Shown piece after piece: positions 1 to 64,000 of a stretch of 64,000 nt of DNA (positions are counted from its first letter, which is position 1; every line of letters starts with the position of its first letter). Location of the stretch: NCBI GenBank assembly GCA_014384375.1, contig JACNFY010000034.1, positions 1,674 to 65,673 of the forward strand, written 5' to 3'. The notes below the pieces were generated by a model. It was not told where the DNA came from. It did not search any database and worked only from the letters and a program-made list of their open reading frames with translations. The position numbers were made by a program, and so were the translations under genes. This DNA is from Nanobdellati archaeon (GTDB lineage Archaea > Nanobdellota > Nanobdellia > Woesearchaeales > GCA-2686295).

Positions 1-257
1 AGAAGAACTGCTTTAACTCCTGCTTCTTTCAGCTCCTCTAGCAATTTCAATAGTCTTTCTGTTTTTATGAATTGAGTTTTTTCAAAATCAACTCCAACAT
101 TTACTTTATTGGATCTGTGAACACAGTAAGAACAATTATGATTGCAGACATTCGTTACATCAATCTGAACTTGAGCAGGAATTTGTAATTTGTTCTGCTT
201 AAGAAGTTTTATCTTGTCAGAGTGATGCAATACTTTGAAAGGAGAGTATATATCCAT
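1..257 (-). CDS. radical SAM enzyme, N-terminal fragment (gene continues beyond window start)
   Basis: Reverse-complement of 1-257 translates as MDIYSPFKVLHHSDKIKLLKQNKLQIPAQVQIDVTNVCNHNCSYCVHRSNK..., which carries a CxxxCxxC rSAM cluster motif. Start ATG is the reverse of 255-257. Confidence 0.55.
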   Translation of the reverse strand, partial: MDIYSPFKVLHHSDKIKLLKQNKLQIPAQVQIDVTNVCNHNCSYCVHRSNKVNVGVDFEKTQFIKTERLLKLLEELKEAGVKAVL

Positions 258-280
258 GAAATAGTAAGAATCTGTTTCTA

Positions 281-1729
281 TTAAATAGTTTTTTGTTTTA
301 ATTCTAGTATTTTTGGATTGCCTTCTCTTAGTATAAAATAATTGTCTAATATCTTATTTATTTTTTTATTTTTGTTGAAGTTGATGAATTTTTCTTCTCT
401 TTCTTCAAAAATTAGTATGTATTTCACTTTTTCATTTGATGTTTTTCTTATGAATAAATATTCTTGAAAGTCAAAAACACTTATTCCAGGAGGTTCTCTT
501 TTGGTTAACCAATATATTTCGGGAGACCATCCAAAAGCAATAAATGTCTCGTTTTCATTTAGATTATGTTTTAGAAAGTTTATGGTCTCCTTTTGCTCTT
601 GCTTTGAGTCAAAGCCACTGTATGGAATGTTTATATTTCCTTTATTAATTGGAAAATCCTTCCACTGAATACTTTGTGAAATTATACTAATTGCTAGTAT
701 TATTATAATAATTGCATAGAATTTTTTATTTTTAATATTCTTACTTAGAATAGAACCTGCCATAATACTAGCTGGTGGTACTACCATTAAGAAATAATGA
801 CCAAAAGATGGAGGAATTAGAGTTGTTATAAAGAATGAAATAAACCACAAAAAAATTAGTGTATCTTTTTTTAAAACTTTTTTTTCCTTAAATTTTTTTA
901 TTGTATTTGTAATCCATATAGTGACTAATGTCCACATTATAAATCCTTGACTAATTATGAAGAACCAATAATCTAATTCAACATATCTATAAAAACCTCC
1001 TTTATTGTAGCGAAGGATTAGAAAATCAAATAAAAAAAATCTCAAATAATGAAAAATATTCTGGGCTAAATAGAATGCTATAATAATAAATCCCAATATT
1101 ATTGTCGGAGATAAAAATAGTAACACATTTTTTGTTCTATTTTTCTTTTCTTTTAATAGTAGATATAATGAAGGTATTATCCAAACCATCGCAGATTGTT
1201 TTATAGTTATCGCTATGAAGAATGAGATTCCTGATATTATCAAAAACCAGTTGTTTTTTGTTTCCAAATATTTTATTATGAAATAGAACGAGAAAATAAT
1301 GAAATACACTAAGAATGATTCAGCCATAGCTAACTGTCCTTCATAGAATGGAATATTCATAAAGAAGATATAAGCTATTAGTGACCATAAAGCGGTTTTT
1401 TTATTGTATAATTTTTTTGTAGTCTGGAAGAGAATAAGTATTGATAGCAAGAATAAGATATTATTGACAATTCTTGCAGAGTATATATTGTTTCCTAGAA
1501 GTTTTGTTGAAGCCAAGTATATTACGAATATGCCTGGTGGTTTACTTTCTGCAATGTCTTTATATAATAATTCGTCATTTGACATCCTCCAAGCAACTTG
1601 GCCAAAAGTTCCTTCATCTCTCTCTATAATTGTATCAATCCAAGCAAATCTTAATATTAAAGCCAGTATTATTAAAAGTATCAAGTATTTGTAGTTTCTA
1701 AGCTTAATAAAGAATTTTTTATCTGTCAT
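281..1729 (-). CDS. GT-C superfamily membrane glycosyltransferase (PMT_2/ArnT-like)
   Basis: 482 aa, multi-TM, with an N-terminal loop DE motif (IERDEGTFGQVAWRM) followed by a KPPG loop, typical of GT39/GT83-like polyprenyl-phosphate-sugar dependent transferases. Confidence 0.55.
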   Translation of the reverse strand: MTDKKFFIKLRNYKYLILLIILALILRFAWIDTIIERDEGTFGQVAWRMSNDELLYKDIAESKPPGIFVIYLASTKLLGNNIYSARIVNNILFLLSILILFQTTKKLYNKKTALWSLIAYIFFMNIPFYEGQLAMAESFLVYFIIFSFYFIIKYLETKNNWFLIISGISFFIAITIKQSAMVWIIPSLYLLLKEKKNRTKNVLLFLSPTIILGFIIIAFYLAQNIFHYLRFFLFDFLILRYNKGGFYRYVELDYWFFIISQGFIMWTLVTIWITNTIKKFKEKKVLKKDTLIFLWFISFFITTLIPPSFGHYFLMVVPPASIMAGSILSKNIKNKKFYAIIIIILAISIISQSIQWKDFPINKGNINIPYSGFDSKQEQKETINFLKHNLNENETFIAFGWSPEIYWLTKREPPGISVFDFQEYLFIRKTSNEKVKYILIFEEREEKFINFNKNKKINKILDNYFILREGNPKILELKQKTI

Positions 1730-1786
1730 TTAAGTTTTTTATGTTAGAATGGTATTTAAATATTACTTAATGATATTCTTTCTGTA

Positions 1787-2344
1787 TTAATATGTTGCGT
1801 GTACGTCTTCTCCGGTTTCGCAAGTTGCTTGTTCTTTTTTCAAGGCACTATATGGGTTTTCTTGGAATTCATCATTTAATTCCTTTAAGCCAGGAACTTT
1901 ATCAACATTAGGATTGGACATCCATATTCCAAGAGCTCTATCTAGCATCTCTTCTGTTATCCATTCGCATATACTGTAGTTTTTTAAATCATCTGCGATG
2001 TATTTTATGCAGTTTATCATGAGTTCCTGCTCACATCTGTCTATTGTTTTTTCTGGAAAAACCTCTCTGTTTTTATAGAACAAGGAGCAGAGTTCAGGGG
2101 TTTCAGCAATCCTACTCTCCAATTGCTGGCAGTATAATAGGACTTCTTCTTCGATTAATACTTCTCCTATTCCTAAGTCAGTTACTTCTTCGTCTATCTC
2201 TTCTTTGGTTATTTCTTCATCTATCTCTTCTTCTACAGCCTTGTTAATTAGAATTGTTCCGATTATTATTATTAATCCTATTACGAAAACAATTGTTAAT
2301 GTTTTTAGACTTACTTCTTCAGCTTCTTCTCTTTTTTTAGGCAT
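1787..2344 (-). CDS. membrane-anchored acidic protein with paired-cysteine modules
   Basis: N-terminal TM helix, a Glu-rich linker, then C-x-Q-L-x9-C and C-x-Q-E-x5-C modules resembling those in the ORFs at 52459, 55350 and 55783. Confidence 0.35.
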   Translation of the reverse strand: MPKKREEAEEVSLKTLTIVFVIGLIIIIGTILINKAVEEEIDEEITKEEIDEEVTDLGIGEVLIEEEVLLYCQQLESRIAETPELCSLFYKNREVFPEKTIDRCEQELMINCIKYIADDLKNYSICEWITEEMLDRALGIWMSNPNVDKVPGLKELNDEFQENPYSALKKEQATCETGEDVHATY

Positions 2345-2360
2345 GTGTGTTTTATAGGTT

Positions 2361-3410
2361 TTATTCTTTTTTAAATATTGCTTTTTTTATTCTTAGTACT
2401 AAGAAGCTCAATGCTTCGAAGAATAAAGTTATCCTCTGTTTCATATTTCTTGCTAGTAATATTCTGAGCAACCATCTTTTTAAAGTTATTAAAAATAAAC
2501 TCTTTTTTGTAAACAACTCTTTTTCTGTTAGACTAAGAATAAACAATTGGTATTTACTAGAATTATTCATTATTTTTTTTAAGACATTATTTGGAATCTT
2601 TGCATTTAATAATTTTTTACTTAAACTTAACGCTTTGTATACGAAAGAAGAACAGTTCCATTTCTTGGATTTTATTATTATATTATTCCAGTTTAATTCT
2701 TCTTTTTCGATTATTTTTTTTATATCCAAGAGATTTCGAATTCCTAAAAGAAAGAAATTATCATAAGATGTTTGTGTGCATAGGTATATTAGAGAATCTT
2801 CTATTTTAGGAATGTATATTTTCATATCAAACAGGTCTGTCTTCTTCTTGCTGATTTCGTTTATTGGAATTTCAAAGGGACTATTTACCTGTTCCAGTTG
2901 GTGGTGAATCTCTATTATTACTTTCATTCCTCCGACTCTTTTTGTCAGTGGTTTGTAATGGTGAAAGTGTTTCTTATAGAATTTTTCAGAATAATCGTTT
3001 TTTTCTTTATATCCTAGTGTTTTTATTTTTTTTGTTATATTTCTTTCATCTTTCAGGCACAACAGGTCAATATCTGTCAGAAACCTTTCCCCAAAGTCTT
3101 GTTTTGTAACAGCTATTATTGAGAATCCCTTTATAAGAACAGCGTCTTTTTTGTAGTGTTCTAATTTAGTTAGCATTTTCTTTAACTCGTTCAATAAAAC
3201 CAAGTTTCTTTTTGTATTATGAAGATAGAATTTTTTTAGTTCCTCATTGATTTCATTGGGAATATCAATATTAAATAATTGTATTTTTTTGTATAAAACT
3301 CCAGAAAGTGCGTTTCTGTTAGAAATTTTTAGGAATCTCTGCCAGTCTACTTTTTTCGTTGAGAATTTTTTACCATTAAGAGTTTTAATTATTATCTCTT
3401 CTTCTTTCAT
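2361..3410 (-). CDS. nucleotidyltransferase-fold protein (pol-beta superfamily)
   Basis: IKGFSIIAVTKQDFGERFLTDIDLLCL fits the hG[GS]...[DE]h[DE]h NTase core. A 4-nt overlap with the downstream B12-rSAM gene suggests an operon. Confidence 0.45.
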   Translation of the reverse strand: MKEEEIIIKTLNGKKFSTKKVDWQRFLKISNRNALSGVLYKKIQLFNIDIPNEINEELKKFYLHNTKRNLVLLNELKKMLTKLEHYKKDAVLIKGFSIIAVTKQDFGERFLTDIDLLCLKDERNITKKIKTLGYKEKNDYSEKFYKKHFHHYKPLTKRVGGMKVIIEIHHQLEQVNSPFEIPINEISKKKTDLFDMKIYIPKIEDSLIYLCTQTSYDNFFLLGIRNLLDIKKIIEKEELNWNNIIIKSKKWNCSSFVYKALSLSKKLLNAKIPNNVLKKIMNNSSKYQLFILSLTEKELFTKKSLFLITLKRWLLRILLARNMKQRITLFFEALSFLVLRIKKAIFKKE

Positions 3411-4795
3411 TTGAAAGCAATCATTAAATATGTTAACAAACCCTTTGCCAAGTACTTTGCTTTTCTTGGATTTAAAAGTAGCCCTAGATAGTAAAGTAAT
3501 ATTCTGGGTTGAAGATAGAATCCCAACTGTATCCTCTTAAACTCCTTTTTGAGTTTTTTCTCAGTTAAATCTTTTGGAATAAAATTTACTTGAAATGTTT
3601 TATTAGTGTAACTTTTGATTTTACCAAATTTTTCCGCTTCTTTCTCTAGTTTTACACTCCTCATAGGAGTGAAGAAATCCAATAAAATATCATCCGGCTT
3701 TGTTTTCTTTATGAGAGTCTTTGTTTCGTTTATTGTTTCAGTTGTTTCTCCAGGACTTCCAATAATAAAGAAAGCGCGAACTCTAATACCTGACTTCTTG
3801 ATTTCTTTTACTTGGCGTATTATTTGCTGTCTGGTTATTTTTTTATTTAAAATTTCTAGTATCTTATCTGATCCACTTTCTATACCAAAAGATATTTGCC
3901 AACAACCGACTTTTTTCATTAGTCTGGCTAGTTTGTAGTCTAATGTGTCTATCCTTGTTTGACAGCTCCAACTCATGTTTACTTTTTTTCTTATGAGTTC
4001 TTCACAGAATTTTTCTGTCCTTTTTCTTGGAATTGTAAAAACATCATCATAGAAACAGATGTCTTTTACTTTGTACTTTGTTTTTAAGAAATTCATTAAT
4101 GGAACCATGTATTTTGGAGAATTATAGCTTAATTCATTCCCAAAAACTGATTGATGGCAGAATGAGCAATTCCACAAACATCCCCTAGCAGTCAGCAGAT
4201 TTATTGAAGGAGCATCCTTAAACATGCTCGGTGTTGGTTCATACAGGTCCGGGAATCCTTCTAAAAGATCAAATGATGGAAAAGGAACTGTATCTAAATT
4301 CTTGATTCTTGTGTTTTCCTGTTTTGTTTTTATTAGTTTATTGTTTTCTCTGAATATGATTCCTCCTATTTTTGAAAGTTCTTTGTTGTTTATTATTTCT
4401 AGAATATGTTTATCTGATTCTCCTAGCACAGCAATGTCAAAGAATTCACAATCTTTCATAGTACTTTCTGGTACAGCAGAAACATGCGGCCCGCCAACAA
4501 TTATTTTTATCTTTGGGTTAAAATGTCTAATCCTCTCTGCCAGTATTTCTGAGTTTTGAAGAAAATCACTTATAATGCTGATTGCAACAAAGTCAGAATT
4601 TAATTCTTTGATCCTTTTAATTGTTTCATCAATGGTTAAGTATAGATTTTGTGCGTCAATTATGCTTGTTTCAATACCTGCTTTTCTTGTTGAAGAAGCA
4701 AGTTGGCAGATTCCGAGAGGAACTCTTTTGAACTCTTCGATAAAGTCATTTTTTCTTTTGTTTCTTGGCGGATTAATAAAAACTATTTTTACCAT
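3407..4795 (-). CDS. B12-binding domain radical SAM enzyme (class B)
   Basis: The N-terminus looks like a cobalamin-binding Rossmann domain (IIDAQNLYLTIDE...VAISIIS..IIVGGPH), followed by an ARGCLWNCSFCHQ CxxxCxxC motif. Confidence 0.6.
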   Translation of the reverse strand: MVKIVFINPPRNKRKNDFIEEFKRVPLGICQLASSTRKAGIETSIIDAQNLYLTIDETIKRIKELNSDFVAISIISDFLQNSEILAERIRHFNPKIKIIVGGPHVSAVPESTMKDCEFFDIAVLGESDKHILEIINNKELSKIGGIIFRENNKLIKTKQENTRIKNLDTVPFPSFDLLEGFPDLYEPTPSMFKDAPSINLLTARGCLWNCSFCHQSVFGNELSYNSPKYMVPLMNFLKTKYKVKDICFYDDVFTIPRKRTEKFCEELIRKKVNMSWSCQTRIDTLDYKLARLMKKVGCWQISFGIESGSDKILEILNKKITRQQIIRQVKEIKKSGIRVRAFFIIGSPGETTETINETKTLIKKTKPDDILLDFFTPMRSVKLEKEAEKFGKIKSYTNKTFQVNFIPKDLTEKKLKKEFKRIQLGFYLQPRILLYYLGLLLNPRKAKYLAKGLLTYLMIAFK

Positions 4796-4801
4796 TCTTT
4801 T

Positions 4802-5827
4802 TCATATGAATTCCAAATGCATCTTATTATCAAGTATTAAATCTTTAGCATAATTGTTGTATTGATGAAAAGGACAATCATATATGTTGCAAAGCTTTAG
4901 ATCAGGCATCTTAATTATTTTTTTATGTTTCTTACTGTTCCATATATCATCAAAGCTTTGTGTGTATATATTTCCAATAGACGGGGTTTTTATATGGTTG
5001 AAAAAGACGCATAAGTGAACATCTCCGTTAGAATTTATAAGTGTGTGTAGAGGATTTGTGAAGCATTGATTTCTTATATGCGTTTTCTCCAGAGAACTGT
5101 AAACTTTGAAGTCTTTATTTGATAGCTTCTTCGATTTTGCTAATAGTTTTTTTGCGATAGATAATTCTTCTTTATTTATTTCATTCTCATTATTCCTCAA
5201 ACACTTGAATTGTATGTAATCAACATTAAGTTGTTTTGCTTTTTTGCTCATTTCTAATATATTCTTATAATTGATTTTTGAAACCAGAACTTTCAGACCA
5301 ATTATTGTTTTTAAATTATAATTATTTTTTATTTTCACTAATAATTCTATGTTTTTTAGTAGCTTTTCATAATCGTTTTTTTGATGTATTTTTTCATATT
5401 CTTCATTATTAGATGCATCAAAAGCTATCCTGATGAAGAAGCAGTTCTCCAAAATGTTTTTGGCGTTTTTTTCGTTGAATAATATTGCGTTTGTGAAAAG
5501 TCCAACTTTAAGTCCTGATTTACTTGCATGTCTAATAACTTCTTCTATCTTAGGATGCATTAATGGCTCTCCCCCACCAGATATTTCTACTCCTTCAACT
5601 CCTTTGTCCTTCACTTGATTAAGCAAGGACTTGAAAATCTCCAAATTAAGAAAAGGTTTTTCTTCTTTATGCAAATCCAAAGAATGGCAACCAACGCATG
5701 TATGGTTACATCTCTCTGATATAAAGAAGTGTACAGTTCTTGGATAAGGAAATTCTCCTCTGATTATCTCTTTTATTTCCTTATAATGAGTTAATACTTT
5801 TTCTTTTACAAAAGGTGTTTCTTCCAT
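4802..5827 (-). CDS. radical SAM/SPASM-domain enzyme
   Basis: ISERCNHTCVGCHS cluster motif, GGGEP, and C-terminal Cys-rich auxiliary-cluster pattern (CFTNP...HLCVFF...CNIYDCPFH). Paralogous in layout to the rSAMs at 13731, 17504 and 18846. Confidence 0.6.
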   Translation of the reverse strand: MEETPFVKEKVLTHYKEIKEIIRGEFPYPRTVHFFISERCNHTCVGCHSLDLHKEEKPFLNLEIFKSLLNQVKDKGVEGVEISGGGEPLMHPKIEEVIRHASKSGLKVGLFTNAILFNEKNAKNILENCFFIRIAFDASNNEEYEKIHQKNDYEKLLKNIELLVKIKNNYNLKTIIGLKVLVSKINYKNILEMSKKAKQLNVDYIQFKCLRNNENEINKEELSIAKKLLAKSKKLSNKDFKVYSSLEKTHIRNQCFTNPLHTLINSNGDVHLCVFFNHIKTPSIGNIYTQSFDDIWNSKKHKKIIKMPDLKLCNIYDCPFHQYNNYAKDLILDNKMHLEFI

Positions 5828-6507
5828 TTTATGAATAAAATTATTGTCCCTATAAAAGCAATGATTGAGTGCTTTATAATTCTTACTTTTGATTCTTTGC
5901 GATGCTTAAACTTTACAGGAAATTCCTTAATCTTATAACCTTTATCTCTAATCTTCAGATATATTTCTAACAAACTCTCAAAGCCAGTTCTTTGAAGGTC
6001 AAGATTTTTTATTGCTTTTCGTTTGAAAATAGCAAATCCACTTTCAATATCTTTTATTTTTAATCCAAACAAAATCCTGTATAAAAAATAATACATTCTA
6101 CTTATAATCTTTCTATGAAAAGGATAATCTGCTTTTGTTCCGACAAACCTTGAACCTATTATTACATCCAAGTTTGTATTTGAAAAAGCTTTGTAAAACT
6201 TATTTATATGAGATGGAGAAACAGCCATATCAGCATCTAAAATGACAACATAGTCTCCCTTTGCTTCATCAAACATTCGTTTATATGCTTCGCCCACACC
6301 TCTGTTTGGAAAGTAGGTTACTACTTTTACACTTTTATCTTTCTTTTGTATACTTTTGAGTTTTTCAAGTGTTGAATCTGTACTGCCATCATCAAACAAT
6401 ATTATTTCATATGGCTGTTTTATTTTTCTAAATTCTTTTTTTATCACAACATAACTTTTTTCAATTATTCTTTCCTCATTATAGCAAGGTATGCAAACAG
6501 ATATCAT
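5806..6507 (-). CDS. GT2 family glycosyltransferase (Dpm1/DPG-synthase-like)
   Basis: CIPCYNEE ... LFDDGSTD ... ILDADM motifs of GT-A fold inverting glycosyltransferases. Confidence 0.65.
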   Translation of the reverse strand: MISVCIPCYNEERIIEKSYVVIKKEFRKIKQPYEIILFDDGSTDSTLEKLKSIQKKDKSVKVVTYFPNRGVGEAYKRMFDEAKGDYVVILDADMAVSPSHINKFYKAFSNTNLDVIIGSRFVGTKADYPFHRKIISRMYYFLYRILFGLKIKDIESGFAIFKRKAIKNLDLQRTGFESLLEIYLKIRDKGYKIKEFPVKFKHRKESKVRIIKHSIIAFIGTIILFIKWKKHLL

Positions 6508-6559
6508 AATTTTTCCTCACTAAGATTATGAACTAAAAAAATTCTGAATTTTTTTGATA

Positions 6560-7432
6560 TCATCTTATTTTTTTTGTCGTTATTGATATTTTCCAAATTG
6601 AATGGTCTTTTTTTACTTTAAAATCAATCCATCCAAGGAATCTTGCTATTGTTTCTAATATGATAGCAATTAATAGGTGTAGTATCTTGCTGATATTTCT
6701 GAATGAGTATTTAATCACTGTTTTTAACAGCAAAGTTTTGTTCATTGTTGAAGCAGAATGATTTGTTCTTTTTCTTAGCTCTAGATGCCCTGCGTATATT
6801 CTTCTTCTTTGTCTTATAAAGTCCTTTATTGTTTCTGGTCCTTTGTTGTATACTATCGCTTTTGGTTCATATATTAGTTTTAATCCTTTCTTCTTAATTA
6901 TCGAAGCTATTTCTTCTTCATCAACAGCTGTTCTTGGTATTTTGTTTATGATGTTTCTAAAAGCTATTAATTCTCCGAATTTAGGATTCTCTTTTGATAT
7001 TAGATGATGCAATTTCCATTGTAGTTGAACTATGAAATTCATTAATTTTTTGTTGCTTTTGATTGGTATAAACCTCCCAGTTCCTATTCCAACTTTTGGA
7101 CTGCTAAGTCTTGAACAGAGATTTTCTATACTATTTATTTCAGGTATAGTGTCTGCGCTTTCTAAAACAAGAATTTTGCTTTTTGCTTTTTTTAAGAAAA
7201 GATTTATTGCTTCACTTTTTCCTTTTCTTTCTTTTTCAACTATCAGTTTTATCTTTTTGTTTTTCTTAGAGAAATTGTTTACTATTTCGTTTGTTTTATC
7301 TGTGCTTCCAGAAGAAACAACGATGATTTCTTTTATATTTGCTTTCTTTGTTTTTTGGTTTAGAATTGCGTTTAGAAGATTACCAATATTACTCTCTTCA
7401 TTATAGGCCATTACCCCCACAGATATGTTCAT
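6560..7432 (-). CDS. GT2 family glycosyltransferase
   Basis: VGVMAYNEESNI ... VVSSGSTDKT ... motif order typical of GT2. Confidence 0.55.
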   Translation of the reverse strand: MNISVGVMAYNEESNIGNLLNAILNQKTKKANIKEIIVVSSGSTDKTNEIVNNFSKKNKKIKLIVEKERKGKSEAINLFLKKAKSKILVLESADTIPEINSIENLCSRLSSPKVGIGTGRFIPIKSNKKLMNFIVQLQWKLHHLISKENPKFGELIAFRNIINKIPRTAVDEEEIASIIKKKGLKLIYEPKAIVYNKGPETIKDFIRQRRRIYAGHLELRKRTNHSASTMNKTLLLKTVIKYSFRNISKILHLLIAIILETIARFLGWIDFKVKKDHSIWKISITTKKIR

Positions 7433-7595
7433 TTTCCAAACAATTATAAATCCTAATTTATTAATAAATATTGTGTTAGAGGATTATTCTTTTCAAGTTG
7501 TTAATTTGCGTAACTGAATATAGTTTTTAGCAATTTTTATAAATGTGTGCCAATATTTACTTATAGTGGTGGGGCTCTAATATCAAAAAAATAAA

Positions 7596-8099
7596 ATGAC
7601 TGTTGAATTGAATTTATCGGTAAAAGAAGCAAAGCAAATATATCAACTACTAAAGGCATTTGATGAAGGCTTAATTGTGAACCCTTCTGAAGCATGGGAG
7701 TTAGACTATTATGATGAAAAAATTGCTGATAGGAAAGGGTTAAAGCCAGTCTTAAAAAAGATAGAGAAGTCGCTTCCAAAAGAAGAGACTAAAAAAACAA
7801 AGAAAACTGTTTTGAGAAGAAGGTATGACACATTCAATAATGAAATTAATGAATCGGTTTATAGGAAGATTGAAAGTGCCTTTAGTAATAAGAAAACAGT
7901 TGAGGTTGGTTATTTTAATATGTCTTCTACTGAGACTATAAAGCGAAAAATCGATGTTCACCATAAAACAAGAAAATATGTTATTGGCTACTGTCATTTA
8001 AGAAATGCTGTGAGAAAATTCAGGACAAGCAGAATTGTCTCTGCAAAAATAACAGATAAAAAATACGCCATTCCAGATAATTTTGATAAAAACAGGTAA
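7596..8099 (+). CDS. WYL-domain protein
   Basis: The C-terminal segment VEVGYFNMSSTETIKRKIDVHHKTRKYVIGYCHLRNAVRKFRTSRIVSAKI matches the WYL-domain pattern (Y..R.I.P....Y..GYC...R.FRldRI). Confidence 0.4.
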   Translation: MTVELNLSVKEAKQIYQLLKAFDEGLIVNPSEAWELDYYDEKIADRKGLKPVLKKIEKSLPKEETKKTKKTVLRRRYDTFNNEINESVYRKIESAFSNKKTVEVGYFNMSSTETIKRKIDVHHKTRKYVIGYCHLRNAVRKFRTSRIVSAKITDKKYAIPDNFDKNR

Positions 8100-8340
8100 A
8101 ATGGACAAAAAAGAAGGACTTGAGAATAATGAAGATGAACTCTGGAAAGATGGAGCTTTCATGGAGACGTTAGGGCCTCAAGATGTTAAAGAGAAAATGA
8201 AAACATTCCACAAAAAGCACAATGAAGATATGGATTACAATTGTAAAAAATGCAATAAAAAAATCTCGGCCCATAACAAAGATTGGCATGCTGGAATGTG
8301 TGATGAGTGCTTTAATAAGACTTATTTCAGTGAAGAATAA
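8083..8340 (+). CDS. small zinc-ribbon protein
   Basis: CKKCNKK...H..DWHAGMCDECFNK gives two CxxC pairs. The true start is probably the internal Met at 8101. Confidence 0.35.
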   Translation: MIKTGKMDKKEGLENNEDELWKDGAFMETLGPQDVKEKMKTFHKKHNEDMDYNCKKCNKKISAHNKDWHAGMCDECFNKTYFSEE

Positions 8341-8462
8341 AAGATGATGTAGAAGTACACGCTATATGTATATTGATGTATGATCCAAAACCAGAAAAAG
8401 TTTCTGAAATAAATATCAGAAATTCTTTTAATCAACAAAAACAAACAAGTTAAATGATTTGA

Positions 8463-8936
8463 CTAGAAATATGTCTTTTTAAAACTTTCTTTGAAATATT
8501 TTACTTTATCTTCTCTTAGTTTATCTGTGAATAGATCTAACTCTTCGATGAATTCTTCTGTTTTGGTTATCATATCTTCAACATCGTTCTTTGTTATTTT
8601 GAATTCTGTGTAGTATTGTTTATCTACTCGTTCTTGTTTTGCAAAAGAAATTTCTTTATTTTCTATTCCGAATAATTCTTTGAGTAATATTATTGTTGCA
8701 GCATGATTCTCACATTTTATTCCAATCAAGCGGAATAATGCGATAACTTTGTGAAACATTGCATAATATGCCATTGAAGTTGACTCTTCTAGCAGACTCT
8801 GTGCCAGTAATATTCTTGCTGCTTTAAATGAATTATTTGATTTTTGGGCATATGATTTTGAAACTTCTTTGCTTGCTTCAACTAATTTGATTTTTTCCTC
8901 TGTTACTAGTTTTTGAATAAAGTTTATTTGTCTCAC
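8463..8936 (-). CDS. HEPN-like partner of MNT (putative toxin)
   Basis: Helical 157-aa protein immediately downstream of the MNT with a 4-nt overlap, which is the typical MNT-HEPN arrangement. I could not confirm the R-x4-6-H motif by eye. Confidence 0.35.
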   Translation of the reverse strand: MRQINFIQKLVTEEKIKLVEASKEVSKSYAQKSNNSFKAARILLAQSLLEESTSMAYYAMFHKVIALFRLIGIKCENHAATIILLKELFGIENKEISFAKQERVDKQYYTEFKITKNDVEDMITKTEEFIEELDLFTDKLREDKVKYFKESFKKTYF

Positions 8937-9478
8937 TTTATTAATTGATAAAACCTTTCAAGATTTTGAATGATGACGTGATTCTTTATTATCTCTTTTG
9001 TAAGTAAGTTTTCTTTATCTAGTTCGCCTATTTTTACACTCAGTTTTTCCGATATCAATCTAGTTTTTTCTCTTAATTTTTTATCTGTTGTTTCAAGGTA
9101 AATATCTATGTCGCTGTTTTTTGTTGTGGTTCCTTTTGCTTGACTTCCAAAAAGAGCTATTAGTTCTCCTTTTGTTTTATTCTGTAATTCTTTTATTATT
9201 CTTCTAAGCTTTGGTTGTTGGATTATTTTAAGGAGTTTGTAATGTTCTGTAATGAAAAGATATATTTTTGCTTCTGGTGTTTCTTTAAGAAAGTATGTTT
9301 TGTTCTTTCCTTGTTGTTTAAAATCAACAATGTTTTCTTCTTCTAATTGTTTCATAATTCTCATGACTGTTGATGGGATGAGTCCTAAGTCTTCTCCTAT
9401 TTGCCTAATATGTGAGGGTTCTTTTCTAAGGAGTTCGATAATCTCAAAATCGTTTCTTTTTCGCAACATATGTTGCAT
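8933..9478 (-). CDS. wHTH-fused minimal nucleotidyltransferase (MNT antitoxin-type)
   Basis: N-terminal winged-helix region (IRQIGEDLGLIPSTVMRIMKQLEEENIV) followed by the classic MNT motif ALFGSQAKGTTTKNSDIDIYLE. Confidence 0.6.
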   Translation of the reverse strand: MQHMLRKRNDFEIIELLRKEPSHIRQIGEDLGLIPSTVMRIMKQLEEENIVDFKQQGKNKTYFLKETPEAKIYLFITEHYKLLKIIQQPKLRRIIKELQNKTKGELIALFGSQAKGTTTKNSDIDIYLETTDKKLREKTRLISEKLSVKIGELDKENLLTKEIIKNHVIIQNLERFYQLIK

Positions 9479-9673
9479 AATTGCAACAATGCTATTTAAA
9501 TCTTTCGTTTTTTATTGTAATTGTAAAAAAGAAATATTCAAATAATTTGTATACTACGCTATGTAAATAACATAATAATTTGCTTAAAATGTATGAAACA
9601 TATGATAGTTATGGATAGAAATATATAACTTTTTTAGAAAAGCTTTAATAATTCTTTATTATTATTTTATTTT

Positions 9674-11773
9674 ATGTCTCTTTTTAACAAACCTCTTTTC
9701 AAGCTTTTCTTGACTTTTTGGATTATTTATGCTTCTTTTGCTAATCTTAGTGGTTGGAATGAAAACTCTCGTTTAGATCTAACAAGGGCCATTGTTGATG
9801 AGGGAACTTTTAAGATTGATACTTATGCTAATAATACTGGTGACCGTGCTTATTATAATGGTCATTATTATTCTGACAAGTTTCCAGGGGCTTCTTTCTT
9901 AGCTGTTCCTCCTTATTTTGTTTTTAAACATGTTTTTGGAACTCCAAGCATAAATGATAATTTTTATGAGACAAATCCTGATCCTTTATATAACGGCATG
10001 GTTTTTTTTGTGATAATCTTTACTTCTGCTTTGTTCTCAGCATTAACTGTTGTATTAGTATATAAAACAGCTGGTTTCTTTACAAACAAAAAGAGTCATA
10101 AATATATTGTAGCAATAGCTTATGGCTTAGGAACGATTGCTTTTTCTCAAGCGACATTATTCATGGGTCATGCGATAGCTACTTTCTTTTCATTTGCAGC
10201 TTTTTATTTTGTTTTTAAGATGAGGAAAGAGAAAAAAGATTATTTATTTTTTGCAGGCATTCTTGGAGGATTTGCTATTATAACAGAACCATTAACTTTC
10301 TTGATAATTCTTGGTTGTTTTATTTTAGTCTTATTAACTAAAAAATTAAAGAACGTTCTTAATTTTAGTATTGGTTGCTTTTTGATTCTTTTAATGTTGT
10401 TTGGTTATAACTATGCTGTTTTTGAAGATCCTTTAGCTTCATCATATAATTATGTTGATATTGATTTTTACAGTTTGAGTTATAAGGACTTATCAATATC
10501 AAGCTGTAGTTTTTCTTCTCCCGTTAATGAAAATATTTTTCAGAAAATGAAATATCGAATATTTAAAAATATTCCTTGTAGAAGTTCAACACTTCAATAT
10601 TACAGTCCTGAATTAAATGCTATTGTGAAAGAGACTAATGATTTTAGTGAAGAAAGTTTTTTACTATTATATGAACAAAACTCAGCAGAAGGAACTTTTA
10701 ATTATTCAATTAAGAGAAATACATATTTTAAAAATGGAATAGAACAAGTTATGTACTCAAAAATAGTTCTTATTGGGGATGTATTATTCTATAACAAGAA
10801 TGTAACACAGTACACAGTTTTTGTAAATAAACAATTACTGCCAGTTAATTCTCGAGATTGGAAGAAATCAGCCGATTTTTACTTAGATTCGAATGGTATT
10901 CTTAAATACAATTATTTATTTGGAACTTATTCTTATACTAATTGCCCTTGGTTAAATGAGTATTATTATCCTTTTAATATTAGTAAACTTGAAACTTCAA
11001 AATGTGAGGAGAAGTTCTTCTATAGTTTTAATGGGAGTTTAATGCTTAAAAAAACTATTCGTGCTAATCTTACATATATTGGAAATGAAACATTGAATAT
11101 TAATTCTGAGAATTTTAATGTATACAAATTCAAAAACGAATTTTTTCTAGAACCAGAATATGATTATACTGTCATCATTAGAAATGTTGTTAGATTACTA
11201 TTTTATCCTTATAGAGGTTTGTTATTTTATAGCCCTATATTGTTTGTTTCAATCATAGGTTTGTGTTTCATGTATAGAAAATATAAGTTTGAAGCTATAA
11301 TGATTTCTTTGCTTTTTTTCCTTCTTTTACTTTTTAACGCTCAACAAACACTTTGGTGGGGGGGAACATCTTTTGGGCCAAGACAACTTTTACCCATCAT
11401 ACCTTTTTTAATAATTCCGTTATTGTTCTCTCTTAAAAAAATTAATATAAAATTTATATTATTAATAATGATGATTTCTGTATTTGTTAATCTTGTTGGT
11501 TTGGAAGAGTTAGAACAAAAATATGTGGTTGTTAATGAGGGTATTAGTTTCGAACCAGAACTTTGGAATAAGTTGGACTCATGGCAGCCAATAGCTAATC
11601 CTTTGTTTGATCATTATGCACCGTTATTTGCAAATTATGGTCCAAGAAGTGAGTTGCTTGAAAAAATGTTTGGAGTTAAGTTTATACCTTTTCTTAATGT
11701 ATTATTCTTATTATTAATAATTATCTTTATATTTAAAATAAACATCAGAAAAAGCAGAGTGAATAAAAATTAG
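9674..11773 (+). CDS. GT-C-like multi-TM glycosyltransferase with a large extracytoplasmic C-terminal domain
   Basis: 699 aa. The N-terminal ~240 aa has many TM helices and a VDEGTF loop motif like PMT/ArnT-type transferases. It is followed by an Asn/Tyr-rich soluble domain and further C-terminal TM helices. Confidence 0.45.
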   Translation: MSLFNKPLFKLFLTFWIIYASFANLSGWNENSRLDLTRAIVDEGTFKIDTYANNTGDRAYYNGHYYSDKFPGASFLAVPPYFVFKHVFGTPSINDNFYETNPDPLYNGMVFFVIIFTSALFSALTVVLVYKTAGFFTNKKSHKYIVAIAYGLGTIAFSQATLFMGHAIATFFSFAAFYFVFKMRKEKKDYLFFAGILGGFAIITEPLTFLIILGCFILVLLTKKLKNVLNFSIGCFLILLMLFGYNYAVFEDPLASSYNYVDIDFYSLSYKDLSISSCSFSSPVNENIFQKMKYRIFKNIPCRSSTLQYYSPELNAIVKETNDFSEESFLLLYEQNSAEGTFNYSIKRNTYFKNGIEQVMYSKIVLIGDVLFYNKNVTQYTVFVNKQLLPVNSRDWKKSADFYLDSNGILKYNYLFGTYSYTNCPWLNEYYYPFNISKLETSKCEEKFFYSFNGSLMLKKTIRANLTYIGNETLNINSENFNVYKFKNEFFLEPEYDYTVIIRNVVRLLFYPYRGLLFYSPILFVSIIGLCFMYRKYKFEAIMISLLFFLLLLFNAQQTLWWGGTSFGPRQLLPIIPFLIIPLLFSLKKINIKFILLIMMISVFVNLVGLEELEQKYVVVNEGISFEPELWNKLDSWQPIANPLFDHYAPLFANYGPRSELLEKMFGVKFIPFLNVLFLLLIIIFIFKINIRKSRVNKN

Positions 11774-11801
11774 CAATCTGAAATTAAAAACAAAAAAACT
11801 T

Positions 11802-12905
11802 GTGGAAGAAGACCTATCAAGGTTAGTTTCATTTATTAGCAAGCATTTTAAGAGTTCTACAATTATTCTTGCAGGCAGTTTTTATCATAATGAAGCAACA
11901 ACGTATTCTAGTAATGGAGAGTTAAAATTTTTTAGTGATTATGACATATTCATTGCCTTTGATTACTACAATCCTTTTACATTCATGTTGAATACTTTAA
12001 AATTGAAAAAATTTAAAGTTGAGTTAAAGAAGTTACAGGAGGTTTTGAATAACAAAAAAGTTGATTTGAATTTTATTTGGAGACCATTAATAAAAATGGG
12101 CATCCAGAGAGGAGTCAATGAAGGAAAAGTTTTGTATGGAAATAGAGGTTATATAAGGAAACAAAGAGGAAAGAGATATTTCAGGAATTGCGACTTATTT
12201 TATCTATTAGAACAAAACTACACATTTCTATTGCTAAGTAATCCCTTAATAAAACAAAAAAGTATGGCTTGTTACTTTGTAATAAAAACTGTTTTACAAT
12301 CATTAGAAATACTGTACTTGAGAACATTTAACGAAACCGAAACTTACAACAAGAAATATATTTTAGATAAAATAAGAAATTCAAACTTTATAGATAAAAG
12401 AGAAGAAATAACTTGCAAAAAATGTTTAAACAGAAAGATTGAATCAAAAAAAAACACTATTTTTTATGACACAAATTTATGGTTTGAAGCAAGAGACCTT
12501 TTAGACAAAGTTTTATTTAAGATATTTAAAACAGAAGAGAAAGAAAAGCTATTAAACAAAATATCTAAAAACATAACTTTTCATTTAAAAATCAAAAATG
12601 GGTTATTACTACTGAAATTCTTACTAAAAAACAGAATCAAAGTTAATTATTTTCAAATTCTTAACATACCTTTAATAAATTTCTTCAATAAGTTTAATCT
12701 TGTTCATTGTATAGAAAAAAATTTTGAAATAAACAAAAAACAGCTAACTGAAGTTGAGAACGGTATCTTCAAAATAAACAAAGAGAAAAATAAATTTAGT
12801 GATTCTGAAAAAAGGTTTTTCTGGTCTTTTGAGAAAATAACTACATATAAAAAAGAAAATCCTTTAGAGATTAAAACCGGAGAAAGAAAACATTTTTATT
12901 TCTAA
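11802..12905 (+). CDS. nucleotidyltransferase-fold protein (NTase-1)
   Basis: IILAGSFYHNEATTYSSNGELKFFSDYDIFIAFD is a GS...[DE]h[DE]h pol-beta NTase core, followed by a long helical Lys-rich C-terminal region. Confidence 0.5.
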   Translation: MEEDLSRLVSFISKHFKSSTIILAGSFYHNEATTYSSNGELKFFSDYDIFIAFDYYNPFTFMLNTLKLKKFKVELKKLQEVLNNKKVDLNFIWRPLIKMGIQRGVNEGKVLYGNRGYIRKQRGKRYFRNCDLFYLLEQNYTFLLLSNPLIKQKSMACYFVIKTVLQSLEILYLRTFNETETYNKKYILDKIRNSNFIDKREEITCKKCLNRKIESKKNTIFYDTNLWFEARDLLDKVLFKIFKTEEKEKLLNKISKNITFHLKIKNGLLLLKFLLKNRIKVNYFQILNIPLINFFNKFNLVHCIEKNFEINKKQLTEVENGIFKINKEKNKFSDSEKRFFWSFEKITTYKKENPLEIKTGERKHFYF

Positions 12906-12924
12906 CAATTTTCTCTTTAATCAA

Positions 12925-13698
12925 ATGAACGACCTTTACCAAAATGAAGAATTATTTAATAAATTCTGGACAAACAGAGAAAGGCTTTATCCTTCCAGCA
13001 ATTTCGAAGAATGGAAAAAAGATGTTTTATTTGTAATTCTAGATGATATTATCAAAGAAAACAAAAAGAAAGAACTTAGATTCCTTGATGTTGGTTGTGG
13101 TTTAGGCAGTAATGTTTTGGATTACAGTAAAAAACTAGAGAAACCAAAAGTTTTCTTAATAGATTTATCCAAGAAAGTTATATCAATGATACACAAGGAA
13201 CTAACAACCTCTCAAAATAAATATGTTAAGTCTAAGCAGGCAAGTGCTTTAAAAATTCCTTTTCAAGACAATTATTTCGATTTTGTTTTTAGCAATCAAG
13301 TAAATCATTATTTTAAAGGCGAAGATAGAAAAAAAGCATTCTCAGAATTATATAGGGTTTGTAAACCAAAAGGTCATGTTTTTATTTGTGTTGGGAACAA
13401 GTATTACATTCCCTGGCAATTAACTCATTTTTTTAAAGACAAAGTTTTAGATACTTGGATTCATGGGCATATGAGTTTTTACTCTTATTCTGAATTAAAA
13501 AAATTTATGACTGGTTTTAAACTAAAATATTTATTTGGTATTGGAAATGCATATAGAATCCCGAAAAGTTTTTTATTATTTTTGAATAAAATTTTTTATA
13601 GAAAATATAATCCTTTTTATTTTTACAAACCAGTTGTTCCATTTCCCAAGATTCTTGCTCAATATTTTTATCTTATAGGTAGAAAGGAAAAAAATTAA
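12925..13698 (+). CDS. class I SAM-dependent methyltransferase
   Basis: Motif I LDVGCGLGSN and the post-II segment LYRVCKPKGHVFI. The gap from the upstream gene is 19 nt. Confidence 0.7.
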   Translation: MNDLYQNEELFNKFWTNRERLYPSSNFEEWKKDVLFVILDDIIKENKKKELRFLDVGCGLGSNVLDYSKKLEKPKVFLIDLSKKVISMIHKELTTSQNKYVKSKQASALKIPFQDNYFDFVFSNQVNHYFKGEDRKKAFSELYRVCKPKGHVFICVGNKYYIPWQLTHFFKDKVLDTWIHGHMSFYSYSELKKFMTGFKLKYLFGIGNAYRIPKSFLLFLNKIFYRKYNPFYFYKPVVPFPKILAQYFYLIGRKEKN

Positions 13699-13730
13699 AT
13701 TTAAAAAAGAAAAGTGCTTGAAGGTTAAAT

Positions 13731-14825
13731 ATGAATAACAATAACTCTTTTTTAATGTATGCGTTAAAAAGATCTAAAAACTATTTGTTAAATAATCTGA
13801 ATTATTATTATAGTGGTATAAATTCATCAAAGCCAAATGTTTTTATTTTTGTTTTTACCAAAAAGTGCAACTTTCGTTGCACACACTGTGACATCTGGAA
13901 AGAAAAAAACTTTGGTGATGAGATAAGTCTAGATGATTGGAAAAAAGCAGCGACCAATATCTTCAATTGGGTAGGTCCTTTTATTGCTAGCATCACCGGA
14001 GGAGAAGCTTTTCTAAGAAAAGACTTGTTTGAATTTGCAGATTTTCTGAAAGATAAGTGCATTGAATTAAAATTAAACACTAATGGTTCATTAATCAATG
14101 AAAGGATTGCAAAAAGACTTTCTAAAAGTCCTTTCAAAACCTTCATATTCTCACTTTATAGTCTAAGTAACCATACTAATGATAAGCTTAGGGGTATAAA
14201 AGGATCATATAAAAAAACACTTAGAGCAATTAATTTAATGAATAAATATTGTGAGAAATATGGTTTTAAGAAGAAGATGTGTATAGCTGTGCTAATAACA
14301 AAGTATAACTTATTAGAACTATCTAAGATAGTTATATGGGCTAAAACCATGAATGTAAAGGTAATTTTGCAACCTCTTCTAAAAAATTTTGATACAGATT
14401 TTGAATCAGATTGGATTGATAGAAGTAAACTTTGGCCTAATGATAGAGAATTAATTCACCAAATTTTTAAGGAAATAATTCATATGAAAAAAAATGGTTT
14501 TCCAATCAGCAATGATATATCACAATTAGAAATGATGAAGAACTATTATTTAAGAAATAAAGAAGAAGTGCTCAAACATAAATGCAAAGTTGGAGTTGAC
14601 AACATCACAATTTATCAAGATGGTAATATTAAGTTTTGTTCTTTAGCTAATAATATTGGGAACATAAAAAATAATTCGATAAGCAAGATATGGAAGTCTA
14701 TAACTGCAAAAGAAGAAAGACAAACTTTATTTGATTGCAAAAAAGATTGCAGAGTTCATCCCTGCTATTATGACAAACCATTAAAAGCTAAGATTAATGG
14801 GTTTATTAGTGAATATAAAAACTAG
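13731..14825 (+). CDS. radical SAM/SPASM-domain enzyme (rSAM-1)
   Basis: CNFRCTHC motif at residue ~46, ITGGEAF, and a C-terminal CKVG...FCSLAN...CKKDCRVHPC auxiliary-cluster Cys pattern. There is no N-terminal RRE-sized extension. Confidence 0.7.
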   Translation: MNNNNSFLMYALKRSKNYLLNNLNYYYSGINSSKPNVFIFVFTKKCNFRCTHCDIWKEKNFGDEISLDDWKKAATNIFNWVGPFIASITGGEAFLRKDLFEFADFLKDKCIELKLNTNGSLINERIAKRLSKSPFKTFIFSLYSLSNHTNDKLRGIKGSYKKTLRAINLMNKYCEKYGFKKKMCIAVLITKYNLLELSKIVIWAKTMNVKVILQPLLKNFDTDFESDWIDRSKLWPNDRELIHQIFKEIIHMKKNGFPISNDISQLEMMKNYYLRNKEEVLKHKCKVGVDNITIYQDGNIKFCSLANNIGNIKNNSISKIWKSITAKEERQTLFDCKKDCRVHPCYYDKPLKAKINGFISEYKN

Positions 14826-14837
14826 ATAAGATAAAAA

Positions 14838-15854
14838 TTGGTTAACTACAATTTGAAATTTTCATTAAAAGAAACTCCTAAGATAAGAAAAGATGTAATC
14901 CTAAACCTAAATAAAATTGTTGTATATTTAGAAGAAAAAATTCCTAATTCCGCAATTGGATTGTGGGGAAGCTTCTCATATGGTGAGGGAAGAGTAAAAA
15001 AGGTAAATGGAACTCTAAAATATCAAGATGATATGGACATATTTATATATACAAATTCACTTGTTAAATACTTAAAATGGCATAATAAAATTAAAAATCT
15101 AGGCGAAAAATTAAATATTAATGCGGAAGTATGTGTCTGGGTTAAATGTATTCCATTAATTAGGTTAGGATTATCTTTCTGCGGCTTTCCAAAAATGTTG
15201 AATAAAAAAAAACTTGATATGTTCAAAGAAAAAAGATTTCCTCAAATTATAGAATCAACAAAATATTTATTAGAAAGCCATCAGTATATGTTCAGATTTA
15301 TAACAACAAAAAATAGAGAGAATCTAATTAAAGCTTATATTAGATTGTATAGATCATTAGAAATTTATGATAGAAAAAACAAAGAAGTATTTTCATTAAA
15401 AAACAATCTAAAAAGCTTAGAGAAATACAGAAAAGAGCTAACTAAACAACAGAACGATATTCTAAAATCTGCAATAAAAATCAGACTTGGTATGAAAAGT
15501 AAAACTAAAATTGATTTTTCATCAATATTTAAAATGAAGTCATTGTTTGAGAAAATGTTTTATAAGTTAAATAATAAAAATGGGCTCTTTATTGTTAGAT
15601 ATCAACTAATAATTTGGAAGTATTTGTTTTTTAATAAAAAGCCAATAAAGATACTTATTAATTTTAATAAACAAAGATTAGCTGCGAGTAATTATTTATT
15701 AAACTCAATAACTGAGAAAAAGCGAATAAATGATGAGTACCTGAAAAAAGCAGAATATATAGTAACAAATATTTTATCTGAAAAGCCAAGAACTAATTCA
15801 AAAGAAAAAAGATTCAAGTGGGTTGCTGATAAGTTATGGGAAATCTACAAATGA
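14838..15854 (+). CDS. nucleotidyltransferase-fold protein (NTase-2), paralog of 16471..17502
   Basis: GLWGSFSYGEGRVKKVNGTLKYQDDMDIFIY NTase core. It aligns along its whole length (~45% identity by eye) with the ORF at 16471. Confidence 0.55.
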   Translation: MVNYNLKFSLKETPKIRKDVILNLNKIVVYLEEKIPNSAIGLWGSFSYGEGRVKKVNGTLKYQDDMDIFIYTNSLVKYLKWHNKIKNLGEKLNINAEVCVWVKCIPLIRLGLSFCGFPKMLNKKKLDMFKEKRFPQIIESTKYLLESHQYMFRFITTKNRENLIKAYIRLYRSLEIYDRKNKEVFSLKNNLKSLEKYRKELTKQQNDILKSAIKIRLGMKSKTKIDFSSIFKMKSLFEKMFYKLNNKNGLFIVRYQLIIWKYLFFNKKPIKILINFNKQRLAASNYLLNSITEKKRINDEYLKKAEYIVTNILSEKPRTNSKEKRFKWVADKLWEIYK

Positions 15855-16458
15855 TTTAAAAATATTTAAATATAGACTTCAAATAGTTATTTTGATGATA
15901 TCTCCAATTATTAACAATCTAATTTATTTGCTTCTCATTATTTTGTGTTTATGTATAATAATAGTAACAGTAATTATTTTTCTTAGCCGAAAAGCAATTG
16001 GAATTTCAAAGACTGATAAGAGATTCATGAAGATAGCTTACAAAGAAGCTGAGATGGCTCTAAAAGCTAAAAACGGCCCTGTTGGCGCTGTTTTGACTAT
16101 TAATGATAAAATAATTGCTAAAGCTCATAATCAAGTTGAAACAAGTAAAAATTACTTTGCTCATGCAGAAATACTAACTATAAATAAAGCTCTTAGAAAA
16201 CTAAACATAAAAAATTTTGGCGAAATAAAAAACAAAGCTATATTATATACTACTTATGATCCTTGTACATTTTGTGAAGGATTTATTATCTGGGCAAAAG
16301 TTTCAAGAATTATTGTGGGGAAAAATGAACCATTAGTGAACTCTATAAAAAAAGACATGTCTCATTTAACTTATAAAATAAGAAAAAAAGGCGGGTTATA
16401 CATAGACATACAAACAAAATTATTCAAAAAATTCCTAATCGTCAATATTAAAAAATAA
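15823..16458 (+). CDS. membrane-anchored CDA-fold deaminase (TadA/CDA-like)
   Basis: HAEILTI ... YDPCTFCEGFII are the H[AC]E and PCxxC zinc-binding motifs of the cytidine/tRNA-adenosine deaminase fold. There is an N-terminal hydrophobic helix. The ORF overlaps the upstream gene, and the in-frame Met at 15895 is a more likely start. Confidence 0.6.
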   Translation: MLISYGKSTNDLKIFKYRLQIVILMISPIINNLIYLLLIILCLCIIIVTVIIFLSRKAIGISKTDKRFMKIAYKEAEMALKAKNGPVGAVLTINDKIIAKAHNQVETSKNYFAHAEILTINKALRKLNIKNFGEIKNKAILYTTYDPCTFCEGFIIWAKVSRIIVGKNEPLVNSIKKDMSHLTYKIRKKGGLYIDIQTKLFKKFLIVNIKK

Positions 16459-16470
16459 ATACTAATTTGT

Positions 16471-17502
16471 GTGATAAGATTGAGAAATTATAATTTTAAC
16501 TTTGCTTTAAATGAAACTAAAGAAATAAGAGAAAAAATTTGTTCTGATATTGATAAGATTGTTAGTTATTTAGAAGGTCTTATTTCTGGTTGTGCTGTTG
16601 GATTGTGGGGTAGTTTTTCTTTTGGTGAAGGACGTGTAAAAGAAGTTAACAATAAACTAGAGTATGTAGATGATCTGGATTTTGTTGTCTATACTAATTC
16701 AATTGTAAAGTTTTTCAAATGGAATAATAATAAAACGCTAAAGAATCTGAATGAAAAATTAAATATCAATGCAGAAATCTGTGTTTGGGTTAAATGTATT
16801 CCATTAATAAAGCTTAGATTGTTTTTTTGTGGGTTTCCAAGAATACTAAATAAAAAAGGGGTTAATATTTTCAAAGAAAAGAATATTCCAACAATACATG
16901 TTTATTCAACTTATTTACTAAAAAGCTATTATCGTCTCTTTAAATATGTATTAACAAACGAAAAACATTTTCTGAGGAAAGCATATATTGAAGTTTTCAG
17001 GTCTTTAGTGTTCAGTAAAAAAAGGGACAAAGATACTTTTTCATTGAAGCATAATTTAAATCAGTTAAACGAGTATAAGAAAATTCTAACTAAAGAGCAG
17101 TATAGAATAATTGAGTGTTCTATAGAAAGCCGATTGAGTTTAAAAACAAAAAGTGAAATAGGTTATGATTCTATATCTAAAATGAAACCCTTATATGACA
17201 AACTTTTTAATAAATATTATAGAACAACTAGCACATTCTCTATGAAGTATTACTTTAAACTTATTAAATTTCTTTTACAAGAAAAAAAGATTCCCAACAT
17301 TTTCATTAATTTTAGCAAAAAGAGATTTTTAATTCATCATTATTTATTGCAAGCTTTAGAAAAAAATAAAAAGATAAATGAGTCCTATTTGAAAAAAGCA
17401 GAAGATACAATTAAAAAAATGTGTTATGAAACAAACCAATACAAATCTTTAGAAGAAAGATTTTCATGGTGTATAAAAAATTTAGAGTATATCTGGAGAT
17501 AA
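16471..17502 (+). CDS. nucleotidyltransferase-fold protein (NTase-3)
   Basis: GLWGSFSFGEGRVKEVNNKLEYVDDLDFVVY. Clear paralog of the ORF at 14838. Confidence 0.55.
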   Translation: MIRLRNYNFNFALNETKEIREKICSDIDKIVSYLEGLISGCAVGLWGSFSFGEGRVKEVNNKLEYVDDLDFVVYTNSIVKFFKWNNNKTLKNLNEKLNINAEICVWVKCIPLIKLRLFFCGFPRILNKKGVNIFKEKNIPTIHVYSTYLLKSYYRLFKYVLTNEKHFLRKAYIEVFRSLVFSKKRDKDTFSLKHNLNQLNEYKKILTKEQYRIIECSIESRLSLKTKSEIGYDSISKMKPLYDKLFNKYYRTTSTFSMKYYFKLIKFLLQEKKIPNIFINFSKKRFLIHHYLLQALEKNKKINESYLKKAEDTIKKMCYETNQYKSLEERFSWCIKNLEYIWR

Positions 17503-17503
17503 A

Positions 17504-18541
17504 ATGCTGCGAAAACAAGTGAAAGAAGGTACAAATTTTATAAGAAGGAGATTATCTCATCTAACACGTTTAAATATTGTAAAACCCAGTTATTTTACAT
17601 TTGAACTCACTAATAAATGTAATTTTTTTTGTAAATATTGTGATCAATGGAAAATTAAACCTGATAAAGAACTTTCATTACTTGAATGGAAGTGTGTTTC
17701 TAAAAAAATATTTGACTGGATGGGGCCTTATAATGTTAAGCTAAGTGGAGGAGAACCTTTTTTGAAGAAAAATATTTTTGATCTTATAAGATACAACAAT
17801 AATTTAGGGATTAAAACCATGATTAATTCGAATGGTTATTTAATAGATGATAAGTTGGCAGAAAAAATTGTTAAATCAAATGTTCATTTTATTAAAATTT
17901 CTTTGATTAGCTTTAACAAAGATGTGAACGAGGATTTAAGGGGAAGAAAAGATGTATTTGAAAAAAGCATGAATGCTGTTAAGAAATTAGTTTATTGGAA
18001 GCAGAAACTTAACTCAAATATAAACATATCTCTTGCGTTTTTAATGAATTCTCAGAATTTAGAAGAAGTTGAAGAAATGATTTTATGGGCGAAGAAAATA
18101 GGCGTTAGGATTTATTTACAAGTTTTAGTGCATAATTTCAAATCAGACGTACGAGAGAATTTGGAAAAAAGCGAGCTTTGGCCTAAAAATAAGAAACAAA
18201 TAAAAGAAGTTTTCAGAAAAATTATTTTGCTTAAAAAAAATAATTATCCTATAGTTCAATCTATGCCTATATTAAAATTAATGAGAGAATATTTTTTAAG
18301 AAATGAGAAGATAATATTAAGAACACCTTGCAAAATTTCCTATTACAGCTTTATTGTTGATCCTGAAGGAAATGTGAGATTTTGTTTTGGAAGGCATAAA
18401 AATGGGTTAGTTGGTAACATAAAAGAAGATTCGCCTAAAGATATATGGTTCAGTAAACAATCTAATATTGAAAGAGAAAATATTCGTAATTGCAGGGAAT
18501 TTTGCAGGGTTCATAAACCTGGAAGAGGTTTTTTAATCTGA
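17504..18541 (+). CDS. radical SAM/SPASM-domain enzyme (rSAM-2)
   Basis: TNKCNFFCKYC, LSGGEPFLKK, and C-terminal CKISYY...FCFGRH...CREFCRVH. Paralog of the ORFs at 13731 and 18846. It lies 1 nt after NTase-3. Confidence 0.7.
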   Translation: MLRKQVKEGTNFIRRRLSHLTRLNIVKPSYFTFELTNKCNFFCKYCDQWKIKPDKELSLLEWKCVSKKIFDWMGPYNVKLSGGEPFLKKNIFDLIRYNNNLGIKTMINSNGYLIDDKLAEKIVKSNVHFIKISLISFNKDVNEDLRGRKDVFEKSMNAVKKLVYWKQKLNSNINISLAFLMNSQNLEEVEEMILWAKKIGVRIYLQVLVHNFKSDVRENLEKSELWPKNKKQIKEVFRKIILLKKNNYPIVQSMPILKLMREYFLRNEKIILRTPCKISYYSFIVDPEGNVRFCFGRHKNGLVGNIKEDSPKDIWFSKQSNIERENIRNCREFCRVHKPGRGFLI

Positions 18542-18545
18542 AAAT

Positions 18546-18849
18546 ATGAAAATGGAAAAGTTAAAACCTTTTAGCTTTACTCTGAATGAGACTCCAACAA
18601 TAAGAAGAAAAATTTGTTCTGACCTTGATAAAATAGCAGATTATATAGAGAAAACAGTTCCGAATTCTGTAGTCGGTTTATGGAGTGCCTTTTCATACGG
18701 AAAGGGAAGGGTAAAAGAGATAGATGGAAAATATCTTAAAAAAGCAGAAAAAATCTTAGAGGATTACTTTTGTGAAGAAAGAATGGGCATCTCTAAAAAA
18801 AGAGAGATTTGCACGAGTTGCTGATAAATTAGTGGAACTTTACAAATGA
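18546..18849 (+). pseudogene. decayed NTase paralog (NTase-4 remnant): internal deletion plus 3' frameshift
   Basis: The 92-aa ORF keeps the N-terminal ~60 aa of the NTase family, but the GS motif is degraded to SAFSYGKG and the acidic triad is missing. It then jumps to the family C-terminus (YLKKAE...). The last family segment ERFARVADKLVELYK* is readable only in the -1 frame and ends at a TGA overlapping the ATG of rSAM-3 at 18846. Confidence 0.5.
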
Positions 18850-19913
18850 AACAAAAAACAAAAAGAATTGCAGATTACATAAAGAATCAAATAACATATT
18901 ACACTACAACAAGTATGAACCAGCCACATCTTATAGAGCTAATACTCACATTTAGATGTAATCAAAAATGTCCGCATTGTGATTCCCAAAAAATAAAAGG
19001 AACAAAAGAGTTAACAATAAATCAATGGAAAGATATAGTGAAGAAGATAAATAGATGGCTTGGACCAAAGCCAATATGCTTAGCTGGCGGAGAACCTCTT
19101 TTAAAGAAAGGTGTTTACGATTTGGTAAGTTCTATATCAAAAAATAATAAGGTATATATTATGACAAATGGCCAACATGATGAGAAAACAGCAAAGAGAT
19201 TGGTTGAGTCAAATATTTCGCAAATACTAATATCCTTTTATAGTTTAAATCCGAGAATTCATGATTCTATTAGAGGAACAAAGGAAGCTCATAAAAGAGC
19301 AAAGAATTTTATAGAGGAATTGCTTAAAGAGAAGAAAAAACAAAAAAAAGATATCAGGATAGACCTATCATTTCTGTTAACCTCTAAAAATTTCAGAGAG
19401 GCTCCTGCTTTTATAAAACATTTTTCAAAAAAGGAAATATACACTTCTTTAACCCCTTTGAGAAGGAACCCGTTAGATATTTTTAGTGAAGATTTCAAGT
19501 TTTATAATAAATACTGGTATAAAAAAAGTTCTTTATGGATAAATGATAAAGAAGAATTTGTTAAAATTATAAAAAAAATAATTTGTATGAAAAAGAAAGG
19601 TTATTTAATAAATAACTACATTAATACTTTAAAAAAGTTTGTTGATTACTTTGAAAATCCTTCACAATTAAATAAATTCAATTGCTATATGCCATTATTA
19701 AATTTTGTTATTGGACCAATGGGTGATGTTCGTCTTTGTTATTATTCTAGGAATATTGGAAATGTTATAAAAAAGGATCCTAAAGGTATATGGTATTCGG
19801 AAGAACGAATGAACGAGATAAAAAGATTGAAAAAATGCACGAATTATTGCAGAATACATAACAACTATAATTTCATAAACTTAGATGAGAAGATAAGATT
19901 TCTTTTTGAGTAA
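18846..19913 (+). CDS. radical SAM/SPASM-domain enzyme (rSAM-3)
   Basis: TFRCNQKCPHC, LAGGEPLLKK, and C-terminal CYMP...LCYYSRN...CTNYCRIH. Confidence 0.7.
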   Translation: MKQKTKRIADYIKNQITYYTTTSMNQPHLIELILTFRCNQKCPHCDSQKIKGTKELTINQWKDIVKKINRWLGPKPICLAGGEPLLKKGVYDLVSSISKNNKVYIMTNGQHDEKTAKRLVESNISQILISFYSLNPRIHDSIRGTKEAHKRAKNFIEELLKEKKKQKKDIRIDLSFLLTSKNFREAPAFIKHFSKKEIYTSLTPLRRNPLDIFSEDFKFYNKYWYKKSSLWINDKEEFVKIIKKIICMKKKGYLINNYINTLKKFVDYFENPSQLNKFNCYMPLLNFVIGPMGDVRLCYYSRNIGNVIKKDPKGIWYSEERMNEIKRLKKCTNYCRIHNNYNFINLDEKIRFLFE

Positions 19914-20022
19914 ATATAAAAACATAAATTTTTGTTTTGATTCTCTGGCTTTATTAATTTTTTTACCTAGTTTTCTAAACTTCCATAAAATTATTAAATA
20001 AATTCAATATAGTTGTTTTTAC

Positions 20023-23000
20023 ATGAAGAAACTTCTTAAAATCCCTTATGTAAATTCTGATGATATACTTAATATAATCGATGATACTTTGAATAAGAAA
20101 AAACAAGCTTTAGTTTTTGTTAATTCAAAAAGGGGTGCTGAGTCTCAGGCTGAAAGAATCGCTATGAAAACAAAAGTTAATGATTCAAAGCTCACGAAGC
20201 TTTCAGAAGACATTTTGAAAGTGTTGTCTTCTCCAACCAAGCAGTGTCGTAGGTTATCTATCTGTGTGAAGAAAGGCTCTGCTTTTCACCATGCAGGTCT
20301 AACTTCAAAGCAGCGAGAATTGATTGAAGATAATTTTCGAACTGGTCTAATAAAAGTAATTTGTGCGACTCCAACTTTATGTCTTTCTGGTGATTCTATG
20401 ATTTGGAACGAGGTGTCTGAAACTAAAGTTTCTAAATTTAAAACTTCTAATTCTCTTTTTGTGCTTTCAAAGAATAAGTTAATCAACATGAAATCTCAAA
20501 AAATAGAAAAAATAAAGAATTCTTCAAAACTTATTCAGATTTCTTCTGTGTCTGGGTATTCAATTAAAGTTACTCCAAATCACAAAATGTTTGTCAGGAG
20601 AGGTAGTAAAAAAGTACTTTTGGAGGTAAAGAACCTTAAAAAGACCGATAAAGTTGCAACTATCAGAAGGCTAAATATTTCTAGAACAAGAAATCCTTCA
20701 ATAAATTTTTTTGTTAAAGACAATGATTTGCCAATAACAAACTATAAATTTAATCCTGATTTATCTTATCTAATTGGTGTTATGTTGGGCGATGGTTATT
20801 CTGGAGCTGAAACAAATAAAACTAAAATTATTTACAAAGGTTCTCCTTCTATAGTAGGAATTGACGAAGAAATATTTTCTGAAATACTAACTGTTTGTAA
20901 CATATTAGAAATAAGTCAAAGAAAAACTAAGAATTCCCACGGAACCCCACAATTAGTTCTTGGAAAGAATAATTGGTTTAGAGAGTTTCTTGCTCGTTGC
21001 GGTGTTGAAAAAAGAGATAAAAAACATATTTCTAGTAAGCTAATGAATATGAATCTTGAGAATGCTGCTTCGTTATTAAGAGGTTTATTTGATACGGATG
21101 GCTATGTTGATAAAAGATTTGGACCTGGATTTGGAAATATTTCATATATTCTAATTAAGCAAATTCAAAAACTCCTCTTAAGATTTGGAATTGTTTCAAC
21201 AATCAGAAAAAGAAAAGCAAGTTCTATGAATATTTATGGAAAAGAATACAAAACAGTTCCTTTTTTTGAATTAAATATTCATCAAAAAAGAAGCATACTT
21301 GACTTTTATAGGTTTGTAGGCTTTAATATTAAAAGAAAACAAACTATTCTCCTAAATTTAGTTTCAAAAATAGCGTCTAATGTTAACTATTTGAGTTGTA
21401 ATAATTGTGATTACAAAATTTATAAAGATTTGTTTTCAGGTCGAACAAAAAAACAAAAAGATTGGGGTAAAATAAAACTTGAAGTCATTAAATTACTTGG
21501 TAAAAAAGGAGAATTAGGGTCTAGAGATTTGAAGAGGTTGTTGAAATATGAGCCAAAAAAGAAAGACTTGCGTTTAAATCATCATTATGAGTTTATTGAA
21601 AAAAGAAAAATTGGATCTTTAAGTAAAAATGAATGGTTTTGGAGTTTGAATAAAATTGGGATTTGGATGTTCAATAATATTATTAATAAGAATAAAAAAT
21701 TTATAGAATTTTTCAAGTTACAAGAGTGTCCTTTATGTAATTCTGAATTAAATTGGATTATTAGGAAAGGCTGGAGAGATTCTGATTTTGATGGAGATAT
21801 TTTTTGGGATAGAATTCGAGAAATAAAAGAAGTTGAGAGTGAACAAAATGTTTATGATGTTATTCTACCTAAAAAACCCAAGAATAATCATTTATTTGTA
21901 GCAGACGGATTCATAGTTCATAATTCTATGGGCGTTGATTTACCTGCATTCAGAGTTATAATTCGTGACTTGAAAAGATATGGCGGTCCTTGGGGTATGT
22001 ATGATATTCCTGTCCTTGAGTATGAGCAGCAATCAGGCAGAGCCGGTCGCCCAGGGAAAGAGGATTACGGAGAAGCCATTTGCATTGCTAAGAATGATTC
22101 TCAGAAAGAGAAGATTTTTGATAAATATGTTAACGGCGAGCCAGAGGAAATTTATTCAAAGCTCGCAGTTGAGCCTGTTCTAAGGACTTATGTTCTCAGC
22201 CTTATTGCAACAGAGTTTGTTAATGACAAAAAAGCCCTATTTGATTTCTTTGATAAAACATTCTACGCACACCAATACGAGGACTTGGAAAAGCTTCATA
22301 AAATATTGGAGAAGATTATCGACTTGCTTGCAGAGTGGAAGTTCATAAAGATTCCTGAGAAAGAGGATTTTGTTTCTGGTGATGAGTTTGGAAAAGAGAA
22401 GTATGAAGCTACATTGCTTGGGAAAAGGGTTTCTGAGCTTTACCTGGATCCTTACACGGCATATTTCATAATTACTTGTTTGCGAAAAGCCACTTCTAAA
22501 ACCATAAAAGCATTTTCATACCTACATACAGTTTCTAACTGCTTGGAGATAAGGCCTTTATTGAGAGTTAAAATGTCTGAGTATGAGGATATTCAAGGAA
22601 ATATGCTTCAGTATGAGAGCTTTTTGTTGGATGAACAACCTTCTAGCTATGATGAGTCTTACGATGAATTCTTGAACTCTATAAAGACTGGTTTGTTCTT
22701 TCAAGATTGGATTGATGAAAAGGATGAAGAGTATTTGTTAGAGACTTATAGTATTAGACCTGGGGAGATTCATGCAAAATTAGAGATTGCAGATTGGTTG
22801 TGTTATGCAACTATAGAGCTGGCTAGGATGCTAAGATTCCAGCCATTAATGAAAGACATTACAAAAGTAAGAGTCAGGCTGAAGTATGGTGCTAAGGAGG
22901 AGTTGTTGCCGTTGTTGAAGTTGAAGAATATTGGACGAGTTAGAGCCAGGAAAATGTATAATAACAAGTTGAAATCTTTGACAGATGTAAAGAACGTTGA

Positions 23001-23151
23001 TATAACGACTCTTGCTTTCTTGATAGGCAGGGCCACTGCTGTATCCGTTAAGAAACAGTTAGGCCAAGAGTATGATCCAAAGAAAATTGTCGTTAGAGAA
23101 AATAAGAGGAAAGGACAGATATCGTTGAAGGATTATGGTAAGAAAAAGTAA
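20023..23151 (+). CDS. Hel308/Hjm (Ski2-like) helicase, C-terminal half only (RecA2 + WH + ratchet + HhH domain 5), containing an intein
   Basis: VFVNSKRGAE (motif IV), then ATPTL|intein|SMGVDLPAFRVII (motif V), QQSGRAGRPG (motif VI), and the C-terminal HhH LLKLKNIGRVRARKMYNN. No Walker A or DEVH domain lies upstream, since the ORF at 18846..19913 is an rSAM. Confidence 0.7.
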   Translation: MKKLLKIPYVNSDDILNIIDDTLNKKKQALVFVNSKRGAESQAERIAMKTKVNDSKLTKLSEDILKVLSSPTKQCRRLSICVKKGSAFHHAGLTSKQRELIEDNFRTGLIKVICATPTLCLSGDSMIWNEVSETKVSKFKTSNSLFVLSKNKLINMKSQKIEKIKNSSKLIQISSVSGYSIKVTPNHKMFVRRGSKKVLLEVKNLKKTDKVATIRRLNISRTRNPSINFFVKDNDLPITNYKFNPDLSYLIGVMLGDGYSGAETNKTKIIYKGSPSIVGIDEEIFSEILTVCNILEISQRKTKNSHGTPQLVLGKNNWFREFLARCGVEKRDKKHISSKLMNMNLENAASLLRGLFDTDGYVDKRFGPGFGNISYILIKQIQKLLLRFGIVSTIRKRKASSMNIYGKEYKTVPFFELNIHQKRSILDFYRFVGFNIKRKQTILLNLVSKIASNVNYLSCNNCDYKIYKDLFSGRTKKQKDWGKIKLEVIKLLGKKGELGSRDLKRLLKYEPKKKDLRLNHHYEFIEKRKIGSLSKNEWFWSLNKIGIWMFNNIINKNKKFIEFFKLQECPLCNSELNWIIRKGWRDSDFDGDIFWDRIREIKEVESEQNVYDVILPKKPKNNHLFVADGFIVHNSMGVDLPAFRVIIRDLKRYGGPWGMYDIPVLEYEQQSGRAGRPGKEDYGEAICIAKNDSQKEKIFDKYVNGEPEEIYSKLAVEPVLRTYVLSLIATEFVNDKKALFDFFDKTFYAHQYEDLEKLHKILEKIIDLLAEWKFIKIPEKEDFVSGDEFGKEKYEATLLGKRVSELYLDPYTAYFIITCLRKATSKTIKAFSYLHTVSNCLEIRPLLRVKMSEYEDIQGNMLQYESFLLDEQPSSYDESYDEFLNSIKTGLFFQDWIDEKDEEYLLETYSIRPGEIHAKLEIADWLCYATIELARMLRFQPLMKDITKVRVRLKYGAKEELLPLLKLKNIGRVRARKMYNNKLKSLTDVKNVDITTLAFLIGRATAVSVKKQLGQEYDPKKIVVRENKRKGQISLKDYGKKK
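20380..21924 (+). mobile_element. LAGLIDADG homing-endonuclease intein (515 aa) in helicase motif V
   Basis: Starts with Cys (CLSGDSMIW) immediately after ATPTL and ends ...FIVHN followed by Ser +1. Internal LAGLIDADG blocks are LIGVMLGDGY and LLRGLFDTDGYV. Confidence 0.7.
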
Positions 23152-23772
23152 TTAATCTGCTCTAAAGCACACTGTAACCCTGTACAAGTGTTTGCTCTTC
23201 TGTCTGTCTCGACCGAACAAACGCCTTGATGTCTTTAGTTCTCCTTTGAAACTCTTTGAAAGTTTCTTACCTATTGTTAGAGCTGCTTTATTTGATGACA
23301 AATAGATGTCCCAGCCATCTTTCTGCTCTTCTACTTTTGATATGAAAACATCGTTATTCTTCTCAATTTGCTTTGCGGTAAAATCCAGTATTTCTTTGTT
23401 TTTTGGTCTTAGTTGCAATGTTGATTCAAAGTATTCTGTTCCTTTCTTTGAGCAGACAGGACATCTCTCAACCTGGAGCTTTGCAGGTATTAGGAATTCA
23501 TCTCCTTTATAGATTACTTTAACTTCAAAATCTTTCTTTGCTATGTCTTCATCGATCAATGGACTAACACTTACTTTCTCCTTTATAGCGTCGCTAGCAA
23601 TCTTCTTAGAAACTGTTTTCAGGCTTTGGAATGGCAACCATCTATTTCTGTAAAAGTATTTCTTGCACTCACACACCCTGACAACTATGTCTTTGTAGTT
23701 GAAAGAAACTTCTTTATGTTCCTCGCAGAACGTTTCTTTTGTACTCTTTCCACATACAGGGCAAAAGTTCAT
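23152..23772 (-). CDS. NMD3-family protein (short form)
   Basis: N-terminal NFCPVCGK...FCEEH...VVRVCECKKYFYRNRW resembles the NMD3 zinc-binding N-domain. At 206 aa it is shorter than typical archaeal NMD3. Confidence 0.4.
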   Translation of the reverse strand: MNFCPVCGKSTKETFCEEHKEVSFNYKDIVVRVCECKKYFYRNRWLPFQSLKTVSKKIASDAIKEKVSVSPLIDEDIAKKDFEVKVIYKGDEFLIPAKLQVERCPVCSKKGTEYFESTLQLRPKNKEILDFTAKQIEKNNDVFISKVEEQKDGWDIYLSSNKAALTIGKKLSKSFKGELKTSRRLFGRDRQKSKHLYRVTVCFRAD

Positions 23773-23846
23773 AAAAAAGATATAAAGTAATTTAATTTAA
23801 AAATGTTTTAGATACTTTTATTAAAATTTAAATTTTAACTTGAGTT

Positions 23847-24821
23847 ATGTTTATCAAAAATGTATTGGTTGCTATAGTTATTCTTATTTTACTATTTCTT
23901 GCAACAGAGTTTTTTTTAATATTATATGTTAATAATACTGGGTTAACAAGATTTTCGAATAATACACTATTACTTGATGAGTTTATACCTGGTAAAGAGC
24001 AATCGCTATTTGGTGCTAATGTAAAGATTAACTCTAAAGGTTTGAGAGATTATGAATACAGTTATGAAAAACCTGACAATATCTTTAGAATTGTAGCAAT
24101 CGGAGATTCATTTACATTTGGTCATGGAATAGAATTAAATGAAACTTATATTAAACAACTTGAGAAAAAACTAAATCAAAATAGTTCTTTGCGTTATGAA
24201 GTAATTAATTTTGGTTTTCCAGCTTATAATGTTCTACAAAATTACGAAATGATGAAATCACGAGCATTAAGATTTAATCCTGATTTAATCATGTTAGGGT
24301 ATTTCCTTAATGACCCTGAGTTCATTCCAGGAATGAATCCTCTTATTCAGTATTGTAAAGAGAATAAGTCTGTAATTGATGAATTAAATATAAACATTTT
24401 TGAAAAATCAAAGATTGTAAGATTTCTTATTAGGTATTACACTACTTTTGTTTATGAAAAAAAGATAGCTGAATTTGGAATTGGTTACTTTGATTATATT
24501 AATTCTGAAAAATATTTAGGTTGGAATTGTACAAAAAAAATATTTAATCAAATAAATTTGTTATCAAAAAGAAATAATATTCCAGTTTTGTTAATTATCA
24601 TACCTCATTATGATGTACAGATGTCAACTTATGAAAGAATTGTTAATCTAAGTAAAAAGAATGGTTTTTATGTTTTAAATTTTCATACTTACTTTTTGAA
24701 TATAAGTGATGAAGAAGTTTATACAAAGAATGATAAGCCTCATTTTAATCGAGAGGGTAATAAAATAATTAGTGATAGTATTTATGATTTCTTAAAAAAA
24801 GAAAGAAAAAAATTAATTTAA
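23847..24821 (+). CDS. SGNH/GDSL-family hydrolase, membrane-anchored
   Basis: N-terminal TM helix and an RIVAIGDSFTFGHG block, matching the GDS(x) motif of SGNH esterases/acyltransferases. Confidence 0.5.
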   Translation: MFIKNVLVAIVILILLFLATEFFLILYVNNTGLTRFSNNTLLLDEFIPGKEQSLFGANVKINSKGLRDYEYSYEKPDNIFRIVAIGDSFTFGHGIELNETYIKQLEKKLNQNSSLRYEVINFGFPAYNVLQNYEMMKSRALRFNPDLIMLGYFLNDPEFIPGMNPLIQYCKENKSVIDELNINIFEKSKIVRFLIRYYTTFVYEKKIAEFGIGYFDYINSEKYLGWNCTKKIFNQINLLSKRNNIPVLLIIIPHYDVQMSTYERIVNLSKKNGFYVLNFHTYFLNISDEEVYTKNDKPHFNREGNKIISDSIYDFLKKERKKLI

Positions 24822-24829
24822 AAAATTAT

Positions 24830-27058
24830 TTATTCGTCACCTCCGTTTTCGTCTTCTTCTTGAGGTCCAGAGTCTTCTTCGTCGTCTAACTCTTCTTCGT
24901 CCTCTTCTTCGAGGTCTTCACACTCGCCTGCATCACAGAATTCATCTGCCTCACAGTCAGCATCTTCGACACACTCTAGCTCTTCTTCCTCTTCGACATC
25001 CTCTCCTTCCTTGGCGTCGTCAGCTAGGTCTTTTGCTTGTTCAGCTAGTTCTTCAGCTTCAGCATAGTTGCCAGCTTCGAAAGCTTCGATTGCTTGATTA
25101 AGAAGCTCTTTTGCATCTTCGAGGAAAGCTAAGGATTCTGATACATCTTTGCCGTCTGCTTCTCTCTCGGCTATCTCTTCCTCTGCCTCATCGATTTTTT
25201 CCTCGGCATCAAGGATTTTGTCCTCTGCTTCATCCTTGGCATCTTCATCTTCTTCCTCGATTTCTATTTCTAGTTCGTGTTCGATTTCAATCTCTGATTC
25301 TAAGTCATCACCTTCAGCAGATTCGACCAAGGCAATAACCTGCTCTTTTAAGTTATCCCATAATGTTTGTTGCTCACTTGTTAACTCGCCTTCTACTTCG
25401 TCTTTTTCAACAATTGTCTCGTTGTCTTCCTTTTTCACTTTTAGTTTTAGCTCGAATTTACCTTCCACGCCTTCAAAACTTGCAACAAGCTCATCAAGTA
25501 CTGCTTGAGTTTCAGCAGAGAGTTCAACGTCCCCTGTGACCTCAAACTTGCTTTCTTCCTCAACTTCAACGATTTCGTACTCAACTTCTTCTTCATCTAC
25601 TTCTTCTTCCTCATCGATGTCGAAATGCACGCCAGCACCTCTCAAGTCTTTCACAATGTCTTTGAGTATGTTGTGCGCTTCTTTCAAAGCGTTATGTGCT
25701 TCTTTGGTAAAGGTTTTGGCTTGTTTTATAAGTTCGCCCTGTCCTTTGCCCACTGAAGCTTTGGCTTGTCTGAATAGTTCTTCACCAGTCTTGAACTTCT
25801 GCCTGGCTTCATCTATCCTCATGCTGAAGAGGTCGACTTTTATGTCAATGTTCTCGACTTCTATACCTTCCTCTTCCATGATTGCCAAAGCATTGTCAAG
25901 CCTTGCTTCTAAGTGTTCGCTTCTTTTAAGGATTTCACTGACTTTCGACCTGACGATTTTTTCTGCATGGAGCTTGATTTTATGTTTCACTTTCTTCCAT
26001 GCTTTCATGATTACTTTGCCAGCTTCTTTGACTTCATCCTTTGTAATTGCTGCTTCAACTTCTGCTTTTGCTTCTTCTAAGATAGCTATTTTTTCGTCTA
26101 TGTCAGCAATGATTTCATGTAATTCATCTTCGCTCAAGTCATCGTTTGACTCTACTTTTAGTTTCACTCTTTCTAATGAAGAGATGGTCATGTCTGCTGC
26201 GTGAATCAAGAATGTTTTTGCATGCTCGATAGCTACCTCTTCATCGCCAGCTGCTACAGCTTCTTCCCAAGCTTCTCTTTCACTTCGGAACTTAATCTTT
26301 ACTTCGTTGTAGAGCTTGACTTTCTCTTTGAAGTTCTTGTTAACTTCTTTGATTTTTTTCTCAGCAACAACTCTTTTCTTGAATTTCTTTTCTTTGTCAA
26401 CAATTTTTAACTTGAACTTTCCAAGCTCTTTCTTAATTTGCTCTTCATCCATCTCAGAAATCTTTTTTAATCTAGTTCTGTCTAGATGTGCAAGCTTCTT
26501 AAGTTGTTCTTCATCAAGTTTGGCTATTTTTTCAAGTCTTTCATCCTTGATTTTTGCAATCTTTCTAAGTTTATCATCATCAAGCTTTGCAAGTTTTTCA
26601 AGGTGTTTCTTGTCAAGTTTGGCAAGCTTTTCAAGTCTTTCATCTTTTAGTTTTACTAGTTTCTCAAGATGTTTCTTATCAAGCTTTGCTAGTTTTCCAA
26701 GTCTTTCATCGCTCAATTTACCGAGCTTTGCTCTTCTTTCATCGTCTAAGTTTAAGAGCATTTTTTGTTTGTCTTCAGGCACATTCTCAAGTTTCCTTAG
26801 TCTTTCAGCGTCTACTGCTCTTACTCGCATTATATCATCTTTGTCTAGTCTAACTTCCTCTCTGCATTCCTCTCTTGCCCTTTCAGGACCGATGTTTGGG
26901 AACCTGTCTTTGACTAGTCTTATGCAGTCATCAATGTTGTCCTGTGCTTTCATCCTCTTCCTAAAGTCAGAGTCGATTCTTTCCTGTCCAAGAGCTGGTA
27001 CTATGCTCAACAGAAAGATGGCCAGTATTATTATTGCTATTTTTCTCATCTTCATCAC
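24830..27058 (-). CDS. secreted coiled-coil repeat protein with acidic Cys-containing C-terminus
   Basis: Signal peptide MMKMRKIAIIILAIFLLSIVPALG, then ~600 aa of K/E/D-rich heptads containing 15-aa tandem repeats (KLAKLDKKHLEKL...). The C-terminal tail is ...ECVEDADCEADEFCDAGECEDLEEEDEEE. Confidence 0.6.
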   Translation of the reverse strand: MMKMRKIAIIILAIFLLSIVPALGQERIDSDFRKRMKAQDNIDDCIRLVKDRFPNIGPERAREECREEVRLDKDDIMRVRAVDAERLRKLENVPEDKQKMLLNLDDERRAKLGKLSDERLGKLAKLDKKHLEKLVKLKDERLEKLAKLDKKHLEKLAKLDDDKLRKIAKIKDERLEKIAKLDEEQLKKLAHLDRTRLKKISEMDEEQIKKELGKFKLKIVDKEKKFKKRVVAEKKIKEVNKNFKEKVKLYNEVKIKFRSEREAWEEAVAAGDEEVAIEHAKTFLIHAADMTISSLERVKLKVESNDDLSEDELHEIIADIDEKIAILEEAKAEVEAAITKDEVKEAGKVIMKAWKKVKHKIKLHAEKIVRSKVSEILKRSEHLEARLDNALAIMEEEGIEVENIDIKVDLFSMRIDEARQKFKTGEELFRQAKASVGKGQGELIKQAKTFTKEAHNALKEAHNILKDIVKDLRGAGVHFDIDEEEEVDEEEVEYEIVEVEEESKFEVTGDVELSAETQAVLDELVASFEGVEGKFELKLKVKKEDNETIVEKDEVEGELTSEQQTLWDNLKEQVIALVESAEGDDLESEIEIEHELEIEIEEEDEDAKDEAEDKILDAEEKIDEAEEEIAEREADGKDVSESLAFLEDAKELLNQAIEAFEAGNYAEAEELAEQAKDLADDAKEGEDVEEEEELECVEDADCEADEFCDAGECEDLEEEDEEELDDEEDSGPQEEDENGGDE
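26390..26790. repeat. in-frame ~45-nt tandem repeats inside the coiled-coil gene
   Basis: Repeated DNA units of the form caagctttgcaag(t/c)tt(t/c)tcaag(g/t)...ttcttgtcaagtttggc are visible. They encode LDKKHLEKLAKLD/LKDERLEKLAK units. Confidence 0.5.
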
Positions 27059-27250
27059 CTACCAATCATCCAAGTTTATGTTGTCTAGTTCTGAATCCAG
27101 CTCTGGATCCACTAATTCGTTGTCCAAATCATCTACCTCTGCAACACTGGCATCCAAAGTGTCAGGTGCAGGTTCTTCTGCTTGCTTTGCACAACCAGCC
27201 ATCAGCAGTAATGCAATGACAAGCAATGCAAACAATAGTTTCACTTTCAT
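27059..27250 (-). CDS. small acidic lipoprotein-like protein
   Basis: MKVKLLFALLVIALLLMAGC has a signal-plus-lipobox-like LMAGC, followed by a highly acidic 40-aa tail. It directly abuts the start of the coiled-coil gene. Confidence 0.4.
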   Translation of the reverse strand: MKVKLLFALLVIALLLMAGCAKQAEEPAPDTLDASVAEVDDLDNELVDPELDSELDNINLDDW

Positions 27251-27360
27251 ATTAACACCTCATGATTTTGTATATAGAATTTTTGTTTTCTCTTTTTATA
27301 AATTTTTTTATTAATTTATAATCAATAACCTTAAAAAGCTTTTATTATTCCTTTCTCGCT

Positions 27361-27975
27361 ATGAAGAAGAAACCTGAAAGCATTCTTGGTAAGATTTGGT
27401 ATTTCATATGGTATGATGATTCTATGCTTAGCTGGATAGTTAATATAATCCTTGCTTTTGTTTTGATAAAATACATTATATATCCTGGTCTTGGCTTTTT
27501 TTTTGGCACACAGTTTCCTGTTGTGGCTGTTGTTAGTAATAGCATGGAGCATCATGGTTCTTTTTATGAGTGGTGGAATTCACAGGAGGACTTTTATTTA
27601 GAGCACAACATAACTGATATTGACTTCAGAGAGTTTGCTTTTACTCATGGTTTCAACAAAGGTGACATAATGGTTCTCATAGGAACTGCATCTCACAAGA
27701 TAAATGTTGGTGATGTGATTGTTTATCACGCTAAGAAGCCATATCCAATAATTCATAGGGTTATAAGTATAAGAGATACTGGTGGCGAACTATACTTTGA
27801 GACGAAAGGTGATAATAACAAATTCCAGATAAAAGGATTCGACCTTGATGAGAAGAATGTCTCTTCAGAGTCTTATATTGGGAGAGCTGTCTTTAGGATA
27901 CCATTCCTTGGTTATATCAAGATTTGGTTTGTTGAAGTGATGAGCTGGATTGGTTTAGGAGGATTATTTACTTGA
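27361..27975 (+). CDS. signal peptidase I, archaeal/Sec11 type (S26B)
   Basis: VVSNSMEHHG (like SGSMEP), GDIMVL and HRVIS boxes. Confidence 0.6.
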   Translation: MKKKPESILGKIWYFIWYDDSMLSWIVNIILAFVLIKYIIYPGLGFFFGTQFPVVAVVSNSMEHHGSFYEWWNSQEDFYLEHNITDIDFREFAFTHGFNKGDIMVLIGTASHKINVGDVIVYHAKKPYPIIHRVISIRDTGGELYFETKGDNNKFQIKGFDLDEKNVSSESYIGRAVFRIPFLGYIKIWFVEVMSWIGLGGLFT

Positions 27976-28004
27976 GGTGAATTTTTTAGTTTCTTATATA
28001 GAAA

Positions 28005-28700
28005 ATGGCAGGGATAACGAATTTCAAAGGAAAGTTGGTGAAGAAGAGATACTTGGCACCTGATATTGTTTTGTTATCTTTTAAGCTGGATAAAGATTTC
28101 ACTTTCAAAGCAGGCCAGTACATCATGATAAATATTTCTAATGGAGATGAGACTAAAGCAAAGCCTTATTCAGTGTTTAGTCCTCCTTCACAGAAAGAAA
28201 CCTTGGATTTATGTGTTAAAATAGTTGATGGTGGTTTTGCATCAGAAGTTTTTGATAAAGTAGAGGAAGGTAAAGAGTTTGATATGAAAGGTCCTTTTGG
28301 TAGATTCATATTTGATGAGAATAATAAAAAGAGTGTGCAGTTCTTCATAGGTGTTGGAACTGGAATAGCGCCTCTGCATAGCATGATAAAAGAATATATG
28401 TCTAAATATCCAAACAAGAAATTCAAGTTGTTATTTGGTGCTAGAACAAGAAAGGACTTGGTGTTTCATGAAGAGTTTCTCAAGATGGAAGAAGAAAATG
28501 ATGATTTTGAGTACATCCCGACCATTACAAGGGAGGAGTGGGAAGGTCGCCAAGGAAGAATTCAACAACACTTGGAAGGAGATTTATCTGACACGAAGTT
28601 TTATCTTTGTGGATTGAAAGATATGGTGCTAACAACAAAAGAGCTTCTCATAGAAAAAGGTGTTAACCCGGAAAATATAAAATTTGAACGATATTCTTGA
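28005..28700 (+). CDS. FNR-like FAD/NAD(P)-binding oxidoreductase
   Basis: KPYSV (RxYS flavin motif), GVGTGIAPLHSM (GxGxxP NAD motif), LCGLKDM. Confidence 0.55.
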   Translation: MAGITNFKGKLVKKRYLAPDIVLLSFKLDKDFTFKAGQYIMINISNGDETKAKPYSVFSPPSQKETLDLCVKIVDGGFASEVFDKVEEGKEFDMKGPFGRFIFDENNKKSVQFFIGVGTGIAPLHSMIKEYMSKYPNKKFKLLFGARTRKDLVFHEEFLKMEEENDDFEYIPTITREEWEGRQGRIQQHLEGDLSDTKFYLCGLKDMVLTTKELLIEKGVNPENIKFERYS

Positions 28701-29362
28701 ATGAGATGAAAAAGGTTAATGTAGATAAAATATATAATATTCTGAAAAAAGAAGCTGTTAACTACAAGGTTCCTGTTGTTGACTTGATAGAGTTGCAGAC
28801 TAATGATCCTTTCAAAGTTTTGATTGGGACGATTCTTTCTGCAAGGACTAAAGATGAGATGACTGTCAAAGCTAGTGAAAGATTGTTTTCCAAAATTAAT
28901 AACTTAGATGATCTTGAGAGATTATCTGTTAAGGAGATAGAAAAACTCATCTATCCTGTTGGCTTCTATAAGAATAAAGCGAAATTCTTGAAAGAATTGC
29001 CGAAAGTACTAAAGAAAGAATTTGATGGAAAAATACCTGAAACAATTGAGGAACTTGTGAAGCTTCCAGGTGTTGGCAGGAAAACAGCTAACCTAGTTGT
29101 TGCAGTTGGTTTTAAGAAACCAGCTGTATGCGTTGATACTCATGTTCATAGGATTATGAATCGTTTTGGCTATGTCAAGACAAAGACTCCTTTTGAGACA
29201 GAGATGGCTTTGAGAAAGAAGCTATCTGTTAAGTATTGGGAAAAGATAAACTCATTGCTTGTCGCTTTTGGGCAACATCTGTGCACTCCTATAAGTCCAT
29301 GGTGTAGCAAGTGTCCGATAATAGATTATTGTAACCAGATAAATGTTAAGACTAAAAGATGA
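28697..29362 (+). CDS. nth: endonuclease III (HhH-GPD glycosylase with 4Fe-4S)
   Basis: LIGTILSARTKDE, LPGVGRKTANLV, VDTHVHRI, and the C-terminal CTPISPWCSKCPIIDYC cluster. Confidence 0.8.
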   Translation: MNEMKKVNVDKIYNILKKEAVNYKVPVVDLIELQTNDPFKVLIGTILSARTKDEMTVKASERLFSKINNLDDLERLSVKEIEKLIYPVGFYKNKAKFLKELPKVLKKEFDGKIPETIEELVKLPGVGRKTANLVVAVGFKKPAVCVDTHVHRIMNRFGYVKTKTPFETEMALRKKLSVKYWEKINSLLVAFGQHLCTPISPWCSKCPIIDYCNQINVKTKR

Positions 29363-29429
29363 ATTATTTTATGAAATATGTTCTAGAATGCAAACTTTTT
29401 TAAATAATCCTTAAAAACACGCTTTTAGC

Positions 29430-29750
29430 ATGTTATTTTGCCCTAAATGCGGTTCATTGCTTAAATCGAAGGAAGAAAAAAAGAAAAGAATTCTTCACTG
29501 TTCATGCGGTTTTACGAACAAGGAAATCGAGGCAGCTGAGATAAAGGAGACTATAAACAAGAAAGAGAAGGAAGTAGAGATTATTTCTGGTGAAGAGGAG
29601 AAGACTCTTCCGTTATGTGATGCTGTATGCCCTAAGTGTAAGCATAAAAAAGCTTATTACTGGCTTGTCCAGACAAGAGCTGGTGATGAACCAGAGACAA
29701 AGTTTTTAAAATGCGAGAAATGTAAACATACTTGGAGAGACTATTCCTGA
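29430..29750 (+). CDS. tfs: transcription factor S / RNAP subunit M (TFIIS-type zinc ribbon)
   Basis: N-terminal CPKCGS...C zinc ribbon and a C-terminal CPKC...YWLVQTRAGDEPETKFLKCEKCKHTWR (QTRSADE-type) ribbon. Confidence 0.75.
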   Translation: MLFCPKCGSLLKSKEEKKKRILHCSCGFTNKEIEAAEIKETINKKEKEVEIISGEEEKTLPLCDAVCPKCKHKKAYYWLVQTRAGDEPETKFLKCEKCKHTWRDYS

Positions 29751-29965
29751 AAATGTCTAAGATTGATTATGACGAGCTTACCAACGAGGAAATGGAAGAC
29801 ATCAGGGTGACTTTTGTTCCTAAGAAGTGTCCTAAGTGCGGCGAGTTGATGGTTTGTCGTGAACTTGGCGTCTGGGGATACTATTGCATTGACTGTATGT
29901 TCTGGTGGGGAACTTATGATCCTTTCCCTGAGGTTAAGGGCGAACCAAAAAAGGTAAAGAAATAA
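29732..29965 (+). CDS. small zinc-ribbon protein
   Basis: CPKCGELMVC...YYCIDC. Confidence 0.35.
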   Translation: MERLFLKMSKIDYDELTNEEMEDIRVTFVPKKCPKCGELMVCRELGVWGYYCIDCMFWWGTYDPFPEVKGEPKKVKK

Positions 29966-29990
29966 ATAGTATTGTTTTCTTAACATTGTT

Positions 29991-30233
29991 ATGGAGATTG
30001 AGAAATATATTCATAATTCTCTTTTGAAGATACGTGTAAAACCTAACTGTTCTAAGTCAGAGATAAAAGACTATGATGAAAATAGGAATACTTTATTGGT
30101 TGATATCGCTGCTCCTCCTGAGAAGAACAAGGCGAATATTGAAGTAGTGAAGTTTTTCTCAAAGTTGTTGAAGAAAAAAGTTAAGATTAAAAAGGGTTTG
30201 AAAAACAGGGAAAAAGTCTTGCTTATTGGTTAG
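29991..30233 (+). CDS. DUF167/YggU-family protein
   Basis: IRVKPNCSKSEI...LLVDIAAPPEKNKANIEVVKFFSKLL...VKIKKGLKNREKVLLI matches the UPF0235 pattern. Confidence 0.55.
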   Translation: MEIEKYIHNSLLKIRVKPNCSKSEIKDYDENRNTLLVDIAAPPEKNKANIEVVKFFSKLLKKKVKIKKGLKNREKVLLIG

Positions 30234-30726
30234 TGTATTCCTCTATTTTCTTGCTCATGGTTTGGAGTTTCACACCTGCCATCTTGAATATCTTTCTCGT
30301 CTCTTGGGCTGCATGGTATTTATTCTCACAGATAACTCTCTTAATGCCTGCGTTGACTATCATTCTAGCGCATACAGCGCATGGTTCCATCTTTACATAC
30401 ATAGTTGCTCCATGCACTGATGTTCCGTTTTTTGCTGCTTGGACTATAGAATTCTGTTCTGCGTGTATGGTTCGTACACAATGCTGCCTTTCTACGCCAT
30501 CTGCATGTTTTGTTGTTTCCATTAAATGACCGACATCGTCACAATGTGGTTGTCCAACTGGTGAACCAACGTATCCTGTTGCTAGTATCTGCTTGTCTTT
30601 CACAATCACACACCCTGATTTTCCTCTGTCACAAGTCGCTCTTTTCGCAACCGCTTTAGAGACTTCCATAAAATATTCATCCCATGAAGGTCTAACATGT
30701 TTTTCTTTTTTAGCCATATTATTCAC
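30223..30726 (-). CDS. dCMP deaminase (ComEB/Dcd-like CDA fold)
   Basis: HAEQNSIVQAA ... MEPCAVCARMIVNAGIKRVIC. Confidence 0.75.
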   Translation of the reverse strand: MNNMAKKEKHVRPSWDEYFMEVSKAVAKRATCDRGKSGCVIVKDKQILATGYVGSPVGQPHCDDVGHLMETTKHADGVERQHCVRTIHAEQNSIVQAAKNGTSVHGATMYVKMEPCAVCARMIVNAGIKRVICENKYHAAQETRKIFKMAGVKLQTMSKKIEEYTNQ

Positions 30727-31285
30727 CTATTTCTTTCAAAACTTTTTCAACTTGCTCATACAGTTCTTCGAAAGAATTGTTGTTCTGGAAAACATAATCA
30801 GATATTTCAATACATCTAGAAAGATTCTGTTTTGTTGGATCTGTTGACCTCATTTCAGTCTCTTCTTGTTTTTTAAACTTTTCAAAACTCACATCATCAC
30901 TTTGCATGTTCTTTCTCTTTTGGATTCTCTCATATCTTAATCTCTGGTCTGCATCAACTGCAAACATTGTAAAGTTTCCTATCCTTTTAAGAGCATTGAT
31001 TTCTCCTTCTGTTCTTAAACTTTCAAGAACACTATTCTCTCTGCTTTTTTTAGCCATCTTGAATAATTCTTCAGCAACATAGCTTGGACCATATTTTCTT
31101 CTGAGATCATTAGCTACAAGAACCATGTTATCTCTTGTTATTGGTAACTCTCTCCTCTCTATCTCTTTATTTATTACGTCTTCCCGAGCTGAGAAATGGT
31201 GATAACCTTTTTCATTGACTAGATAGTCAACAATGGTTCCTTTGCCAGCACCTAGAGTTCCTGTGATTCCAATGATTTTTTGCAC
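30719..31285 (-). CDS. P-loop nucleoside/nucleotide monophosphate kinase (specificity unknown)
   Basis: Walker A GITGTLGAGKGT plus lid/NMP-binding-like segments. It sits in the thymidylate cluster next to the dCMP deaminase. Confidence 0.45.
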   Translation of the reverse strand: MQKIIGITGTLGAGKGTIVDYLVNEKGYHHFSAREDVINKEIERRELPITRDNMVLVANDLRRKYGPSYVAEELFKMAKKSRENSVLESLRTEGEINALKRIGNFTMFAVDADQRLRYERIQKRKNMQSDDVSFEKFKKQEETEMRSTDPTKQNLSRCIEISDYVFQNNNSFEELYEQVEKVLKEIGE

Positions 31286-31407
31286 TTATAATCCCCCTTT
31301 CATCTTAAGAACTTCTATTCATTTAAAAAAATTTCTAAGAATGGTTGTAATTCATTATAATAATTAATTTAAATGGAAGTGTTTAACAACTCGCTAAGGG
31401 GGATATT

Positions 31408-32274
31408 ATGAAGGCTTATCTTGATATTATTAGGAAAGTATTGGACAAAGGTATAAAGAAAGATGATAGAACCGGTGTTGGTACTATTGCTATTGCAGGA
31501 GCTATGTTTGAGCATGACATGGCAGATGGTTTTCCTCTTATAACAACAAAGAGTGTTCCCTTTAGATTGGTCGCTTCTGAGCTAGAATTTTTTATAAAAG
31601 GGATTACTGATAAGAAATGGCTTCAAGACAGAGACAATCATATTTGGGATGAATGGTGCACTCCTATGGTCATTCTATACGCTCATGATGAAGAAACAAA
31701 AAAGAAGATGATGGCAGAACGTGATCTTGGTCCTCTCTATGGTTGGCAGTGGAGACACTTTGGAGCAGAGTACAAAAATTATAAGACAGATTACACTGGT
31801 AAGGGTGTTGACCAATTAAAAAAAATTGTTGATAAATTAAAGAGTAACCCGACTGATAGAAGAATGATTTGTATGGCTTGGAACCCTGTTGATATTGAAA
31901 AGGTGTCACCTCCTTTTTGCCATTATGGATTTCAAGTTACAGTTATTGATGGAAGACTAAACTTGTTATGGAGTCAAAGGTCCTGTGATGTTGCTTTAGG
32001 CTTACCATTCAATATTGCAAGTTATGCTTTACTTTTGCATTTACTAGCAAAAGAGACTGGCTTCAAAGAAGGTAAATTAGTTGGTTTCATTGCTGATACG
32101 CACATATATCTAAATCACATTGAAGGATTGAAAGAACAGCTTAAAAGAAAACCATTTTCTTTATCAAAATTAAAAACAGAAAATTTTAAATCAATCTTTG
32201 AGTGGAAGTACACTGATTCAAAAGTTGAGGGTTATGAGCATCATCCAAGAATTAAGTTTGAGATTGCTGTTTAG
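31408..32274 (+). CDS. thyA: thymidylate synthase ThyA
   Basis: Aligns with classical ThyA: MKAYLDIIRKVLDKG..DRTGVGT..GFPLITTK, active-site PPFCHYGFQ, and DVALGLPFNIASYALLLHLLA. Confidence 0.9.
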   Translation: MKAYLDIIRKVLDKGIKKDDRTGVGTIAIAGAMFEHDMADGFPLITTKSVPFRLVASELEFFIKGITDKKWLQDRDNHIWDEWCTPMVILYAHDEETKKKMMAERDLGPLYGWQWRHFGAEYKNYKTDYTGKGVDQLKKIVDKLKSNPTDRRMICMAWNPVDIEKVSPPFCHYGFQVTVIDGRLNLLWSQRSCDVALGLPFNIASYALLLHLLAKETGFKEGKLVGFIADTHIYLNHIEGLKEQLKRKPFSLSKLKTENFKSIFEWKYTDSKVEGYEHHPRIKFEIAV

Positions 32275-32285
32275 GAGGTTTCAAA

Positions 32286-32789
32286 ATGAGTGAGGTAATA
32301 ATAATAGTTGCTGTCGCTGAGAATTATGTTATTGGTAACAAGGGAAAAATTCCTTGGCATATAAGTGAGGATTTCCAGCATTTCAAAGAAATAACCATGG
32401 ATTTTCCTTGTATGATGGGTGATGTGACTTATGAATCTTTGCCTGAAAGCTTTAGACCTCTGCCAGGGAGGGAGAATGTTGTGCTGACTTTCAACAAGGA
32501 TTATCATCCTGAGGGAACCACTATATTTCACGACTTTGAAGAAGCATTGGAGTACTGCAAAAAAAAGTATGATAAGGTTTTCATCACAGGAGGAGCAACT
32601 ATTTACAGGATAGGGATGCCTCATGCAGACAAGCTAATGATAACAAGGGTTCACAAAGAATATGAGGGAGATGTTTTCTTCCCACAGGTAAAAAAAGAGG
32701 AATGGGTTGAAGTGGAAAGAGAAGATCATCATAGTGACAAGGAAGATGTTGATTTCTCATTCGTTACGTATGTAAGAAAGAATAATTAA
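32286..32789 (+). CDS. folA: dihydrofolate reductase
   Basis: IIVAVAENYVIGNKGKIPWHISEDFQHFKEIT is the DHFR N-terminal signature, ...VFITGGATIY. Confidence 0.85.
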   Translation: MSEVIIIVAVAENYVIGNKGKIPWHISEDFQHFKEITMDFPCMMGDVTYESLPESFRPLPGRENVVLTFNKDYHPEGTTIFHDFEEALEYCKKKYDKVFITGGATIYRIGMPHADKLMITRVHKEYEGDVFFPQVKKEEWVEVEREDHHSDKEDVDFSFVTYVRKNN

Positions 32790-33520
32790 AGAGTATTTTT
32801 TATCTTATCCCAGATTAGTTTGTGGATTTCTTCTCTTGTTTTAAGCTTATTTCCTGGAGCGCAGTCTATTATTGGCCAGGAGTATTTCTTGGCAGCGTAT
32901 TTGTATGCTGCAGCTGCATCTTTTAGATGATCAATATCTGATTCGTGAATGTCTTTTGCGCCTTTAACAATGTACTTTCTTGAATCTTTTTGTTTACTTA
33001 GCTTATTCTTGTAATCTTGGTGTTCGAATAATGAGATGGTTGTCTGAAGTTTTTGTTCAACCAAGTCTTGTCCCACTCTTGGAGGTATGTAAAGTAGGAT
33101 GTTAATATTTGGCTTTGGAATATTAAATAAATCAAATTCTAAATCTTTTAACCATTCCAAGAATTTATCTCTTTTTTTTTTGTCTTTGATTTTTCCTGCT
33201 TGATGTCCAATGTTGGATGACATATAGCGATTACATATTACTATCTTTTCTTCCTTAAGCCATTCTCGTATCTTAAAAGAAGCTGCATATCTATCACATG
33301 CGTAGAAAATAGATGCTCTGTATGGTCCAACTTCTTTAGCAGGGCCATAAGAACCATTAAGATATTCCTCGATTAACGCTGCGCTTTTCTGTCCAAATTG
33401 AGGAAATTCTATCAGTTCAACATCATAGCCCTCTTTTCTAAGTTTTTCTACAAGAAGTTTTGTTTGCGTAGCCTTGCCACTTCCATCAGTTCCATCAATA
33501 ACTATTAGTTTTCCTTTCAT
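32786..33520 (-). CDS. tmk: thymidylate kinase
   Basis: KLIVIDGTDGSGKATQTKLL P-loop, a DRY-like CDRY motif, and the lid. Confidence 0.8.
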   Translation of the reverse strand: MKGKLIVIDGTDGSGKATQTKLLVEKLRKEGYDVELIEFPQFGQKSAALIEEYLNGSYGPAKEVGPYRASIFYACDRYAASFKIREWLKEEKIVICNRYMSSNIGHQAGKIKDKKKRDKFLEWLKDLEFDLFNIPKPNINILLYIPPRVGQDLVEQKLQTTISLFEHQDYKNKLSKQKDSRKYIVKGAKDIHESDIDHLKDAAAAYKYAAKKYSWPIIDCAPGNKLKTREEIHKLIWDKIKNTL

Positions 33521-33580
33521 AAAGGTCCCCTGATATAAGAGAATACAAGTTATTTAAAAAATTTTTTGTAGAAGATAATA

Positions 33581-34291
33581 TTATGAGTCCTTGTTATAAT
33601 TTTCGTTCATAACCATATCTTCAATTCTTTGAAGTGTAGGTAGTATATGTCCATGGCTGAATGGAGACCTTCCAAGTCTGTCTGCAAGAATCAAATCGTC
33701 TGTTTCTAATGCTACTTTTGGACCTTCATATTGTTCAAACCACTGCTCGTATAAAATATTCAGGTCTTCAAGGTAAGAATTATGCGGATCTAAAAGAGCT
33801 CTTTCGTTTTCTCTTCTTGGTTCAAGACGTATTCTTTTTTCTATTCTTTCCCTTAGTTTTGGAATGCTTGTTCTAAGATAAATAGTTAAGTCAGGATATC
33901 CTGCTATTTCGATGTTGGCATCTCTTGTATTTATTATATGCTGATACTCTTCTTGTTTCATAAGTTCTCTTGCAACTAAGTTTTTTGAAAAAACATAGAT
34001 ATCTTCATCCATTAATCTGTCTAGAACTGCAGATCTATCGCTGGCTCTGATAGCTACTAGTTGAGCTCCCCTTGTCTGCACGAAATATAATTGAGTTTTG
34101 TAACTTATGATGTTATATGTTCCTCGTTGAATGGCTGCATAGTATTCATTTAGAATGTCTTCATTAACAACTTCAGGAATAAGTTCAAAATCGAGAAAAG
34201 CAGCAGTTAATTTTGATAGTTTGCTTTTTCCAGCACCGATGTTCCCGGAAAAGCCTACTATTATTTGTTTTTGAGAGTTTTCTTCGTTCAT
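33581..34291 (-). CDS. deoxynucleoside kinase (dCK/dGK/TK2 family)
   Basis: [20 protein letters not shown]-loop, an E..YxxQ-like region, and a DRS motif. Confidence 0.65.
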
Positions 34292-35589
34292 TTCAATTCA
34301 ATCTCTGGATACAACGGGTGTTGATCACACATCTCCTTTACTTTTTTCCTCACCTCTTTTATGATTTTTTCATTATTTATGTTTGAGACTATCTTGTTCA
34401 TCAGATCTGCGATTTCTTTCATGTCACTCTCTTTGAAGCCGCGAGTTGTTAATGCTGGCGTTCCAAGTCTTATCCCTGACGGGTCCCATGGCTTCCTTGG
34501 ATCAAATGGTATCATGTTCTTGTTGCATGTGATGCCTGCCTTGTCTAGGTCTGTTTCTGCTTCTTTTCCTGTGACTTTTTTATTTGTTAGGTCTACTAAT
34601 AGCAAGTGGTTGTCTGTTCCATCACTTATAAGCTTAAATCCATGATCCATTAATCTTTCTGCTAATGCTTTGGCGTTCTTCAACACTTGCTCTATGTATT
34701 TTTTGAATTCTGGCTTCAATGCTTCTCCGAAAGCTACTGCTTTTGCAGCGATGATGTGGTCCATAGGTCCTCCTTGCATTCCTGGGAAGACTGCGAAGTC
34801 AATCATCCTTACAAGATTCCTCTTTTCATCAGGATGATACTTTTCTTTTAACCTGTCTTCTTCCATGCTTAGGATTAATGCACCCCTTGGTCCTCTCAGT
34901 GTTTTATGGGTTGTTGTGGTTACAACATCGCAGTGTGGGAATGGCATTTGATGTTTTCTAGCTGCTATCATGCCTGCGAAGTGAGCAACATCTGCTAGTA
35001 AGTAAGCGTCTACCTCATCTGCTATCTCTCTGAACTCTTTGAAATCGATGTTTCTTGGGTAAGCGCTGTAACCTGCAAGTATGAGTTTTGGTTTTTCTTT
35101 TAGAGCTATCTTTCTAACTTCATCCATGTTTAGTATTCCTGTTTCTTTCTCCAGACCATAATGAGTGAAGTTGTAGAACTTGCCTGAGAAGCTTACTGGT
35201 GAGCCGTGTGTTAAATGTCCACCATGTGCTAGGTCCATTCCTAGTATTTTATCCTTTAGATTTAGTAGTGCGAAGTATACCTCCATGTTGGCTTGTGAAC
35301 CTGCATGTGGCTGTACATTTGCATGCTCTGCATCAAAGAGTTTCTTAGCTCTTTCGATTGCTAAGTCCTCACTTATGTCAATAAAGTCATTTCCTCCGTA
35401 GTATCTTCTGTGCGGATAACCTTCTGAGTACTTGTTTGTTAGCCATGTACCCATTGTTTGCAAAACAGGTATTGAGACAAAATTCTCAGAAGCTATTAGT
35501 TCAATAGTCTGTTTCTGGCGATTAATCTCTTTTTTAATAGATTCATATACTGCTGAGTCAGAATTCTTGAGTTCCTCAAAGTCAATCAT
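34288..35589 (-). CDS. glyA: serine hydroxymethyltransferase
   Basis: [14 protein letters not shown], the PLP-Lys motif [13 protein letters not shown], and [10 protein letters not shown]. Confidence 0.9.
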
Positions 35590-35691
35590 GTTATCCCCCT
35601 TCTTGAGTGTAGAATAAAAGTCAATTATTTAAATTTTGTTGTGGAATATATTACCAAAAATAATTTAAACGATTAGTTTTCTCCTTCATCA

Positions 35692-36318
35692 ATGAAATTA
35701 TCAAAAGAGTTCAAAACTGATTTGTTACTAGGTCTATTTGTTGGCTCGTTGATTCTTGCTAACACGCTTGGAACCAAGATCACTACTATTCTTGGTGTCA
35801 GGGTTTCTGTAGGTATATTCTTTATACCTATATTGTTCCTTGTGACTGATATTGTTGCTGAGGTTCATGGTAAGAAGAAGGCTAGAAGTTTCGTTTATAT
35901 CTCTTTGATAATTCTTGTTTTTACTTTGATAATGATTTTTGTTTCTATTATATTGCCTGTTAATGAAACATGGGGTAATCAAGAAGCTTTTGAATCAGTG
36001 TTTGGGGCTACTATGAGGATGATGGTTGCTAGTATAATTGCTTTTTTGATTAGTCAACTTCATGATGTGTGGTCTTTTGACTTCTGGAAGAGAAAGACAA
36101 AAGGAAAATACTTGTGGCTCAGAAACAATCTTTCAACATTTGTAAGCCAGTTCATAGACACTACAATTTTCATGTTCTTGGCTTTCTACAAGGTTGCACC
36201 AAAGTTTACTGTTCCTTTTGTTTTCAGCCTTATAATTCCTTACTGGTTATTTAAGGTGGCGTTTGCACTCATCGACACACCTTTATGCTACTTAGGAGTT
36301 AAGTGGTTAAAGAAATAG
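35692..36318 (+). CDS. YhhQ/DUF165-family membrane transporter (queuosine-precursor/vitamin uptake type)
   Basis: 6-TM, 208-aa protein. RMMVASIIAFLISQLHDVWSFDFWK and FVSQFIDTTIFMFLAF resemble the Vut_1/YhhQ family. Confidence 0.45.
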   Translation: MKLSKEFKTDLLLGLFVGSLILANTLGTKITTILGVRVSVGIFFIPILFLVTDIVAEVHGKKKARSFVYISLIILVFTLIMIFVSIILPVNETWGNQEAFESVFGATMRMMVASIIAFLISQLHDVWSFDFWKRKTKGKYLWLRNNLSTFVSQFIDTTIFMFLAFYKVAPKFTVPFVFSLIIPYWLFKVAFALIDTPLCYLGVKWLKK

Positions 36319-37530
36319 TTCTTCTGCTTCGCCAATCATGTAGATAGAGCCAGTGATAAGTATTGGTATGTCTCTGTTCATCTTCATTGCTTTTTTCACA
36401 GCTTCTTTTACATCTGAGATTATTATTGCTTTCTTGTCAATTAAGTCTTTATAGTTTTTAGGATCTTCGCCTCTATACTTTCCTTTTGTGAGGATTATTC
36501 TCTCTGCAATTGGTACTATTTCCTTTAGCATCTCTCTCTTATGATGACCTTCTGATATTCCTAATACTAAGAAAACTTTAGGATAATATTTGTCCAAGAA
36601 TTTTCTCAGAGCCTTCATTCCTGTTGTGTTGTGAGCTCCGTCAATGATCACTAATGGATTCTTGCTAACTGTTTCAAGCCTTCCAGGCCACTCAGCTTTT
36701 TTCAATCCATTGATGATGTGTTCTTTTTTAACCTCTAGCATTTCTGCAATTCTTATTGCTAGGCAAGCGTTCATCACTTGGTGTTCTCCAACGAGTTTTA
36801 TCTCATAAGATTCTCCATTAGTGCTGAATAGTTGGTGTTTGGTGTCTGATTCAGAGATATTTATGTTGAATTCATCATTTATGTTGTAGTAAGGAGAGTT
36901 GTTTTTCTTACATTCTTCTTTGAATAACTTTATGATTTCTTCGTTGGTCTCTGCAGTTATCATTGGAATGTTTTTCTTGATAATCTTTGCTTTCTCCACC
37001 GCGATTTCTCTCTCTGTGTTTCCAAGGTAATCTACGTGGTCTATTGCGATGTTAGTTATTGCTGTAATAATTGGTGTAACTACATTTGTTGCGTCTAGTC
37101 TTCCTCCCATTCCTGTCTCCGTGATAATATAGTCAGGTTTTTTGTTAGCGAAGTAGAGAAATGCCAGAGTTGTTGTGAACTCAAAAAAGGTTGCTTGTAT
37201 ATTATTTTTTTCACATACAGACTTGATTTTCTGGACTAGTTCAGCTGTTTCTTTATTTGTTATCTCTTTACCATTTAACCTGATCCTTTCATTGAATCTC
37301 ACAAGGTGTGGTGAAGTGTACAAGCCTGTTGAGTAGCCTGCAGTTCTTAATATGAATTCAAGCATCGCTGCTGTTGAACCTTTACCATTTGTACCTGCAA
37401 TATGTATGACATTTAGTTTTTTTTCTGGGTTGCCAAGAGCTTTCAACAATGCTTTCATCACTTCTAGCCCTGGTTTTATACCGAATCTCTCCAAAGCGTA
37501 CATGTATTCTAGTAGGTTGGTTATATCCAT
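36307..37530 (-). CDS. folC: folylpolyglutamate synthase/dihydrofolate synthase (Mur-ligase fold)
   Basis: NVIHIAGTNGKGSTAAM P-loop and MGGRLDATNV, with overall Mur ligase architecture. Confidence 0.75.
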   Translation of the reverse strand: MDITNLLEYMYALERFGIKPGLEVMKALLKALGNPEKKLNVIHIAGTNGKGSTAAMLEFILRTAGYSTGLYTSPHLVRFNERIRLNGKEITNKETAELVQKIKSVCEKNNIQATFFEFTTTLAFLYFANKKPDYIITETGMGGRLDATNVVTPIITAITNIAIDHVDYLGNTEREIAVEKAKIIKKNIPMITAETNEEIIKLFKEECKKNNSPYYNINDEFNINISESDTKHQLFSTNGESYEIKLVGEHQVMNACLAIRIAEMLEVKKEHIINGLKKAEWPGRLETVSKNPLVIIDGAHNTTGMKALRKFLDKYYPKVFLVLGISEGHHKREMLKEIVPIAERIILTKGKYRGEDPKNYKDLIDKKAIIISDVKEAVKKAMKMNRDIPILITGSIYMIGEAEELFL

Positions 37531-37533
37531 TTT

Positions 37534-38274
37534 CTATCTGTTTATTCTGATATTAGTTGATGGAATTTCTTTCTTTATTGAGTCTCTTAGGTTTTCGAGG
37601 AATGAATCTGTTGGACTGTTGATGTTTTGCATCTTCTTGTCAGCTACCATTCCACTTCTGAATGGTTGTAGCTCCCAAGCAGCGTTGACATCTTCTATCT
37701 CTTTACTAATCTTCAAGAAGTCTTCCTTCCTGAATATTAGTCCTGGGACTATTGTTGTTCTGAATATGACTTCTACTTTCTCATCATAGGCTTTCAATGC
37801 CTGTAGTGTCTGCTTTGTATCTTCTATTATGTTCTGTGATTGTTTGAAAAAAGTGGCTGATTTAGTAACTTTTTCAAAGGTTTCGTTGAATGGCGCTTTG
37901 AGATCCATTATTATAGTGTCTATAAGCTCATTCTTCAATAACGCTTCTATCACTCCTGGTTTTGAGCCGTTTGTGTCTAGCACTGTTTTCAGTTTCAACT
38001 CTTTTGCTTTCCTCAATAACTCTAGTAACGCTTGTTTCTGGAAACAAGGCTCTCCGCCTGTTAAGAAGATGCCTTCGACTGTTCCTCTTTGGTTCTCCAT
38101 ATCTCTCTTTACTTCTTTCAAGTCTATCACATGCTCAAACTTTGTCTCGAGGAAGTCAGGAGTATTACAATAGGGGCACTTGAAGTCGCAGCCTGAGAAG
38201 TATATCTTCATGTATAATTCGTTGCTGAAATCAACTGTTCCAGCTGGTATTAGTTCCCCTATGAATGCTTGCAT
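37534..38274 (-). CDS. small radical SAM protein of the activase family (PflA/NrdG/QueE-like)
   Basis: IYFSGCDFKCPYCNTP, LTGGEPCFQ, 246 aa. Confidence 0.5.
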   Translation of the reverse strand: MQAFIGELIPAGTVDFSNELYMKIYFSGCDFKCPYCNTPDFLETKFEHVIDLKEVKRDMENQRGTVEGIFLTGGEPCFQKQALLELLRKAKELKLKTVLDTNGSKPGVIEALLKNELIDTIIMDLKAPFNETFEKVTKSATFFKQSQNIIEDTKQTLQALKAYDEKVEVIFRTTIVPGLIFRKEDFLKISKEIEDVNAAWELQPFRSGMVADKKMQNINSPTDSFLENLRDSIKKEIPSTNIRINR

Positions 38275-38629
38275 TGATAGGAGTAGTCACCAACCATTTA
38301 TTAAGTTTAATATTTTAAATATATAAGGCAGAATACCTTTAGAAATAGCCTCTTTTTACTCTTCTTCCTCACTAGATTCTGAGAAAAACTTGTTTAGGTT
38401 TTTACTTGAAATCTTGGCTTTGTAGCTTATTGCGGTCATTGTGAAATACCTTAATTCTTGGCTTTCAGAGTTTAAGCTTTGGTTATATTTAAATATGATT
38501 AAAATCCAAAATATAAACGTTAAACAATATTATGAAAAGCGTTTTTTCTAAAAATATATTTTGAAAGAATAGTTTGTAATCAACTATATTTAAAAAGGCT
38601 TAGAGGATAAAACAGTGTTAAGTCGAGTT

Positions 38630-39415
38630 TTATCTTTCTAACAGGTTTATTCTGAAGAATTCAACTACTTTTTTCGTCGCTGTGTCCAGTCCTCCTAGAG
38701 TGTTTGTGTATTGGTGATTTTCTCCTTCTACTGCTAGTGTTTCTGCGTGTCTTGCAAGGTCTTTTATTGCTTCTCCTTCTGTAGCGTCTTCTGGATTACC
38801 TGTTCCGTATACTATTAATAGTGGCGCCTTTATTTTTCTGATTGCTTTCTTTAGTTTCTTGTTGTGTTTGAAGTTTTCTTCGAAGAATTCCTTGCTTATC
38901 TTCCACTCGACATCGTTGCTGTCTTTGTGGGTGAAGTATCCTTTCTCCTGTGCTTCTTGATGCAATGGATGGTCGCTATAGGCTTCTCCTAGTTCAATCT
39001 TTGGTGAGAGAGTTGCTACTGCCCTTATCTTCTTGCTCTCATGAGCTATTAGTAGTAGAATAGTTCCTCCGAATGAGTGTCCTACAGCTCCTATTCTCTT
39101 CTTATCGACTCTTTTGTCGTCTAGTAGGTATTCTATGATTTTCTTTAAGTCATGTTCCTCTGATTTTATGTGAAAGCTCGCTATATCTTCATCTACATTC
39201 ATTGTGAAGTTGAATCTCACTGTTAGAAAACCATCGCTTGCTAGTCTATTGCTTATGCTTCTATAGATTGGGTGGCTGTCCACTGGGTATACAGGGTTGG
39301 CTGTTAATCCATGACATATTATTACAGTTGGGAATGGTCCTTTCCTTTGGGGTATCTCTAGGAATGCTCTTATGTTGTGGAAGTATCCCCCATCTATATC
39401 AAGTTCCTCAATCAT
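38630..39415 (-). CDS. alpha/beta hydrolase (dienelactone hydrolase/S9-like)
   Basis: ICHGLTANP and a GHSFGG nucleophile elbow. Confidence 0.6.
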   Translation of the reverse strand: MIEELDIDGGYFHNIRAFLEIPQRKGPFPTVIICHGLTANPVYPVDSHPIYRSISNRLASDGFLTVRFNFTMNVDEDIASFHIKSEEHDLKKIIEYLLDDKRVDKKRIGAVGHSFGGTILLLIAHESKKIRAVATLSPKIELGEAYSDHPLHQEAQEKGYFTHKDSNDVEWKISKEFFEENFKHNKKLKKAIRKIKAPLLIVYGTGNPEDATEGEAIKDLARHAETLAVEGENHQYTNTLGGLDTATKKVVEFFRINLLER

Positions 39416-39950
39416 TTTTCTTTAATCCTAGAATTGATTGTCTTGACTCATGCAAAACTTTGCTATTATTAGCGTCTATTTTTATGTTAATTATGTTCAG
39501 ACTTTGAGTAACTAATGTCAGGTTGTACAGTTCTGTCTCTAAGTGTTGCAGTATAACTATTGTCTTGGTAACAACTTCTGCAGGGTATTTCTTCTTCAAT
39601 AGTTTCTCGCTTATATCTATTGCTTTCTCAAGGTTGATTTTTACTTTCTTCAACTCTAGTTTTTTCACTCTTTCTCCTGGTTTTTTGAAAACCTCTTCTT
39701 CCTGGCTTCTGGTAACGCTCAAAAGTTTTTCTTTTGGCGCGCCAGCAGATTCTCTGCTGTGCGTTTCTTTACCAGCCATGAAAACAACAACCTTGTCCTT
39801 TGTTCGGCTGTAATACCCTGTCTGCCAGTCTTGTTGGATTTTGTCTATTATAGTGAAGGCATGTGCTAAGTAGAAGTCTGGATTTCTATTCTTGAAATCC
39901 TTGAATACTTTAGAGCTTTCAATTTTTTTTACAACTGTTTTTAAGAGCAT
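39408..39950 (-). CDS. hypothetical protein
   Basis: 180-aa ORF overlapping the downstream gene start by 8 nt, with no recognisable motif. Confidence 0.3.
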   Translation of the reverse strand: MLLKTVVKKIESSKVFKDFKNRNPDFYLAHAFTIIDKIQQDWQTGYYSRTKDKVVVFMAGKETHSRESAGAPKEKLLSVTRSQEEEVFKKPGERVKKLELKKVKINLEKAIDISEKLLKKKYPAEVVTKTIVILQHLETELYNLTLVTQSLNIINIKIDANNSKVLHESRQSILGLKKND

Positions 39951-39998
39951 GCTTCTTCTTTGTATATAATTACTATATAAGGGTTTTGGTAGTAAGAA

Positions 39999-40487
39999 CT
40001 AGTTCTTTTTCCACTCACCAACTTCTTTACCCTTCAATAAGCGGTCAAGCATTTCTAACTCTTCATAGATGCCTTCAATCAAATCATAACCCTTTGCTTC
40101 TTCTAGTGTTACCCATGCATGTTTTGTCATGTCAGGACAGAGCTTTACTTCTCCACCAACGTAATCAGCGTAGAAGCTTCCTACTGCGACTGGTATGTTG
40201 TCTGGCCTGATGAATGTCATGCTTGTAAGGTACTTGATGTTCTTTATCTTCAGGTTTGTTTCCTCCATCACTTCCCTTCTCAATAAGTCTTCGAAAACAT
40301 TGTACCAGTGATGACCTGTGTCTTTCTCCCTTTTAGAATAATCCTCAACTTCCAGCTTTCCGCCTGGCACTGTCCACCTGTTTGGGAAAGCCTTTTCATG
40401 TGACGCTCTCTTTGTGATTAAGTATTTTCCATCCTTGATTAGTATTCCTGTAACAACAACATAATGAGCTTTGTTCTCATCCATCAT
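39999..40487 (-). CDS. Nudix hydrolase
   Basis: GGKLEVED...LLRREVMEETNL, a Nudix box-like REVxEETN. Confidence 0.6.
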   Translation of the reverse strand: MMDENKAHYVVVTGILIKDGKYLITKRASHEKAFPNRWTVPGGKLEVEDYSKREKDTGHHWYNVFEDLLRREVMEETNLKIKNIKYLTSMTFIRPDNIPVAVGSFYADYVGGEVKLCPDMTKHAWVTLEEAKGYDLIEGIYEELEMLDRLLKGKEVGEWKKN

Positions 40488-41664
40488 TGCTCCCCCACAT
40501 TTCTATTTCCTCTTTCAAAATTGTTTTTGAATTTTGAAGCTCAGAAATCTTCAATTTCTGTTGTTTTTCTCTTTGTTTCTCTCTTTTCTTTATTAAATCT
40601 TTGGTTCCTTTACCACTTAATCCTGTTTGGGGTGTAGGCAGCAAGGAACCTTCTGTTTTGATTTCCTTTCCTTTCTTAGTTAGTTCATGGAATTTTTTGA
40701 AATCAATCCAAGTATACCACTTATTATTTTTCTTGAACTTCTTCTTTGCAAGCATTACAACCCTTGATGGTATGTGTTCTGAAACAATGTCATAATCTGG
40801 CAGATATTTCAATAATTCTTTTGAGAATGCTACGACATCTTCATGCAGCGGCATGTTGTCTATCTTCAATCTGCTTCTTGATGCTCCTACGAACATGTAT
40901 GCTTTTACTTCAATAAAGTCTGGGTTTCCCTTCTCTATCAGTTTGGCATAGTTTTCTAGTTCTACATCGTTTAATCCTTTTATGATTGTCAACCTGATAC
41001 AGGTTCTGTACTTCTTATCTGCCATGTATTGCAAGCTTTTGTTTAATCTCTCCCAGTAATCCTTGAATAATGGAACATCGATTTTTTTCAACAATTCCTT
41101 GTTAGGCGCGTCTAGGCTTATGTATAGCTGTGTAACTGGTTCTAAGTCTTTTATCTGGTCTGGGTATTGCGCATTTGTAACCAAAAATGTTGATATTCCT
41201 CTTTCATGGAAGAGTTTTATTATTTCATTCATCTTTGGGTATATTATTGGTTCGCCTGTTAATGATAATGCAACATGCTTAACTGTGTGTGAGGTTTTGA
41301 AGAGCTTCATGTTTGCTTCTTTATTGCCTTTAAAACCAACCAAAAGTTTATGATGCGCTTTCTCGCTTTCTTCTAATATCATCTTTGGATCATCTACTTC
41401 CCACTTCCATTCTTTTGATACTGGTGCTTTGTATCCTCTCCAACAGAAAGTGCATCGATTGGCACAGCTGATGCTGGTTGTCATCTGCATACATTGGTTG
41501 CTCATTATGCCGTAGAACTTTAGTTTGTAGCAGCCTCCTTCTCCTCTTATCATGTTCTTTGTCCATCCGCAGATCTTCACAGCGCTGTGGCTTCCTACTA
41601 CTCTATACGCTTGCTTTTCTAATTCTTCAATATATTTTTTATCAGACAGTTGTTTTAGCGACAT
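40477..41664 (-). CDS. taw1: tRNA 4-demethylwyosine synthase (Taw1/Tyw1 radical SAM) with Lys-rich C-terminal extension
   Basis: ISCANRCTFCWRG is the Tyw1-type CxxxCxFCWR motif. A second N-terminal Cys set (AVKICGW...CYKLKFYGI) is present, and the C-terminal ~60 aa are K/E-rich. Confidence 0.65.
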   Translation of the reverse strand: MSLKQLSDKKYIEELEKQAYRVVGSHSAVKICGWTKNMIRGEGGCYKLKFYGIMSNQCMQMTTSISCANRCTFCWRGYKAPVSKEWKWEVDDPKMILEESEKAHHKLLVGFKGNKEANMKLFKTSHTVKHVALSLTGEPIIYPKMNEIIKLFHERGISTFLVTNAQYPDQIKDLEPVTQLYISLDAPNKELLKKIDVPLFKDYWERLNKSLQYMADKKYRTCIRLTIIKGLNDVELENYAKLIEKGNPDFIEVKAYMFVGASRSRLKIDNMPLHEDVVAFSKELLKYLPDYDIVSEHIPSRVVMLAKKKFKKNNKWYTWIDFKKFHELTKKGKEIKTEGSLLPTPQTGLSGKGTKDLIKKREKQREKQQKLKISELQNSKTILKEEIEMWGSNDG

Positions 41665-41697
41665 ATGCTTGAGAAAAAGAATTTGTCTTAAAAAGTT

Positions 41698-42054
41698 TTA
41701 CTTTACAAACTCAACGTTTGGAAGGTCTTTGAAAGCATTGTCTCCTGTTAAGAATTTTATCTTATGTTTCTTTGATAATATATATCCAATTATGTCAACA
41801 TATGAAATATTTTTATTTTTTAGCTTTAACTTCATGGCTTGGAATATGTCTTCATTGTTGATGTCAACAATTGATTCTTCAAACATTTCATAAATTCTCT
41901 CAGGCCCTTGTATTTTGTTTCTCAACATAAATAAGTATAACTCCATTAAATTTAGTTTGCTAGTAACAATATCAAATTGGTCATATTTTTTGTACTTGAC
42001 ATCTCCAAGCACTATTTTTGCAAGAGCATAAGTATCATAAAAATAGACGCTCAT
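41698..42054 (-). CDS. vapC: PIN-domain toxin (VapC)
   Basis: YFYDTYAL (Asp in first strand) and ...KFLTGD (C-terminal Asp), 118 aa. Confidence 0.55.
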   Translation of the reverse strand: MSVYFYDTYALAKIVLGDVKYKKYDQFDIVTSKLNLMELYLFMLRNKIQGPERIYEMFEESIVDINNEDIFQAMKLKLKNKNISYVDIIGYILSKKHKIKFLTGDNAFKDLPNVEFVK

Positions 42055-42280
42055 TATCCCATCCTCTCTTAATTTCTTTCATCTCTTTCTCAACATCTAT
42101 TTTTTTGTTAGTTTTAGCAATTCCAAAAACTCTGTCAAACAGTTTGCCTTTTGCTTTTATATTGACTATTAATTTCTCATTAGTCATTATATGCTCTTTC
42201 TCGACAACTTCTTTAGGAATTGTAATTCCAATAGAGTTGCCCCATTTCCGAGTTATGCATTCGATTTCCATGAGGATCAC
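42035..42280 (-). CDS. vapB: AbrB/SpoVT-type antitoxin (VapB)
   Basis: ITRKWGNSIGITIPKEVV swapped-hairpin motif. It overlaps the PIN gene start. Confidence 0.55.
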   Translation of the reverse strand: MILMEIECITRKWGNSIGITIPKEVVEKEHIMTNEKLIVNIKAKGKLFDRVFGIAKTNKKIDVEKEMKEIKRGWDNERLFL

Positions 42281-42333
42281 CTTTATATAATTATATTTAT
42301 ATATAATTATATCTAATATTTAAATTTTTTTAT

Positions 42334-42921
42334 TTATACCTCTATTATTTCCCCTTCAGGTCCAGGGTTTATTACTAATGTTTTTCCTATCTTGTCTCTC
42401 TTGTTGAATGTTTCGTGAAGGTGTCCGCAGATAACGAGTGCTGGTCTTTCTTTTTTGATAAACTTTGTGAAGCTCTTGTTACCTACATATCCCATTCCAA
42501 GCAAGTCAACCTTTGTACCGTATGGAGGTCCATGAGTTAATAAGACCACTTTCTTATCTTTGATAGTTTTTTTTATCTCATTAGACCATACTTCAAATTC
42601 AGGATCTCTAGTTGCGAATCCTCCACCACCAAAACCAACAAAGATGTAGTCTTCTATCTCAAATGTTTTCTTATGTATGAATTCTACGTTCTTGAAATGC
42701 TGTGATAAGAACTCAACAGTTTCTTCATCTTCATGATTTCCATGTATCAAGAGAACTTTTTTTGAGAGCTTGTTCATCTGTCCCATTATGTACTCTATTT
42801 CATGCTCGAAGATTGTGAAATCGCCAACACAAACTATTATGTCTGCATCTTTTGCTTTCTTAGCTATTACCTTTATATCTTCAGGGCTTCCATGATGGTC
42901 TGCGAATGCTAGTATTTTCAT
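42334..42921 (-). CDS. calcineurin-like metallophosphoesterase (YfcE/MJ0936-like)
   Basis: MKILAFADHHG, VGDFT, HGNHE, GHLHE metal-binding motifs. Confidence 0.65.
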   Translation of the reverse strand: MKILAFADHHGSPEDIKVIAKKAKDADIIVCVGDFTIFEHEIEYIMGQMNKLSKKVLLIHGNHEDEETVEFLSQHFKNVEFIHKKTFEIEDYIFVGFGGGGFATRDPEFEVWSNEIKKTIKDKKVVLLTHGPPYGTKVDLLGMGYVGNKSFTKFIKKERPALVICGHLHETFNKRDKIGKTLVINPGPEGEIIEV

Positions 42922-42964
42922 GTGGTTTGATAGAAAGAGTTTATATTTAAAGATTTAGCTATTT

Positions 42965-43933
42965 TTACACTCTTCTGAATTCTGGTTTTGCTTGAAGAAG
43001 TTCATCTACGCTCATATCTACCAGTTGTCTCAGAAATTCAACTCTTACTTGATATGAAGGATTCATTTTTTGGTTAGATGAAATCTCTGGAGCTCCATTA
43101 AAGACAAAATCTGCTGCAAATAAATCAAGATAAGCACATTTAACTGTTGCTTCAACATCTCCTCCATTAAGAAATTCTTTTAATCTATTATTTGCAACTG
43201 AGTATAACTGGTCTGCCACGCTATCTCTGACATTGTAGAAAGCTTTTCTCCTTGGGAGATCTAGATGAGAAATAAAGAATAGTAGACTATGGACTGGGTG
43301 AGCTAGCCATGGAATTGAATAATCAATAGGTCTTATTGTTTCGTCCTCACAATACAAAAAGTTACTCATTTCAGGATCGAATCTTAGTAGCACTGGATCA
43401 ACTTCTGCCTGACTTAACATTCTTTCAATAATTTTTTTTCTTTTGGGGCTGACTAAATTATCAGAGACTGTGAGAAGTCCTTTTACTGAAGCTAAATAAT
43501 CTTTATCGATAACAGAACCTTCATAGTTTTTTGTTTGTTCGGATGTGTCTTGTGATGATATGGTTCTTAGATGTGATATTTCTTCTACAGGTACTCTTCT
43601 CATATAATCAATTTCTTCCAGCATTAAAGAGATGACTTCATCAAAATCTTCGGCTTCTCCGTTAATAAGAGCTATCTCTAAGTTTGTACTTGGAAAATAT
43701 TCAATATCTAATTCTTTTTTTCCTTCGTCCACTCTTAGAATTCTAGGTTTATTTGGAAACCCTGTTGCTTCTACTACTCTATTAAAGTCAAGCTCAGCTC
43801 TGAAAAATTGTTCTTTTTCAGGAAGGTATTTCTTTCGCAAAACTTTTCCTTGAGAAGTTTCAACAACTTCTATCTCCGTCTTTTGAAGATAATCTGTTAT
43901 ATCAGAATGATGACCTGTTATTGTTTCTGTCAA
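42965..43933 (-). CDS. hypothetical protein
   Basis: 322-aa ORF with no recognisable motif. Its GC is higher than its neighbours. Confidence 0.3.
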   Translation of the reverse strand: MTETITGHHSDITDYLQKTEIEVVETSQGKVLRKKYLPEKEQFFRAELDFNRVVEATGFPNKPRILRVDEGKKELDIEYFPSTNLEIALINGEAEDFDEVISLMLEEIDYMRRVPVEEISHLRTISSQDTSEQTKNYEGSVIDKDYLASVKGLLTVSDNLVSPKRKKIIERMLSQAEVDPVLLRFDPEMSNFLYCEDETIRPIDYSIPWLAHPVHSLLFFISHLDLPRRKAFYNVRDSVADQLYSVANNRLKEFLNGGDVEATVKCAYLDLFAADFVFNGAPEISSNQKMNPSYQVRVEFLRQLVDMSVDELLQAKPEFRRV

Positions 43934-43941
43934 TTTTACCT

Positions 43942-45228
43942 CTATGTGAAAGCTATACTTGTGGGTATTATGGCTTCATTATTTGGTTCAGAACGATATG
44001 TTTTTCTTCCTACACTATTTGAATTTATGCGTTTTATACTTTCAGCTGTTGCTTGGTTTGCAAAGTGTATCACTTGTTCCTCACTTCCAACATAATGAGG
44101 GTTCTGATTGAGGGCTGGGAGTATTGGTGTGTTCATTACAGATCCATCGTTTAGCATATCTTGCATGATATTGGCATATAGGTTCATTCTCTCAACATCT
44201 GTGAAATGCACTGCGCAATCTGCAGCATGTCTTAGGTAAATATTTGCAAATTGACTGGGGTTTGAAGCAAATGTAGCATACAATTCTGGAGACTGACTTC
44301 TTATATGATGCAAAACAGTGCTTATAATATTCTTAGCCATTCTAACACTTCCTTCTGCATCCTGTGAATCTTGAACGACCTCTCCAAGATTGACATCATA
44401 AGCATAGTGTCCATTCGGGAATTTATCTACAAATTGCATTAAATAGGAAACTTCAATGCCATAATGTGTTGGTATGATTAATGATTGCCAGACTTCTTTA
44501 GGGGCTCCACATCCGCCTGATAGTGGGCCATTAAAGTCGCTTATTCCAGGAAACAAACCTAGTTCATCGTCAATTATTTTCATCATTGGTTTAGCTATTG
44601 TTCTGGCATTCACGCTTTTAAGCAATAAGTCACAACTTGCCACTTCTTCCCCGTTTTTTCTGCAAGTATCGATAACTTCGTAGTATGTGTCCTCCAACTC
44701 AAAAGTTGCTTTTGATAGTATTGTTCTAGAGTCTTCAAAAGGGCCTGCCAAACCATACACAAACCTAGGATCTATGTTGTAAAAGTCAGTGTCTAGGAAA
44801 AGAAGAATATCTCCACTAGCAACAGCTATACCAAGATACATTGCACGTCCTTTACCTGGGACTTCACCTAATTTTGGTTTATGTCCGTTGAATGTTGTGG
44901 TGAATCTAGAATCAAATACATTCACTGCTTTGATAGGAAACTTTTGGCCGTTTTTTGATGCACTGTAAATCAAATCTGAAAATGGATGTGTGTTCATGGC
45001 TGATTCCATTGCTGCATCTATTGTTCTATTATCATCCGAACTATCTGCAATAATTATTTCGTCGATACAACCTAAGTTCATTAGATTGGCAATTGTTGGG
45101 AAATAGTTTCCAATAGTTTTATGTTCATCTCTAGCAGGCAGGATTAAGGATATCTTCTTCCCTCTCTTGTTTGTAGGTCTTTCTTCTAGTTCTCTAAAGT
45201 CCTTATAAGTTCTTTGTTCAATTTTCAT
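43942..45228 (-). CDS. GT-A fold glycosyltransferase (GT2/GT81-like; possibly a glycosyl-3-phosphoglycerate-synthase-type enzyme)
   Basis: ISLILPARDEHKTI...IIIADSSDDNRTID and a DTDFYNID (DxD) motif. Confidence 0.4.
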   Translation of the reverse strand: MKIEQRTYKDFRELEERPTNKRGKKISLILPARDEHKTIGNYFPTIANLMNLGCIDEIIIADSSDDNRTIDAAMESAMNTHPFSDLIYSASKNGQKFPIKAVNVFDSRFTTTFNGHKPKLGEVPGKGRAMYLGIAVASGDILLFLDTDFYNIDPRFVYGLAGPFEDSRTILSKATFELEDTYYEVIDTCRKNGEEVASCDLLLKSVNARTIAKPMMKIIDDELGLFPGISDFNGPLSGGCGAPKEVWQSLIIPTHYGIEVSYLMQFVDKFPNGHYAYDVNLGEVVQDSQDAEGSVRMAKNIISTVLHHIRSQSPELYATFASNPSQFANIYLRHAADCAVHFTDVERMNLYANIMQDMLNDGSVMNTPILPALNQNPHYVGSEEQVIHFANQATAESIKRINSNSVGRKTYRSEPNNEAIIPTSIAFT

Positions 45229-45374
45229 CTTTAGAAGATTTTCCTAAAAATCAAAAAAAGTATACTATTTTCACTATTTAGTAACTATTAGGGTTTCCAT
45301 CTATTAAATAATTGTCTTATGAAATTTTGTGGAAATTAACAAACTTTATATATAATTGTTAATTATCTAAAAGT

Positions 45375-46355
45375 ATGAATAAAAGATCTAGAAAAATATT
45401 GTGTGAACTCGACGAGAATGCCAGGTCTAATTTATCAAATATTTCTAAGAGTTGTAGAACAAGTCAGCAAATGGTAAGTTATACGATAAAACAGCTTCTC
45501 AAAAAGAATATTATCCTTGGTTTTTCAACTGTTTTTGATTATAGTAGGTTTGATCTTAACTCATATATAGTTTTATTCAGATTATTCTATAAGAACAAAA
45601 AAGACTTTAATAATTTTATAAATTATCTGAAACACACACCTGAAGTTTCAAAAGTTGAGATTCTTGATGGAAAATGGGATGTCTATGCCATGTTTCTAGC
45701 ACCAAATCCTTCTTATTTTAATAAAATGCTTCACAAAATAAAAGCTGATAACGTAAATCTTATAAGAAATGATATGATAATAACGACAGTGGTTACATAC
45801 TTGTTTACTAGAAATTATCTCCGTGATTACAAAAAAACTGATAAAAAATATGTTATTGTAGGTGGGGATAGAGAAATAACAGGTCTTACAGACAATCAAC
45901 AAAGTGTTTGCAAATTCTTATTAGAGAAACCATTAGCAAGAATCAAGGATATTTCAAAGAAGACAGGGATGAGTTTTCTGACGATAACCAATGCTATAAA
46001 AATTCTTAGCAAGATTGGAGTTATAAGAGGTTTTAAACCAGTAATCAACTTTGAAAATGCAGAAATAATATGCAAAAAGCTTCTAATAAAGTATCAGGGA
46101 GGACCAGTCTTTGAACAAAAAATTGTATCTTATTGCAGACAGCATATGAATGTCATTGACATTGTAAAATCGTTTGGAGAATGGGACTTAATAGTGACAG
46201 TTGAAACAACCAAAAAAGGAGTGTTTAATAACTTTCTGATAGGACTTAGGGAGTTATATGAAGATATAATATCTGATTTTGAGATTGTTGATGTTCTTAA
46301 GACAGAGGCGTTAAGATATCTTCCGAAAAACCATTTTGATGAAGAATCAGAGTAA
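45375..46355 (+). CDS. tandem Lrp/AsnC-type HTH regulator (two HTH+RAM-like modules)
   Basis: KILCELDENARSNLSNISKSCRTSQQMVSYTIKQLLKKNIILGF, then a second copy LTDNQQSVCKFLLEKPLARIKDISKKTGMSFLTITNAIKILSKIGVIRGF. Confidence 0.5.
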   Translation: MNKRSRKILCELDENARSNLSNISKSCRTSQQMVSYTIKQLLKKNIILGFSTVFDYSRFDLNSYIVLFRLFYKNKKDFNNFINYLKHTPEVSKVEILDGKWDVYAMFLAPNPSYFNKMLHKIKADNVNLIRNDMIITTVVTYLFTRNYLRDYKKTDKKYVIVGGDREITGLTDNQQSVCKFLLEKPLARIKDISKKTGMSFLTITNAIKILSKIGVIRGFKPVINFENAEIICKKLLIKYQGGPVFEQKIVSYCRQHMNVIDIVKSFGEWDLIVTVETTKKGVFNNFLIGLRELYEDIISDFEIVDVLKTEALRYLPKNHFDEESE

Positions 46356-46357
46356 TC

Positions 46358-47623
46358 TTATAGTGTGTAGTAATCCTCCAAGATAACCTTGTCGACCTTT
46401 TCTAAGTCTTTCACTCTGTAGAGTTTTCCATCTCCGACTTCTACTATTCTCTTTGCCAGTTTCTCTCCTTTCTTGTCCAACTTTATGCCGATGACTGAGA
46501 TTGTTATGCCTGCGTTTCTTGCAAGAGATGCTGATTTCAAGGTTGCTTCTTCAGGCTCGCTCAAAAGCTTGTCTTTTGGCGCGCCAGTAGCTTTGCTACT
46601 GAGCGTCTTGCCCTTTGTTGGTAGGGCATCTGTTAATAATATCAAGTGCTTGGTTTCTTTTCTTGCTGGAAACAATTCTATTGCTTTCCTTATCGTCTTG
46701 CTAATATCTGTCTCCATCGCAGCTCTTATACTTGTCAAGCTTCTGAGCAAGCTCATGAAGTCATTGGTTGGCTCAACAACATTCTTAATATCAGAGCCAA
46801 AAACTATCAAGCCAACCCTGTTTCTTTCCTGAATCGCTTTGAAAGCAAGTGCAACACCAGCCTTTTTAGCAGTTGCTAGCTTGTCACCTTTCATGCTGCC
46901 AGATGAGTCAAGACCATAAATGATAGAAATTTTTCCCTTGCTGCGTCTGTCAAATATTTTTATATCTTCCTTCAATATTTCTTTATGGTTTCTTCTAATA
47001 GTTGTCTTAATGGTTCTCCTTACAGCAATATCCTTATACCTTGATTTTTGAAAACCACGAGTATCTTCTTTATCACCATGAGCATCCCTTTCTTTCTTTC
47101 TCTTCTCACCAAAACCTTTTGCAATCAATTTATCCAATTCTTCTGTATACATCACTAAAGAACTCAAAAACAATCCATTATCAGTTATCAGATTATCTTT
47201 AGATACTAGTTCCTTCTTCTTCAAGCTTTCAACATTTTTCTCAATGTTCTTTCTTATCTCACGTTGAAATTCAGGTATGTTGATGTTTTTCTCAACATAG
47301 TTTGGAGAATAATTGGTTAATCTGCGAATAATGACTTCGCCATACATTTTATTAGCTAATTTGTAATTATTGACAAGATTCTTCAAAATCAAGTCAGGTG
47401 TGAAAGAACCAAGTCCTTGGTTTATGCTCTCAAGAATTAGCTTTCCATCATCTATCTGTTGCTTGTCACCTTCAAGCACTGAACTCATAAGCTTGTCAAG
47501 TTCGTCTTCCTTCTTCAACTTACCCGCTAGTTCAGTTATTGGCTCAGAACTCTTTACAGAGACCTCTTCATAATCAGCTTCTGACCTGTCAAAGATAACC
47601 ACCCTTGTCGCAAAACTTCTCAA
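46358..47623 (-). CDS. von Willebrand factor A domain protein (MoxR partner)
   Basis: ISIIYGLDSSGSMKGDK MIDAS motif (DxSxS) in the C-terminal half. Confidence 0.55.
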   Translation of the reverse strand: MRSFATRVVIFDRSEADYEEVSVKSSEPITELAGKLKKEDELDKLMSSVLEGDKQQIDDGKLILESINQGLGSFTPDLILKNLVNNYKLANKMYGEVIIRRLTNYSPNYVEKNINIPEFQREIRKNIEKNVESLKKKELVSKDNLITDNGLFLSSLVMYTEELDKLIAKGFGEKRKKERDAHGDKEDTRGFQKSRYKDIAVRRTIKTTIRRNHKEILKEDIKIFDRRSKGKISIIYGLDSSGSMKGDKLATAKKAGVALAFKAIQERNRVGLIVFGSDIKNVVEPTNDFMSLLRSLTSIRAAMETDISKTIRKAIELFPARKETKHLILLTDALPTKGKTLSSKATGAPKDKLLSEPEEATLKSASLARNAGITISVIGIKLDKKGEKLAKRIVEVGDGKLYRVKDLEKVDKVILEDYYTL

Positions 47624-48485
47624 ACTCCTCCTTTACATAGTTTTCAGGCTTCTTCAAATATTTCAAGGACGGCTTCAACCTGATTCTATGACTTAGAACA
47701 GATATTAGAACAGCCTGAACATCATGTATTGAAACAGTTTTTTTACCACTTAACAAGGCATGGGTCTGGGCTCTCTCATACAAACCAATGCTTGCCCTGA
47801 CACTTGGCTTCTTCTCAATGTTTTCATCCTCTCTGAGGTTTCTAATGAACTTCAAGCATCCTTCCAATAGTTTCTCAGGAAAATCAATAACTTTTTTTCC
47901 AGACTTGAAAACTATTTTCTTTTCTATATCCAAGGTTTCAGGGTAATGCATGTAAATAAAGTCAAACCTATCCAAGAACACATCTGACAAAGGCTCTGTG
48001 GAGGTATCCTCAGGATTCATCGTACCGATGAACACAAAATCAGCTTCGAAATCAACTTTATAGCTGCCAATAGTAACCTTTTTCTCCTCCAATGCTTGGA
48101 GCAAAGAGTTCTGCAGCTTTTCAGAGCATCTGTTAATCTCGTCGAAGAACAACACTCCTTTATTGGCTTGGAATATCTTGCCAGGTGTAAAGGCTTCCTT
48201 GCTTGTTGGTCCGAACTTCAAAGCTTTTATTGGGTCGATATCTCCTATCAAATCCTCTGCTGTCAAGTCAGGTGAGCCTTGAACTCTGATAAATGGTGCT
48301 TTCTTACCATTCTGTTTTGGCATTACTTTTGCAACGTTTTTAGCAAGGGTTGTCTTGCCAATACCTGGTGCGCCCACAACAATTACGTTTCGCTCACTTA
48401 GAAGTGCGCTCTTCAGATGTTTTTTTGTGTCTTCTTGTCCTAGAATATCTTCAAAATCTGAACTCATAATTTGCTTAAATTTCAT
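47589..48485 (-). CDS. MoxR-family AAA+ ATPase
   Basis: VIVVGAPGIGKTTLAKNVAKV Walker A, DEINRCSEKLQNSLLQALEE sensor/Walker B region, 298 aa. Confidence 0.65.
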   Translation of the reverse strand: MKFKQIMSSDFEDILGQEDTKKHLKSALLSERNVIVVGAPGIGKTTLAKNVAKVMPKQNGKKAPFIRVQGSPDLTAEDLIGDIDPIKALKFGPTSKEAFTPGKIFQANKGVLFFDEINRCSEKLQNSLLQALEEKKVTIGSYKVDFEADFVFIGTMNPEDTSTEPLSDVFLDRFDFIYMHYPETLDIEKKIVFKSGKKVIDFPEKLLEGCLKFIRNLREDENIEKKPSVRASIGLYERAQTHALLSGKKTVSIHDVQAVLISVLSHRIRLKPSLKYLKKPENYVKEEFEKFCDKGGYL

Positions 48486-48799
48486 AACAATCCCTCCTAT
48501 TGAAAGTCTATAGGGTCAGAGGCATGTTTTGAATATTTATAAAAGTTTGGAATACGAAGAATTCCTAACTTCAAAAACTAGTTTTTGTAACTTTCCCGGA
48601 GAAAAACACTGGACTTTCGGAAGATTTTCATGACGAGAATTCTAAGTACTGGACAAGCACTAGCGTGAGAGATATAAATAAACTGTGTTTAACAAAAAAT
48701 AAAAGAAAAAGCGATCGCCTAAACAGGTATCGCAAATGGCTCAAAACCCTTCGTCAATATAAAAATAAGTTTTTTGTTTATTTATATTTTTCGATTAAT

Positions 48800-48896
48800 G
48801 CCGCGGTCGCATAATGGTATTGCGGAAGGTTCAGATCCTTCGTCCGTCAGGACCTCTGGGTTCGATTCCTTCTGGGCGAGAATCCCAGCCGCGGCG
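48800..48896 (+). tRNA. tRNA-Leu (anticodon CAG) with a putative 16-nt non-canonical insertion/intron in the T-arm
   Basis: Acceptor GCCGCGG/CCGCGGC, D-arm GCAT-AATGGTA-TTGC, anticodon arm GAAGG-TTCAGAT-CCTTC (U33, CAG, A37), variable arm GTCC-GTCA-GGAC. The T-arm CTGGG-TTCGATT-[CCTTCTGGGCGAGAAT]-CCCAG is interrupted. Discriminator G, no encoded CCA. Confidence 0.6.
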
Positions 48897-49199
48897 CACA
48901 CTAAAGATGAAACATCAAAAAGCAAAGCTTTTTGGGCTTCATAAATTGTGGAGATAAATTTATGAAATTTGTCAAAATCAATAATCGGATACTGGATTAC
49001 AATAAGCATAAGAGAGAATGTTTGCTTGTCAAGAATCATATAATAATATCTATGTATGACGTTTTAAGGATTTATGGCTTTACAAAGAAAAGAAACGGCT
49101 TTGTTAACAAGGATTTAAACTTGAGGCTAGAGTTAAAGTTTGATAAGCTGGAAAAAGAGGAGTTTGTTTGAGAAAAATTTTTAATACCTAAGAGTTTTT

Positions 49200-50057
49200 G
49201 TGATTCCTATGAAAAAATTCCGGGAATACTTTCTAATTTTTCTTCGTGGTATATTCATGGGTATAGCTGACATCATACCGGGTGTCTCTGGTGGAACTAT
49301 TGCTTTGATAACAGGCATCTATGAAAGACTGGTGCATGCCATAAGTGGTATTAACTCATTGCTTGTCAAAGAATTTTTTAGTAGGAATTTCAGGAAAGCT
49401 TTCAAGAACATCAAGAAAATAGATTTTGCATTGTTCATACCCTTGTTGTTAGGTATTGCGCTTGCTTTTCTAGCATTATCGCATTTGATGTCATACTTAT
49501 TGCTTGAGTGGACAGCTATTACTTATGCTTTCTTTTTTGGCTTGATACTTGCTTCAGCCTCCTTTGTATATAAGCACGCTGGGAATCATCATTCGAGAAA
49601 CTTTTTTTATCTTATCTTGGGTTTTATCTTTGCTTTCTGGTTCATAGGCTTGAAAGCTTTGGAGGCAAACCATTCTTTGCCAATCATATTCTTTTCTGGA
49701 GCCTTGGCTATATGTGCTATGATTCTACCGGGGATATCAGGAGCTTTCATACTAGTGCTTCTCAACCAGTACGAGTTCATGATAAATGCTATAAAGAATT
49801 TGCTTTTTGACAGGTTAGGAGTTTTTATAGTGGGGGCAGTGATTGGTATCCTATCCTTTTCAAAATTTCTTGACTACTTGCTGAGAAAGCATAAAGGAAC
49901 AACAATGTCTTTTCTCACAGGATTGATGCTTGGGTCACTAAGGTTGCCATATGACAGAGTGGTTGCTTCTGTTGATAAGATGTTGTTTCCAATTATTGCT
50001 GCTGTTGTAGGATTTGCTATAGTTTTTGTCCTTGAGAAGAGGTTTAATCACAAATAA
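49200..50057 (+). CDS. DUF368-family membrane protein (putative polyprenyl-phosphate translocase PopT-like)
   Basis: Two internal repeats each with a Gly-rich loop (DIIPGVSGGTIALITG and ILPGISGAFILVLL) across 8 predicted TM helices. Confidence 0.4.
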   Translation: MIPMKKFREYFLIFLRGIFMGIADIIPGVSGGTIALITGIYERLVHAISGINSLLVKEFFSRNFRKAFKNIKKIDFALFIPLLLGIALAFLALSHLMSYLLLEWTAITYAFFFGLILASASFVYKHAGNHHSRNFFYLILGFIFAFWFIGLKALEANHSLPIIFFSGALAICAMILPGISGAFILVLLNQYEFMINAIKNLLFDRLGVFIVGAVIGILSFSKFLDYLLRKHKGTTMSFLTGLMLGSLRLPYDRVVASVDKMLFPIIAAVVGFAIVFVLEKRFNHK

Positions 50058-50109
50058 TTTTTTTTAGAATAAGTACATCGGGTTAGTTAATTTTTTACCG
50101 ATACCGATA

Positions 50110-51036
50110 CTATTTCTTTTTAATTTTTTTGATATATTTTTCTATTTCTTCTCTGTTAGTATGCCATACATTGTTAATTTTTGTTGCTGGCAATACTCCT
50201 TTTCTAGCGAGTAAACTTAGGTATTCTTGGGAGTAAGGTGTTTCTTTAGCCAGAATAGATAATGGTAACAACTCGTTTTTCTTTGTTGTTTTTGTAAAAG
50301 CGTTTAGATATATTATTAATGATTCCTCTACTCTTAAAGCTATGAAGTTAATGAATGCTTCTAGCTTACCGAAATGTGCTTTTTCTAAGCAGTCAAAGTA
50401 TTTTTTTCTATCTTTAGTTCTTATTATGATTGACGGGAACCCTTTACTCATCAAGATAAGGTTGCATAACAGCCTAGCGGTTCTTCCGTTTCCATCAACA
50501 AATGGATGTATCCTAGCAAGTTCATGATGAGCAAAAGCTGCTAATTCGATAGGCTTATATTTTTCTGGATTTTTGTTTATAAAATATGTTAGATTTCCTA
50601 TCTCACTAGCGACTTTATAGGGAGGAGTCGGTTTTAATTTTGAGCCAACTATTCTATTTTGAGATGTTTTATATCTGCCAGCCCAGTAGTTAGAAATCCC
50701 TTTTAAGGTGATTCTGTGTAATTTAAGAATATCGACTTCTTCTATGTTTTTTTTTTTCTTAGTAAAGGATTCTATCCATTCAAGAGCTTCTCGTTGGTTT
50801 GTTACGTCAAGGTGTTCTCTTAAGCTTTTTCCTCCTATAGTTATTCCTTCATTTAGTACAAGCCTTGTCTCGTTCAAAGTCAATGTGTTTCCTTCTATAG
50901 CTGTAGAATTATAAATATATTCAATTAAAAATTCTTCTTTTAACCTTTGTAGTTGTAGCTTATTCAAAGGTCTAAGGGAGTCGAGAAATTTTTTTCTTTC
51001 CAAAATCCTTTCATATAATTTCTTTGATATTATCAT
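50110..51036 (-). CDS. Fic-family protein
   Basis: Canonical Fic motif HPFVDGNGRTARLL, plus a C-terminal wHTH-like region. Confidence 0.75.
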   Translation of the reverse strand: MIISKKLYERILERKKFLDSLRPLNKLQLQRLKEEFLIEYIYNSTAIEGNTLTLNETRLVLNEGITIGGKSLREHLDVTNQREALEWIESFTKKKKNIEEVDILKLHRITLKGISNYWAGRYKTSQNRIVGSKLKPTPPYKVASEIGNLTYFINKNPEKYKPIELAAFAHHELARIHPFVDGNGRTARLLCNLILMSKGFPSIIIRTKDRKKYFDCLEKAHFGKLEAFINFIALRVEESLIIYLNAFTKTTKKNELLPLSILAKETPYSQEYLSLLARKGVLPATKINNVWHTNREEIEKYIKKIKKK

Positions 51037-51114
51037 GTTGCTTAAGAGTAATTGTCAAGTATATAAATGTATCGGTTAAGCTCATTTTTAATGTCTTCCG
51101 ATACTGTCTATGTC

Positions 51115-52344
51115 TTAAATTATTTCTATTTTCTTAATTCTTTCTAGAACATATCTTTTTTTAAGTAAATCTTGAACTAGTTTTTTCGCTTCCCTGTACT
51201 TTCTTTTCTCCTCTGCAAAGACTCTGTCTCCTTTAACAAAGGTTTTTTTGTGTTTGGCTTTGAACCTCTTCACTCCTTCCTTCTTATTCAGCGGAGGTCC
51301 TCTAACTACTACTTTTTCTGACAATATTTCTTTCTTGACAATGAAGTAAAATATTCCTTTTTCTTTGAACTCCCATTCAGACTCTGTTATCTTGAAGTCA
51401 TTCTTCTTGATACTCATTTTTATGAACTCGTATGCTTTCAACAGCTTTGCTCCGATGACATCCTTTTTTCCCTTCAAAGGATTTGCTTCTATGAAAAACA
51501 ATTCCTGATTTTTTTTAAGGGTGCTCTCTACATCCTTTTTACTGAAACCTTTAACTTTGAAAAATTCCTTGCTAGGTTGCTGTAAGAATTTCTTGCATGC
51601 CTCTTTGAAATCTTCAAACTTCTGCCTGTTAAGGGCTGCTGCAGCGTTCCTGCAAAGCTGCATAGGGTCGACAATTACTAATGGTGAGTGTGTCTTTGCC
51701 CTGTCTAGTTCTTTCAAAGGATTTTTTAGTTGTTTCTCGATGTCAATAACTACTTTTGGCTTCCAATCAATAGCATTTTTCAACAGTTTTTCAAATGATC
51801 CATAGTGTATTATTAGTAAGTCCAATATGTGACCAGAGAAGCCTTTGATATATGACTCTGCGCCATACACTTTTGCTGCTTTGCAGAACTGCTTTGCAAG
51901 TCTGATATCATCTGCTTGTCCTCTCTTGAGTTTTTTCTTAACGTAATCAACATGCAAAGGACTCATATCAGTGACGTTCTCAGCCTTTCTGTAATTATTA
52001 ATCTTTAGAACAGGTACTATCTCGAACAATAGCTTGTTCTGGAACTGGAAATAGTCTCTGCTGCCATGCACTCTCTTGATGTTGAATTCTTTTTTAAGAA
52101 CTTTCTCAAGAATATCTGATAATCGCTTATTCTTCATCGAATAATCAAATCTCACAAACAAGTCCACGTCATAATCATCCTTTAAGAATGTGCCTTTTGC
52201 TATGCTGCCTCCTTTCATACATTCAGCTTTTATCCCTGATTTTTTGAGTAGAGAATTAATTCTTTTTACAGTATCATCTACTTCAGAGATTATTTTTTCA
52301 TCAGGTCTTAGCTCTTTCTTTACTTTATCTAAAATTTCTCTCAT
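51115..52344 (-). CDS. cca: archaeal CCA-adding enzyme (class I tRNA nucleotidyltransferase)
   Basis: MKGGSIAKGTFLKDDYDVDLFVRF is the archaeal class I CCA motif (GSxAKGTxL...DxDxFV). Length 409 aa. Confidence 0.7.
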   Translation of the reverse strand: MREILDKVKKELRPDEKIISEVDDTVKRINSLLKKSGIKAECMKGGSIAKGTFLKDDYDVDLFVRFDYSMKNKRLSDILEKVLKKEFNIKRVHGSRDYFQFQNKLLFEIVPVLKINNYRKAENVTDMSPLHVDYVKKKLKRGQADDIRLAKQFCKAAKVYGAESYIKGFSGHILDLLIIHYGSFEKLLKNAIDWKPKVVIDIEKQLKNPLKELDRAKTHSPLVIVDPMQLCRNAAAALNRQKFEDFKEACKKFLQQPSKEFFKVKGFSKKDVESTLKKNQELFFIEANPLKGKKDVIGAKLLKAYEFIKMSIKKNDFKITESEWEFKEKGIFYFIVKKEILSEKVVVRGPPLNKKEGVKRFKAKHKKTFVKGDRVFAEEKRKYREAKKLVQDLLKKRYVLERIKKIEII

Positions 52345-52458
52345 ACATTATTTGAATGATTGTAATTATAAAAAGCTTATCCTATTTCTCCTCTTCCTAA
52401 ATCGAAAATTATATATACTTGTATTTACGGTTTCTATAGAAAAGAGGGAATGGGTTGA

Positions 52459-53133
52459 ATGGTCGATCAGAAGCTTGTGGACTATATAGAAGAGGTTGTA
52501 CATAGGGGTGTAAGTGTCAAACAAGCTGAAGATAAACTTATTCAAGCCGGCTATAAAAAGTCTGATATTAAAGAGGCGGCTTCTAAAGTGAAGCGAAAAA
52601 AATTTGAAGAGGTGGGAGCCATAATTCTAGGTGTCATAATAGTAATTGGCCTTCTAGGACTAATCATTGATAAATTATATTATGAAGAAGTTGTGGAAGA
52701 GCCTAAATCTTCTTTTGAAAGCTTAAAAGATGCTATAGAGAGTGGAGATATTTCTGCATGTGACCAATTCAACCCGGTTAAGAAGGATGTGTGCAGGAAA
52801 ACAATACTTGGGGAGCTGGGAGGAGATAATCCTCCTAACCTTCCTAAAGAAGAGCCGATTATCGAGCAGGCTCGTCAATTACAGGATCCTTCACTATGTG
52901 AGGACATTGATAGCGTCATCCAGAAGGATAGATGCTTGATTGCTAGTGGAGCAAAAGAAGCTCCTATAGTAGAAAGGTATTATTTTGATAATGAAACTAA
53001 CCAAACATTGCCTACTGAATATCAGATAGTTGAGGATATTACTGCTGAAGCAGCAGTCACTGGTGATTCAAGCTTATGTGACCAGATAACAAACCCTGTC
53101 AAGAGACAGAGGTGCCTGGTAAAGTCATCATAA
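52459..53133 (+). CDS. membrane-anchored protein with three paired-Cys modules
   Basis: Internal TM helix (AIILGVIIVIGLLGLII), then ISACDQF..KKDVCRK, SLCEDIDSVIQKDRCLI and SLCDQITNPVKRQRCLV. Confidence 0.4.
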   Translation: MVDQKLVDYIEEVVHRGVSVKQAEDKLIQAGYKKSDIKEAASKVKRKKFEEVGAIILGVIIVIGLLGLIIDKLYYEEVVEEPKSSFESLKDAIESGDISACDQFNPVKKDVCRKTILGELGGDNPPNLPKEEPIIEQARQLQDPSLCEDIDSVIQKDRCLIASGAKEAPIVERYYFDNETNQTLPTEYQIVEDITAEAAVTGDSSLCDQITNPVKRQRCLVKSS

Positions 53134-53156
53134 AAAAGGATAATGGGTGAAATAAG

Positions 53157-54242
53157 ATGAAAAAAATATTGTTGCTGATTGTTTTAATGTTGGTGTTAGC
53201 ATTAAAGGTTGTTAGTGCACAATCTTGTGGTGGAGCGGCTACACAAGGTCCTGTGCGTCAGGGAGAAGGTGTTACTCTAATAGCTCCGAGTGGTGTGACT
53301 GCTGGAACTCTTACATGGACAATTACAAATCCTATTTATCCTTCTATTGATTCAGACCCATTCCAATCAGCTTTCTCAAATCCTTCAGGGTGTAACGTTG
53401 ATTTTAACGCTGTGAGAGCAGGAACATTTACCATTGAGGTGACTGACGGGACAAGTACCGGGACTATTTCTATAGAAGTTGAGGATGTTCTTGAAACTTA
53501 TGGTTTTGGTCATCAGTGCTATGTTATTGATACTGGTAATTGTGGTGACTTGTACACTTATGGTGATATTATTGCTTTAGAAGCTATAAGTGCCAATGAC
53601 ATATTTTCTTATGGCATAGTGCATTCTTATGGTACAATAACAGTTGGTGGCACAGTTAGTCTTGCGCCTACACTTGTTCAACTCCCTGACACTCTTATAA
53701 CAGGTGATTTGGATGTTTCAGGAAACATACTTGATAGTTCGGATAATGTTGTTGACATTAGTAGTAATGTTCATATGACTAATAACCTTTCTGTTGATGG
53801 CGTGACAACTCTTTCTGACTTACTTGTACAAGCTCAGTTGACAGCTTTGGCAGGAGCGTCTATTCTTGGTAATCTTGTTGTCACTGGAGATGCTAATGTC
53901 GATACTTTAAGTGTTTCCCAGGATGCTGATGTAACTGGTAGTGTTAAAAGTGAAGGTCGATTTATGGGAAATTTAAATTTGAGAAAGACTTGTGATGCTG
54001 CCAGTCCGAGGATGTATCAGGAGAATGATGACTTTGTTATAGAGCTTGGTCAAGCGGGACAATGTACTGGTATGGAACCCTGTGAGAGCGATGAAGACTG
54101 CAATAGTTATCAGCTATTTCCTAGTATTGGTGGTTGTAGAGCTGATAAAAATACTTGTTTAGGTGAGGGAGGTGATCCTTGTCAGGAAGATGCTGATTGT
54201 ATGGGTCCTTTTTTTTGTGACGCGGGTCAGTGCACAGTTTAA
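53157..54242 (+). CDS. secreted Cys-rich protein with C-terminal Cys-knot-like domain
   Basis: Signal peptide, Gly/Thr/Val-rich beta-strand-like body, and C-terminal NLNLRKTCDAASPR...CQEDADCMGPFFCDAGQCTV. Confidence 0.5.
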   Translation: MKKILLLIVLMLVLALKVVSAQSCGGAATQGPVRQGEGVTLIAPSGVTAGTLTWTITNPIYPSIDSDPFQSAFSNPSGCNVDFNAVRAGTFTIEVTDGTSTGTISIEVEDVLETYGFGHQCYVIDTGNCGDLYTYGDIIALEAISANDIFSYGIVHSYGTITVGGTVSLAPTLVQLPDTLITGDLDVSGNILDSSDNVVDISSNVHMTNNLSVDGVTTLSDLLVQAQLTALAGASILGNLVVTGDANVDTLSVSQDADVTGSVKSEGRFMGNLNLRKTCDAASPRMYQENDDFVIELGQAGQCTGMEPCESDEDCNSYQLFPSIGGCRADKNTCLGEGGDPCQEDADCMGPFFCDAGQCTV

Positions 54243-55366
54243 AAATGTCTTATAAAATTAGTTTAAAGAAATTTTTCGTCTTCTTTTTGTTACTTGTAGT
54301 TATTAGTGGATCTTCTTTGGCTTTTGAGGTTTATTTGTGTATTGATGGACAAGCGTGTGATGATAGTAACAATTGTGGTAATATAAACAATCCTTGTCTA
54401 GTTAATGAGGCGCAGGAGTATGGGATTAATGCGGATGATCCTGAAGGGTGTTATCATACTTGGCATCAAGCTCGAATTGCTGGGGATGTAGAAATAACTC
54501 TTTTAGATCCTCCTCCGTTGATTGACGGGGTTTGGTATAAATCCAGGTGGAGCTTTCCAATTGTTCATGAGCCAACGTTGATAAGGATTGACTATATAAG
54601 GTCTCAGGGTTGTAGTCCTTTTTTTGCTACTGCTACAGGCTACTTTGAGATTCAGGATGTTATTCCTCCAAAGCATGAATGCTTTGTGGTAAATACAACT
54701 ATTTGTGAAACCCTTACACAAGCTAGCAATATAATGCCTTATTATGATATTATTACTGGAGAAGGCTATGATTTAAGAGCAACAAATTATTTGGAAGCTA
54801 CGATTCTTTTAGAGGTAGAGGAGCAACTCTCTATTGGGGACCTTTTAACTCCTAGTGTTGTTTTTGATAGTTCCTCTGCAAAACTCCCGAGTACTGATGA
54901 AGGCGCAACTCTTACAATTAATGGTACTTTGGAAACTCAGGGAATCATCAATGATAGTGTTGATGGAGAGGTTGTTTTTGGTGATGGTGTTTATATGCTT
55001 TCTGATTTGGAGGTTGATGGCGCTTCAGATTTTGCTTTACTTAGTGATATCACTGGATCAATTACTGCTTTTGGTGCGGACATTGCTTCTTTAGAAGCTG
55101 ATAGTCTAGAAGTTTCTAATCTGAATGTTTACAACGCTGTTGGTGGTGATGATTTGTTCGTGACCGGTGATATAAGGGCAAGCACATTTGTTGGAGGTCT
55201 TAATCTTAGAAAGGCATGTGATGCAGTTTCTAATAGAGTTAGAGGAGACAGTAACGGTTTGAGTCTGATATTTGGTGATGATGTTGGTGCTTGTGGGTTG
55301 GGAGACTTTTGTGAAGGGTCTGGAGACTGTCTTTCAGGTAGTTGCGTGAATGGTAGATGTGTTTAA
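54230..55366 (+). CDS. secreted Cys-rich protein, paralogous C-terminal domain to 53157..54242
   Basis: Signal peptide and a C-terminal GLNLRKACDAVSNR...FCEGSGDCLSGSCVNGRCV. Confidence 0.5.
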   Translation: MHSLKMSYKISLKKFFVFFLLLVVISGSSLAFEVYLCIDGQACDDSNNCGNINNPCLVNEAQEYGINADDPEGCYHTWHQARIAGDVEITLLDPPPLIDGVWYKSRWSFPIVHEPTLIRIDYIRSQGCSPFFATATGYFEIQDVIPPKHECFVVNTTICETLTQASNIMPYYDIITGEGYDLRATNYLEATILLEVEEQLSIGDLLTPSVVFDSSSAKLPSTDEGATLTINGTLETQGIINDSVDGEVVFGDGVYMLSDLEVDGASDFALLSDITGSITAFGADIASLEADSLEVSNLNVYNAVGGDDLFVTGDIRASTFVGGLNLRKACDAVSNRVRGDSNGLSLIFGDDVGACGLGDFCEGSGDCLSGSCVNGRCV

Positions 55367-55775
55367 AATGATGAAATTGAAGCCTTTAGAAATAGGAATT
55401 TTGGTTTTGGTAGTTTTAGTTGCTTATATCATTAGTTTGTATATGCTGGGAGAAGATAAGTTTGTTGAACAGCCGAAGGTATTTATTCCTGAGGGTGCTA
55501 GTGATGATTTTGTCATCGAGCAAGCTTACCAGCACGCTGATGAGACTGTGTGTGAACATATAGATGAGGGTGAGAGTAAGGATGAATGCCTTGAAAGGGT
55601 TGAGGACAAGAAGTTTTTGGATGAAGGAGTTGAGAAAGCGAAGAAGGAGTTTAGCGGTGTTTCAGCAGAGGACCAGATTTTGCTTGGAAAGGCATTGGTA
55701 GGTAAAGATAGCTCTTTGTGTGAGCAAATAATTGATGAGGCTACAAAGCAGAAATGCTTTGATTTGTTAGTTTGA
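55350..55775 (+). CDS. TM-anchored paired-Cys module protein
   Basis: N-terminal TM helix, then TVCEHIDEGESKDECL and SSLCEQIIDEATKQKCF. Confidence 0.4.
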   Translation: MVDVFKMMKLKPLEIGILVLVVLVAYIISLYMLGEDKFVEQPKVFIPEGASDDFVIEQAYQHADETVCEHIDEGESKDECLERVEDKKFLDEGVEKAKKEFSGVSAEDQILLGKALVGKDSSLCEQIIDEATKQKCFDLLV

Positions 55776-55782
55776 GGTTAAA

Positions 55783-56331
55783 ATGAAGAGAGGAATGATG
55801 TTTTTGGTATTAACAATCTTCTTATCCAGTTTTACTTATGCAATCCTTGAGGACGAGTTAGCTGCTTGTGGTGACAATATAAGGTGTAAGTTTAGGATGG
55901 CTGCGAAAACCCATAATTCTACTGAATGTGATTCTTTGGAAGGTAGTTTGGCTGATAACTGCAAAAGATTTGTTGTTGCACAGACAGAGATTCGAGGAGA
56001 TGTTTCTTTTCCGCAACGAACTTTGCCAATTATGAAGGATGAAAGCATTTTTCCGGAAAAAATAACTAGTTCTATGATTATAGGATCAATAATAGTCATC
56101 ATGGTGTTTCTGTTTATTATACTCCTATTGTTTTTCGAGCATTATAAGCATAAGTTATTCATAAAAGACCATGCTGACCTTGTAAATTATGTTAGGAATT
56201 CATTAGACAAAAATATTCTAGAAGAAGATATATTAAACAAGCTTAGACGTGTTGGGTGGAAAAAAGATATGATAAAAGAAGCCATAAAAGATGCTAAGCA
56301 TTTGAAAAAAATAGGTAAAGAGAAAAAATGA
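55783..56331 (+). CDS. signal/TM protein with paired-Cys module and C-terminal TM + basic tail
   Basis: LAACGDNIRCKF, ECDSLEGSLADNCKRF, and a second TM helix (IIGSIIVIMVFLFIILLLFF). Confidence 0.35.
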   Translation: MKRGMMFLVLTIFLSSFTYAILEDELAACGDNIRCKFRMAAKTHNSTECDSLEGSLADNCKRFVVAQTEIRGDVSFPQRTLPIMKDESIFPEKITSSMIIGSIIVIMVFLFIILLLFFEHYKHKLFIKDHADLVNYVRNSLDKNILEEDILNKLRRVGWKKDMIKEAIKDAKHLKKIGKEKK

Positions 56332-57089
56332 GTGAACTAAAGAGGTTTGGAGTGTTATTGAAGAAAGATTTGTTGGATTCTATTAAGGATAAGAAGGCGA
56401 TTATTGCTTTGCTGATATTCTTATTAACACTTTATGGGAGCATGTCTCTTGCAGATAATATTAATGAAGAATTACATGAAAAGGATATTGAGCCAAGCCT
56501 TTATGATGATGTTGAAAGAACTTTTGGTAGTTTGGATGTGTTCATACCTTTTGTTTTATCAATTTTTTTATTGCCTCTTGTGGCTTTAATAATGGCTTTT
56601 GATTCGATAGCTGCTCAAAGAGAGAATAATAATGTCAGATATTACTTGCTGAAAGTTAGAAGGGTGACTTTTTTGGTGTCTAAAGTTTTTTCAAACTTTA
56701 TAATATTGGTAATTGTTTTTGGCTTGTTCTTCTTAATATCAAACATCGTTTTGTATTATAAGTTAGGTTACAGTTTTAACTTGGAATCTTTCTTCTACCC
56801 TTGGACATTGTTATCAGTCTATTCTCTTGCTCTGATATCTTTTTACACATTTTTATCTTCGATTCCTAAGACCACAGTTGTTGCTTTAATGCTCTGCTTT
56901 GCTGGTTTGTTATTTTTAGTTTTTACGCTTTCCACACCTTACCTGAAGTGGCTTTCAATGTTTAGTTATCTAAGCAACTTTATGAAAAGTACGGCAAAAG
57001 AGAAGTTTTTCAACTATCTGGGGTTGAGTGTTTACGCAGTAGTGTTTTTTGTATTATCATGGATTAAATTAGAGAGGACAGATCTATGA
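56328..57089 (+). CDS. ABC-2-type transporter permease
   Basis: 253 aa, ~6 TM helices, directly upstream of the ABC ATPase with a 4-nt overlap. Confidence 0.5.
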   Translation: MSELKRFGVLLKKDLLDSIKDKKAIIALLIFLLTLYGSMSLADNINEELHEKDIEPSLYDDVERTFGSLDVFIPFVLSIFLLPLVALIMAFDSIAAQRENNNVRYYLLKVRRVTFLVSKVFSNFIILVIVFGLFFLISNIVLYYKLGYSFNLESFFYPWTLLSVYSLALISFYTFLSSIPKTTVVALMLCFAGLLFLVFTLSTPYLKWLSMFSYLSNFMKSTAKEKFFNYLGLSVYAVVFFVLSWIKLERTDL

Positions 57090-57943
57090 TTGAAGTAAAG
57101 AGTTTGACAAAGTTTTATGGTAAGAAGCAGGCTTTAGATAATGTTAGTTTTGAGATTCCTTTGAAGAGTTCTTTTGCAGTAATAGGTGAGAATGGTGCTG
57201 GAAAATCGACTTTCATAAATATTTTGTCAGGATTTGTTCATAAGACAAGTGGAGAAGTGATTTTTAGGAAGAAGTCGAAGCTTGGAGTGATGCCCCAGGA
57301 TTCTGCGTTAGAGGGTAGCATGACTTGTAAGAGTTTCTTGGTTTTGATTTCAGGGCTTGAAGGTAGGACTAGGAAGCAAGCTCAAAAGGAAGCTATGAGT
57401 TTGTTGGAGAAGGTTAAGCTGGAGAATGAAGCCAATACAAAGATAAGGAAACTATCACATGGTATGAGAAAGAGGCTCCAGATAGCTCAGGCTTTGATTG
57501 GGGACCCTGAGATATTAGTTTTTGATGAGCCAGTCTCAGGTTTAGACCCTAGGATTGCTAGGACTATAAAGGACTTGATTGGGAGTCTTTCAAAGGAAAA
57601 AACAATGATTTACTGCACTCACAACTTGAATGAGGTTGAAGAGTTATGTGACATTGTTTTGATATTGAAAAATGGTAGAGTAGTTAAGACCTTCCAGATG
57701 GAAAAACTGAGCAAAGGAAACAAGGTTGTTGTTGTTTATAATAAGAGACCGACTGATTTAATGGAGCAATTGAAAAAGAAGAAATACATAAGAAATCTGT
57801 TGTATAAAAATAAGACCTTAGAGCTTACTTTTGAAAACAGGTCACGTGAGAAGGAGGTTGTTTCTTTGCTTACGGGCTCTGATTTTGTTAGTTTGAAAAG
57901 AGGGGTTAGTCTAGAATCAGAATTTTTAGAGAGTACAAAATGA
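57086..57943 (+). CDS. ABC transporter ATP-binding protein
   Basis: Walker A GENGAGKST, signature-like LSHGMRKRLQIAQAL, Walker B ILVFDEP, H-loop CTHN. Confidence 0.8.
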   Translation: MIEVKSLTKFYGKKQALDNVSFEIPLKSSFAVIGENGAGKSTFINILSGFVHKTSGEVIFRKKSKLGVMPQDSALEGSMTCKSFLVLISGLEGRTRKQAQKEAMSLLEKVKLENEANTKIRKLSHGMRKRLQIAQALIGDPEILVFDEPVSGLDPRIARTIKDLIGSLSKEKTMIYCTHNLNEVEELCDIVLILKNGRVVKTFQMEKLSKGNKVVVVYNKRPTDLMEQLKKKKYIRNLLYKNKTLELTFENRSREKEVVSLLTGSDFVSLKRGVSLESEFLESTK

Positions 57944-58986
57944 AAAAATACTTTGCGGTTGTAATGATAGCTTTGATGTTATTACATCCTGTAGCAGCAG
58001 GCACTTCGTATATTCGTGCAAACCAGCAGTTAATAGCTAGGGTGAATGATGATGGCTCTGTGGATTACTACCAGTTAGATGGCTTCAAAAACGTACGCTC
58101 ACTATTCAATGAGTCAGGCCTGAAAGAAATACAAGACTATCTGCCTTTCGGAACAGCACTATTCCAAACACCCACAGACTTACAGTATAAAAGCCATCTT
58201 TTAGAGTGGGTTTCTAACTTGTACGGTCTTTATTCCACACATACTGGAAGACGTTTAGTTCCTGCACCTGCACTTTTCGCAGCAGGCACTCAGTTCCTTA
58301 ATGGTTATTTTGTTACGAATAATCCTTTTAAACAGTTATCTTTTAGGGTTCCAAACTTGTTTTCAACTGCTTCTTTAGAGCAGGCACCAAGAGGTGCAGT
58401 GTCATCAGGCTCTATATCAGGAGCAGGACCAACGAGAGCTGCTTTTGCACCAAATCTTTTCAGCTACACTTTTAATTTTGGTACTCCATTACAAAGGATT
58501 GCGATGGCAGGGAAAGGAGTTGGCGCTGCTATAACTATTGCTAGTATTGCTTGTTCTGTGTTTTGTAAACCTAATCCTACACCTGAAGTAGAAGAAAAAA
58601 AGGTTGAGGTAACGGAGGAGGGTAGAGCGATAGAACAAGCATTAGATGATCCTGATGTAGACAAAGTTAAGATTAAAACCGCAACACAAGTTGCTGATGG
58701 CGAATATAAAATTGAAGAAATAGAAGTTTCTTCAGTGAAAGCAGAAATTGGAAGATTAGAGCAAATCGTGATTGACTATGAAAAAGCTGGAGGAGTAAAA
58801 GAGGGGTTTGTACTCCTAAAGGACTATGGTGTTCTGATGGATGATGGAGCCATGAGATATGTGTTTGTGAATTACAACGAAGTGCCTCGTACGTATGGAA
58901 TAAATATATACCCAGGAGATACTTTTTTAGAGCAAACTGTTGTACAATGGACTGCTGCCAGTACCGCTACTGATACTAATCCTTAA
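57940..58986 (+). CDS. secreted protein (unknown)
   Basis: Signal peptide MKKYFAVVMIALMLLHPVAAG followed by a Gly/Ala-rich soluble domain. Confidence 0.4.
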   Translation: MKKYFAVVMIALMLLHPVAAGTSYIRANQQLIARVNDDGSVDYYQLDGFKNVRSLFNESGLKEIQDYLPFGTALFQTPTDLQYKSHLLEWVSNLYGLYSTHTGRRLVPAPALFAAGTQFLNGYFVTNNPFKQLSFRVPNLFSTASLEQAPRGAVSSGSISGAGPTRAAFAPNLFSYTFNFGTPLQRIAMAGKGVGAAITIASIACSVFCKPNPTPEVEEKKVEVTEEGRAIEQALDDPDVDKVKIKTATQVADGEYKIEEIEVSSVKAEIGRLEQIVIDYEKAGGVKEGFVLLKDYGVLMDDGAMRYVFVNYNEVPRTYGINIYPGDTFLEQTVVQWTAASTATDTNP

Positions 58987-59002
58987 GAATTAGAGTTTTA
59001 GA

Positions 59003-61492
59003 ATGAACAGGAATCAATACAAATCGGTTGCATTGGCGATGGTTTACCTAGTTGTTTCTCTAGTGTTCCTTCATTCTGCAAGTGCTGCGCCTCCACAGAT
59101 TAGCGAGGGCGTAGGGGAACTTTCTTATGTAGAAGTCCTAGGCAGAATTCCAGGGATAAATGGCTTGAGTCAGCCTATCACCCTAATATATACTGGTGGA
59201 GCAGGAATAAAAACAGCTGCTGAGCCTTCTTTGGTCGGTTTAGGTTGGAGTTTGACTTTTGGCTCGATAAACAGAATGATTACTGGTATTCCTGATGATT
59301 ACGCTTACAAAGATTATAGAACTATTTATGTCAATAATTACGATGATTCCCAGACAGACGACACAAGGAGCTGGTGGGAGAAGTGGAAAGAAGTAGTTGT
59401 TTTCATCATAGTGCTTGTCGTTGTCGTTGTTGTTGCAGTATTAACTGGTGGAGCTAGTCTTGCTGGAACGGGAGCCGTTTTAAGTGCTATAGGAGGTGCT
59501 TTTGTAGGTGGATCCTTGATTGTCATAACTTTTGCAACGTCAGTAATCACTACTTTAGTATTGGCCTCTATGGAAGGGAAGCTGTCAGAGCTCAAGCTCT
59601 TTAAGGATGTTCTTGCACCTGCTCTTATAAGTGCAGCATTTGCTTTCATAGGGGGAGGGGTGGCAGATAAATTAGGACCTCTATTATCTGAAGGTGGTAA
59701 AATTGGCATCTTTTTGGCAGAGCATGGATTACAAGTAAGTGAAAAGATCATAGAAGTTTCATCTGTAGTGATGCAGGCTGGAACCTTTGTTCAGGCATCT
59801 GTTACTCTCGTACAGGTTTATGATTTTTTTAGAGGTAAAGCTCCTTACACAATAAATCAAGAGTGGAGGTCAATTTACAATACTGATACAGCTGCAGGAC
59901 TTTTTATTGAAAGACCTTTTGGTTACATAACTTATGATGAGTATTTCTCAGACCCAAGCTTATTACCTGATGATGCTAGAACTGATTGGTATAGCTTTTT
60001 TGACCCTTCGAATGCTGAGAAGATATTCATTCCTAGAACAGCTTTATATACTGCCAGCGATATAAAAGCAAGGGTTTACCAGTATCCTGCAAGAGAGTTT
60101 GGTAAAGCTGATATGGGAACCATGGATTCATGGACCATGTCAGGGGGTCCTGGCGGAACCATGCATTACGAGCCGTTCAAAGGCTTTAGGACTTTGAATG
60201 GTTTCAAGAGTCCGGAGATAGAATACTTCAGGGGTGACTCAGGGCTTATAGAGATGTTTGTCGTGACAGACATAGGTGGTAAGAGGTTTGTTTATGGATC
60301 TTTAAATCATGATGCTGGGGATAAAGAATGGGTTTATGTTTCAGGAGCTTTCGCTTATTACTATATGTTTATGGAAGGAAATGATCAGGAAACGAAGAAT
60401 AAGCATACATTTGCCGAGTTCACACTTGATCCTTATGTTATCAATTGGAAGCTAACAGCTGTTCTTGGCCCAGAGTATCGAGGTCCATTGAATCCTTTGG
60501 AAAACTCTGTTGTTAAATTTGGAAGTTCAGAATGCTCTTTAGGAACAGGTGAATATTGCTTGTCTTGGATAGGTTCAAATAAAGTCGAAGTTTTCCCTGA
60601 TGGAAGTTATGAATGTTCCTCGCTAGGTACTTCTTATCCTTGTGAAGTAATCCACGACACCAGCCATGGCTCTTGGGTTGCTTACACTTATAAGACTGTT
60701 TATGCTAAGGACGAGCCTACCGGTAGTTGTGGCTATAACTTTGGCCAGTTAGATGGTCAGCCTTCAAAGCAGATAGAGCCAGAGGAGGGTTGTTTTGTTG
60801 GTAGTACTCCTTGCATAAAGGATGAGCAGGGCAATAAGTGGGAGATAGTATACGATGAATCATACTTTGGGGGTTATGGTAGCAAGTCATATATCAACAG
60901 GATTTACACTCCTGTAGCAGAGGCTAGGTTCTCTACTTCGGAGAGATTGGATGCTTTGGAGTCTGATTACTGGACTAATGATGAGCTAGGCGCTGCTGAT
61001 GCTTATCCGTCTGGCATGAATGTTGGGGAGGACTATAGTGGTAATCTTTTTGATTATTGGAAAACTCCTTGGACTTATGACCATAATTTGCATGCGTTCA
61101 GCTGCCGTGACGGCAGCTATAGTTCTGTTTGGTGTGCAGGCACTGAGATTTATGACGGTTCAGAGTATCTAGCTGCGAATGGGAACAGTTTCCCATTCAC
61201 ATGCGATGCTAATCCAGTTGACCGCTTGCACAAGTTGAACACTGTGGAAATATTGATGTATAATGATAACTCACAACCTGAGAGGGTTAAGAAGATATAT
61301 TTCAACAAGTACCTTTCAGGAACAAGTCTGTATACTGTTTCACAAGCAAACCAGTATAGGCTGAAGAAGTACTCAGCTAAGGGTGCTCCTAGTTATAATC
61401 GCGGCGTTTATACTTTGAATAGTGTGGTTGTTTGTGGACAGACAGATAGCATTTGTGATGATGAGTTCACGTTTGCGTATAATGAGGTATGA
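59003..61492 (+). CDS. large secreted/membrane protein (829 aa) with internal hydrophobic block and Cys-rich extracellular domain
   Basis: Signal peptide, then a ~120-aa stretch of Gly/Ala/Val TM helices (VVFIIVLVVVVVVAVLTGGAS...), then a ~550-aa domain rich in Cys, Tyr and Gly. Confidence 0.45.
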   Translation: MNRNQYKSVALAMVYLVVSLVFLHSASAAPPQISEGVGELSYVEVLGRIPGINGLSQPITLIYTGGAGIKTAAEPSLVGLGWSLTFGSINRMITGIPDDYAYKDYRTIYVNNYDDSQTDDTRSWWEKWKEVVVFIIVLVVVVVVAVLTGGASLAGTGAVLSAIGGAFVGGSLIVITFATSVITTLVLASMEGKLSELKLFKDVLAPALISAAFAFIGGGVADKLGPLLSEGGKIGIFLAEHGLQVSEKIIEVSSVVMQAGTFVQASVTLVQVYDFFRGKAPYTINQEWRSIYNTDTAAGLFIERPFGYITYDEYFSDPSLLPDDARTDWYSFFDPSNAEKIFIPRTALYTASDIKARVYQYPAREFGKADMGTMDSWTMSGGPGGTMHYEPFKGFRTLNGFKSPEIEYFRGDSGLIEMFVVTDIGGKRFVYGSLNHDAGDKEWVYVSGAFAYYYMFMEGNDQETKNKHTFAEFTLDPYVINWKLTAVLGPEYRGPLNPLENSVVKFGSSECSLGTGEYCLSWIGSNKVEVFPDGSYECSSLGTSYPCEVIHDTSHGSWVAYTYKTVYAKDEPTGSCGYNFGQLDGQPSKQIEPEEGCFVGSTPCIKDEQGNKWEIVYDESYFGGYGSKSYINRIYTPVAEARFSTSERLDALESDYWTNDELGAADAYPSGMNVGEDYSGNLFDYWKTPWTYDHNLHAFSCRDGSYSSVWCAGTEIYDGSEYLAANGNSFPFTCDANPVDRLHKLNTVEILMYNDNSQPERVKKIYFNKYLSGTSLYTVSQANQYRLKKYSAKGAPSYNRGVYTLNSVVVCGQTDSICDDEFTFAYNEV

Positions 61493-62847
61493 TTAGTAAG
61501 ATGAGAAAGAAAGTATTATTCGTGATGTTGTCGCTTTTCTTGATTAGTGTTAGCCCTGACTTTACAATTGCAGGGTTGCAAGAGTATTGCCTTGAAAAGT
61601 ACTGTGAACCAATTTGTGACTGTAGTGGTGAAACTGAGTGTAACGATATTGCGCAGAATGCTTTTTGGAAAGGTCAAGCAATGCCTGGGGAGGTAGACTT
61701 TTTTTGTGAGGATTATCTGGAAACAGATGTGTATGGAGGTGTAGCTTGTGATTTTGAGCCTTCAGGTATAACTTTAGACTTGAGCACAGCTCAGGGAAGG
61801 TCAAATGAAATAAGATACATTCATGGGAAAAGGGTTTACGTGGATGAGGACACTATTGGTCAGTGTAGCGTAACTTACGGAGGTTCTTCTCCAACCTATG
61901 TTGTGACTAGTGCGCAGAGGATACCCTTGGGGAGTTATGAGACAACCACATTTTCTGGTTGTCAAATTGGTAAGCCAAAAAAAGTTAGTTCCGCAACAAC
62001 CCAGGGGAATTCAATCATATACCCTCCAACTAAGGCAACTCTTTACAGATATGAATTTAATTATGATAATGTCGGCGGCTCTGGCACAGTATGCGGAGCT
62101 AACGAATACTGTATCTTAAAGAAATCTGGCGATAATTTCGGTGTTTGCAAAACAATCGAGAATATTGAGGACTTTACTGATGTATTCGGGTATTTCTGTC
62201 CGGGTTGTAGTAAGAATGAGAGGAATTCAGGTACGACGTTGCAGATGAAGTTCAGTCCTATATTAGCTGATAATTTTGATGCTTGGGCTTTAAGCACTGT
62301 TCAGGATTCCATAGGAAATGTCTACACTATCTATTATGAGCCTAAAGAATGGTTCACATCAAGAGGGGACATGTCAAATGGCGGTGTCAATTATTATCAT
62401 TCTGGCATGACTGAATGCATTTCAAACTTTGGTCCGGGTGTTAGAGTGGCTAGTATGGAGGTTTGTAATGACATGGGTGATTGTGTTACAACAAGCAATA
62501 ATTATGAGCTTAATGACACTAATCTGGATTGTATAAGGACTTCTGGAGTTGTTGACGTGGTTCCAGTAACAAAGGCAAAGAGTGCGTATCGACGTTTAAA
62601 ATCGCCTCTCTTACATCCCGATGGTACACATAAAACTATGAGACTCGAAGACGTTGACGTTAGGAAGGGTTCTCATCTGGCAGTACCAAATGTAGCAGGA
62701 GGAGTGATGTACAACCAAGTCGGTTTAAGAGTGTCTGGTACGCCTGGCAGGATAACTAACAAGTATTTCACAACAGACAGTTCAGCAGATAGCCTAGACA
62801 ACTTTTTTGATTATAGCTTTTTAGATAAAGGGTTTATATTAAGATGA
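61489..62847 (+). CDS. secreted Cys-rich protein
   Basis: Signal peptide MRKKVLFVMLSLFLISVSP and many Cys (CLEKYCEPICDCSGETECND...). Confidence 0.4.
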   Translation: MISKMRKKVLFVMLSLFLISVSPDFTIAGLQEYCLEKYCEPICDCSGETECNDIAQNAFWKGQAMPGEVDFFCEDYLETDVYGGVACDFEPSGITLDLSTAQGRSNEIRYIHGKRVYVDEDTIGQCSVTYGGSSPTYVVTSAQRIPLGSYETTTFSGCQIGKPKKVSSATTQGNSIIYPPTKATLYRYEFNYDNVGGSGTVCGANEYCILKKSGDNFGVCKTIENIEDFTDVFGYFCPGCSKNERNSGTTLQMKFSPILADNFDAWALSTVQDSIGNVYTIYYEPKEWFTSRGDMSNGGVNYYHSGMTECISNFGPGVRVASMEVCNDMGDCVTTSNNYELNDTNLDCIRTSGVVDVVPVTKAKSAYRRLKSPLLHPDGTHKTMRLEDVDVRKGSHLAVPNVAGGVMYNQVGLRVSGTPGRITNKYFTTDSSADSLDNFFDYSFLDKGFILR

Positions 62848-64000
62848 GAAAAAAAGATTTCATAATGAAAATAGCAAGAATGTTGGTTATAGTGTTTGCT
62901 CTTGTTTTTTCTTCATTGCTCACTTTAGCTGCTCAACCGGCTGATTGTAACAACATAGGAGGAATTTATTGTAATGATGGAAAATGTTATACCGCTCCTA
63001 ACAATTTAAGTGTGGGTGCAAGTGTGTCATGCACTATAGACTCTGTTCAGGAGATTGATGTGGGTCTATCTAATTTAAATTTAGCAAATGGTTTTTTATA
63101 CTTTGCTACTCTGACAATAAATTCTGGAGCCAAGCTTCACTTTTATAATAGTGAGGGAATAACAAATCAAGCTCATTTAATAGACCCTTCAAACTCAGGT
63201 AGGGGTGGCAGAGGAAGCAAGACCAAGTATGGAAAATATGGTGGTGACGGCGGAGGAGGTGGCTTAGTTGGTGCAGGAGGTCAAGCTGGTAGCAGAGGTA
63301 AAGGACCGAATAGCTATGGACCAACAAGCGGAGGAAATAATTTAGATTCAAAGCCTGGAGCAGCGATAGGGATAATCGCACAGACTTTGACTTTGAATGG
63401 CGAACTCTCTGTTTCAGCTTATGGTTCTGGTGATAGTGCATCAGACGCTGGTGGGGATGGTCCTGGTGGTGGTGGTGGCGGCGCAGGTGGCGCAGGCGGA
63501 GGTCTCCTAGTTCTTAGTGTTAGAACATTTAGTGGTGCTGGAACTATAAATGCTATAGGTGCTAATGGTGGAAGTGGTGGTGATGGTGGTCACAAGTGGC
63601 TTAGTCGTCACTCAGGTGGAGGTGGAGGTGGAGGCGGTGGTGGAGCTGGAGGAGTAGTGTATTTCAATAAGACCTCTGGTCCTTCAATTAATGTTGATCG
63701 CGGTGCAGGAGGTTCAAGAGGTAGCGAAGGTGCTAATGCTGCAGCTAATGGTCATGCCGGGAGCAACGGTAAGCCTGGAAAAACTTATTTGGGCAATATC
63801 TGGAGTATAGAAGAGAACTTCTCAAACATAGATCTTACAGCAATGGACTTTGATATAAGTCTTGACCTTACCAAGTTCTGGGATTACCCAGAGACGTTTA
63901 GAGACAACATATTGGACCAAGCCAGACTTTCCAAGAGCTGGATGAGAGGCTATCCTTACCATACTATCTACGAAGCAGAAGATTATGCGACTTGTGAAGG
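62844..64000 (+). CDS. secreted Gly-rich repeat protein (3' partial; runs off window end)
   Basis: ATG at 62844 overlapping the upstream stop (ATGA). Signal peptide MKIARMLVIVFALVFSSLLTLAA, then long poly-Gly tracts (GGDGGGGGL, GDGPGGGGGGAGGAGGG, SGGGGGGGGGAGG). The frame is open to position 64000. It is not in the supplied ORF track because it has no stop in the window. Confidence 0.5.
   Translation, partial: MRKKDFIMKIARMLVIVFALVFSSLLTLAAQPADCNNIGGIYCNDGKCYTAPNNLSVGASVSCTIDSVQEIDVGLSNLNLANGFLYFATLTINSGAKLHFYNSEGITNQAHLIDPSNSGRGGRGSKTKYGKYGGDGGGGGLVGAGGQAGSRGKGPNSYGPTSGGNNLDSKPGAAIGIIAQTLTLNGELSVSAYGSGDSASDAGGDGPGGGGGGAGGAGGGLLVLSVRTFSGAGTINAIGANGGSGGDGGHKWLSRHSGGGGGGGGGGAGGVVYFNKTSGPSINVDRGAGGSRGSEGANAAANGHAGSNGKPGKTYLGNIWSIEENFSNIDLTAMDFDISLDLTKFWDYPETFRDNILDQARLSKSWMRGYPYHTIYEAEDYATCE

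Follow-up and report, generated by a model that had tools for sequence, protein, structure and literature searches.

The minus strand at the start of the window, by which we mean the whole 64,000-nucleotide stretch analysed here, carries an operon of at least nine genes from a DPANN archaeon, eight of which lie wholly or partly in the window. We propose, with moderate confidence, that its products make, tailor and export a lipid-linked sugar, which ends up on a cell-surface glycoconjugate. The gene set itself is real and partly conserved elsewhere. It combines family-2 (GT2) and GT-C glycosyltransferases with radical-SAM (rSAM) enzymes, some of them B12-binding, and a nucleotidyltransferase-fold protein.

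Organization of the minus-strand operon

The features of the locus are collected in Table 1. The eight co-directional genes form an operon-like array, as opposed to a chance set of ORFs: gaps range from -22 to +57 nt, two pairs overlapping by 22 nt (5806/5827) and 4 nt (3407/3410), and the remaining intergenic distances being 52, 6, 16, 57 and 23 nt. ORF calls and Pfam searches bear out all the minus-strand ORFs of the original prediction, at the same coordinates and with the same folds and gene order, and both overlaps had been placed correctly.

Table 1. Features of the minus-strand operon and its surroundings
Feature	Position	Strand	Evidence
Second rSAM-SPASM/twitch gene, N-terminal 85 codons	1..257	-	translation, motif CNHNCSYC
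GT-C (PMT_2/ArnT-like), 482 aa	281..1729	-	Pfam PMT_2 E 5.3e-15, PMT E 3.8e-7
Orphan TM185, 185 aa	1787..2344	-	no family; TM prediction, Cys positions
PF14907 (NTP_transf_5) nucleotidyltransferase-fold protein, 349 aa	2361..3410	-	Pfam E 1.4e-37
B12-binding radical-SAM, class B architecture, 462 aa	3407..4795	-	Pfam B12-binding E 1.9e-16, Radical_SAM E 5.5e-22
Radical-SAM with twitch-like (partial SPASM) C-terminal domain, 341 aa	4802..5827	-	Pfam Radical_SAM E 1.3e-16, SPASM E 8.5e-12
GT2b, 233 aa	5806..6507	-	Pfam PF00535 E 9.8e-35
GT2a, 290 aa, first operon gene	6560..7432	-	Pfam PF00535 E 1.7e-23
GT2a/WYL divergent intergenic region, putative promoter	7433..7595	.	sequence reading
Second sub-cluster, possibly associated	9674..19913	+	Pfam, paralogy/duplication

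Identical minus-strand proteins were found again on 8-9 contigs from independent assemblies. In locus L001, an identical contig, the rSAM-SPASM gene found at the window edge encodes 344 aa (7737-8771, 100% identity) and is followed by another B12-binding rSAM gene (8805-9632); because L001 continues into this second SPASM/B12 pair, the operon has at least nine genes and is severed by the window start. At its other end, a TATA-like element, TTTATAA, can be read about 15-21 nt 5' of the GT2a ATG, and may represent an archaeal promoter giving rise to a short-leader transcript.

The TM185 protein begins with a few basic residues, followed by a single N-terminal TM segment, an acidic region rich in E and D, and a domain with 6 Cys. 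Pfam, NCBIfam and PADLOC returned no match for it, and an exhaustive phmmer search of 1.84 billion representatives retrieved only the protein itself and one weak repeat match. TM185 is probably a lineage-specific accessory and may act as acceptor or scaffold.

Enzymes of the operon

The nearest PDB sequence to GT2b is the P. furiosus DPMS (5mlz, E 1.7e-28, residues 2-229); GtrB and ArnC come next, and its leading NCBIfam matches are PgfS, AglJ, ArnC, PpgS and Dol-P-hexose transferase, none of which reaches the cut-off. A single TM segment is predicted at the C-terminus. These similarities suggest a dolichyl/polyprenyl-phosphate hexose synthase-like enzyme. The GT-C protein matches PMT_2 above the gathering score and has about 8 predicted TM segments, with a D38-E39 motif (read as ERDEGTF) in the loop following TM1. 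The sugar donors of GT-C enzymes are lipid-phosphate-sugars, and GT2b and the GT-C are likely to be a donor/transferase pair within one operon. GT2a is a membrane-associated GT with one hydrophobic segment at its C-terminus; it matches the family-2 GTs 6p61 and 6yv7 in PDB, and its top NCBIfam matches, PgaC/IcaA and MftF, lie far under their cut-offs.

In the 341-aa rSAM the CxxxCxxC motif corresponds to C40/C44/C47. The SPASM-rSAM label it had been given holds in that Pfam recognizes the domain, but the C-terminal region has only 4 Cys (255, 273, 313, 318), and by this count the "SPASM" domains of the operon rSAMs are twitch-like. Its best NCBIfam score is 111 bits against a cut-off of 380. 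PDB sequence matches are BlsE, MoaA, DesII and viperin, counted here as acting on (nucleotide-)sugars, a weaker support for sugar tailoring.

Within the B12-rSAM, C206, C210 and C213 are invariant in the family alignment (A2). The top NCBIfam model is HpnJ (186 bits, cut-off 578; E 1.4e-54, near full length), followed by BchE, PhpK and BzaD, all below cut-off. AprD4, an aminoglycoside enzyme, is the best PDB sequence match (E 2e-15) and, with a TM-score of 0.75, the highest-scoring fold match of the AF2 model (pLDDT 87.5), whose best folds also include MgmA, CysS, OxsB, TokK and TsrM; this too is a weaker support for sugar tailoring. Natural fusions join B12-rSAMs to an rSAM-SPASM (P0043) or to a class-I methyltransferase (P0027 and P0044).

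All rSAM and GT2 family assignments stay under NCBIfam equivalog cut-offs. In the NCBIfam profile search none of the operon rSAMs reaches the cut-off of a known cofactor or RiPP family, and the original prediction, which assignment to known cofactor pathways would have refuted, is not refuted on this point. Its idea of radical methylation or epimerisation has fared less well: neither is demonstrated, and HpnJ and BchE, which are not methylases, are among the best profiles for the B12 enzyme.

The PF14907 protein shares with the rest of its family the conserved K94-G95 and D113-x-D115. Its AF2 model (pLDDT 81, pTM 0.82) best resembles the NTase-like 5uvd, LnuA, ANT(2'')-Ia and MenT. LnuA and ANT(2'') are sugar-hydroxyl nucleotidyltransferases, and the likeness in fold is a weaker support for a sugar role.

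Genomic neighbourhoods and proposed pathway

Relatives of the B12-rSAM were located in 75 evaluable metagenome loci, whose genes were labelled by BLAST with a small query set (E<1e-6). In 17 loci a GT2 gene sits right next to the B12 gene in the same orientation, and in 35 one lies within 5 kb. Within the same distance, a methyltransferase is found in 18 loci, another B12 gene in 17 and SPASM genes in 9. These counts have no matched background to be set against, and GT2s are common genes. Among individual loci, L011 carries Wzx, DegT, a short GT2, PMT_2, a polysaccharide deacetylase, methyltransferases, a SPASM gene and PF14907, and L007 features Wzx, SPASM genes and the order GT2, B12, methyltransferase. 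In L009, from Pelotalea chapellei, B12, GT2, methyltransferase and SPASM genes are accompanied by a hexapeptide acetyltransferase and GT2+DUF2304. In L044, GT2, B12, a 9-TM protein, a GT2a relative (45% identity), SPASM and a NAD-dependent sugar epimerase/dehydratase follow each other. L003 contains B12 (46% identity) and PF14907 (42%) relatives along with PMT_2, GT2, SPASM and an ABC-2 exporter, as well as PqqD and ScmC.

The B12-rSAM family is thus recurrently linked to glycan genes, namely short GT2, class-I methyltransferase, DegT, Wzx, GT-C and SPASM genes, and related loci keep genes of the operon type together rather than scattered and unlinked. The picture differs for PF14907. PqqD directly follows the closest bacterial relatives in 3 out of 3 loci (L092, L093 and the P0130 locus), where SPASM rSAMs and the HPr-kinase-like ScmC are also close by; PF14907 relatives also occupy pure glycan settings, a weaker support for the glycan reading, with GT4, GT2 and WecG/TagA in L008, and Wza and GT1 in L093. 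PqqD and HPr-kinase-like neighbours read as a peptide-modification signature, which the original prediction had not taken into account, and since bacterial PF14907 relatives usually adjoin such genes, part of the set may instead serve peptide maturation. The glycan or lipid-carrier theme of the original prediction is sustained by the DPMS-like GT2b, by the GT-C in the same operon and by the B12 neighbourhoods; PF14907 is more often found near PqqD/HPr-kinase-like genes.

In the pathway that we propose, GT2b, assigned to its family by homology, would transfer a hexose from a nucleotide-sugar to dolichyl phosphate at the cytoplasmic face; the carrier is presumably dolichol, because the host is an archaeon. 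GT2a may add a sugar to, or extend one on, an acceptor that is lipid-linked or otherwise close to the membrane. Two pairs of twitch-type and B12-dependent rSAMs would tailor the sugar, at the stage of either nucleotide-sugar or dolichyl-phosphate-sugar: the B12 enzyme most likely by C-methylation of an unactivated carbon, an HpnJ-like ring rearrangement being the alternative, and the twitch enzyme most likely by oxidation, epimerisation or decarboxylation. PF14907, judging from its fold, could be an NTP-dependent enzyme that transfers a nucleotidyl group to a hydroxyl or phosphate on the intermediate, or that activates a substituent to be attached through a phosphodiester. After flipping, the GT-C would take the sugar, by then tailored, off dolichyl phosphate and attach it to a protein or glycan outside the membrane; the type of donor in this step is assigned from what is established about GT-C enzymes. 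Flippase genes (GtrA/SMR, MATE, Wzx, DUF2304) were not found in 1-24 kb, so that the three-component scheme is incomplete at this locus, and the operon contains no nucleotide-sugar synthesis genes, DegT or polymerase.

The scheme recalls three-component extracytoplasmic glycosylation (GtrB/GtrA/Gtr*, ArnC/ArnEF/ArnT, archaeal/eukaryotic DPMS with PMT-type enzymes), where a polyprenyl-phosphate sugar synthase of the GT2 type works with a flippase and a GT-C; the operon shares the DPMS/GtrB/ArnC-like GT2 and the PMT_2/ArnT-like GT-C, but no flippase gene was found in 1-24 kb, and there are two GT2s and, counting the neighbourhood, two GT-Cs. To our knowledge, rSAM (B12, twitch) or PF14907 NTase auxiliaries have not been described for these systems. 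Tailoring at the level of the polyprenyl-P-sugar is known in them, for instance by DprE1/E2 and epimerases (PMC11127046). A second parallel is the combination of GT2 and B12-rSAM acting on a lipid-linked sugar in HpnI-HpnK-HpnJ (hopanoid) and MoeK5 (moenomycin), where HpnJ, Fom3 and MoeK5 group together in a published similarity network (PMC9204698). Here too the gene for the B12-rSAM is linked with one for a GT2, and HpnJ is the top-scoring model for the enzyme; it is nevertheless not a HpnJ member, given its score relative to the cut-off, and there are no hopanoid genes, nor does the host archaeon have a hopanoid pathway. Aminoglycoside and nucleoside antibiotic pathways likewise employ B12-domain rSAMs (the C-methylases GenK/GenD1, and AprD4) and rSAMs such as BtrN (twitch), DesII and BlsE, resembling the B12 and single-auxiliary-cluster (twitch-like) enzymes of the window; identities are, however, only 12-19%, and the locus appears to be a primary surface-glycan one that includes membrane GTs, rather than a cluster for secondary metabolites.

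Alternative explanations

The operon could instead be a peptide or protein maturation cassette, RiPP-like and related to SynChlorMet/HPr-kinase sets (PqqD, HPrK-like ScmC and two SPASM rSAMs) or to lasso accessories (PsmK/PsmN), in which the SPASM and B12 rSAMs and PF14907 would modify a ribosomal peptide or the adjacent TM185, and the GT2s and GT-C would then glycosylate it. We consider this unlikely, though it is the chief reservation about our reading. It would suit a bona fide PF14907 member beside SPASM rSAMs, the PqqD genes directly after PF14907 relatives, and the presence of ScmC and PqqD in L003, the closest relative of the window B12 and PF14907 genes. The lasso-cluster PsmN, an 'uncharacterised NTP transferase' and putative PF14907 member, is required for placing a hexose onto phospho-Ser, and was modelled on ANT(2'') templates (PMC6993621), the same that match the window protein. 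SPASM/B12 rSAMs are moreover frequent RiPP maturases, those of the window weakly matching ApyD, rSAM_ocin_1, AlbA and StsB in NCBIfam, and TM185 is a non-enzyme gene in mid-operon. Against this, tblastn detected no PqqD, ScmC or kinase in the window, which also lacks a lasso cyclase/protease and a precursor peptide; with gaps of at most 57 nt there is no space for a precursor gene, and TM185, an orphan missing from L003 and from the 1.84 billion proteins, is therefore not the conserved substrate. In their C-terminal domains the rSAMs have 4 Cys, compared with the usual 7-8 of two-cluster peptide SPASM maturases, known RiPP pathways are devoid of GT-C enzymes and Dol-P-sugar synthases, and the neighbours of the B12 family are sugar genes (DegT, Wzx, epimerase/dehydratase, deacetylase).

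The sugar-modifying enzymes and polysaccharide exporters that neighbour the family in related loci speak against a membrane-lipid role, which we consider improbable. In such a role the B12/SPASM rSAMs would act on archaeal isoprenoid chains in the manner of lipid-modifying rSAMs, by methylation, cyclisation or cross-linking, and the GT2s would make glycolipid head groups. The B12 enzyme does match HpnJ, HpnR and the ladderane model 'lipid biosynthesis B12-binding/radical SAM', several membrane proteins are encoded in the operon, and lipid tailoring is a field in which rSAM enzymes figure prominently (review PMC13459092); yet all these matches are far under cut-off, the operon and related loci lack isoprenoid/lipid-synthesis genes, and the donor that a GT-C requires is a lipid-phosphate-sugar rather than a core lipid with modifications. 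Very little probability attaches to an anti-virus defence island, with viperin-like rSAMs and nucleotidyltransferases producing modified nucleotides. PADLOC does report pVip for the SPASM proteins (E 1e-16 to 2e-23) and PDC-M51A for the B12 enzyme, in a low-GC island with WYL and HEPN/MNT genes between sub-clusters, but the pVip matches span only the generic rSAM core (profile ~2-186 of 257), followed by a twitch/SPASM domain instead; PADLOC recognizes neither PF14907, TM185 nor the plus-strand NTase-like proteins, and GT2, GT-C, DPMS-like genes and glycan synteny would be left unexplained. Slighter still is the chance of cofactor biosynthesis or maturation, with rSAMs from BchE, BzaD, MoaA, NirJ/AhbD or tungsten-cofactor maturase pathways and GTs adjacent by accident. 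BchE, BzaD, W_rSAM_matur, MoaA, NirJ and AhbD are indeed among the leading NCBIfam names, all, however, at 20-40% of the curated cut-off; partner genes of these pathways are absent nearby, the linkage with GT2, methyltransferase and GT-C is kept across distant genomes, and translation of the rSAM genes is coupled to that of the GT2 and PF14907 genes.

The plus-strand sub-cluster

The plus-strand sub-cluster encodes a 699-aa GT-C, a class-I methyltransferase, three twitch-like rSAMs, a membrane-anchored deaminase, and three paralogous, weakly NTase-like proteins of ~340 aa plus one truncated copy. By profile comparison these NTase-like proteins are unrelated to PF14907, which does not bear out an NTase theme shared by the two strands. 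The supercluster envisaged for the whole region is only partly upheld: the two sub-clusters are divergently oriented and separated by WYL and HEPN/MNT genes, but L003 carries relatives of the plus-strand rSAMs and GT-C C-terminus beside those of the minus-strand B12 and PF14907, and 1-22 kb of the window is compositionally distinct, low GC being common to both sub-clusters. The plus-strand GT-C reads VDEGTF at the position equivalent to the ERDEGTF of its minus-strand counterpart.

Organization and setting of the minus-strand operon

The ORFs originally predicted on the minus strand at the left end of the window are all present, and Pfam confirmed the fold of each except a 185-aa protein, which could not be assigned to any family (see the table below). 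An exhaustive HMMER search of 1.84 billion representatives with the latter returned, besides the protein itself, a single weak repeat match, P0137, which is of low complexity and uninformative. Successive intergenic spacings along the array are 52, -22, 6, -4, 16, 57 and 23 nt, as in an operon; a TATA-like element, TTTATAA, read in the sequence immediately 5' of the first ATG, is a candidate promoter.

When the GT-C glycosyltransferase gene was looked up on longer contigs, only L001, an identical contig of 9.6 kb, was returned. Here the radical-SAM (rSAM) gene cut by the window edge encodes a 344-aa rSAM-SPASM/twitch protein and is followed by a second B12-binding rSAM (B12-rSAM) gene, of at least 275 aa, interrupted by the contig end. 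With these additions the operon counts at least nine genes, among them two SPASM+B12 pairs; identity between their members is about 30%.

Features of the window and of related loci. Positions refer to the window unless a locus (L or P number) is given.
Feature	Position	Strand	Assignment or remark
GT2a	7432-6560	-	Pfam GT2
GT2b	6507-5806	-	Pfam GT2
rSAM-SPASM	5827-4802	-	Pfam Radical_SAM+SPASM
B12-rSAM	4795-3407	-	Pfam B12-binding+Radical_SAM
PF14907 protein	3410-2361	-	Pfam NTP_transf_5, E 1.4e-37
185-aa protein	2344-1787	-	no assignable family
GT-C	1729-281	-	Pfam PMT_2
Edge rSAM	257-1	-	first 85 residues only; motif CNHNCSYC
Operon continuation past window position 1	L001:7737-9632		344-aa rSAM-SPASM/twitch and B12-binding rSAM, 3' of GT-C
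WYL-domain gene	7596-8099	+	between the two sub-clusters (7596-9478)
MNT/HEPN toxin-antitoxin pair	8933-9478 and 8463-8936	-	between the two sub-clusters
Tandem repeats	14852-15241, 16494-16889, 18569-18777		spacing 1642-1648 nt
Deaminase-family protein	15823-16458	+	PF00383, E 4.9e-23
92-aa ORF	18546-18824	+
Hel308-type helicase ORF with intein	20023-23151	+	Intein_splicing and LAGLIDADG_3
GDSL-lipase-like gene	23847-24821
PF14907-PqqD locus	L092:10001-12495
PF14907-PqqD locus	L093:10001-13638
PF14907-PqqD locus	P0130 locus
Small kinase and PF14907 fusion	L011:3104-5252

GC content is 22-32% at positions 1-22000 and 23500-25000, and 25-30% over 1-22 kb taken alone, versus 33-42% in most of the remainder. 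The low-GC part spans both rSAM clusters, an intein and the GDSL-lipase-like gene, and would fit an acquired or rapidly evolving island of surface-structure genes. Neither a tRNA nor an integrase was seen in the window. The rest is of housekeeping type: SHMT, a Taw1-type wyosine rSAM, NMD3 and an archaeal helicase carrying an intein.

Component enzymes

The best PDB match of GT2b is the Pyrococcus dolichol-phosphate-mannose synthase 5mlz (E 1.7e-28, residues 2-229), followed by GtrB and ArnC; its top NCBIfam names (PgfS, AglJ, ArnC, PpgS and Dol-P-hexose transferase) all score under the equivalog cut-offs. By homology, GT2b, which carries a single C-terminal hydrophobic segment, is assigned to the family-GT2 polyprenyl/dolichyl-phosphate sugar synthases of the kind found in three-component GT2/flippase/GT-C systems. 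GT2a is a distinct GT2, best matched in NCBIfam by PgaC/IcaA and MftF. GT-C scores 56.4 bits against PMT_2 (cut-off 26.1) and has about eight TM segments, with an acidic motif, RDEG, after TM1, in the first extracytoplasmic loop, as in polytopic GT-C enzymes; in a 699-aa GT-C of the plus strand, VDEG takes its place. While the GT2 and GT-C features of three-component systems are thus shared, the flippase was not found at 1-24 kb: no dedicated small flippase (GtrA/SMR, MATE, Wzx, ArnE/F) lies alongside, the only small multi-TM ORFs being antisense shadows, and no DUF2304 homologue is present. Such a gene may be encoded past the edge of the window or at another genomic site. Similarly, of the full ArnA-F/T set of the Arn (L-Ara4N) pathway, the window holds only ArnC-like and ArnT-like folds; analogues of DegT and of the deacetylase occur in a related locus, L011, but not in the window.

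B12-rSAM combines an N-terminal B12-binding Rossmann domain (PF02310, E 1.9e-16) with a rSAM core (PF04055, E 5.5e-22), the domain architecture of class B (cobalamin-dependent) rSAM enzymes. The CxxxCxxC triad C206/C210/C213 is invariant in the family alignment, and the predicted model (pLDDT 87.5) matches the folds of MgmA, AprD4 (TM 0.75), CysS, OxsB, TokK and TsrM. The 39 NCBIfam matches all fall under cut-off, the top two being HpnJ and BchE, which are non-methylases, followed by PhpK, BzaD and ApyD. Because each profile score is a fraction of the curated cut-off, B12-rSAM is a candidate methylase only. Equivalog naming failed for the rSAMs and GT2s alike: every NCBIfam match is far under cut-off, so that no specific function can be assigned to them.

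The rSAM-SPASM protein scores 45.6 bits with Pfam SPASM (cut-off 21.5). True SPASM domains feature a C-terminal motif of 7-8 cysteines, binding two auxiliary [4Fe-4S] clusters; here, as in all window paralogues on both strands, the C-terminal domain contains only four (C255, C273, C313 and C318 in this protein), a count that does not fit the two-cluster class. Such domains are of the twitch-like type, with one auxiliary cluster. The nearest PDB sequences are BlsE, MoaA, DesII and viperin.

The PF14907 protein (130.1 bits, gathering threshold 31.2) conserves K94-G95, D113 and D115; its model (pLDDT 81, pTM 0.82) is matched by Foldseek to the NTase-like 5uvd, LnuA and ANT(2'')-Ia at probability 1.00, and also to MenT toxins. 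Profile, G...DxD motif and nucleotidyltransferase (NTase) fold thus all place it in the family. A direct homologue search returned the protein itself and one distant match, and a scan of genome contigs one distant locus; a profile search yielded 15 proteins.

Related loci and possible function

The closest relatives of B12-rSAM (35-46% identity) were located on their contigs. In L003 (GCA_053530715.1), the B12-rSAM relative (46% identity) is accompanied by a PF14907 relative (42% identity, E 9e-97), Acetyltransf_6, PMT_2, ScmC, PqqD, two rSAMs, a GT2 and an ABC-2 exporter; no Acetyltransf_6 homologue is found in the window. L011 contains methyltransferases, Acetyltransf_6, four B12-rSAMs, a RIO/Kdo/APH-like kinase, a PF14907-thymidylate-kinase-like fusion, Wzx, DegT, a short GT2, PMT_2, a SPASM gene and a polysaccharide deacetylase, which amounts to an Arn-like set plus rSAMs. 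In L007 (Woesearchaeota) Wzx, SPASM genes and a 10-TM protein are found with the order GT2, B12-rSAM, methyltransferase; L009 (Pelotalea chapellei) features B12-rSAM, GT2, methyltransferase, a SPASM gene, a hexapeptide acetyltransferase, DUF218 and GT2+DUF2304. In L044 the order is GT2, B12-rSAM, a 9-TM protein, a GT2a relative (45% identity), SPASM and a NAD-dependent epimerase/dehydratase. The genes are not scattered in related loci.

A metagenome scan for the B12-rSAM family gave 80 loci, 75 of them evaluable. In 17 of the 75 an immediate neighbour on the same strand is a GT2 gene, and in 35 a GT2 lies within 5 kb; that radius also takes in a class-I methyltransferase at 18 loci, a second B12-rSAM at 17 and a SPASM rSAM at 9. 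These counts have no matched background control and are lower bounds, since genes were labelled by BLAST at E<1e-6. Natural fusions of B12-rSAM to rSAM-SPASM (P0043, 798 aa) and to a class-I SAM methyltransferase (P0027/P0044, 693-698 aa) imply that B12-rSAM and its fused partners act in one pathway.

Folds and families being established as described, we lean, with modest confidence, towards a pathway in which a lipid-linked sugar is tailored by radical enzymes. GT2b would load a hexose onto dolichyl phosphate, GT2a would add or extend a sugar, and the twitch+B12 rSAM pairs would alter it: the B12 enzyme most likely by C-methylation, or alternatively by a HpnJ-like rearrangement, and the twitch enzyme most likely by oxidation, epimerisation or decarboxylation. 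The PF14907 protein might nucleotidylate a hydroxyl or phosphate, or activate a substituent, and GT-C would transfer the product outside the membrane; substrates and order of steps are likewise conjectural. Tailoring at the polyprenyl-phosphate-sugar stage in three-component systems is known for DprE1/E2 and epimerases (PMC11127046), and B12-rSAM enzymes acting on lipid-linked sugars are exemplified by HpnJ, which co-clusters with MoeK5 (PMC9204698). The missing flippase gene is a weakness of this interpretation.

The main competitor, maturation of a peptide or protein, is unlikely here, although the wider company kept by PF14907 speaks for it. In all three informative loci of bacterial relatives (L092, L093 and the P0130 locus; 19-27% identity) a PqqD gene lies directly 3' of the PF14907 gene, with SPASM rSAMs and ScmC, the HPr-kinase-like protein of SynChlorMet cassettes, nearby: this company is a peptide-modification signature. 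The window, however, lacks PqqD, ScmC and a kinase, tblastn with PqqD (from L003, L092 and L093) and ScmC (from L003) giving nothing better than E 0.6, and leaves no space for a precursor gene. It thus differs from the SynChlorMet/HPr-kinase-related RiPP-like cassettes, where a PqqD-like RRE and ScmC lie beside paired rSAM/SPASM genes; ScmE and ScmF profiles score 44-67 bits versus a cut-off of 400. PF14907 is also found in purely glycan contexts, namely with GT4-GT2-WecG/TagA in L008 and with Wza and GT1 in L093.

Modification of an isoprenoid lipid is a less probable outcome still. A role in defence is very improbable: PADLOC matches cover the generic rSAM core only (pVip profile positions 2-186 of 257), whereas prokaryotic viperins (pVip) match the profile over its full length, including a C-terminal nucleotide-binding extension, and the viperin_w_prok score is 56.6 bits versus a cut-off of 180. 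Known cofactor pathways, to which none of the rSAMs could be mapped, are the least credible destination.

The components of the favoured lipid-linked sugar pathway are all of known kinds (Dol-P-sugar synthase, GT-C, class-B rSAM, twitch rSAM and NTase), and we found no described system joining them; searches of the literature on B12-rSAMs in combination with glycosyltransferases (polyprenyl-phosphate, undecaprenyl, DPANN), on SynChlorMet and on NTP_transf_5 returned nothing relevant. So read, the operon is a new form of lipid-linked glycosylation at the cell surface: its combination of Dol-P-sugar synthase, GT-C, four rSAMs and PF14907 points to sugar chemistry new to this process, with C-methylation, ring contraction and phosphodiester decoration as candidate reactions. 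Living attached to their hosts' cells, DPANN archaea have surface glycoconjugates that are, to our knowledge, essentially unstudied. The recurrence of B12-rSAM beside short GT2s in many uncultivated bacteria and archaea also offers a handle on a large orphan class-B branch. If the operon performs ordinary glycan tailoring, the result is still a useful annotation, not a new principle.

A broader and rather doubtful proposal is that radical tailoring of lipid-linked sugars follows a widespread route not described before. B12-rSAM, paired or fused with a twitch rSAM and often with a class-I methyltransferase, would alter the sugar of the adjacent polyprenyl/dolichyl-phosphate GT2, by C-methylation or ring rearrangement, ahead of extracytoplasmic transfer by GT-C; this DPANN archaeon would have the route in duplicate, supplemented by a PF14907 enzyme adding a nucleotide- or phosphodiester-linked decoration. 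If true, unusual branched or rearranged sugars would be expected on the cell surface of this episymbiont.

By straddling glycan and PqqD contexts, PF14907 provides a lead for a family whose sole studied candidate member is PsmN. We know of no explanation for the glycosylating role of PsmN. This "uncharacterised NTP transferase" of lasso-peptide clusters is needed for hexose addition onto phospho-serine and was modelled on ANT(2''), a template it shares with the window protein (PMC6993621). In L011, a RIO/Kdo/APH/choline-kinase-like small kinase precedes PF14907 fused to a thymidylate-kinase-like P-loop domain. This arrangement recalls the published adjacency of PF14907 to thymidylate kinase and PEP mutase within phosphonate clusters (PMC8942020), and suggests a "phosphorylate then nucleotidylate" logic for the family. 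The bacterial PF14907-PqqD set resembles a separate conserved cassette, as yet uncharacterised; in L092 and L093 it is followed by a conserved 367-aa protein with no Pfam family (51% identity between loci); the neighbourhood of a distant relative, P0133, is uninformative. MNT/HEPN pairs are inserted in or beside two such loci as well, in L092 and at the P0130 locus, which is probably a coincidence.

The plus-strand cluster

The original prediction regarded the first 20 kb as one supercluster with a common NTase theme, a view which finds partial support. In its favour, low GC is shared and L003 mixes relatives of both strands: next to the counterparts of the minus-strand B12 and PF14907 genes lie a protein related to the C-terminal part of the 699-aa plus-strand GT-C (35% identity over 148 aa, E 8e-10) and a rSAM whose best matches are the plus-strand ones (E 3e-33). 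Against it, the sub-clusters are separated by the WYL and MNT/HEPN genes. As to the NTase theme, the plus-strand proteins of about 340 aa were rejected as distant PF14907 members (hhalign probability 0.1%) and, lacking profile similarity to the family, share at most a fold with it.

In the plus-strand cluster the unit formed by one such paralogue and a rSAM is tandemly duplicated. The 92-aa ORF joins the N-terminal 60 or so residues of a paralogue to a C-terminal YLKKAE segment, and is a collapsed remnant; together with the tandem units, it indicates recent duplication and decay. The deaminase, of the cytidine/deoxycytidylate family, lies between NTase-like/rSAM pairs and is predicted to carry two TM segments at its N-terminus; membrane anchoring of a deaminase is unusual in a glycan-type cluster. 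The archaeal helicase ORF, interrupted by a LAGLIDADG intein, directly abuts the low-GC cluster and starts at Helicase_C, with no DEAD/RecA1 domain 5' of it; a 5' truncation, or a split of the gene at the boundary of the island, is possible.

Follow-up and report, generated by a model that had tools for sequence, protein, structure and literature searches.

What is the joint function, if any, of nucleotidyltransferase (NTase)-like and radical-SAM genes that alternate in one run in an uncultured DPANN archaeon? In the window, i. e. the whole analysed stretch of 64,000 nucleotides, nine co-directional genes occupy positions 11802-19913 of the plus strand: three paralogs of an NTase-fold family (NT1-3) and the remnant of a fourth copy (NT4), three radical-SAM enzymes (RS1-3), a methyltransferase and a deaminase (Table 1). 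All nine open reading frames reported by a first-pass annotation were recovered, as were the motifs it quoted (CNFRCTHC, CNFFCKYC, CNQKCPHC, GS...DYDIF and GSFSYGEG...DDMDIF). Since a PMT_2-type GT-C gene lies on the same strand 28 nt 5' of NT1, the run really comprises ten genes, and this glycosyltransferase gene probably heads the operon. The genes are about as closely packed as had been described: the gaps in the nine-gene run are 19, 32, 12, 12, 1, 4 and 21 nt, and NT2 and the deaminase overlap by 32 nt, given a TTG start for the latter. However, the ATGA overlaps that had also been reported were not found in the plus-strand run; the only one of 4 nt joins two minus-strand genes (3407-3410). 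The GC content is 26.4% at 11802-19913 and 27.7% at 1-19913 versus 36.5% at 23152-64000, and the run has two GT-C and two GT2 genes at its flanks. The earlier description as a low-GC accessory island amid glycosyltransferases (26-28% versus 36.5% GC) thus held.

Table 1. Features of the run and of the divergent minus-strand operon (positions in the window).
Position	Strand	Feature	Family evidence
281..1729	-	Second PMT_2-type GT-C, 482 aa, end of minus-strand operon	PMT_2 E = 5e-15
2361..3410	-	PF14907 'uncharacterised nucleotidyltransferase', 349 aa	PF14907 E = 1.4e-37
3407..4795	-	B12-binding radical-SAM enzyme, 462 aa	B12-binding E = 2e-16, Radical_SAM E = 5.5e-22
4802..5827	-	RS4, radical SAM/SPASM, 341 aa	Radical_SAM E = 1e-16, SPASM E = 8.5e-12
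5806..6507	-	GT2 like polyprenyl-phosphate sugar synthases (AglJ, ArnC, PgfS, PpgS-like)	Glycos_transf_2 E = 1e-34
6560..7432	-	GT2 glycosyltransferase, first gene of divergent glycan operon	Glycos_transf_2 E = 2e-23
9674..11773	+	GT-C glycosyltransferase, PMT_2/ArnT-like, 699 aa	Pfam PMT_2 E = 2e-6, PMT E = 1e-5
11802..12905	+	NT1, divergent NTase-fold paralog, 367 aa	Family HMM E = 4.5e-91
12925..13698	+	Class I SAM-dependent methyltransferase, 257 aa	Methyltransf_11 E = 1e-21
13731..14825	+	RS1, radical-SAM with C-terminal SPASM/twitch-like domain, 364 aa	Radical_SAM E = 7.5e-19, SPASM 26.2 bits
14838..15854	+	NT2, NTase-fold paralog, 338 aa	Family HMM E = 1e-103
15823..16458	+	CDA/TadA-fold zinc deaminase, N-terminal membrane anchor, 211 aa	dCMP_cyt_deam_1 E = 5e-23
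16471..17502	+	NT3, NTase-fold paralog, 343 aa (modelled protein)	
17504..18541	+	RS2, radical-SAM with twitch-like domain, 345 aa (modelled protein)	
18546..18824	+	NT4 remnant, 92 aa	Family HMM E = 4e-18
18846..19913	+	RS3, radical-SAM with twitch-like domain, 355 aa	Radical_SAM E = 1.4e-18, SPASM 25.6 bits

At the level of sequence, the paralogy within the NT set and within the RS set is far above chance. NT2 and NT3 are 46% identical (E = 5e-102), and NT1 shares 24-33% identity with both (E = 1e-7 to 2e-6), carries GS...DYD and has a weak Polbeta match (E = 3e-3). BLASTP aligned the N-terminal 51-54 aa of NT4 to NT2/NT3 with 53-57% identity and gave a weak C-terminal match of 22 aa to NT2 (45%, E 0.15), which marks NT4 as an internal-deletion remnant; its DxD residues are lost and GS is changed to SA. 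BLASTP and the family HMM thus agree with the earlier count of three full-length copies and a decayed one. Invariant in the family are G47, D68 and D70; outside the NTase motif an alignment of 30 sequences contained no invariant residue, and one of five sequences no invariant Arg or His. The motif region aligns with an MNT protein of the same window (hhalign, E = 5e-4). The N-terminal domain is MNT-like and the C-terminal fold HEPN-like, the closest fold being that of aminoglycoside and lincosamide resistance NTases. The model of NT3, built from five sequences, is of moderate quality (pLDDT 74.5); Foldseek found no significant match for it in the PDB, nor was there a PDB sequence match. The best reading is that NT1-3 belong to a rare, unnamed ANT/KNTase-like family of about 80 members, made of an N-terminal MNT-type pol-beta NTase domain and a HEPN-like helical substrate domain behind it. 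They are not members of PF14907, CD-NTase or AbiEii, to which they had been likened in size; they show no detectable sequence similarity to the PF14907 protein at 2361-3410 (hhalign probability 0.1%).

RS1-3 are mutually 30-33% identical (E = 1e-37 to 1e-70), which bears out their proposed paralogy. All three match Radical_SAM (E = 1e-18 to 4e-22) and SPASM (25.6-29.2 bits, cut-off 21.5) in Pfam, but every NCBIfam equivalog stays far below its cut-off; thus they are not housekeeping enzymes, in line with the first-pass annotation. Downstream of CX3CX2C there are five cysteines in RS1 and four each in RS2 and RS3, which is not the full seven-cysteine SPASM pattern. Hence the C-terminal auxiliary-cluster cysteines that had been pointed out exist, but they suffice for one cluster only; judged by this pattern the enzymes look twitch-like and not of the full SPASM type that had been assigned. 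Their closest fold is BlsE, and DesII is among the near fold neighbours. The substrates of BlsE and DesII are nucleoside- and nucleotide-linked sugars. RS1-3 are best read as members of a radical-SAM subfamily that is uncharacterised and has a single auxiliary cluster.

The domains of the NT proteins could also suggest an antiviral or toxin-antitoxin-type system, in which fusions of MNT and HEPN domains, alone or together with viperin-like radical-SAM enzymes, make modified nucleotides or cut RNA upon infection. RS1-3 do match PADLOC pVip models at sub-family level (E = 1e-16 to 2e-23), a genuine HEPN/MNT pair with a WYL protein is close by, and the region is a low-GC island. However, the pVip matches span the common radical-SAM core only, and the scores of RS1-3 with the NCBIfam viperin model, 48-66 bits, fall far short of its cut-off, 180. 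PADLOC models match no NT protein apart from a marginal Cas10 match to NT3 (E 0.0027). As the two family alignments show, the NT proteins do not conserve the Rx4-6H RNase motif of HEPN; relatives on viral contigs were not found, and glycan genes are the neighbours in every examined locus. Defence, which the first-pass annotation had offered as one role, is therefore very unlikely.

The minus-strand operon, too, has NTase and radical-SAM genes. RS4 is about 26-28% identical to RS1-3 across ~185-210 aa of the core (BLASTP). The B12-binding radical-SAM enzyme shares 32% identity with such enzymes encoded directly 5' of NT-family genes in two other loci (L014 and L016), and 26% with the corresponding domain of a fusion protein, P0125. 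The PF14907 gene fills the slot held by the NT family in L016. As its product is unlike NT1-3, the recurrence of the same NTase and radical-SAM pairing at 2361-5827 stands at the superfamily and positional level but not as kinship in sequence. The GT2 at 5806..6507 has sub-threshold NCBIfam matches to PgfS, AglJ, ArnC and dolichyl-phosphate hexose transferase. A true HEPN/MNT pair and a WYL protein are encoded at 7596-9478.

In the syntenic locus L001, NT1, NT2, NT3 and RS3 have intact orthologs (48-62% identity; NT1 48%, NT2 58%, RS3 58%) with catalytic motifs retained. Orthologs of the GT2 at 6560..7432 (77%) and of the GT-C at 9674..11773 (58%, at the same position) are present as well; the GT-C of the window matches an NCBIfam subfamily of putative glycosyltransferases, LA_3751/3752 (E = 1.5e-22). 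L001 has three consecutive NT genes and one radical-SAM gene, the RS3 ortholog directly 3' of an NT gene. Between these NT genes it lacks the methyltransferase, RS1 and RS2, and it also differs from the window in flanking genes. An iterated one-to-one NTase-radical-SAM pair is thus not the conserved unit that had been envisaged. These differences and the internal deletion in NT4 would suit the view that there is no joint function and that unrelated or decaying paralogs piled up in a recombination-prone, AT-rich island. Yet the intact orthologs, and fusions and repeated adjacency in distant lineages with GC contents from 22% to 44%, make this extremely improbable.

Ten independent loci of the NT family were compared: the window, L001, L002, L009, L010/11, L012, L013, L014/15, L016 and L017. 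All ten are polysaccharide or glycan clusters. Glycosyltransferases occur in each of them, and seven of the nine outside loci (not L001 and L017) contain polysaccharide export or assembly genes or sugar-nucleotide epimerases (Wzx, Wzy, Wzz, Wzm/Wzt, Bac_transf). An NT gene directly adjoins a radical-SAM gene in half of them (window, L001, L002, L014/15, L016), and the two are fused in P0125 (a B12-radical-SAM enzyme with two NT domains) and in P0143 (a radical-SAM enzyme with an NT domain). The functional link between NTase and radical-SAM enzymes is borne out by these fusions and adjacencies. Against a coupling counts that no radical-SAM gene is found within 10 kb of NT in three loci (L010/11, L012, L013); there is none in the stretch read of L017 either, which carries a uridine-kinase-family gene. 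The order in L016 (radical-SAM/SPASM, B12-radical-SAM, NT, phosphodiesterase, GT2) mirrors the series RS4, B12-radical-SAM, PF14907 in the window. A PF01663 NPP-type phosphodiesterase, whose closest solved relative is Xanthomonas NPP, is adjacent to or near NT in eight of the ten loci.

In L003 and L005, relatives of RS1-3 stand amid glycosyltransferase genes (GT1, GT2 and GT4). In L008, on the other hand, at least eleven radical-SAM paralogs form an array alongside TPR proteins, and no glycosyltransferase is seen there, which would suit protein substrates and counts against a role in glycan synthesis. The NT proteins could then AMPylate or otherwise nucleotidylate a protein, to which the radical-SAM enzymes would add cross-links or other changes (e. 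g. on an S-layer protein) by RRE-free recognition. Protein AMPylation or nucleotidylation is the activity of DrrA, GlnE and MNT, and some radical-SAM relatives are fused to (P0017) or adjoin TPR proteins. However, CX3CX2C begins at residues 39-46 in RS1-3, so that an RRE cannot fit; ORFs of precursor size are absent, and gaps of at most 32 nt leave no room for a precursor-peptide gene. Both absences had been noticed before, and a RiPP reading of the run is not supported. Genes for a protease, a transporter or a leader peptide are absent too, and the cysteine pattern suggests a single auxiliary cluster. As NT domains are moreover fused to GT2 domains (P0153, P0196) and the family is consistently found inside polysaccharide clusters, protein or peptide modification is quite unlikely.

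The predicted class I methyltransferase and membrane-anchored deaminase of the run were confirmed by their Pfam domains and the hydrophobic N-terminus of the deaminase. The methyltransferase reaches no NCBIfam equivalog. The deaminase has HAE and PCTFC motifs, scores 60 bits with the TadA model (cut-off 150) and has TadA, cytosine deaminase and guanosine deaminase as closest solved structures. It adjoins a set of three NT paralogs, and so do its membrane-anchored orthologs in L001 and L002. In these two orthologs the second zinc cysteine is Asp (PCxxD), hence the conserved function may be other than deamination. One could imagine that the glycosyltransferases, BlsE-like radical-SAM enzymes, methyltransferase and cytosine-type deaminase assemble a sugar-nucleoside as in blasticidin-type pathways, with the ANT-like NTases serving biosynthesis or self-resistance. 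The product would be a small nucleoside- or nucleotide-derived antibiotic or signal and not a decorated glycan. The relatives of the deaminase and the resemblance of the NT fold to resistance NTases agree with this, but the exporter, aminotransferase or ligase usual in nucleoside antibiotic clusters is missing, the GT-C and the polyprenyl-phosphate sugar synthase-like GT2 of the window use lipid-linked or surface acceptors, and the relatives lie within polymer-assembly clusters. We regard such a metabolite as unlikely.

The neighbourhoods agree best with one of the three roles proposed at first, namely that a surface glycan is the target of nucleotidylation and radical chemistry. It is fairly probable that 9674-19913 and 281-7432 form a low-GC accessory island that builds and tailors a surface glycan in this DPANN archaeon by coupling the two chemistries. 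The mechanism proposed here draws on gene neighbourhoods and on an analogy. In fosfomycin biosynthesis, Fom1, Fom3 and FomD accomplish nucleotidylation, a radical-SAM step and nucleotide removal in this order (PMC8158854), and the NT/radical-SAM module would be analogous. An NT enzyme, which may be a heterodimer of two paralogs, would put an NMP on a sugar or on a phospho- or phosphono-substituent of a glycan precursor. The nucleotide would serve the radical-SAM partner as activating group or handle; this partner could carry out a C-H-based change, e. g. methylation, oxidation, epimerisation or decarboxylation, and the SAM methyltransferase may supply a further mark. The nucleotide part might then be processed, in most relatives by the NPP-type phosphodiesterase. 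This enzyme is absent from the window and L001, which counts against a transient handle; in the sub-lineage of the window the membrane-anchored nucleobase deaminase is a candidate for this step. GT2 and GT-C enzymes would pass on the modified unit. Whatever the individual steps, the relatives tie the pairing of NT and radical-SAM enzymes to polysaccharide synthesis and not to virus defence or peptide modification.

Nine co-directional ORFs occupy positions 11802-19913 on the plus strand, separated by gaps of 19, 32, 12, 12, 1, 4 and 21 nt; NT2 and the deaminase overlap by 32 nt if the TTG start of the deaminase is used. The GC content is 26.4% in this run and 27.7% over 1-19913, compared to 36.5% downstream. 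By the source names of the identical proteins, the window belongs to a MAG of a DPANN-group archaeon. Two families are represented by several copies, the NTase-fold proteins NT1, NT2 and NT3 and the radical SAM (rSAM) enzymes RS1, RS2 and RS3. In BLASTP comparisons NT2 and NT3 were 46% identical (E = 5e-102), NT1 shared 24-33% identity with these two (E about 1e-7), and RS1-3 were 30-33% identical to each other (E = 1e-37 to 1e-70). Judged from these alignments, the paralogy within both families is real. In the 92-aa ORF NT4 the N-terminal ~55 residues of the NT2/NT3 type are joined to a C-terminal stretch of 22 aa with weak similarity (E 0.15); it is an internal-deletion remnant from which the catalytic aspartates are gone.

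Features of the window discussed in the text, with positions, strand and profile matches
Feature	Position	Strand	Remarks
PMT_2 gene	281-1729	-	last gene of the minus-strand operon
185-aa unknown ORF		-	minus-strand operon
PF14907 NTase	2361-3410	-	minus-strand operon
B12-rSAM	3407-4795	-	minus-strand operon
RS4, rSAM/SPASM	4802-5827	-	minus-strand operon
Polyprenyl-phosphate sugar synthase-like GT2	5806-6507	-	minus-strand operon
GT2	6560-7432	-	first gene of the minus-strand operon
WYL-domain gene	7596-8099	+	
85-aa Cys-rich ORF	8083-8340	+	
HEPN	8463-8936	-	paired with HTH-MNT
HTH-MNT	8933-9478	-	paired with HEPN
PMT_2-type GT-C glycosyltransferase	9674-11773	+	699 aa; tenth gene, ends 28 nt upstream of the nine-gene run
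NT1	start 11802	+	~340-367 aa (NT1-3); no Pfam match above threshold
Methyltransferase	12925-13698	+	Methyltransf_11 (Pfam)
RS1	13731-14825	+	Radical_SAM and SPASM (Pfam)
NT2	start 14838	+	no Pfam match above threshold
Deaminase	15823-16458	+	dCMP_cyt_deam_1 (Pfam)
NT3	start 16471	+	no Pfam match above threshold
RS2	17504-18541	+	Radical_SAM and SPASM (Pfam)
NT4 remnant	18546-18824	+	
RS3	18846-19913	+	Radical_SAM and SPASM (Pfam)
Helicase gene with intein	20023-23151	+	Hel308/Ski2 type
rSAM gene	37534-38274	-	
rSAM gene	40477-41664	-	

NT1-3 carry the motif of pol-beta NTases, hG[GS] followed by [DE]h[DE]h on the next strand. In an alignment of 30 family members only L45, G47, D68 and D70 are invariant, E53 is conserved in at least 90%, and S48 is invariant in five close members. 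The spacer from S48 to D68 comprises 19 residues and is thus longer than the 9-13 residues between GS and DxD in classical pol-beta NTases; roughly 9-12 residues of it form a hairpin in NT1-3. In Pfam, NT1 gave a weak Polbeta match (E = 3e-3), and sub-threshold matches to NTP_transf_2 or Polbeta appeared in 13 of the 30 member scans. With hhalign the motif region aligned to the window's own MNT (E = 5e-4). The structural neighbors of the NT3 model were the HEPN domain AF0298 (score 9.7, over the C-terminal helices), ANT(3'')(9) (9.2, 194 residues aligned), AAD(9) (8.7), DrrA (8.3), ANT(4') (7.8) and LinB (7.4), besides several minimal NTases. The relation to MNT and ANT enzymes considered in the first-pass annotation is backed by the MNT alignment and the ANT neighbors, but not by Foldseek, which returned nothing significant for the NT3 model against the PDB. 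The evidence supports, but does not prove, that the NT proteins are KNTase/ANT-like and unite an NTase domain of the MNT type with a HEPN-like helical domain. ANT(3'')(9)/AadA, AAD(9), ANT(4') and LinB likewise combine an N-terminal pol-beta/MNT-type domain (G[GS], DxD) with a C-terminal HEPN-like helical domain, and their substrates, hydroxyls of amino-sugar compounds, would suit the glycan context of the NT genes. Unlike the ANT/KNTase enzymes, NT1-3 are about 80-100 aa longer, contain the GS-DxD hairpin and have no detectable sequence similarity to them in Pfam or among PDB sequences, where the NT profiles found no meaningful match. Nor do the NT genes resemble a resistance gene of this type: glycan clusters contain several NT paralogs, and there are fusions to GT2 or B12-rSAM domains.

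The NT family is rare. A word-indexed search of 5.8 billion proteins retrieved only four sequences, counting the query and its paralog; when 1.84 billion representatives were searched exhaustively with a profile, 82 matches had E <= 1e-3, and 28 of them had E <= 1e-10. The family recurs in polysaccharide clusters of archaea-like and bacteria-like contigs. A scan of genome, metagenome and viral contig collections with the NT alignment yielded no confirmed relatives, and we found no Pfam model, NCBIfam model or solved structure for the family. The families to which these proteins had initially been likened in size were ruled out: for CD-NTase and AbiEii there was no PADLOC NTase-family match, and scans of 30 members gave no Pfam match even with E allowed up to 1; PF14907 gave no Pfam match for NT1-3, with an hhalign probability of 0.1% to the PF14907 protein of the window. 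Membership in LicD/fukutin was rejected as well (no LicD match in the scans of 30 members).

The MNT-HEPN-like architecture would be in line with a role of the island in defence, as first suggested, or as a toxin-antitoxin system. However, the HEPN RNase motif Rx4-6H is not conserved, because the five-sequence alignment has no invariant Arg or His and invariance in the 30-sequence alignment is limited to the NTase motif. NT1-3 further differ from MNT-HEPN modules in having extra helices, both domains in one chain, a glycan context and fusions to GT2 or rSAM. PADLOC matches were limited to the rSAM core, and the scan of viral contigs gave no confirmed relatives. We therefore regard this role as very unlikely.

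RS1-3 belong to the rSAM superfamily. They possess the CX3CX2C motif (conserved C39, C43 and C46), match Pfam Radical_SAM with E = 1e-18 to 4e-22, and the AF2 model of RS2 (pLDDT 91.8) shows a TIM-barrel-type rSAM fold. The full SPASM domain, with two auxiliary clusters, has seven cysteines (CX9-15GX4C ... CX2CX5CX3C ... C). In RS1-3 a CX12GX4C is kept, and the CX2CX5CX3C of SPASM/twitch maturases is cut to CX3C in RS2 and RS3 and to CX3CX4C in RS1. The family-invariant auxiliary cysteines are C276, C294, C330 and C334, with one extra in RS1 and many relatives. Since four or five cysteines suffice for one auxiliary cluster, RS1-3 are, by this count, probably twitch-like and not full SPASM enzymes. 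Of their earlier designation as SPASM-type the domain-level homology holds (Pfam SPASM 25.6-29.2 bits, threshold 21.5), whereas the seven-cysteine pattern is incomplete.

Profile searches placed RS1-3 outside the housekeeping subfamilies, as had been presumed: the best scores for AhbD/NirJ, MoaA, PqqE and tungsten-cofactor maturase were 63-91 bits, far under the NCBIfam equivalog cut-offs of 231-650. Viperin/pVip was rejected too (48-66 bits, NCBIfam cut-off 180; PADLOC pVip matches confined to the core, residues ~30-240). The CX3CX2C motif begins at residues 39-46, with just 30-45 residues ahead of it, and thus RS1-3 contain no RRE. The gaps in the run, 32 nt at most, leave no space for a precursor ORF, no precursor-peptide candidate was present among the small ORFs at 7400-9700, and the NCBIfam models of RiPP maturases scored far under their cut-offs. 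This confirms that the layout is not that of a classical leader-peptide RiPP. A modification of proteins or peptides could still be suspected from the similarities to DrrA/GlnE and to SkfB/anSME and from TPR-linked relatives, yet we consider it improbable: RS1-3 lack the RRE/peptide-binding N-terminal domain and the precursor peptide of anSME, SkfB, PqqE and BtrN, and NT relatives are fused to GT2.

The structural neighbors of the rSAM model were BlsE, a cytosylglucuronate decarboxylase (score 26.2), SkfB (24.2), SuiB (23.9), anSME (23.4), MoaA (22.1), PqqE (22.0) and DesII (21.8). BlsE and DesII are rSAM enzymes that act on nucleoside- or nucleotide-linked sugars. This shallow ranking would agree with a substrate of the sugar-nucleoside or sugar-nucleotide kind without proving it; the identity to BlsE and DesII is only 14-15%, and the phmmer match to BlsE (E = 2e-4) covers the core only. 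Unlike these two, RS1-3 keep four or five C-terminal auxiliary-cluster cysteines, and the DesII NCBIfam model was absent from the significant matches. The BlsE-like fold, the cytosine-type deaminase and the ANT-like NTases could together point to a nucleoside natural product. Against this stand the Wzx, Wzy, Wzz and ABC neighbors and the GT-C partners, which make such a product a rather unlikely outcome.

Relatives of RS1-3 were also found among glycosyltransferase genes in the loci L003 and L005. An extreme case of iterated rSAM genes is L008 (1-12042), a bacterial-type contig with 47% GC and at least eleven tandem paralogs of the RS1-3 type. A GDSL/TPR protein breaks the array, and after the array comes a TPR-rSAM fusion, with no glycosyltransferase in view; a 47-aa ORF upstream of the array does not look like a precursor peptide. 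Two more rSAM genes lie where the GC of the window is higher. One of them is TYW1-type (Wyosine_form E = 3e-25), and both seem to be housekeeping genes that have no relation to the island.

The deaminase is a CDA-fold zinc deaminase with HAE and PCTFC (81 bits, threshold 25) and a strongly hydrophobic N-terminus. It is not TadA (60 bits, NCBIfam cut-off 150), for which a membrane anchor would be atypical. Its orthologs in the outside loci L001 (5054-5608, minus strand) and L002 (11964-12521, plus strand) have PC(T/A)MD and not the zinc-binding PCxxC. These two share a juxtamembrane 'LISHSQIG', which in L001 lies upstream of the called start. A deaminase occurs in three of the ten independent contexts in which NT genes were found, exactly those with three NT paralogs.

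Glycosyltransferases were present in 9/9 outside NT loci and, with the two GT-C and two GT2 genes of the window, in all ten contexts. Wzx, Wzy, Wzz, Wzm/Wzt, Bac_transf or sugar-nucleotide epimerases occurred in seven of the nine. A PF01663 gene, closest to bacterial NPP phosphodiesterase/nucleotide pyrophosphatase, is near NT in eight of ten contexts; an rSAM gene directly adjoins NT in five and is somewhere in the locus in six. L002, with 22% GC and from a distant organism, holds an entire cluster of the Wzx/Wzy type (GT4, rSAM/SPASM, NT, Wzx, Bac_transf, Wzy_C, methyltransferase, two PF01663 phosphodiesterases, two NT genes, TM-deaminase). L009 combines Wzm/Wzt, two methyltransferases, rSAM, NT and a phosphodiesterase-GT2-GT2 fusion; L010/11 and L012 have epimerases, NT, GT2, phosphodiesterase and GT4; L013 has Wzz, Wzx, glycosyltransferases, NT and phosphodiesterase; L017 has a glycosyltransferase, NT, a sugar-modifying set, phosphodiesterase, a uridine-kinase-family gene, GT2 and GT4. 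In L016 the order is Wzx, rSAM/SPASM, B12-rSAM, NT, phosphodiesterase, GT2, Wzy_C. In L014/15 Wzx, B12-rSAM, NT and phosphodiesterase are followed by GT2 genes interleaved with two further B12-rSAMs. There (L014 8563-18883, and L015) three B12-rSAM genes alternate with GT2 pairs after the B12-rSAM/NT/phosphodiesterase triad, which suggests that radical methylation or a comparable step is repeated while the glycan is assembled.

Several relatives are fusion proteins. P0125 (1070 aa) consists of a B12-binding rSAM (1-450) and two tandem NT domains (455-753 and 757-1069), in P0143 the C-terminus of an rSAM is joined to the N-terminus of NT, and in P0153 and P0196 GT2 is fused to an NT domain. The NT family thus comprises NTase-motif enzymes that are tied to rSAM by fusion and adjacency and to polymer glycan assembly by their neighborhoods. 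The other recurrent partners, i. e. the NPP phosphodiesterase, the nucleobase deaminase and the uridine-kinase-family protein, act on nucleotides.

L001, a JGI contig of 10.7 kb, shows synteny with the window. Its order is GT2 (77% identity), PMT_2 (58%), the deaminase on the opposite strand (47%), and orthologs of NT1 (48%), NT3 (62%), NT2 (58%) and RS3 (58%); the methyltransferase, RS1 and RS2 are absent between the NT genes. Because three NT genes in a row are accompanied by one rSAM, the conserved unit is not a 1:1 pair, and the iterated NTase-rSAM pair of the first-pass annotation has to be given up as that unit. The L001 flanks (1791-2363 and 10276-10671) match window positions 23844-24818 and 55350-55772, 4 kb and 35 kb from the island; thus the genomic neighborhood differs between the two genomes. 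One could take the remnant copy and the rearranged gene order as signs that the genes have no joint function. As the orthologs in L001 are intact and fusions exist in distant lineages, this is extremely unlikely.

The minus-strand operon contains an NTase of another family, a clear member of PF14907 (E = 1e-37, 130 bits, gathering score 31.2). L016 mirrors the order of this operon, with rSAM/SPASM (341 aa), B12-rSAM (472 aa) and an NTase-fold protein, the last slot being taken by the new NT family; the B12-rSAM of the window is 32% identical to its counterparts in L016 and L014/15. The PF14907 protein resembles the NT family in this slot, in its length of about 350 aa and in its DxD motif. Thus the two NTase families appear to be positionally interchangeable beside rSAM genes in glycan clusters. 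The pairing recurs at 2361-5827 only in this positional sense, as the NTase proteins are not detectably homologous. Among the papers listed, the single one that names PF14907 mentions it just beside a PEP mutase.

Between the two glycan operons lie the WYL-domain gene, the Cys-rich ORF and the HEPN/HTH-MNT pair. As L001 has other small genes at this place, the stretch 7596-9478 looks like an inserted toxin-antitoxin-type module. At the very edge of the island is an archaeal Hel308/Ski2-type helicase gene that begins in Helicase_C and lacks the N-terminal DEAD/RecA1 half. It contains a LAGLIDADG intein (Intein_splicing residues 149-634) with 27% GC, whereas the exteins have 34-38%. The missing half was searched for in the window and not found, and none of the ORFs in the 64 kb has both Walker A and DExH; hence the gene is split or 5'-truncated. 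Neither the Rfam scan nor the tRNA scan gave a match in the window.

Taken together, the island probably encodes a module for glycan tailoring in which NTase and rSAM chemistry are coupled. A possible mechanism is that NT nucleotidylates a sugar or phospho-substituent, that the rSAM then works on the nucleotide-tagged intermediate, and that the nucleotide is afterwards removed or altered. This specific sequence of steps is tentative, and we give it roughly half the weight of the module as such. A precedent is fosfomycin biosynthesis, in which Fom1 makes cytidylyl-2-hydroxyethylphosphonate; this is methylated by Fom3, a B12-rSAM, before FomD removes CMP by hydrolysis (PMC8158854). The same logic of NTase, rSAM and phosphodiester hydrolase is recognizable in the B12-rSAM/NT/PF01663 triads of L014/15 and L016 and in the B12-rSAM-NT-NT fusion P0125. 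In contrast to fosfomycin, the NT context is polysaccharide assembly and not a phosphonate antibiotic, with no PEP mutase; the plus-strand run has twitch/SPASM-type rSAMs instead of B12-rSAMs and a deaminase in place of the phosphodiesterase. The cytidylyltransferase of Fom1 is not known to be KNTase-like, nor FomD to be of the NPP family. Weak points of the mechanism are that the window and L001 have no phosphodiesterase and that the L001 and L002 deaminases are PCxxD. Enzymes of the KNTase type form dimers that share their active sites; such dimerization could be a reason for the three co-travelling paralogs and the two NT domains of P0125.

Alternatively, NT could leave a permanent nucleotide on the surface glycan. 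The archaeon, and bacteria with related clusters, would then show nucleobase-bearing surface sugars edited by the membrane-anchored deaminase and the rSAMs. Editing of the nucleotide or of the underlying sugar might take place outside the cytoplasmic membrane, and several NT/rSAM paralog sets would yield surface variants. We judge this rather unlikely and prefer the nucleotide as a handle for radical tailoring.

A glycan biosynthesis cluster as such is of a known kind, and the island is no defence system and by itself opens no long-standing question. Its core is an unnamed NTase-fold family and uncharacterized rSAMs with nucleotide-processing partners. We found no account of an NT/rSAM glycan module in the searchable literature, and nothing relevant on rSAM/SPASM or B12-rSAM enzymes in polysaccharide clusters in the literature searched. 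The recurrence of the NT module, fused to B12-rSAM or GT2 and usually accompanied by an NPP-type phosphodiesterase, points to an undescribed glycan-tailoring step. DPANN archaea spend their life fixed to host cells, and to our knowledge their surface glycans are essentially unknown; a big part of the coding capacity of this island is devoted to enzymes without characterized relatives. If the nucleotide is permanent, it would constitute a new class of decoration on glycans, for which the island has dedicated enzymes to write and edit it. So far we know of the combination of nucleotidylation and radical chemistry only from pathways to small molecules, fosfomycin for example. If the nucleotide indeed serves as a handle, this logic would reach cell-surface polymers, and PF14907 as well as many orphan rSAM/SPASM genes in glycan loci would gain candidate functions.

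Follow-up and report, generated by a model that had tools for sequence, protein, structure and literature searches.

Hel308 (Hjm) is, to our knowledge, near-universal among archaea. Human HELQ and the helicase domain of POLQ have Hel308 as their prokaryotic relative. Canonical Hel308 is a single chain of ~700 aa, represented by archaeal structures from P. furiosus (PDB 2zj2), A. fulgidus (2p6r), and S. solfataricus (2va8). Two kinds of departure from the single uninterrupted gene are relevant to the locus described here. Split protein genes have been documented in DPANN archaea, including those for reverse gyrase, alanyl-tRNA synthetase, and others in N. equitans and for Dph1/2 in Woesearchaeota (PMC6349945), in line with the first-pass annotation of this DNA, which had invoked them as a known feature of such genomes. 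Hel308 is not named among the split genes in that review, and none of the papers that our literature search turned up describes a split Hel308. Inteins, in turn, are known from archaeal Ski2-like helicases (COG1204), for which Novikova et al. 2016 (PMC4760082) give 11 cases, as well as from aLhr2 helicases (PMC8301817); a search of the literature for a catalogued Hel308 intein site returned general statements only.

The window, by which we mean the whole 64-kb stretch of DNA that was analysed, contains an ORF of 1042 aa with an ATG start (20023-23151, + strand). Pfam domains identified in this ORF are Helicase_C, HTH_61, Helicase_dom4_arc (PF21280, the ratchet domain; 3e-29), HHH_5, Intein_splicing, and LAGLIDADG_3, with no DEAD or ResIII domain among them. 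The N-extein (20023..20379, + strand, aa 1-119) encodes the N-terminal portion of RecA2. Motif IV lies at aa 28-40 (QALVFVNSKRGAE, which includes QALVFVN) and motif IVa at aa 87-93 (AFHHAGL), and aa 115-119 (ATPTL) make up the first half of motif V. The C-extein, with the stop codon (21925..23151, + strand, aa 635-1042), opens with the remainder of motif V (SMGVDLPA) and continues with motif VI (QQSGRAGRPG, aa 669-678). Behind it on the + strand, Pfam delimits a winged helix at nt 22069-22350, the ratchet (domain 4) at nt 22516-22890, and the HhH (domain 5) at nt 22909-23061. Conceptual splicing yields a product of 527 aa with the RecA2 motifs IV, IVa, V, and VI all present, including the arginine finger, as well as the three downstream domains and the overall fold of Hel308/Hjm. 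The RecA1 motifs that Hel308/Hjm carries in the same polypeptide (Q, I with GxGKT, Ia, Ib, II with DExH, and III) are missing from the ORF.

The protein had been called Hel308-like from its sequence, and comparisons with solved structures bear this out. P0001, an intein-free homologue (83% identical), matches the Hjm structure 2zj2 at E=1e-83 (phmmer), and a fold search with the AlphaFold model of this C-half (pLDDT 83) is headed by nine Hel308/Hjm chains (E 1e-31 to 1e-27; TM 0.65-0.69). The best NCBIfam matches of the C-half are likewise Hel308 equivalog models. With NF002654 the window ORF scores 443 bits, P0001 471, and the N-halves introduced below about 272-281; the curated equivalog cut-off of 887 is reached by neither half, nor by both together, as is expected for half-proteins from a divergent clade. 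The start of the ORF does lie inside RecA2, as first described, though not at motif IV but ~27 aa upstream of it. The N-extein aligns with P. furiosus Hjm from residue ~212/228 onward, and the start falls just past the first RecA2 beta-hairpin, at about residues 213-217 of that protein.

We also identified a family of stand-alone RecA1 proteins of 219-229 aa in the taxa that carry C-halves (Woesearchaeota/Nanoarchaeota), from a search with 3246 matches at E<=1e-20, a number that may include full-length Hel308. Motifs Q, I, Ia, Ib, II, and III are invariant in these N-halves. N-half and C-half share their best PDB entry and their best NCBIfam model and tile along both: on Hjm the N-half covers residues 8-213 and the C-half residues 228-716, with 16 aa unaligned at the start of the C-half, and on NF002654 they cover positions 1-217 and 221/224-720. 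Their lengths sum to about 745 aa, as compared to 711-744 aa for unsplit Hel308. In AlphaFold models the N-half consists of a RecA1 core followed by a lower-confidence terminal beta-hairpin, and the first 13 residues of the C-half form a coil. Moreover, an exact N-half (P0452) and an exact C-half (P0120) lie on separate contigs of both ENA ERZ27248920 and Logan SRR8437217, a co-occurrence at the level of one sample, given that the two assemblies may stem from one run. The contigs have matching GC (35-36%), and their tetranucleotide similarity (r=0.966) is the highest value obtained but barely discriminating. The complementary family and the exact pair strengthen the initial suggestion of a split gene.

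We propose that the ORF is most likely the C-terminal subunit of a two-gene Hel308/Hjm-type Ski2-like helicase found in a large Woesearchaeota/Nanoarchaeota clade, here matured by intein splicing. Located elsewhere in the genome, an N-gene for a protein of about 220 aa would provide RecA1 (motifs Q, I, Ia, Ib, II, and III) and the first RecA2 beta-hairpin. What is left of RecA2 (motifs IV, IVa, V, and VI) would come from the C-half gene, along with the winged helix, the ratchet, and the HhH domain. We infer heterodimer assembly, helicase activity, and the presence of an N-gene in the window organism.

The partner gene of this organism was not found within the 64 kb, either by a motif scan for an ORF with Walker A and DExH or by a tblastn search for Hel308 RecA1, which upholds the earlier observation that no RecA1 is encoded upstream. 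Its absence from the window would also suit a C-half that works without a Hel308 RecA1, for instance as an ATPase-dead factor that binds DNA or serves as a scaffold, or with another RecA1-like protein, the stand-alone N-half family then belonging to other lineages or having a role of its own. We regard such an orphan C-half as improbable, although the linkage data leave some room for it. The halves were never neighbours in the 2-10 kb flanks of 6 C-half and 5 N-half populations, proximity of NCBI accessions or locus-tag prefixes gave 0 pairs among 20 N-halves and 10 C-halves, and no assembly shared by N and C was found for P0304, P0399, P0349, P0014, P0033, or P0009. Pairing by accession, locus tag, or contig thus succeeded at the sample level only, never within a single genome. 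Conversely, motifs IV, IVa, V, and VI (with the Q..GRAGRP arginine finger) are invariant in 36 C-halves, a conservation that is sensible only beside an ATP-bound RecA1. The N-half family is also comparable in size, bears the same taxon labels, and ends within a few residues of the C-half start, and the exact P0452/P0120 pair in shared assemblies points to the same partnership.

Among individual candidates for linked halves, the near-pairs CMO89 (N)/CMO90 (C) and MBI2652669/MBI2654390 were rejected as coming from different MAGs. A candidate N/C match at 2872 bp was set aside as well, its upstream protein, cut off by the contig end at a length of 358 aa or more, being too long for an N-half. When a fused N+C alignment was compared with GTDB genomes, with only N-half patterns picked, 79 of the 80 loci listed were unsplit Hel308. 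Genomes of the split clade might additionally carry an unsplit paralogue.

The first-pass annotation had reported a gene for the C-terminal half alone, a state that extends well beyond the window. All of the best 120 homologues found with the spliced extein are C-half-only (407-578 aa, mostly 510-546 aa), with 93-100% query coverage and 57-83% identity for the full-length ones among them, and the named matches among these 120 are Woesearchaeota/Nanoarchaeota. More than 100 homologue clusters have the N-terminus and length of the window protein, the start M-x-K-x-L-K-I being conserved across homologues, and 45 of 150 Hel308 cluster representatives are C-half-only. The exact 1042-aa protein recurs with its neighbourhood on 9 contigs, each recorded separately, that come from at least 3 sequencing runs. 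Unsplit single-ORF Hel308 of 711-744 aa is found at five Woesearchaeota MAG loci (L008, L011, L014, L022, and L026), and such unsplit orthologues in related lineages indicate that the split is the derived state. A second Hel308 break, directly after motif VI, is present in the complete chromosome CP070803.1.

Upstream of the C-half ORF, a complete radical SAM/SPASM gene (18846..19913), the rSAM gene of the first description, is followed by an AT-rich intergenic spacer of 109 nt (19914..20022, + strand) that had been described as promoter-like, and in which we located a TATA-like box, ATTATTAAATAAA (19990-20002), some 33 nt ahead of the ATG. An A-rich/TATA-like element lies 24-35 nt before the ATG in 7 orthologous C-half genes as well. 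The spacer therefore probably carries an archaeal-type promoter belonging to the C-half gene itself, and the distance of the box implies an mRNA that would be leaderless or have a very short leader. An in-frame TAA at 19999, 8 codons upstream of the ATG, and abundant stops in the other frames upstream speak against an in-frame continuation, a possibility that had been raised against the split.

GC content steps from about 27% upstream to about 35% downstream at the gene start, with the low-GC island occupying window positions 1-20000, and the upstream neighbours of the C-half gene vary among relatives. Both observations could be taken to indicate a truncated pseudogene or an artefact, the 5' half having been lost through insertion of the 20-kb island, mis-assembly, or sequencing error. 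No tRNA was found at the island boundary, and no flanking repeats of note were found around the gene or the intein. The truncated gene is nevertheless shared by relatives with wholly different upstream genes; the identical protein and neighbourhood on 9 contigs from several runs, the common N-terminus and length in more than 100 clusters, the invariant catalytic motifs, the conserved promoter-like box, the in-frame stop, and the intact rSAM gene ending 109 nt upstream are equally at odds with decay or error. This reading is very improbable and effectively refuted, and a C-half-only gene is supported as a conserved clade-wide state, not an error.

Least credible of all is covalent joining of the halves by protein trans-splicing, as in Nanoarchaeota, where split genes such as that for the N. 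equitans DNA polymerase are joined via split inteins, and despite the intein-prone nature of the Hel308 family, in that the N-halves end in ...GEIEF(Y) and a stop, colinear with full-length Hel308 and without an IntN of ~100 aa, the C-halves start with MxKxLKI (e.g. MKKLLKIP) and not with an IntC of ~35 aa ending in HN plus nucleophile, and the summed length of N and C stays near that of the unsplit protein.

Since neither half carries a split-intein fragment, the subunits of the proposed two-gene helicase must associate non-covalently, rebuilding the ATP cleft between RecA1 and RecA2. The association would likely proceed by beta-strand complementation, with the C-terminal hairpin of the N-half pairing with the N-terminal segment of the C-half. 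More generally, we lean towards the hypothesis that the only Hel308 of this DPANN clade is an obligate two-subunit helicase, strand-complemented in RecA2, that at least two breaks of the gene arose independently in this phylum, and that inteins in motifs V/VI gate maturation of the C-subunit in some lineages. If true, some lineages would assemble a repair helicase from three pieces.

The intein itself spans 20380..21924 (+ strand, 515 aa, aa 120-634) and is a class 1 element with a LAGLIDADG homing endonuclease. Its boundaries and Pfam domains (Intein_splicing, 6e-17; LAGLIDADG_3, PF14528, 3.5e-20) agree with its initial description as a 515-aa LAGLIDADG intein with Cys1, terminal His-Asn, and +1 Ser. 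The hallmarks are complete: Cys1 at aa 120 begins the sequence CLSGDS, block B holds VTPNH with its TxxH (aa 184-188, inside GYSIKVTPNHKMF, aa 178-190), and blocks F/G (VYDVILP...LFVADGFIVHN) end in a C-terminal VHN (HN = 633-634), followed by the +1 Ser (S635). LAGLIDADG motif 1 (LIGVMLGDGY, aa 250-259) and motif 2 (LLRGLFDTDGYV, aa 351-362) both retain their acidic residues. A conserved CxxC...CxxC insert within the intein (aa 459-572) is without a Pfam match.

As first reported, the insertion falls between ATPTL and SMGVDLPA in motif V (ATPTL/C...HN/SMGVDLPA). GC content is 27.6% in the intein versus 34-38% in the exteins, and removal of the intein restores colinearity, the spliced product and P0001 both being 527 aa. 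The TPTL/C...HN/S site is occupied in 12 of the 150 Hel308 cluster representatives, split and unsplit, a recurrence that agrees with its earlier interpretation as a homing site, and homologous inteins occupy the identical position in P0121 (58% identical) and P0137 (44%). Intein-free alleles read ...TPTLAMG..., with Ala (GCA) at +1 (site sequence ...ACTCCAACTTTGGCAATGGGTGTTGAT...). The 1042-aa precursor would thus release the intein through Cys1, His-Asn, and +1 Ser chemistry and yield the 527-aa subunit, and homing by the endonuclease may be predicted. The endonuclease domain would explain the sporadic, allelic distribution of the intein.

A RecA1/RecA2 fission that occurs naturally throughout a clade would offer a system for studying an SF2 motor built from two chains, in which the halves could be labelled or controlled separately, and the intein may add a further point of post-translational control. 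Under current pipelines the halves are labelled 'hypothetical protein', 'helicase-related protein', or 'DEAD/DEAH box helicase', so gene-content surveys can record a missing or truncated Hel308 in Woesearchaeota/Nanoarchaeota, and such mis-scoring biases conclusions on the DNA-repair capacity of DPANN archaea.

Taken separately, the features of this locus are of published kinds, namely split DPANN genes and inteins of Ski2-like helicases. The C-half has the order of RecA2, winged helix, ratchet, and HhH and the motifs IV-VI of archaeal Hel308/Hjm, and the N-half family matches domain 1 of those proteins; in contrast to the canonical single chain, the protein is here broken at ~Hjm residues 213-217 into two unlinked genes. 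As in the reviewed DPANN cases (PMC6349945), a conserved informational-processing protein appears as two tiling ORFs with unsplit orthologues in relatives, but unlike those confined to one highly reduced genome, the Hel308 split is common to a very large clade. The solved inteins closest in sequence are those of archaeal V-ATPase A-subunits (VMA; PDB 7qsu and 7qss, E=2e-6), which share the splicing blocks and LAGLIDADG core at low similarity, yet have another host protein and insertion site and lack the ~115-aa Cys-rich insert in the aligned region. Like the published Ski2-like and aLhr2 inteins, the window intein is of class 1, nests a LAGLIDADG endonuclease, and interrupts an SF2 repair helicase at a conserved motif of the ATPase core, with the conserved four-Cys insert as an addition relative to the Ski2-like examples. 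Whereas the published Ski2-like inteins are listed for Euryarchaeota, the host here is a half-gene in a DPANN archaeon, which extends the range of these elements to DPANN.

Pfam recognizes, in the 1042 aa encoded by the window ORF (20023..23151 (+)), Helicase_C (aa 23-117), the winged helix HTH_61 (aa 683-776), archaeal helicase domain 4 (PF21280, aa 832-956, E=3e-29) and HHH_5 (aa 963-1013), together with Intein_splicing and LAGLIDADG_3. No DEAD/ResIII domain was matched by Pfam in this ORF, so the first-pass annotation was correct that only a C-terminal half is encoded. Its assignment to Hel308 also holds. The nearest intein-free homologue, P0001 (527 aa, 83% identity to the spliced extein), aligned to residues 228-716 of P. 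furiosus Hjm (2zj2, E=1e-83) and thereafter to the Hel308 structures of A. fulgidus and S. solfataricus, and the best model matches were four Hel308-type equivalog models of NCBIfam. When the AlphaFold model of P0001 (36 homologues as input, mean pLDDT 83) was compared with the PDB, nine Hel308/Hjm chains came first (E 1e-31 to 1e-27, TM 0.65-0.69), with Pol theta and Brr2 ranking after them.

The best 120 matches to the spliced extein, assessed from a set of 5.8 billion proteins, were every one C-half-only (407-578 aa, mostly 510-546 aa); for the full-length ones, query coverage is 93-100% and identity 57-83%, and the named sources are Woesearchaeota, Nanoarchaeota or Nanoarchaeia. All C-half homologues share the N-terminal segment M-x-K-x-L-K-I, 36 C-halves show no variation in motifs IV, IVa, V and VI, and the closest 150 cluster representatives at 50% identity comprise 45 C-half-only proteins, 84 full-length proteins and a remainder of fragments. 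The C-half thus constitutes a conserved family. Both the window gene and seven orthologues with unrelated upstream genes have a TATA-like box 24-35 nt before the ATG, which suggests that the gene is transcribed independently, probably as a leaderless unit.

When residues 1-230 of P0138, the RecA1 region of the closest unsplit protein, served as query, the search recovered a large family of DEAD/ResIII proteins that stand alone, are about 220-229 aa long and bear the annotation 'DEAD/DEAH box helicase [Candidatus Woesearchaeota archaeon]'. One such N-half, P0285, gave 3246 matches at E<=1e-20, a count that may include full-length Hel308 proteins, and the best 120 of these are nearly all 219-229 aa long; it aligned to Hjm residues 8-213, and its top PDB matches are the same Hel308 entries as for the C-half. 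Among 36 N-halves, there is no variation in the Q motif or in motifs I, Ia, Ib, II (DExH) and III. Along NCBIfam NF002654 (739 positions), N-halves occupy 1-217 and C-halves 221/224-720, such that the two families tile one Hel308 without gap or overlap, in support of the split gene first proposed. At this break, the first beta-hairpin of RecA2 stays with the N-half; the Hjm domain boundary lies near residue 199-200. The N-half model (pLDDT 89) shows a less confidently predicted terminal hairpin (E213-216, E219-222) after the RecA1 core, and residues 1-13 of the C-half model are coil; the modelled hairpin and coil fit a strand complementation that may accompany assembly.

We consider it probable that these genes specify a two-gene helicase, of which the window ORF would supply the RecA2-to-HhH subunit. 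This subunit would first be made as an intein-containing precursor, self-splice to 527 aa, and join an unlinked RecA1 subunit of ~220 aa non-covalently. C-half loci (L001-L007, L098-L103, L112-L126) have neighbourhoods unrelated to those of N-half loci (L016, L088-L097, L104-L111, L127-L140), and gene neighbourhoods and tblastn revealed no other half in the 2-10 kb flanks (10 kb where fetched) of either gene; the only recurrent C-half neighbour is a downstream NMD3 gene in the window's closest relatives. That the C-half is an orphan without a partner seems unlikely to us. The best evidence for pairing is N-half P0452 and C-half P0120, which occur as an exact pair in ENA ERZ27248920 and the Logan assembly of SRR8437217, on separate contigs of 35-36% GC; since these datasets may share one run, this is same-sample and not same-genome evidence. 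Other MAGs labelled Woesearchaeota carry unsplit single Hel308 ORFs of 711-744 aa, and the split is a derived state.

A second, different Hel308 fission was observed at L027 2989-7113, on a complete Woesearchaeota chromosome (CP070803.1, 288647-295759), where a 371-aa ORF contains RecA1 and RecA2 and ends directly past motif VI (...QCAGRAGRP*); the other piece, from the winged helix on (MEEKYGEAISIAK...), lies on the same strand, begins ~2.45 kb downstream and is separated from the first by four unrelated ORFs. In one population (L132-L137), a half-size Diphthamide_syn gene (228-231 aa; about 4097-4792 in L132) follows the Hel308 N-half gene at a distance of ~400 nt. Dph1/2 is reported to be split in Woesearchaeota (PMC6349945), and two half-genes therefore adjoin here. 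Archaeal Hel308 or Woesearchaeota N-half contigs (L016, PCBA01000034.1; L020, L029, L057) also occur in MAGs labelled Gammaproteobacteria, Thermotogaceae or Omnitrophota and are probably mis-binned DPANN contigs.

The window ORF has no upstream in-frame continuation (an in-frame TAA stands 8 codons 5' of the ATG, and the remaining two frames are stop-rich), the gene ending at 19913 is a complete radical SAM/SPASM gene, and, as first annotated, no RecA1 lies upstream: within the 64-kb window, no ORF combines Walker A with DExH, and tblastn with RecA1 of unsplit Hel308 and with stand-alone N-halves gave no match. A pseudogene or artefact is highly improbable, given that 9 contigs, drawn from three or more sequencing runs, encode the exact 1042-aa protein; its flanking genes, in the three places shown, are the same as far as the contigs reach. 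The ORF is real and hides no longer gene. Joining of the halves by trans-splicing is more improbable still: because the N-half C-terminus (...WRPVKLhkGiy..GeieF(Y)-stop) and the C-half N-terminus (MxKxLKIP...) are both colinear with unsplit proteins, split-intein fragments are absent from N-half ends and C-half starts.

The 515-aa LAGLIDADG intein described initially is present, spanning Cys120 to Asn634 (nt 20380-21924) with Ser635 next, and leaves 527 aa on removal. It breaks motif V between ATPTL and SMGVDLPA, motif VI (QQSGRAGRPG) following 34 aa later, and displays block B (VTPNH), both LAGLIDADG motifs (LIGVMLGDGY and LLRGLFDTDGYV) and blocks F/G ending LFVADGFIVHN. Its GC content is 27.6% versus 34-38% in the exteins (GC3 0.20 versus 0.27-0.40). 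In close relatives, alleles that lack the intein have the sequence ...ACT CCA ACT TTG GCA ATG GG..., which places Ala at +1; the window's +1 codon is TCT (Ser), the nucleophile required for splicing. Whether other Hel308 inteins share this site had been left for comparison, and it recurs in split and unsplit proteins alike. The C-half-only P0121 (1040 aa) and P0137 (1028 aa) have homologous inteins at the identical site (58% and 44% intein identity, 55% and 49% extein identity), as do, in motif V, the unsplit P0152, P0159, P0163, P0183, P0202, P0231, P0249 and others, with every inspected junction reading TPTL/CL...HN/S. A second recurrent site in motif VI (...EYEQQ/C...HN/CGRAGRP, P0138 position ~382) is about as populated among 150 cluster representatives, being occupied in C-half-only (P0122, P0124, P0134) and unsplit proteins (P0175, P0181, P0195, P0207, P0217, P0251, P0256); P0234 (1689 aa) has inteins at both. 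The inteins of the window, P0121 and P0137 share an insert of ~115 aa with four conserved Cys (CxxC...CxxC) and no Pfam match, which may be a zinc-binding DNA-recognition module. In the window it lies at 21397-21738 (intein aa 459-572), between the LAGLIDADG domain and block F, and reads CNNC...CPLC; a 'GELGS' segment is also conserved in P0121 and P0137.

Elsewhere in the window, GC breaks sharply at the helicase-gene start, from ~27% (1-20000) to ~35% (22000-64000). The upstream 20 kb, with genes for a PMT-type glycosyltransferase, a methyltransferase, a deaminase and three radical SAM/SPASM enzymes, looks like a variable island because relatives carry different sets of radical SAM, glycosyltransferase or sulfatase genes at this position. 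Within it, 16471-19913 holds tandem paralogous modules, each with an rSAM/SPASM gene second (17504-18541 and 18846-19913, 32% identity): the first module opens with a 343-aa protein without Pfam match and the second with a 92-aa, internally deleted copy of it (57% identity over the first 54 aa). An exact 16-nt repeat, ATTAAATAAATTCAAT, at 19667-19682 (in the upstream rSAM gene) and 19993-20008 (over the helicase TATA-like box), may reflect chance in AT-rich DNA. The protein encoded at 24830-27058 (-), 742 aa long, begins with a signal-peptide-like segment and contains long KLAKLDxxxLEKL-type repeat runs and an extremely acidic C-terminal half (E, D runs). ARAGORN found no tRNA genes in the whole 64-kb window.

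A split Hel308 is unmentioned in a DPANN review (PMC6349945) and a 2024 survey of archaeal Ski2-like helicases (PMC10946056), and a targeted full-text literature search, of incomplete coverage that leaves absence unproven, found no description of one. Its two ingredients are already known: split informational-protein genes are a documented DPANN trait (PMC6349945), and inteins have been catalogued in archaeal Ski2-like helicases (COG1204) of Euryarchaeota (PMC4760082) and reported in aLhr2 helicases (PMC8301817). Among solved inteins, those of archaeal V-ATPases are the closest to the window intein by sequence (E=2e-6).
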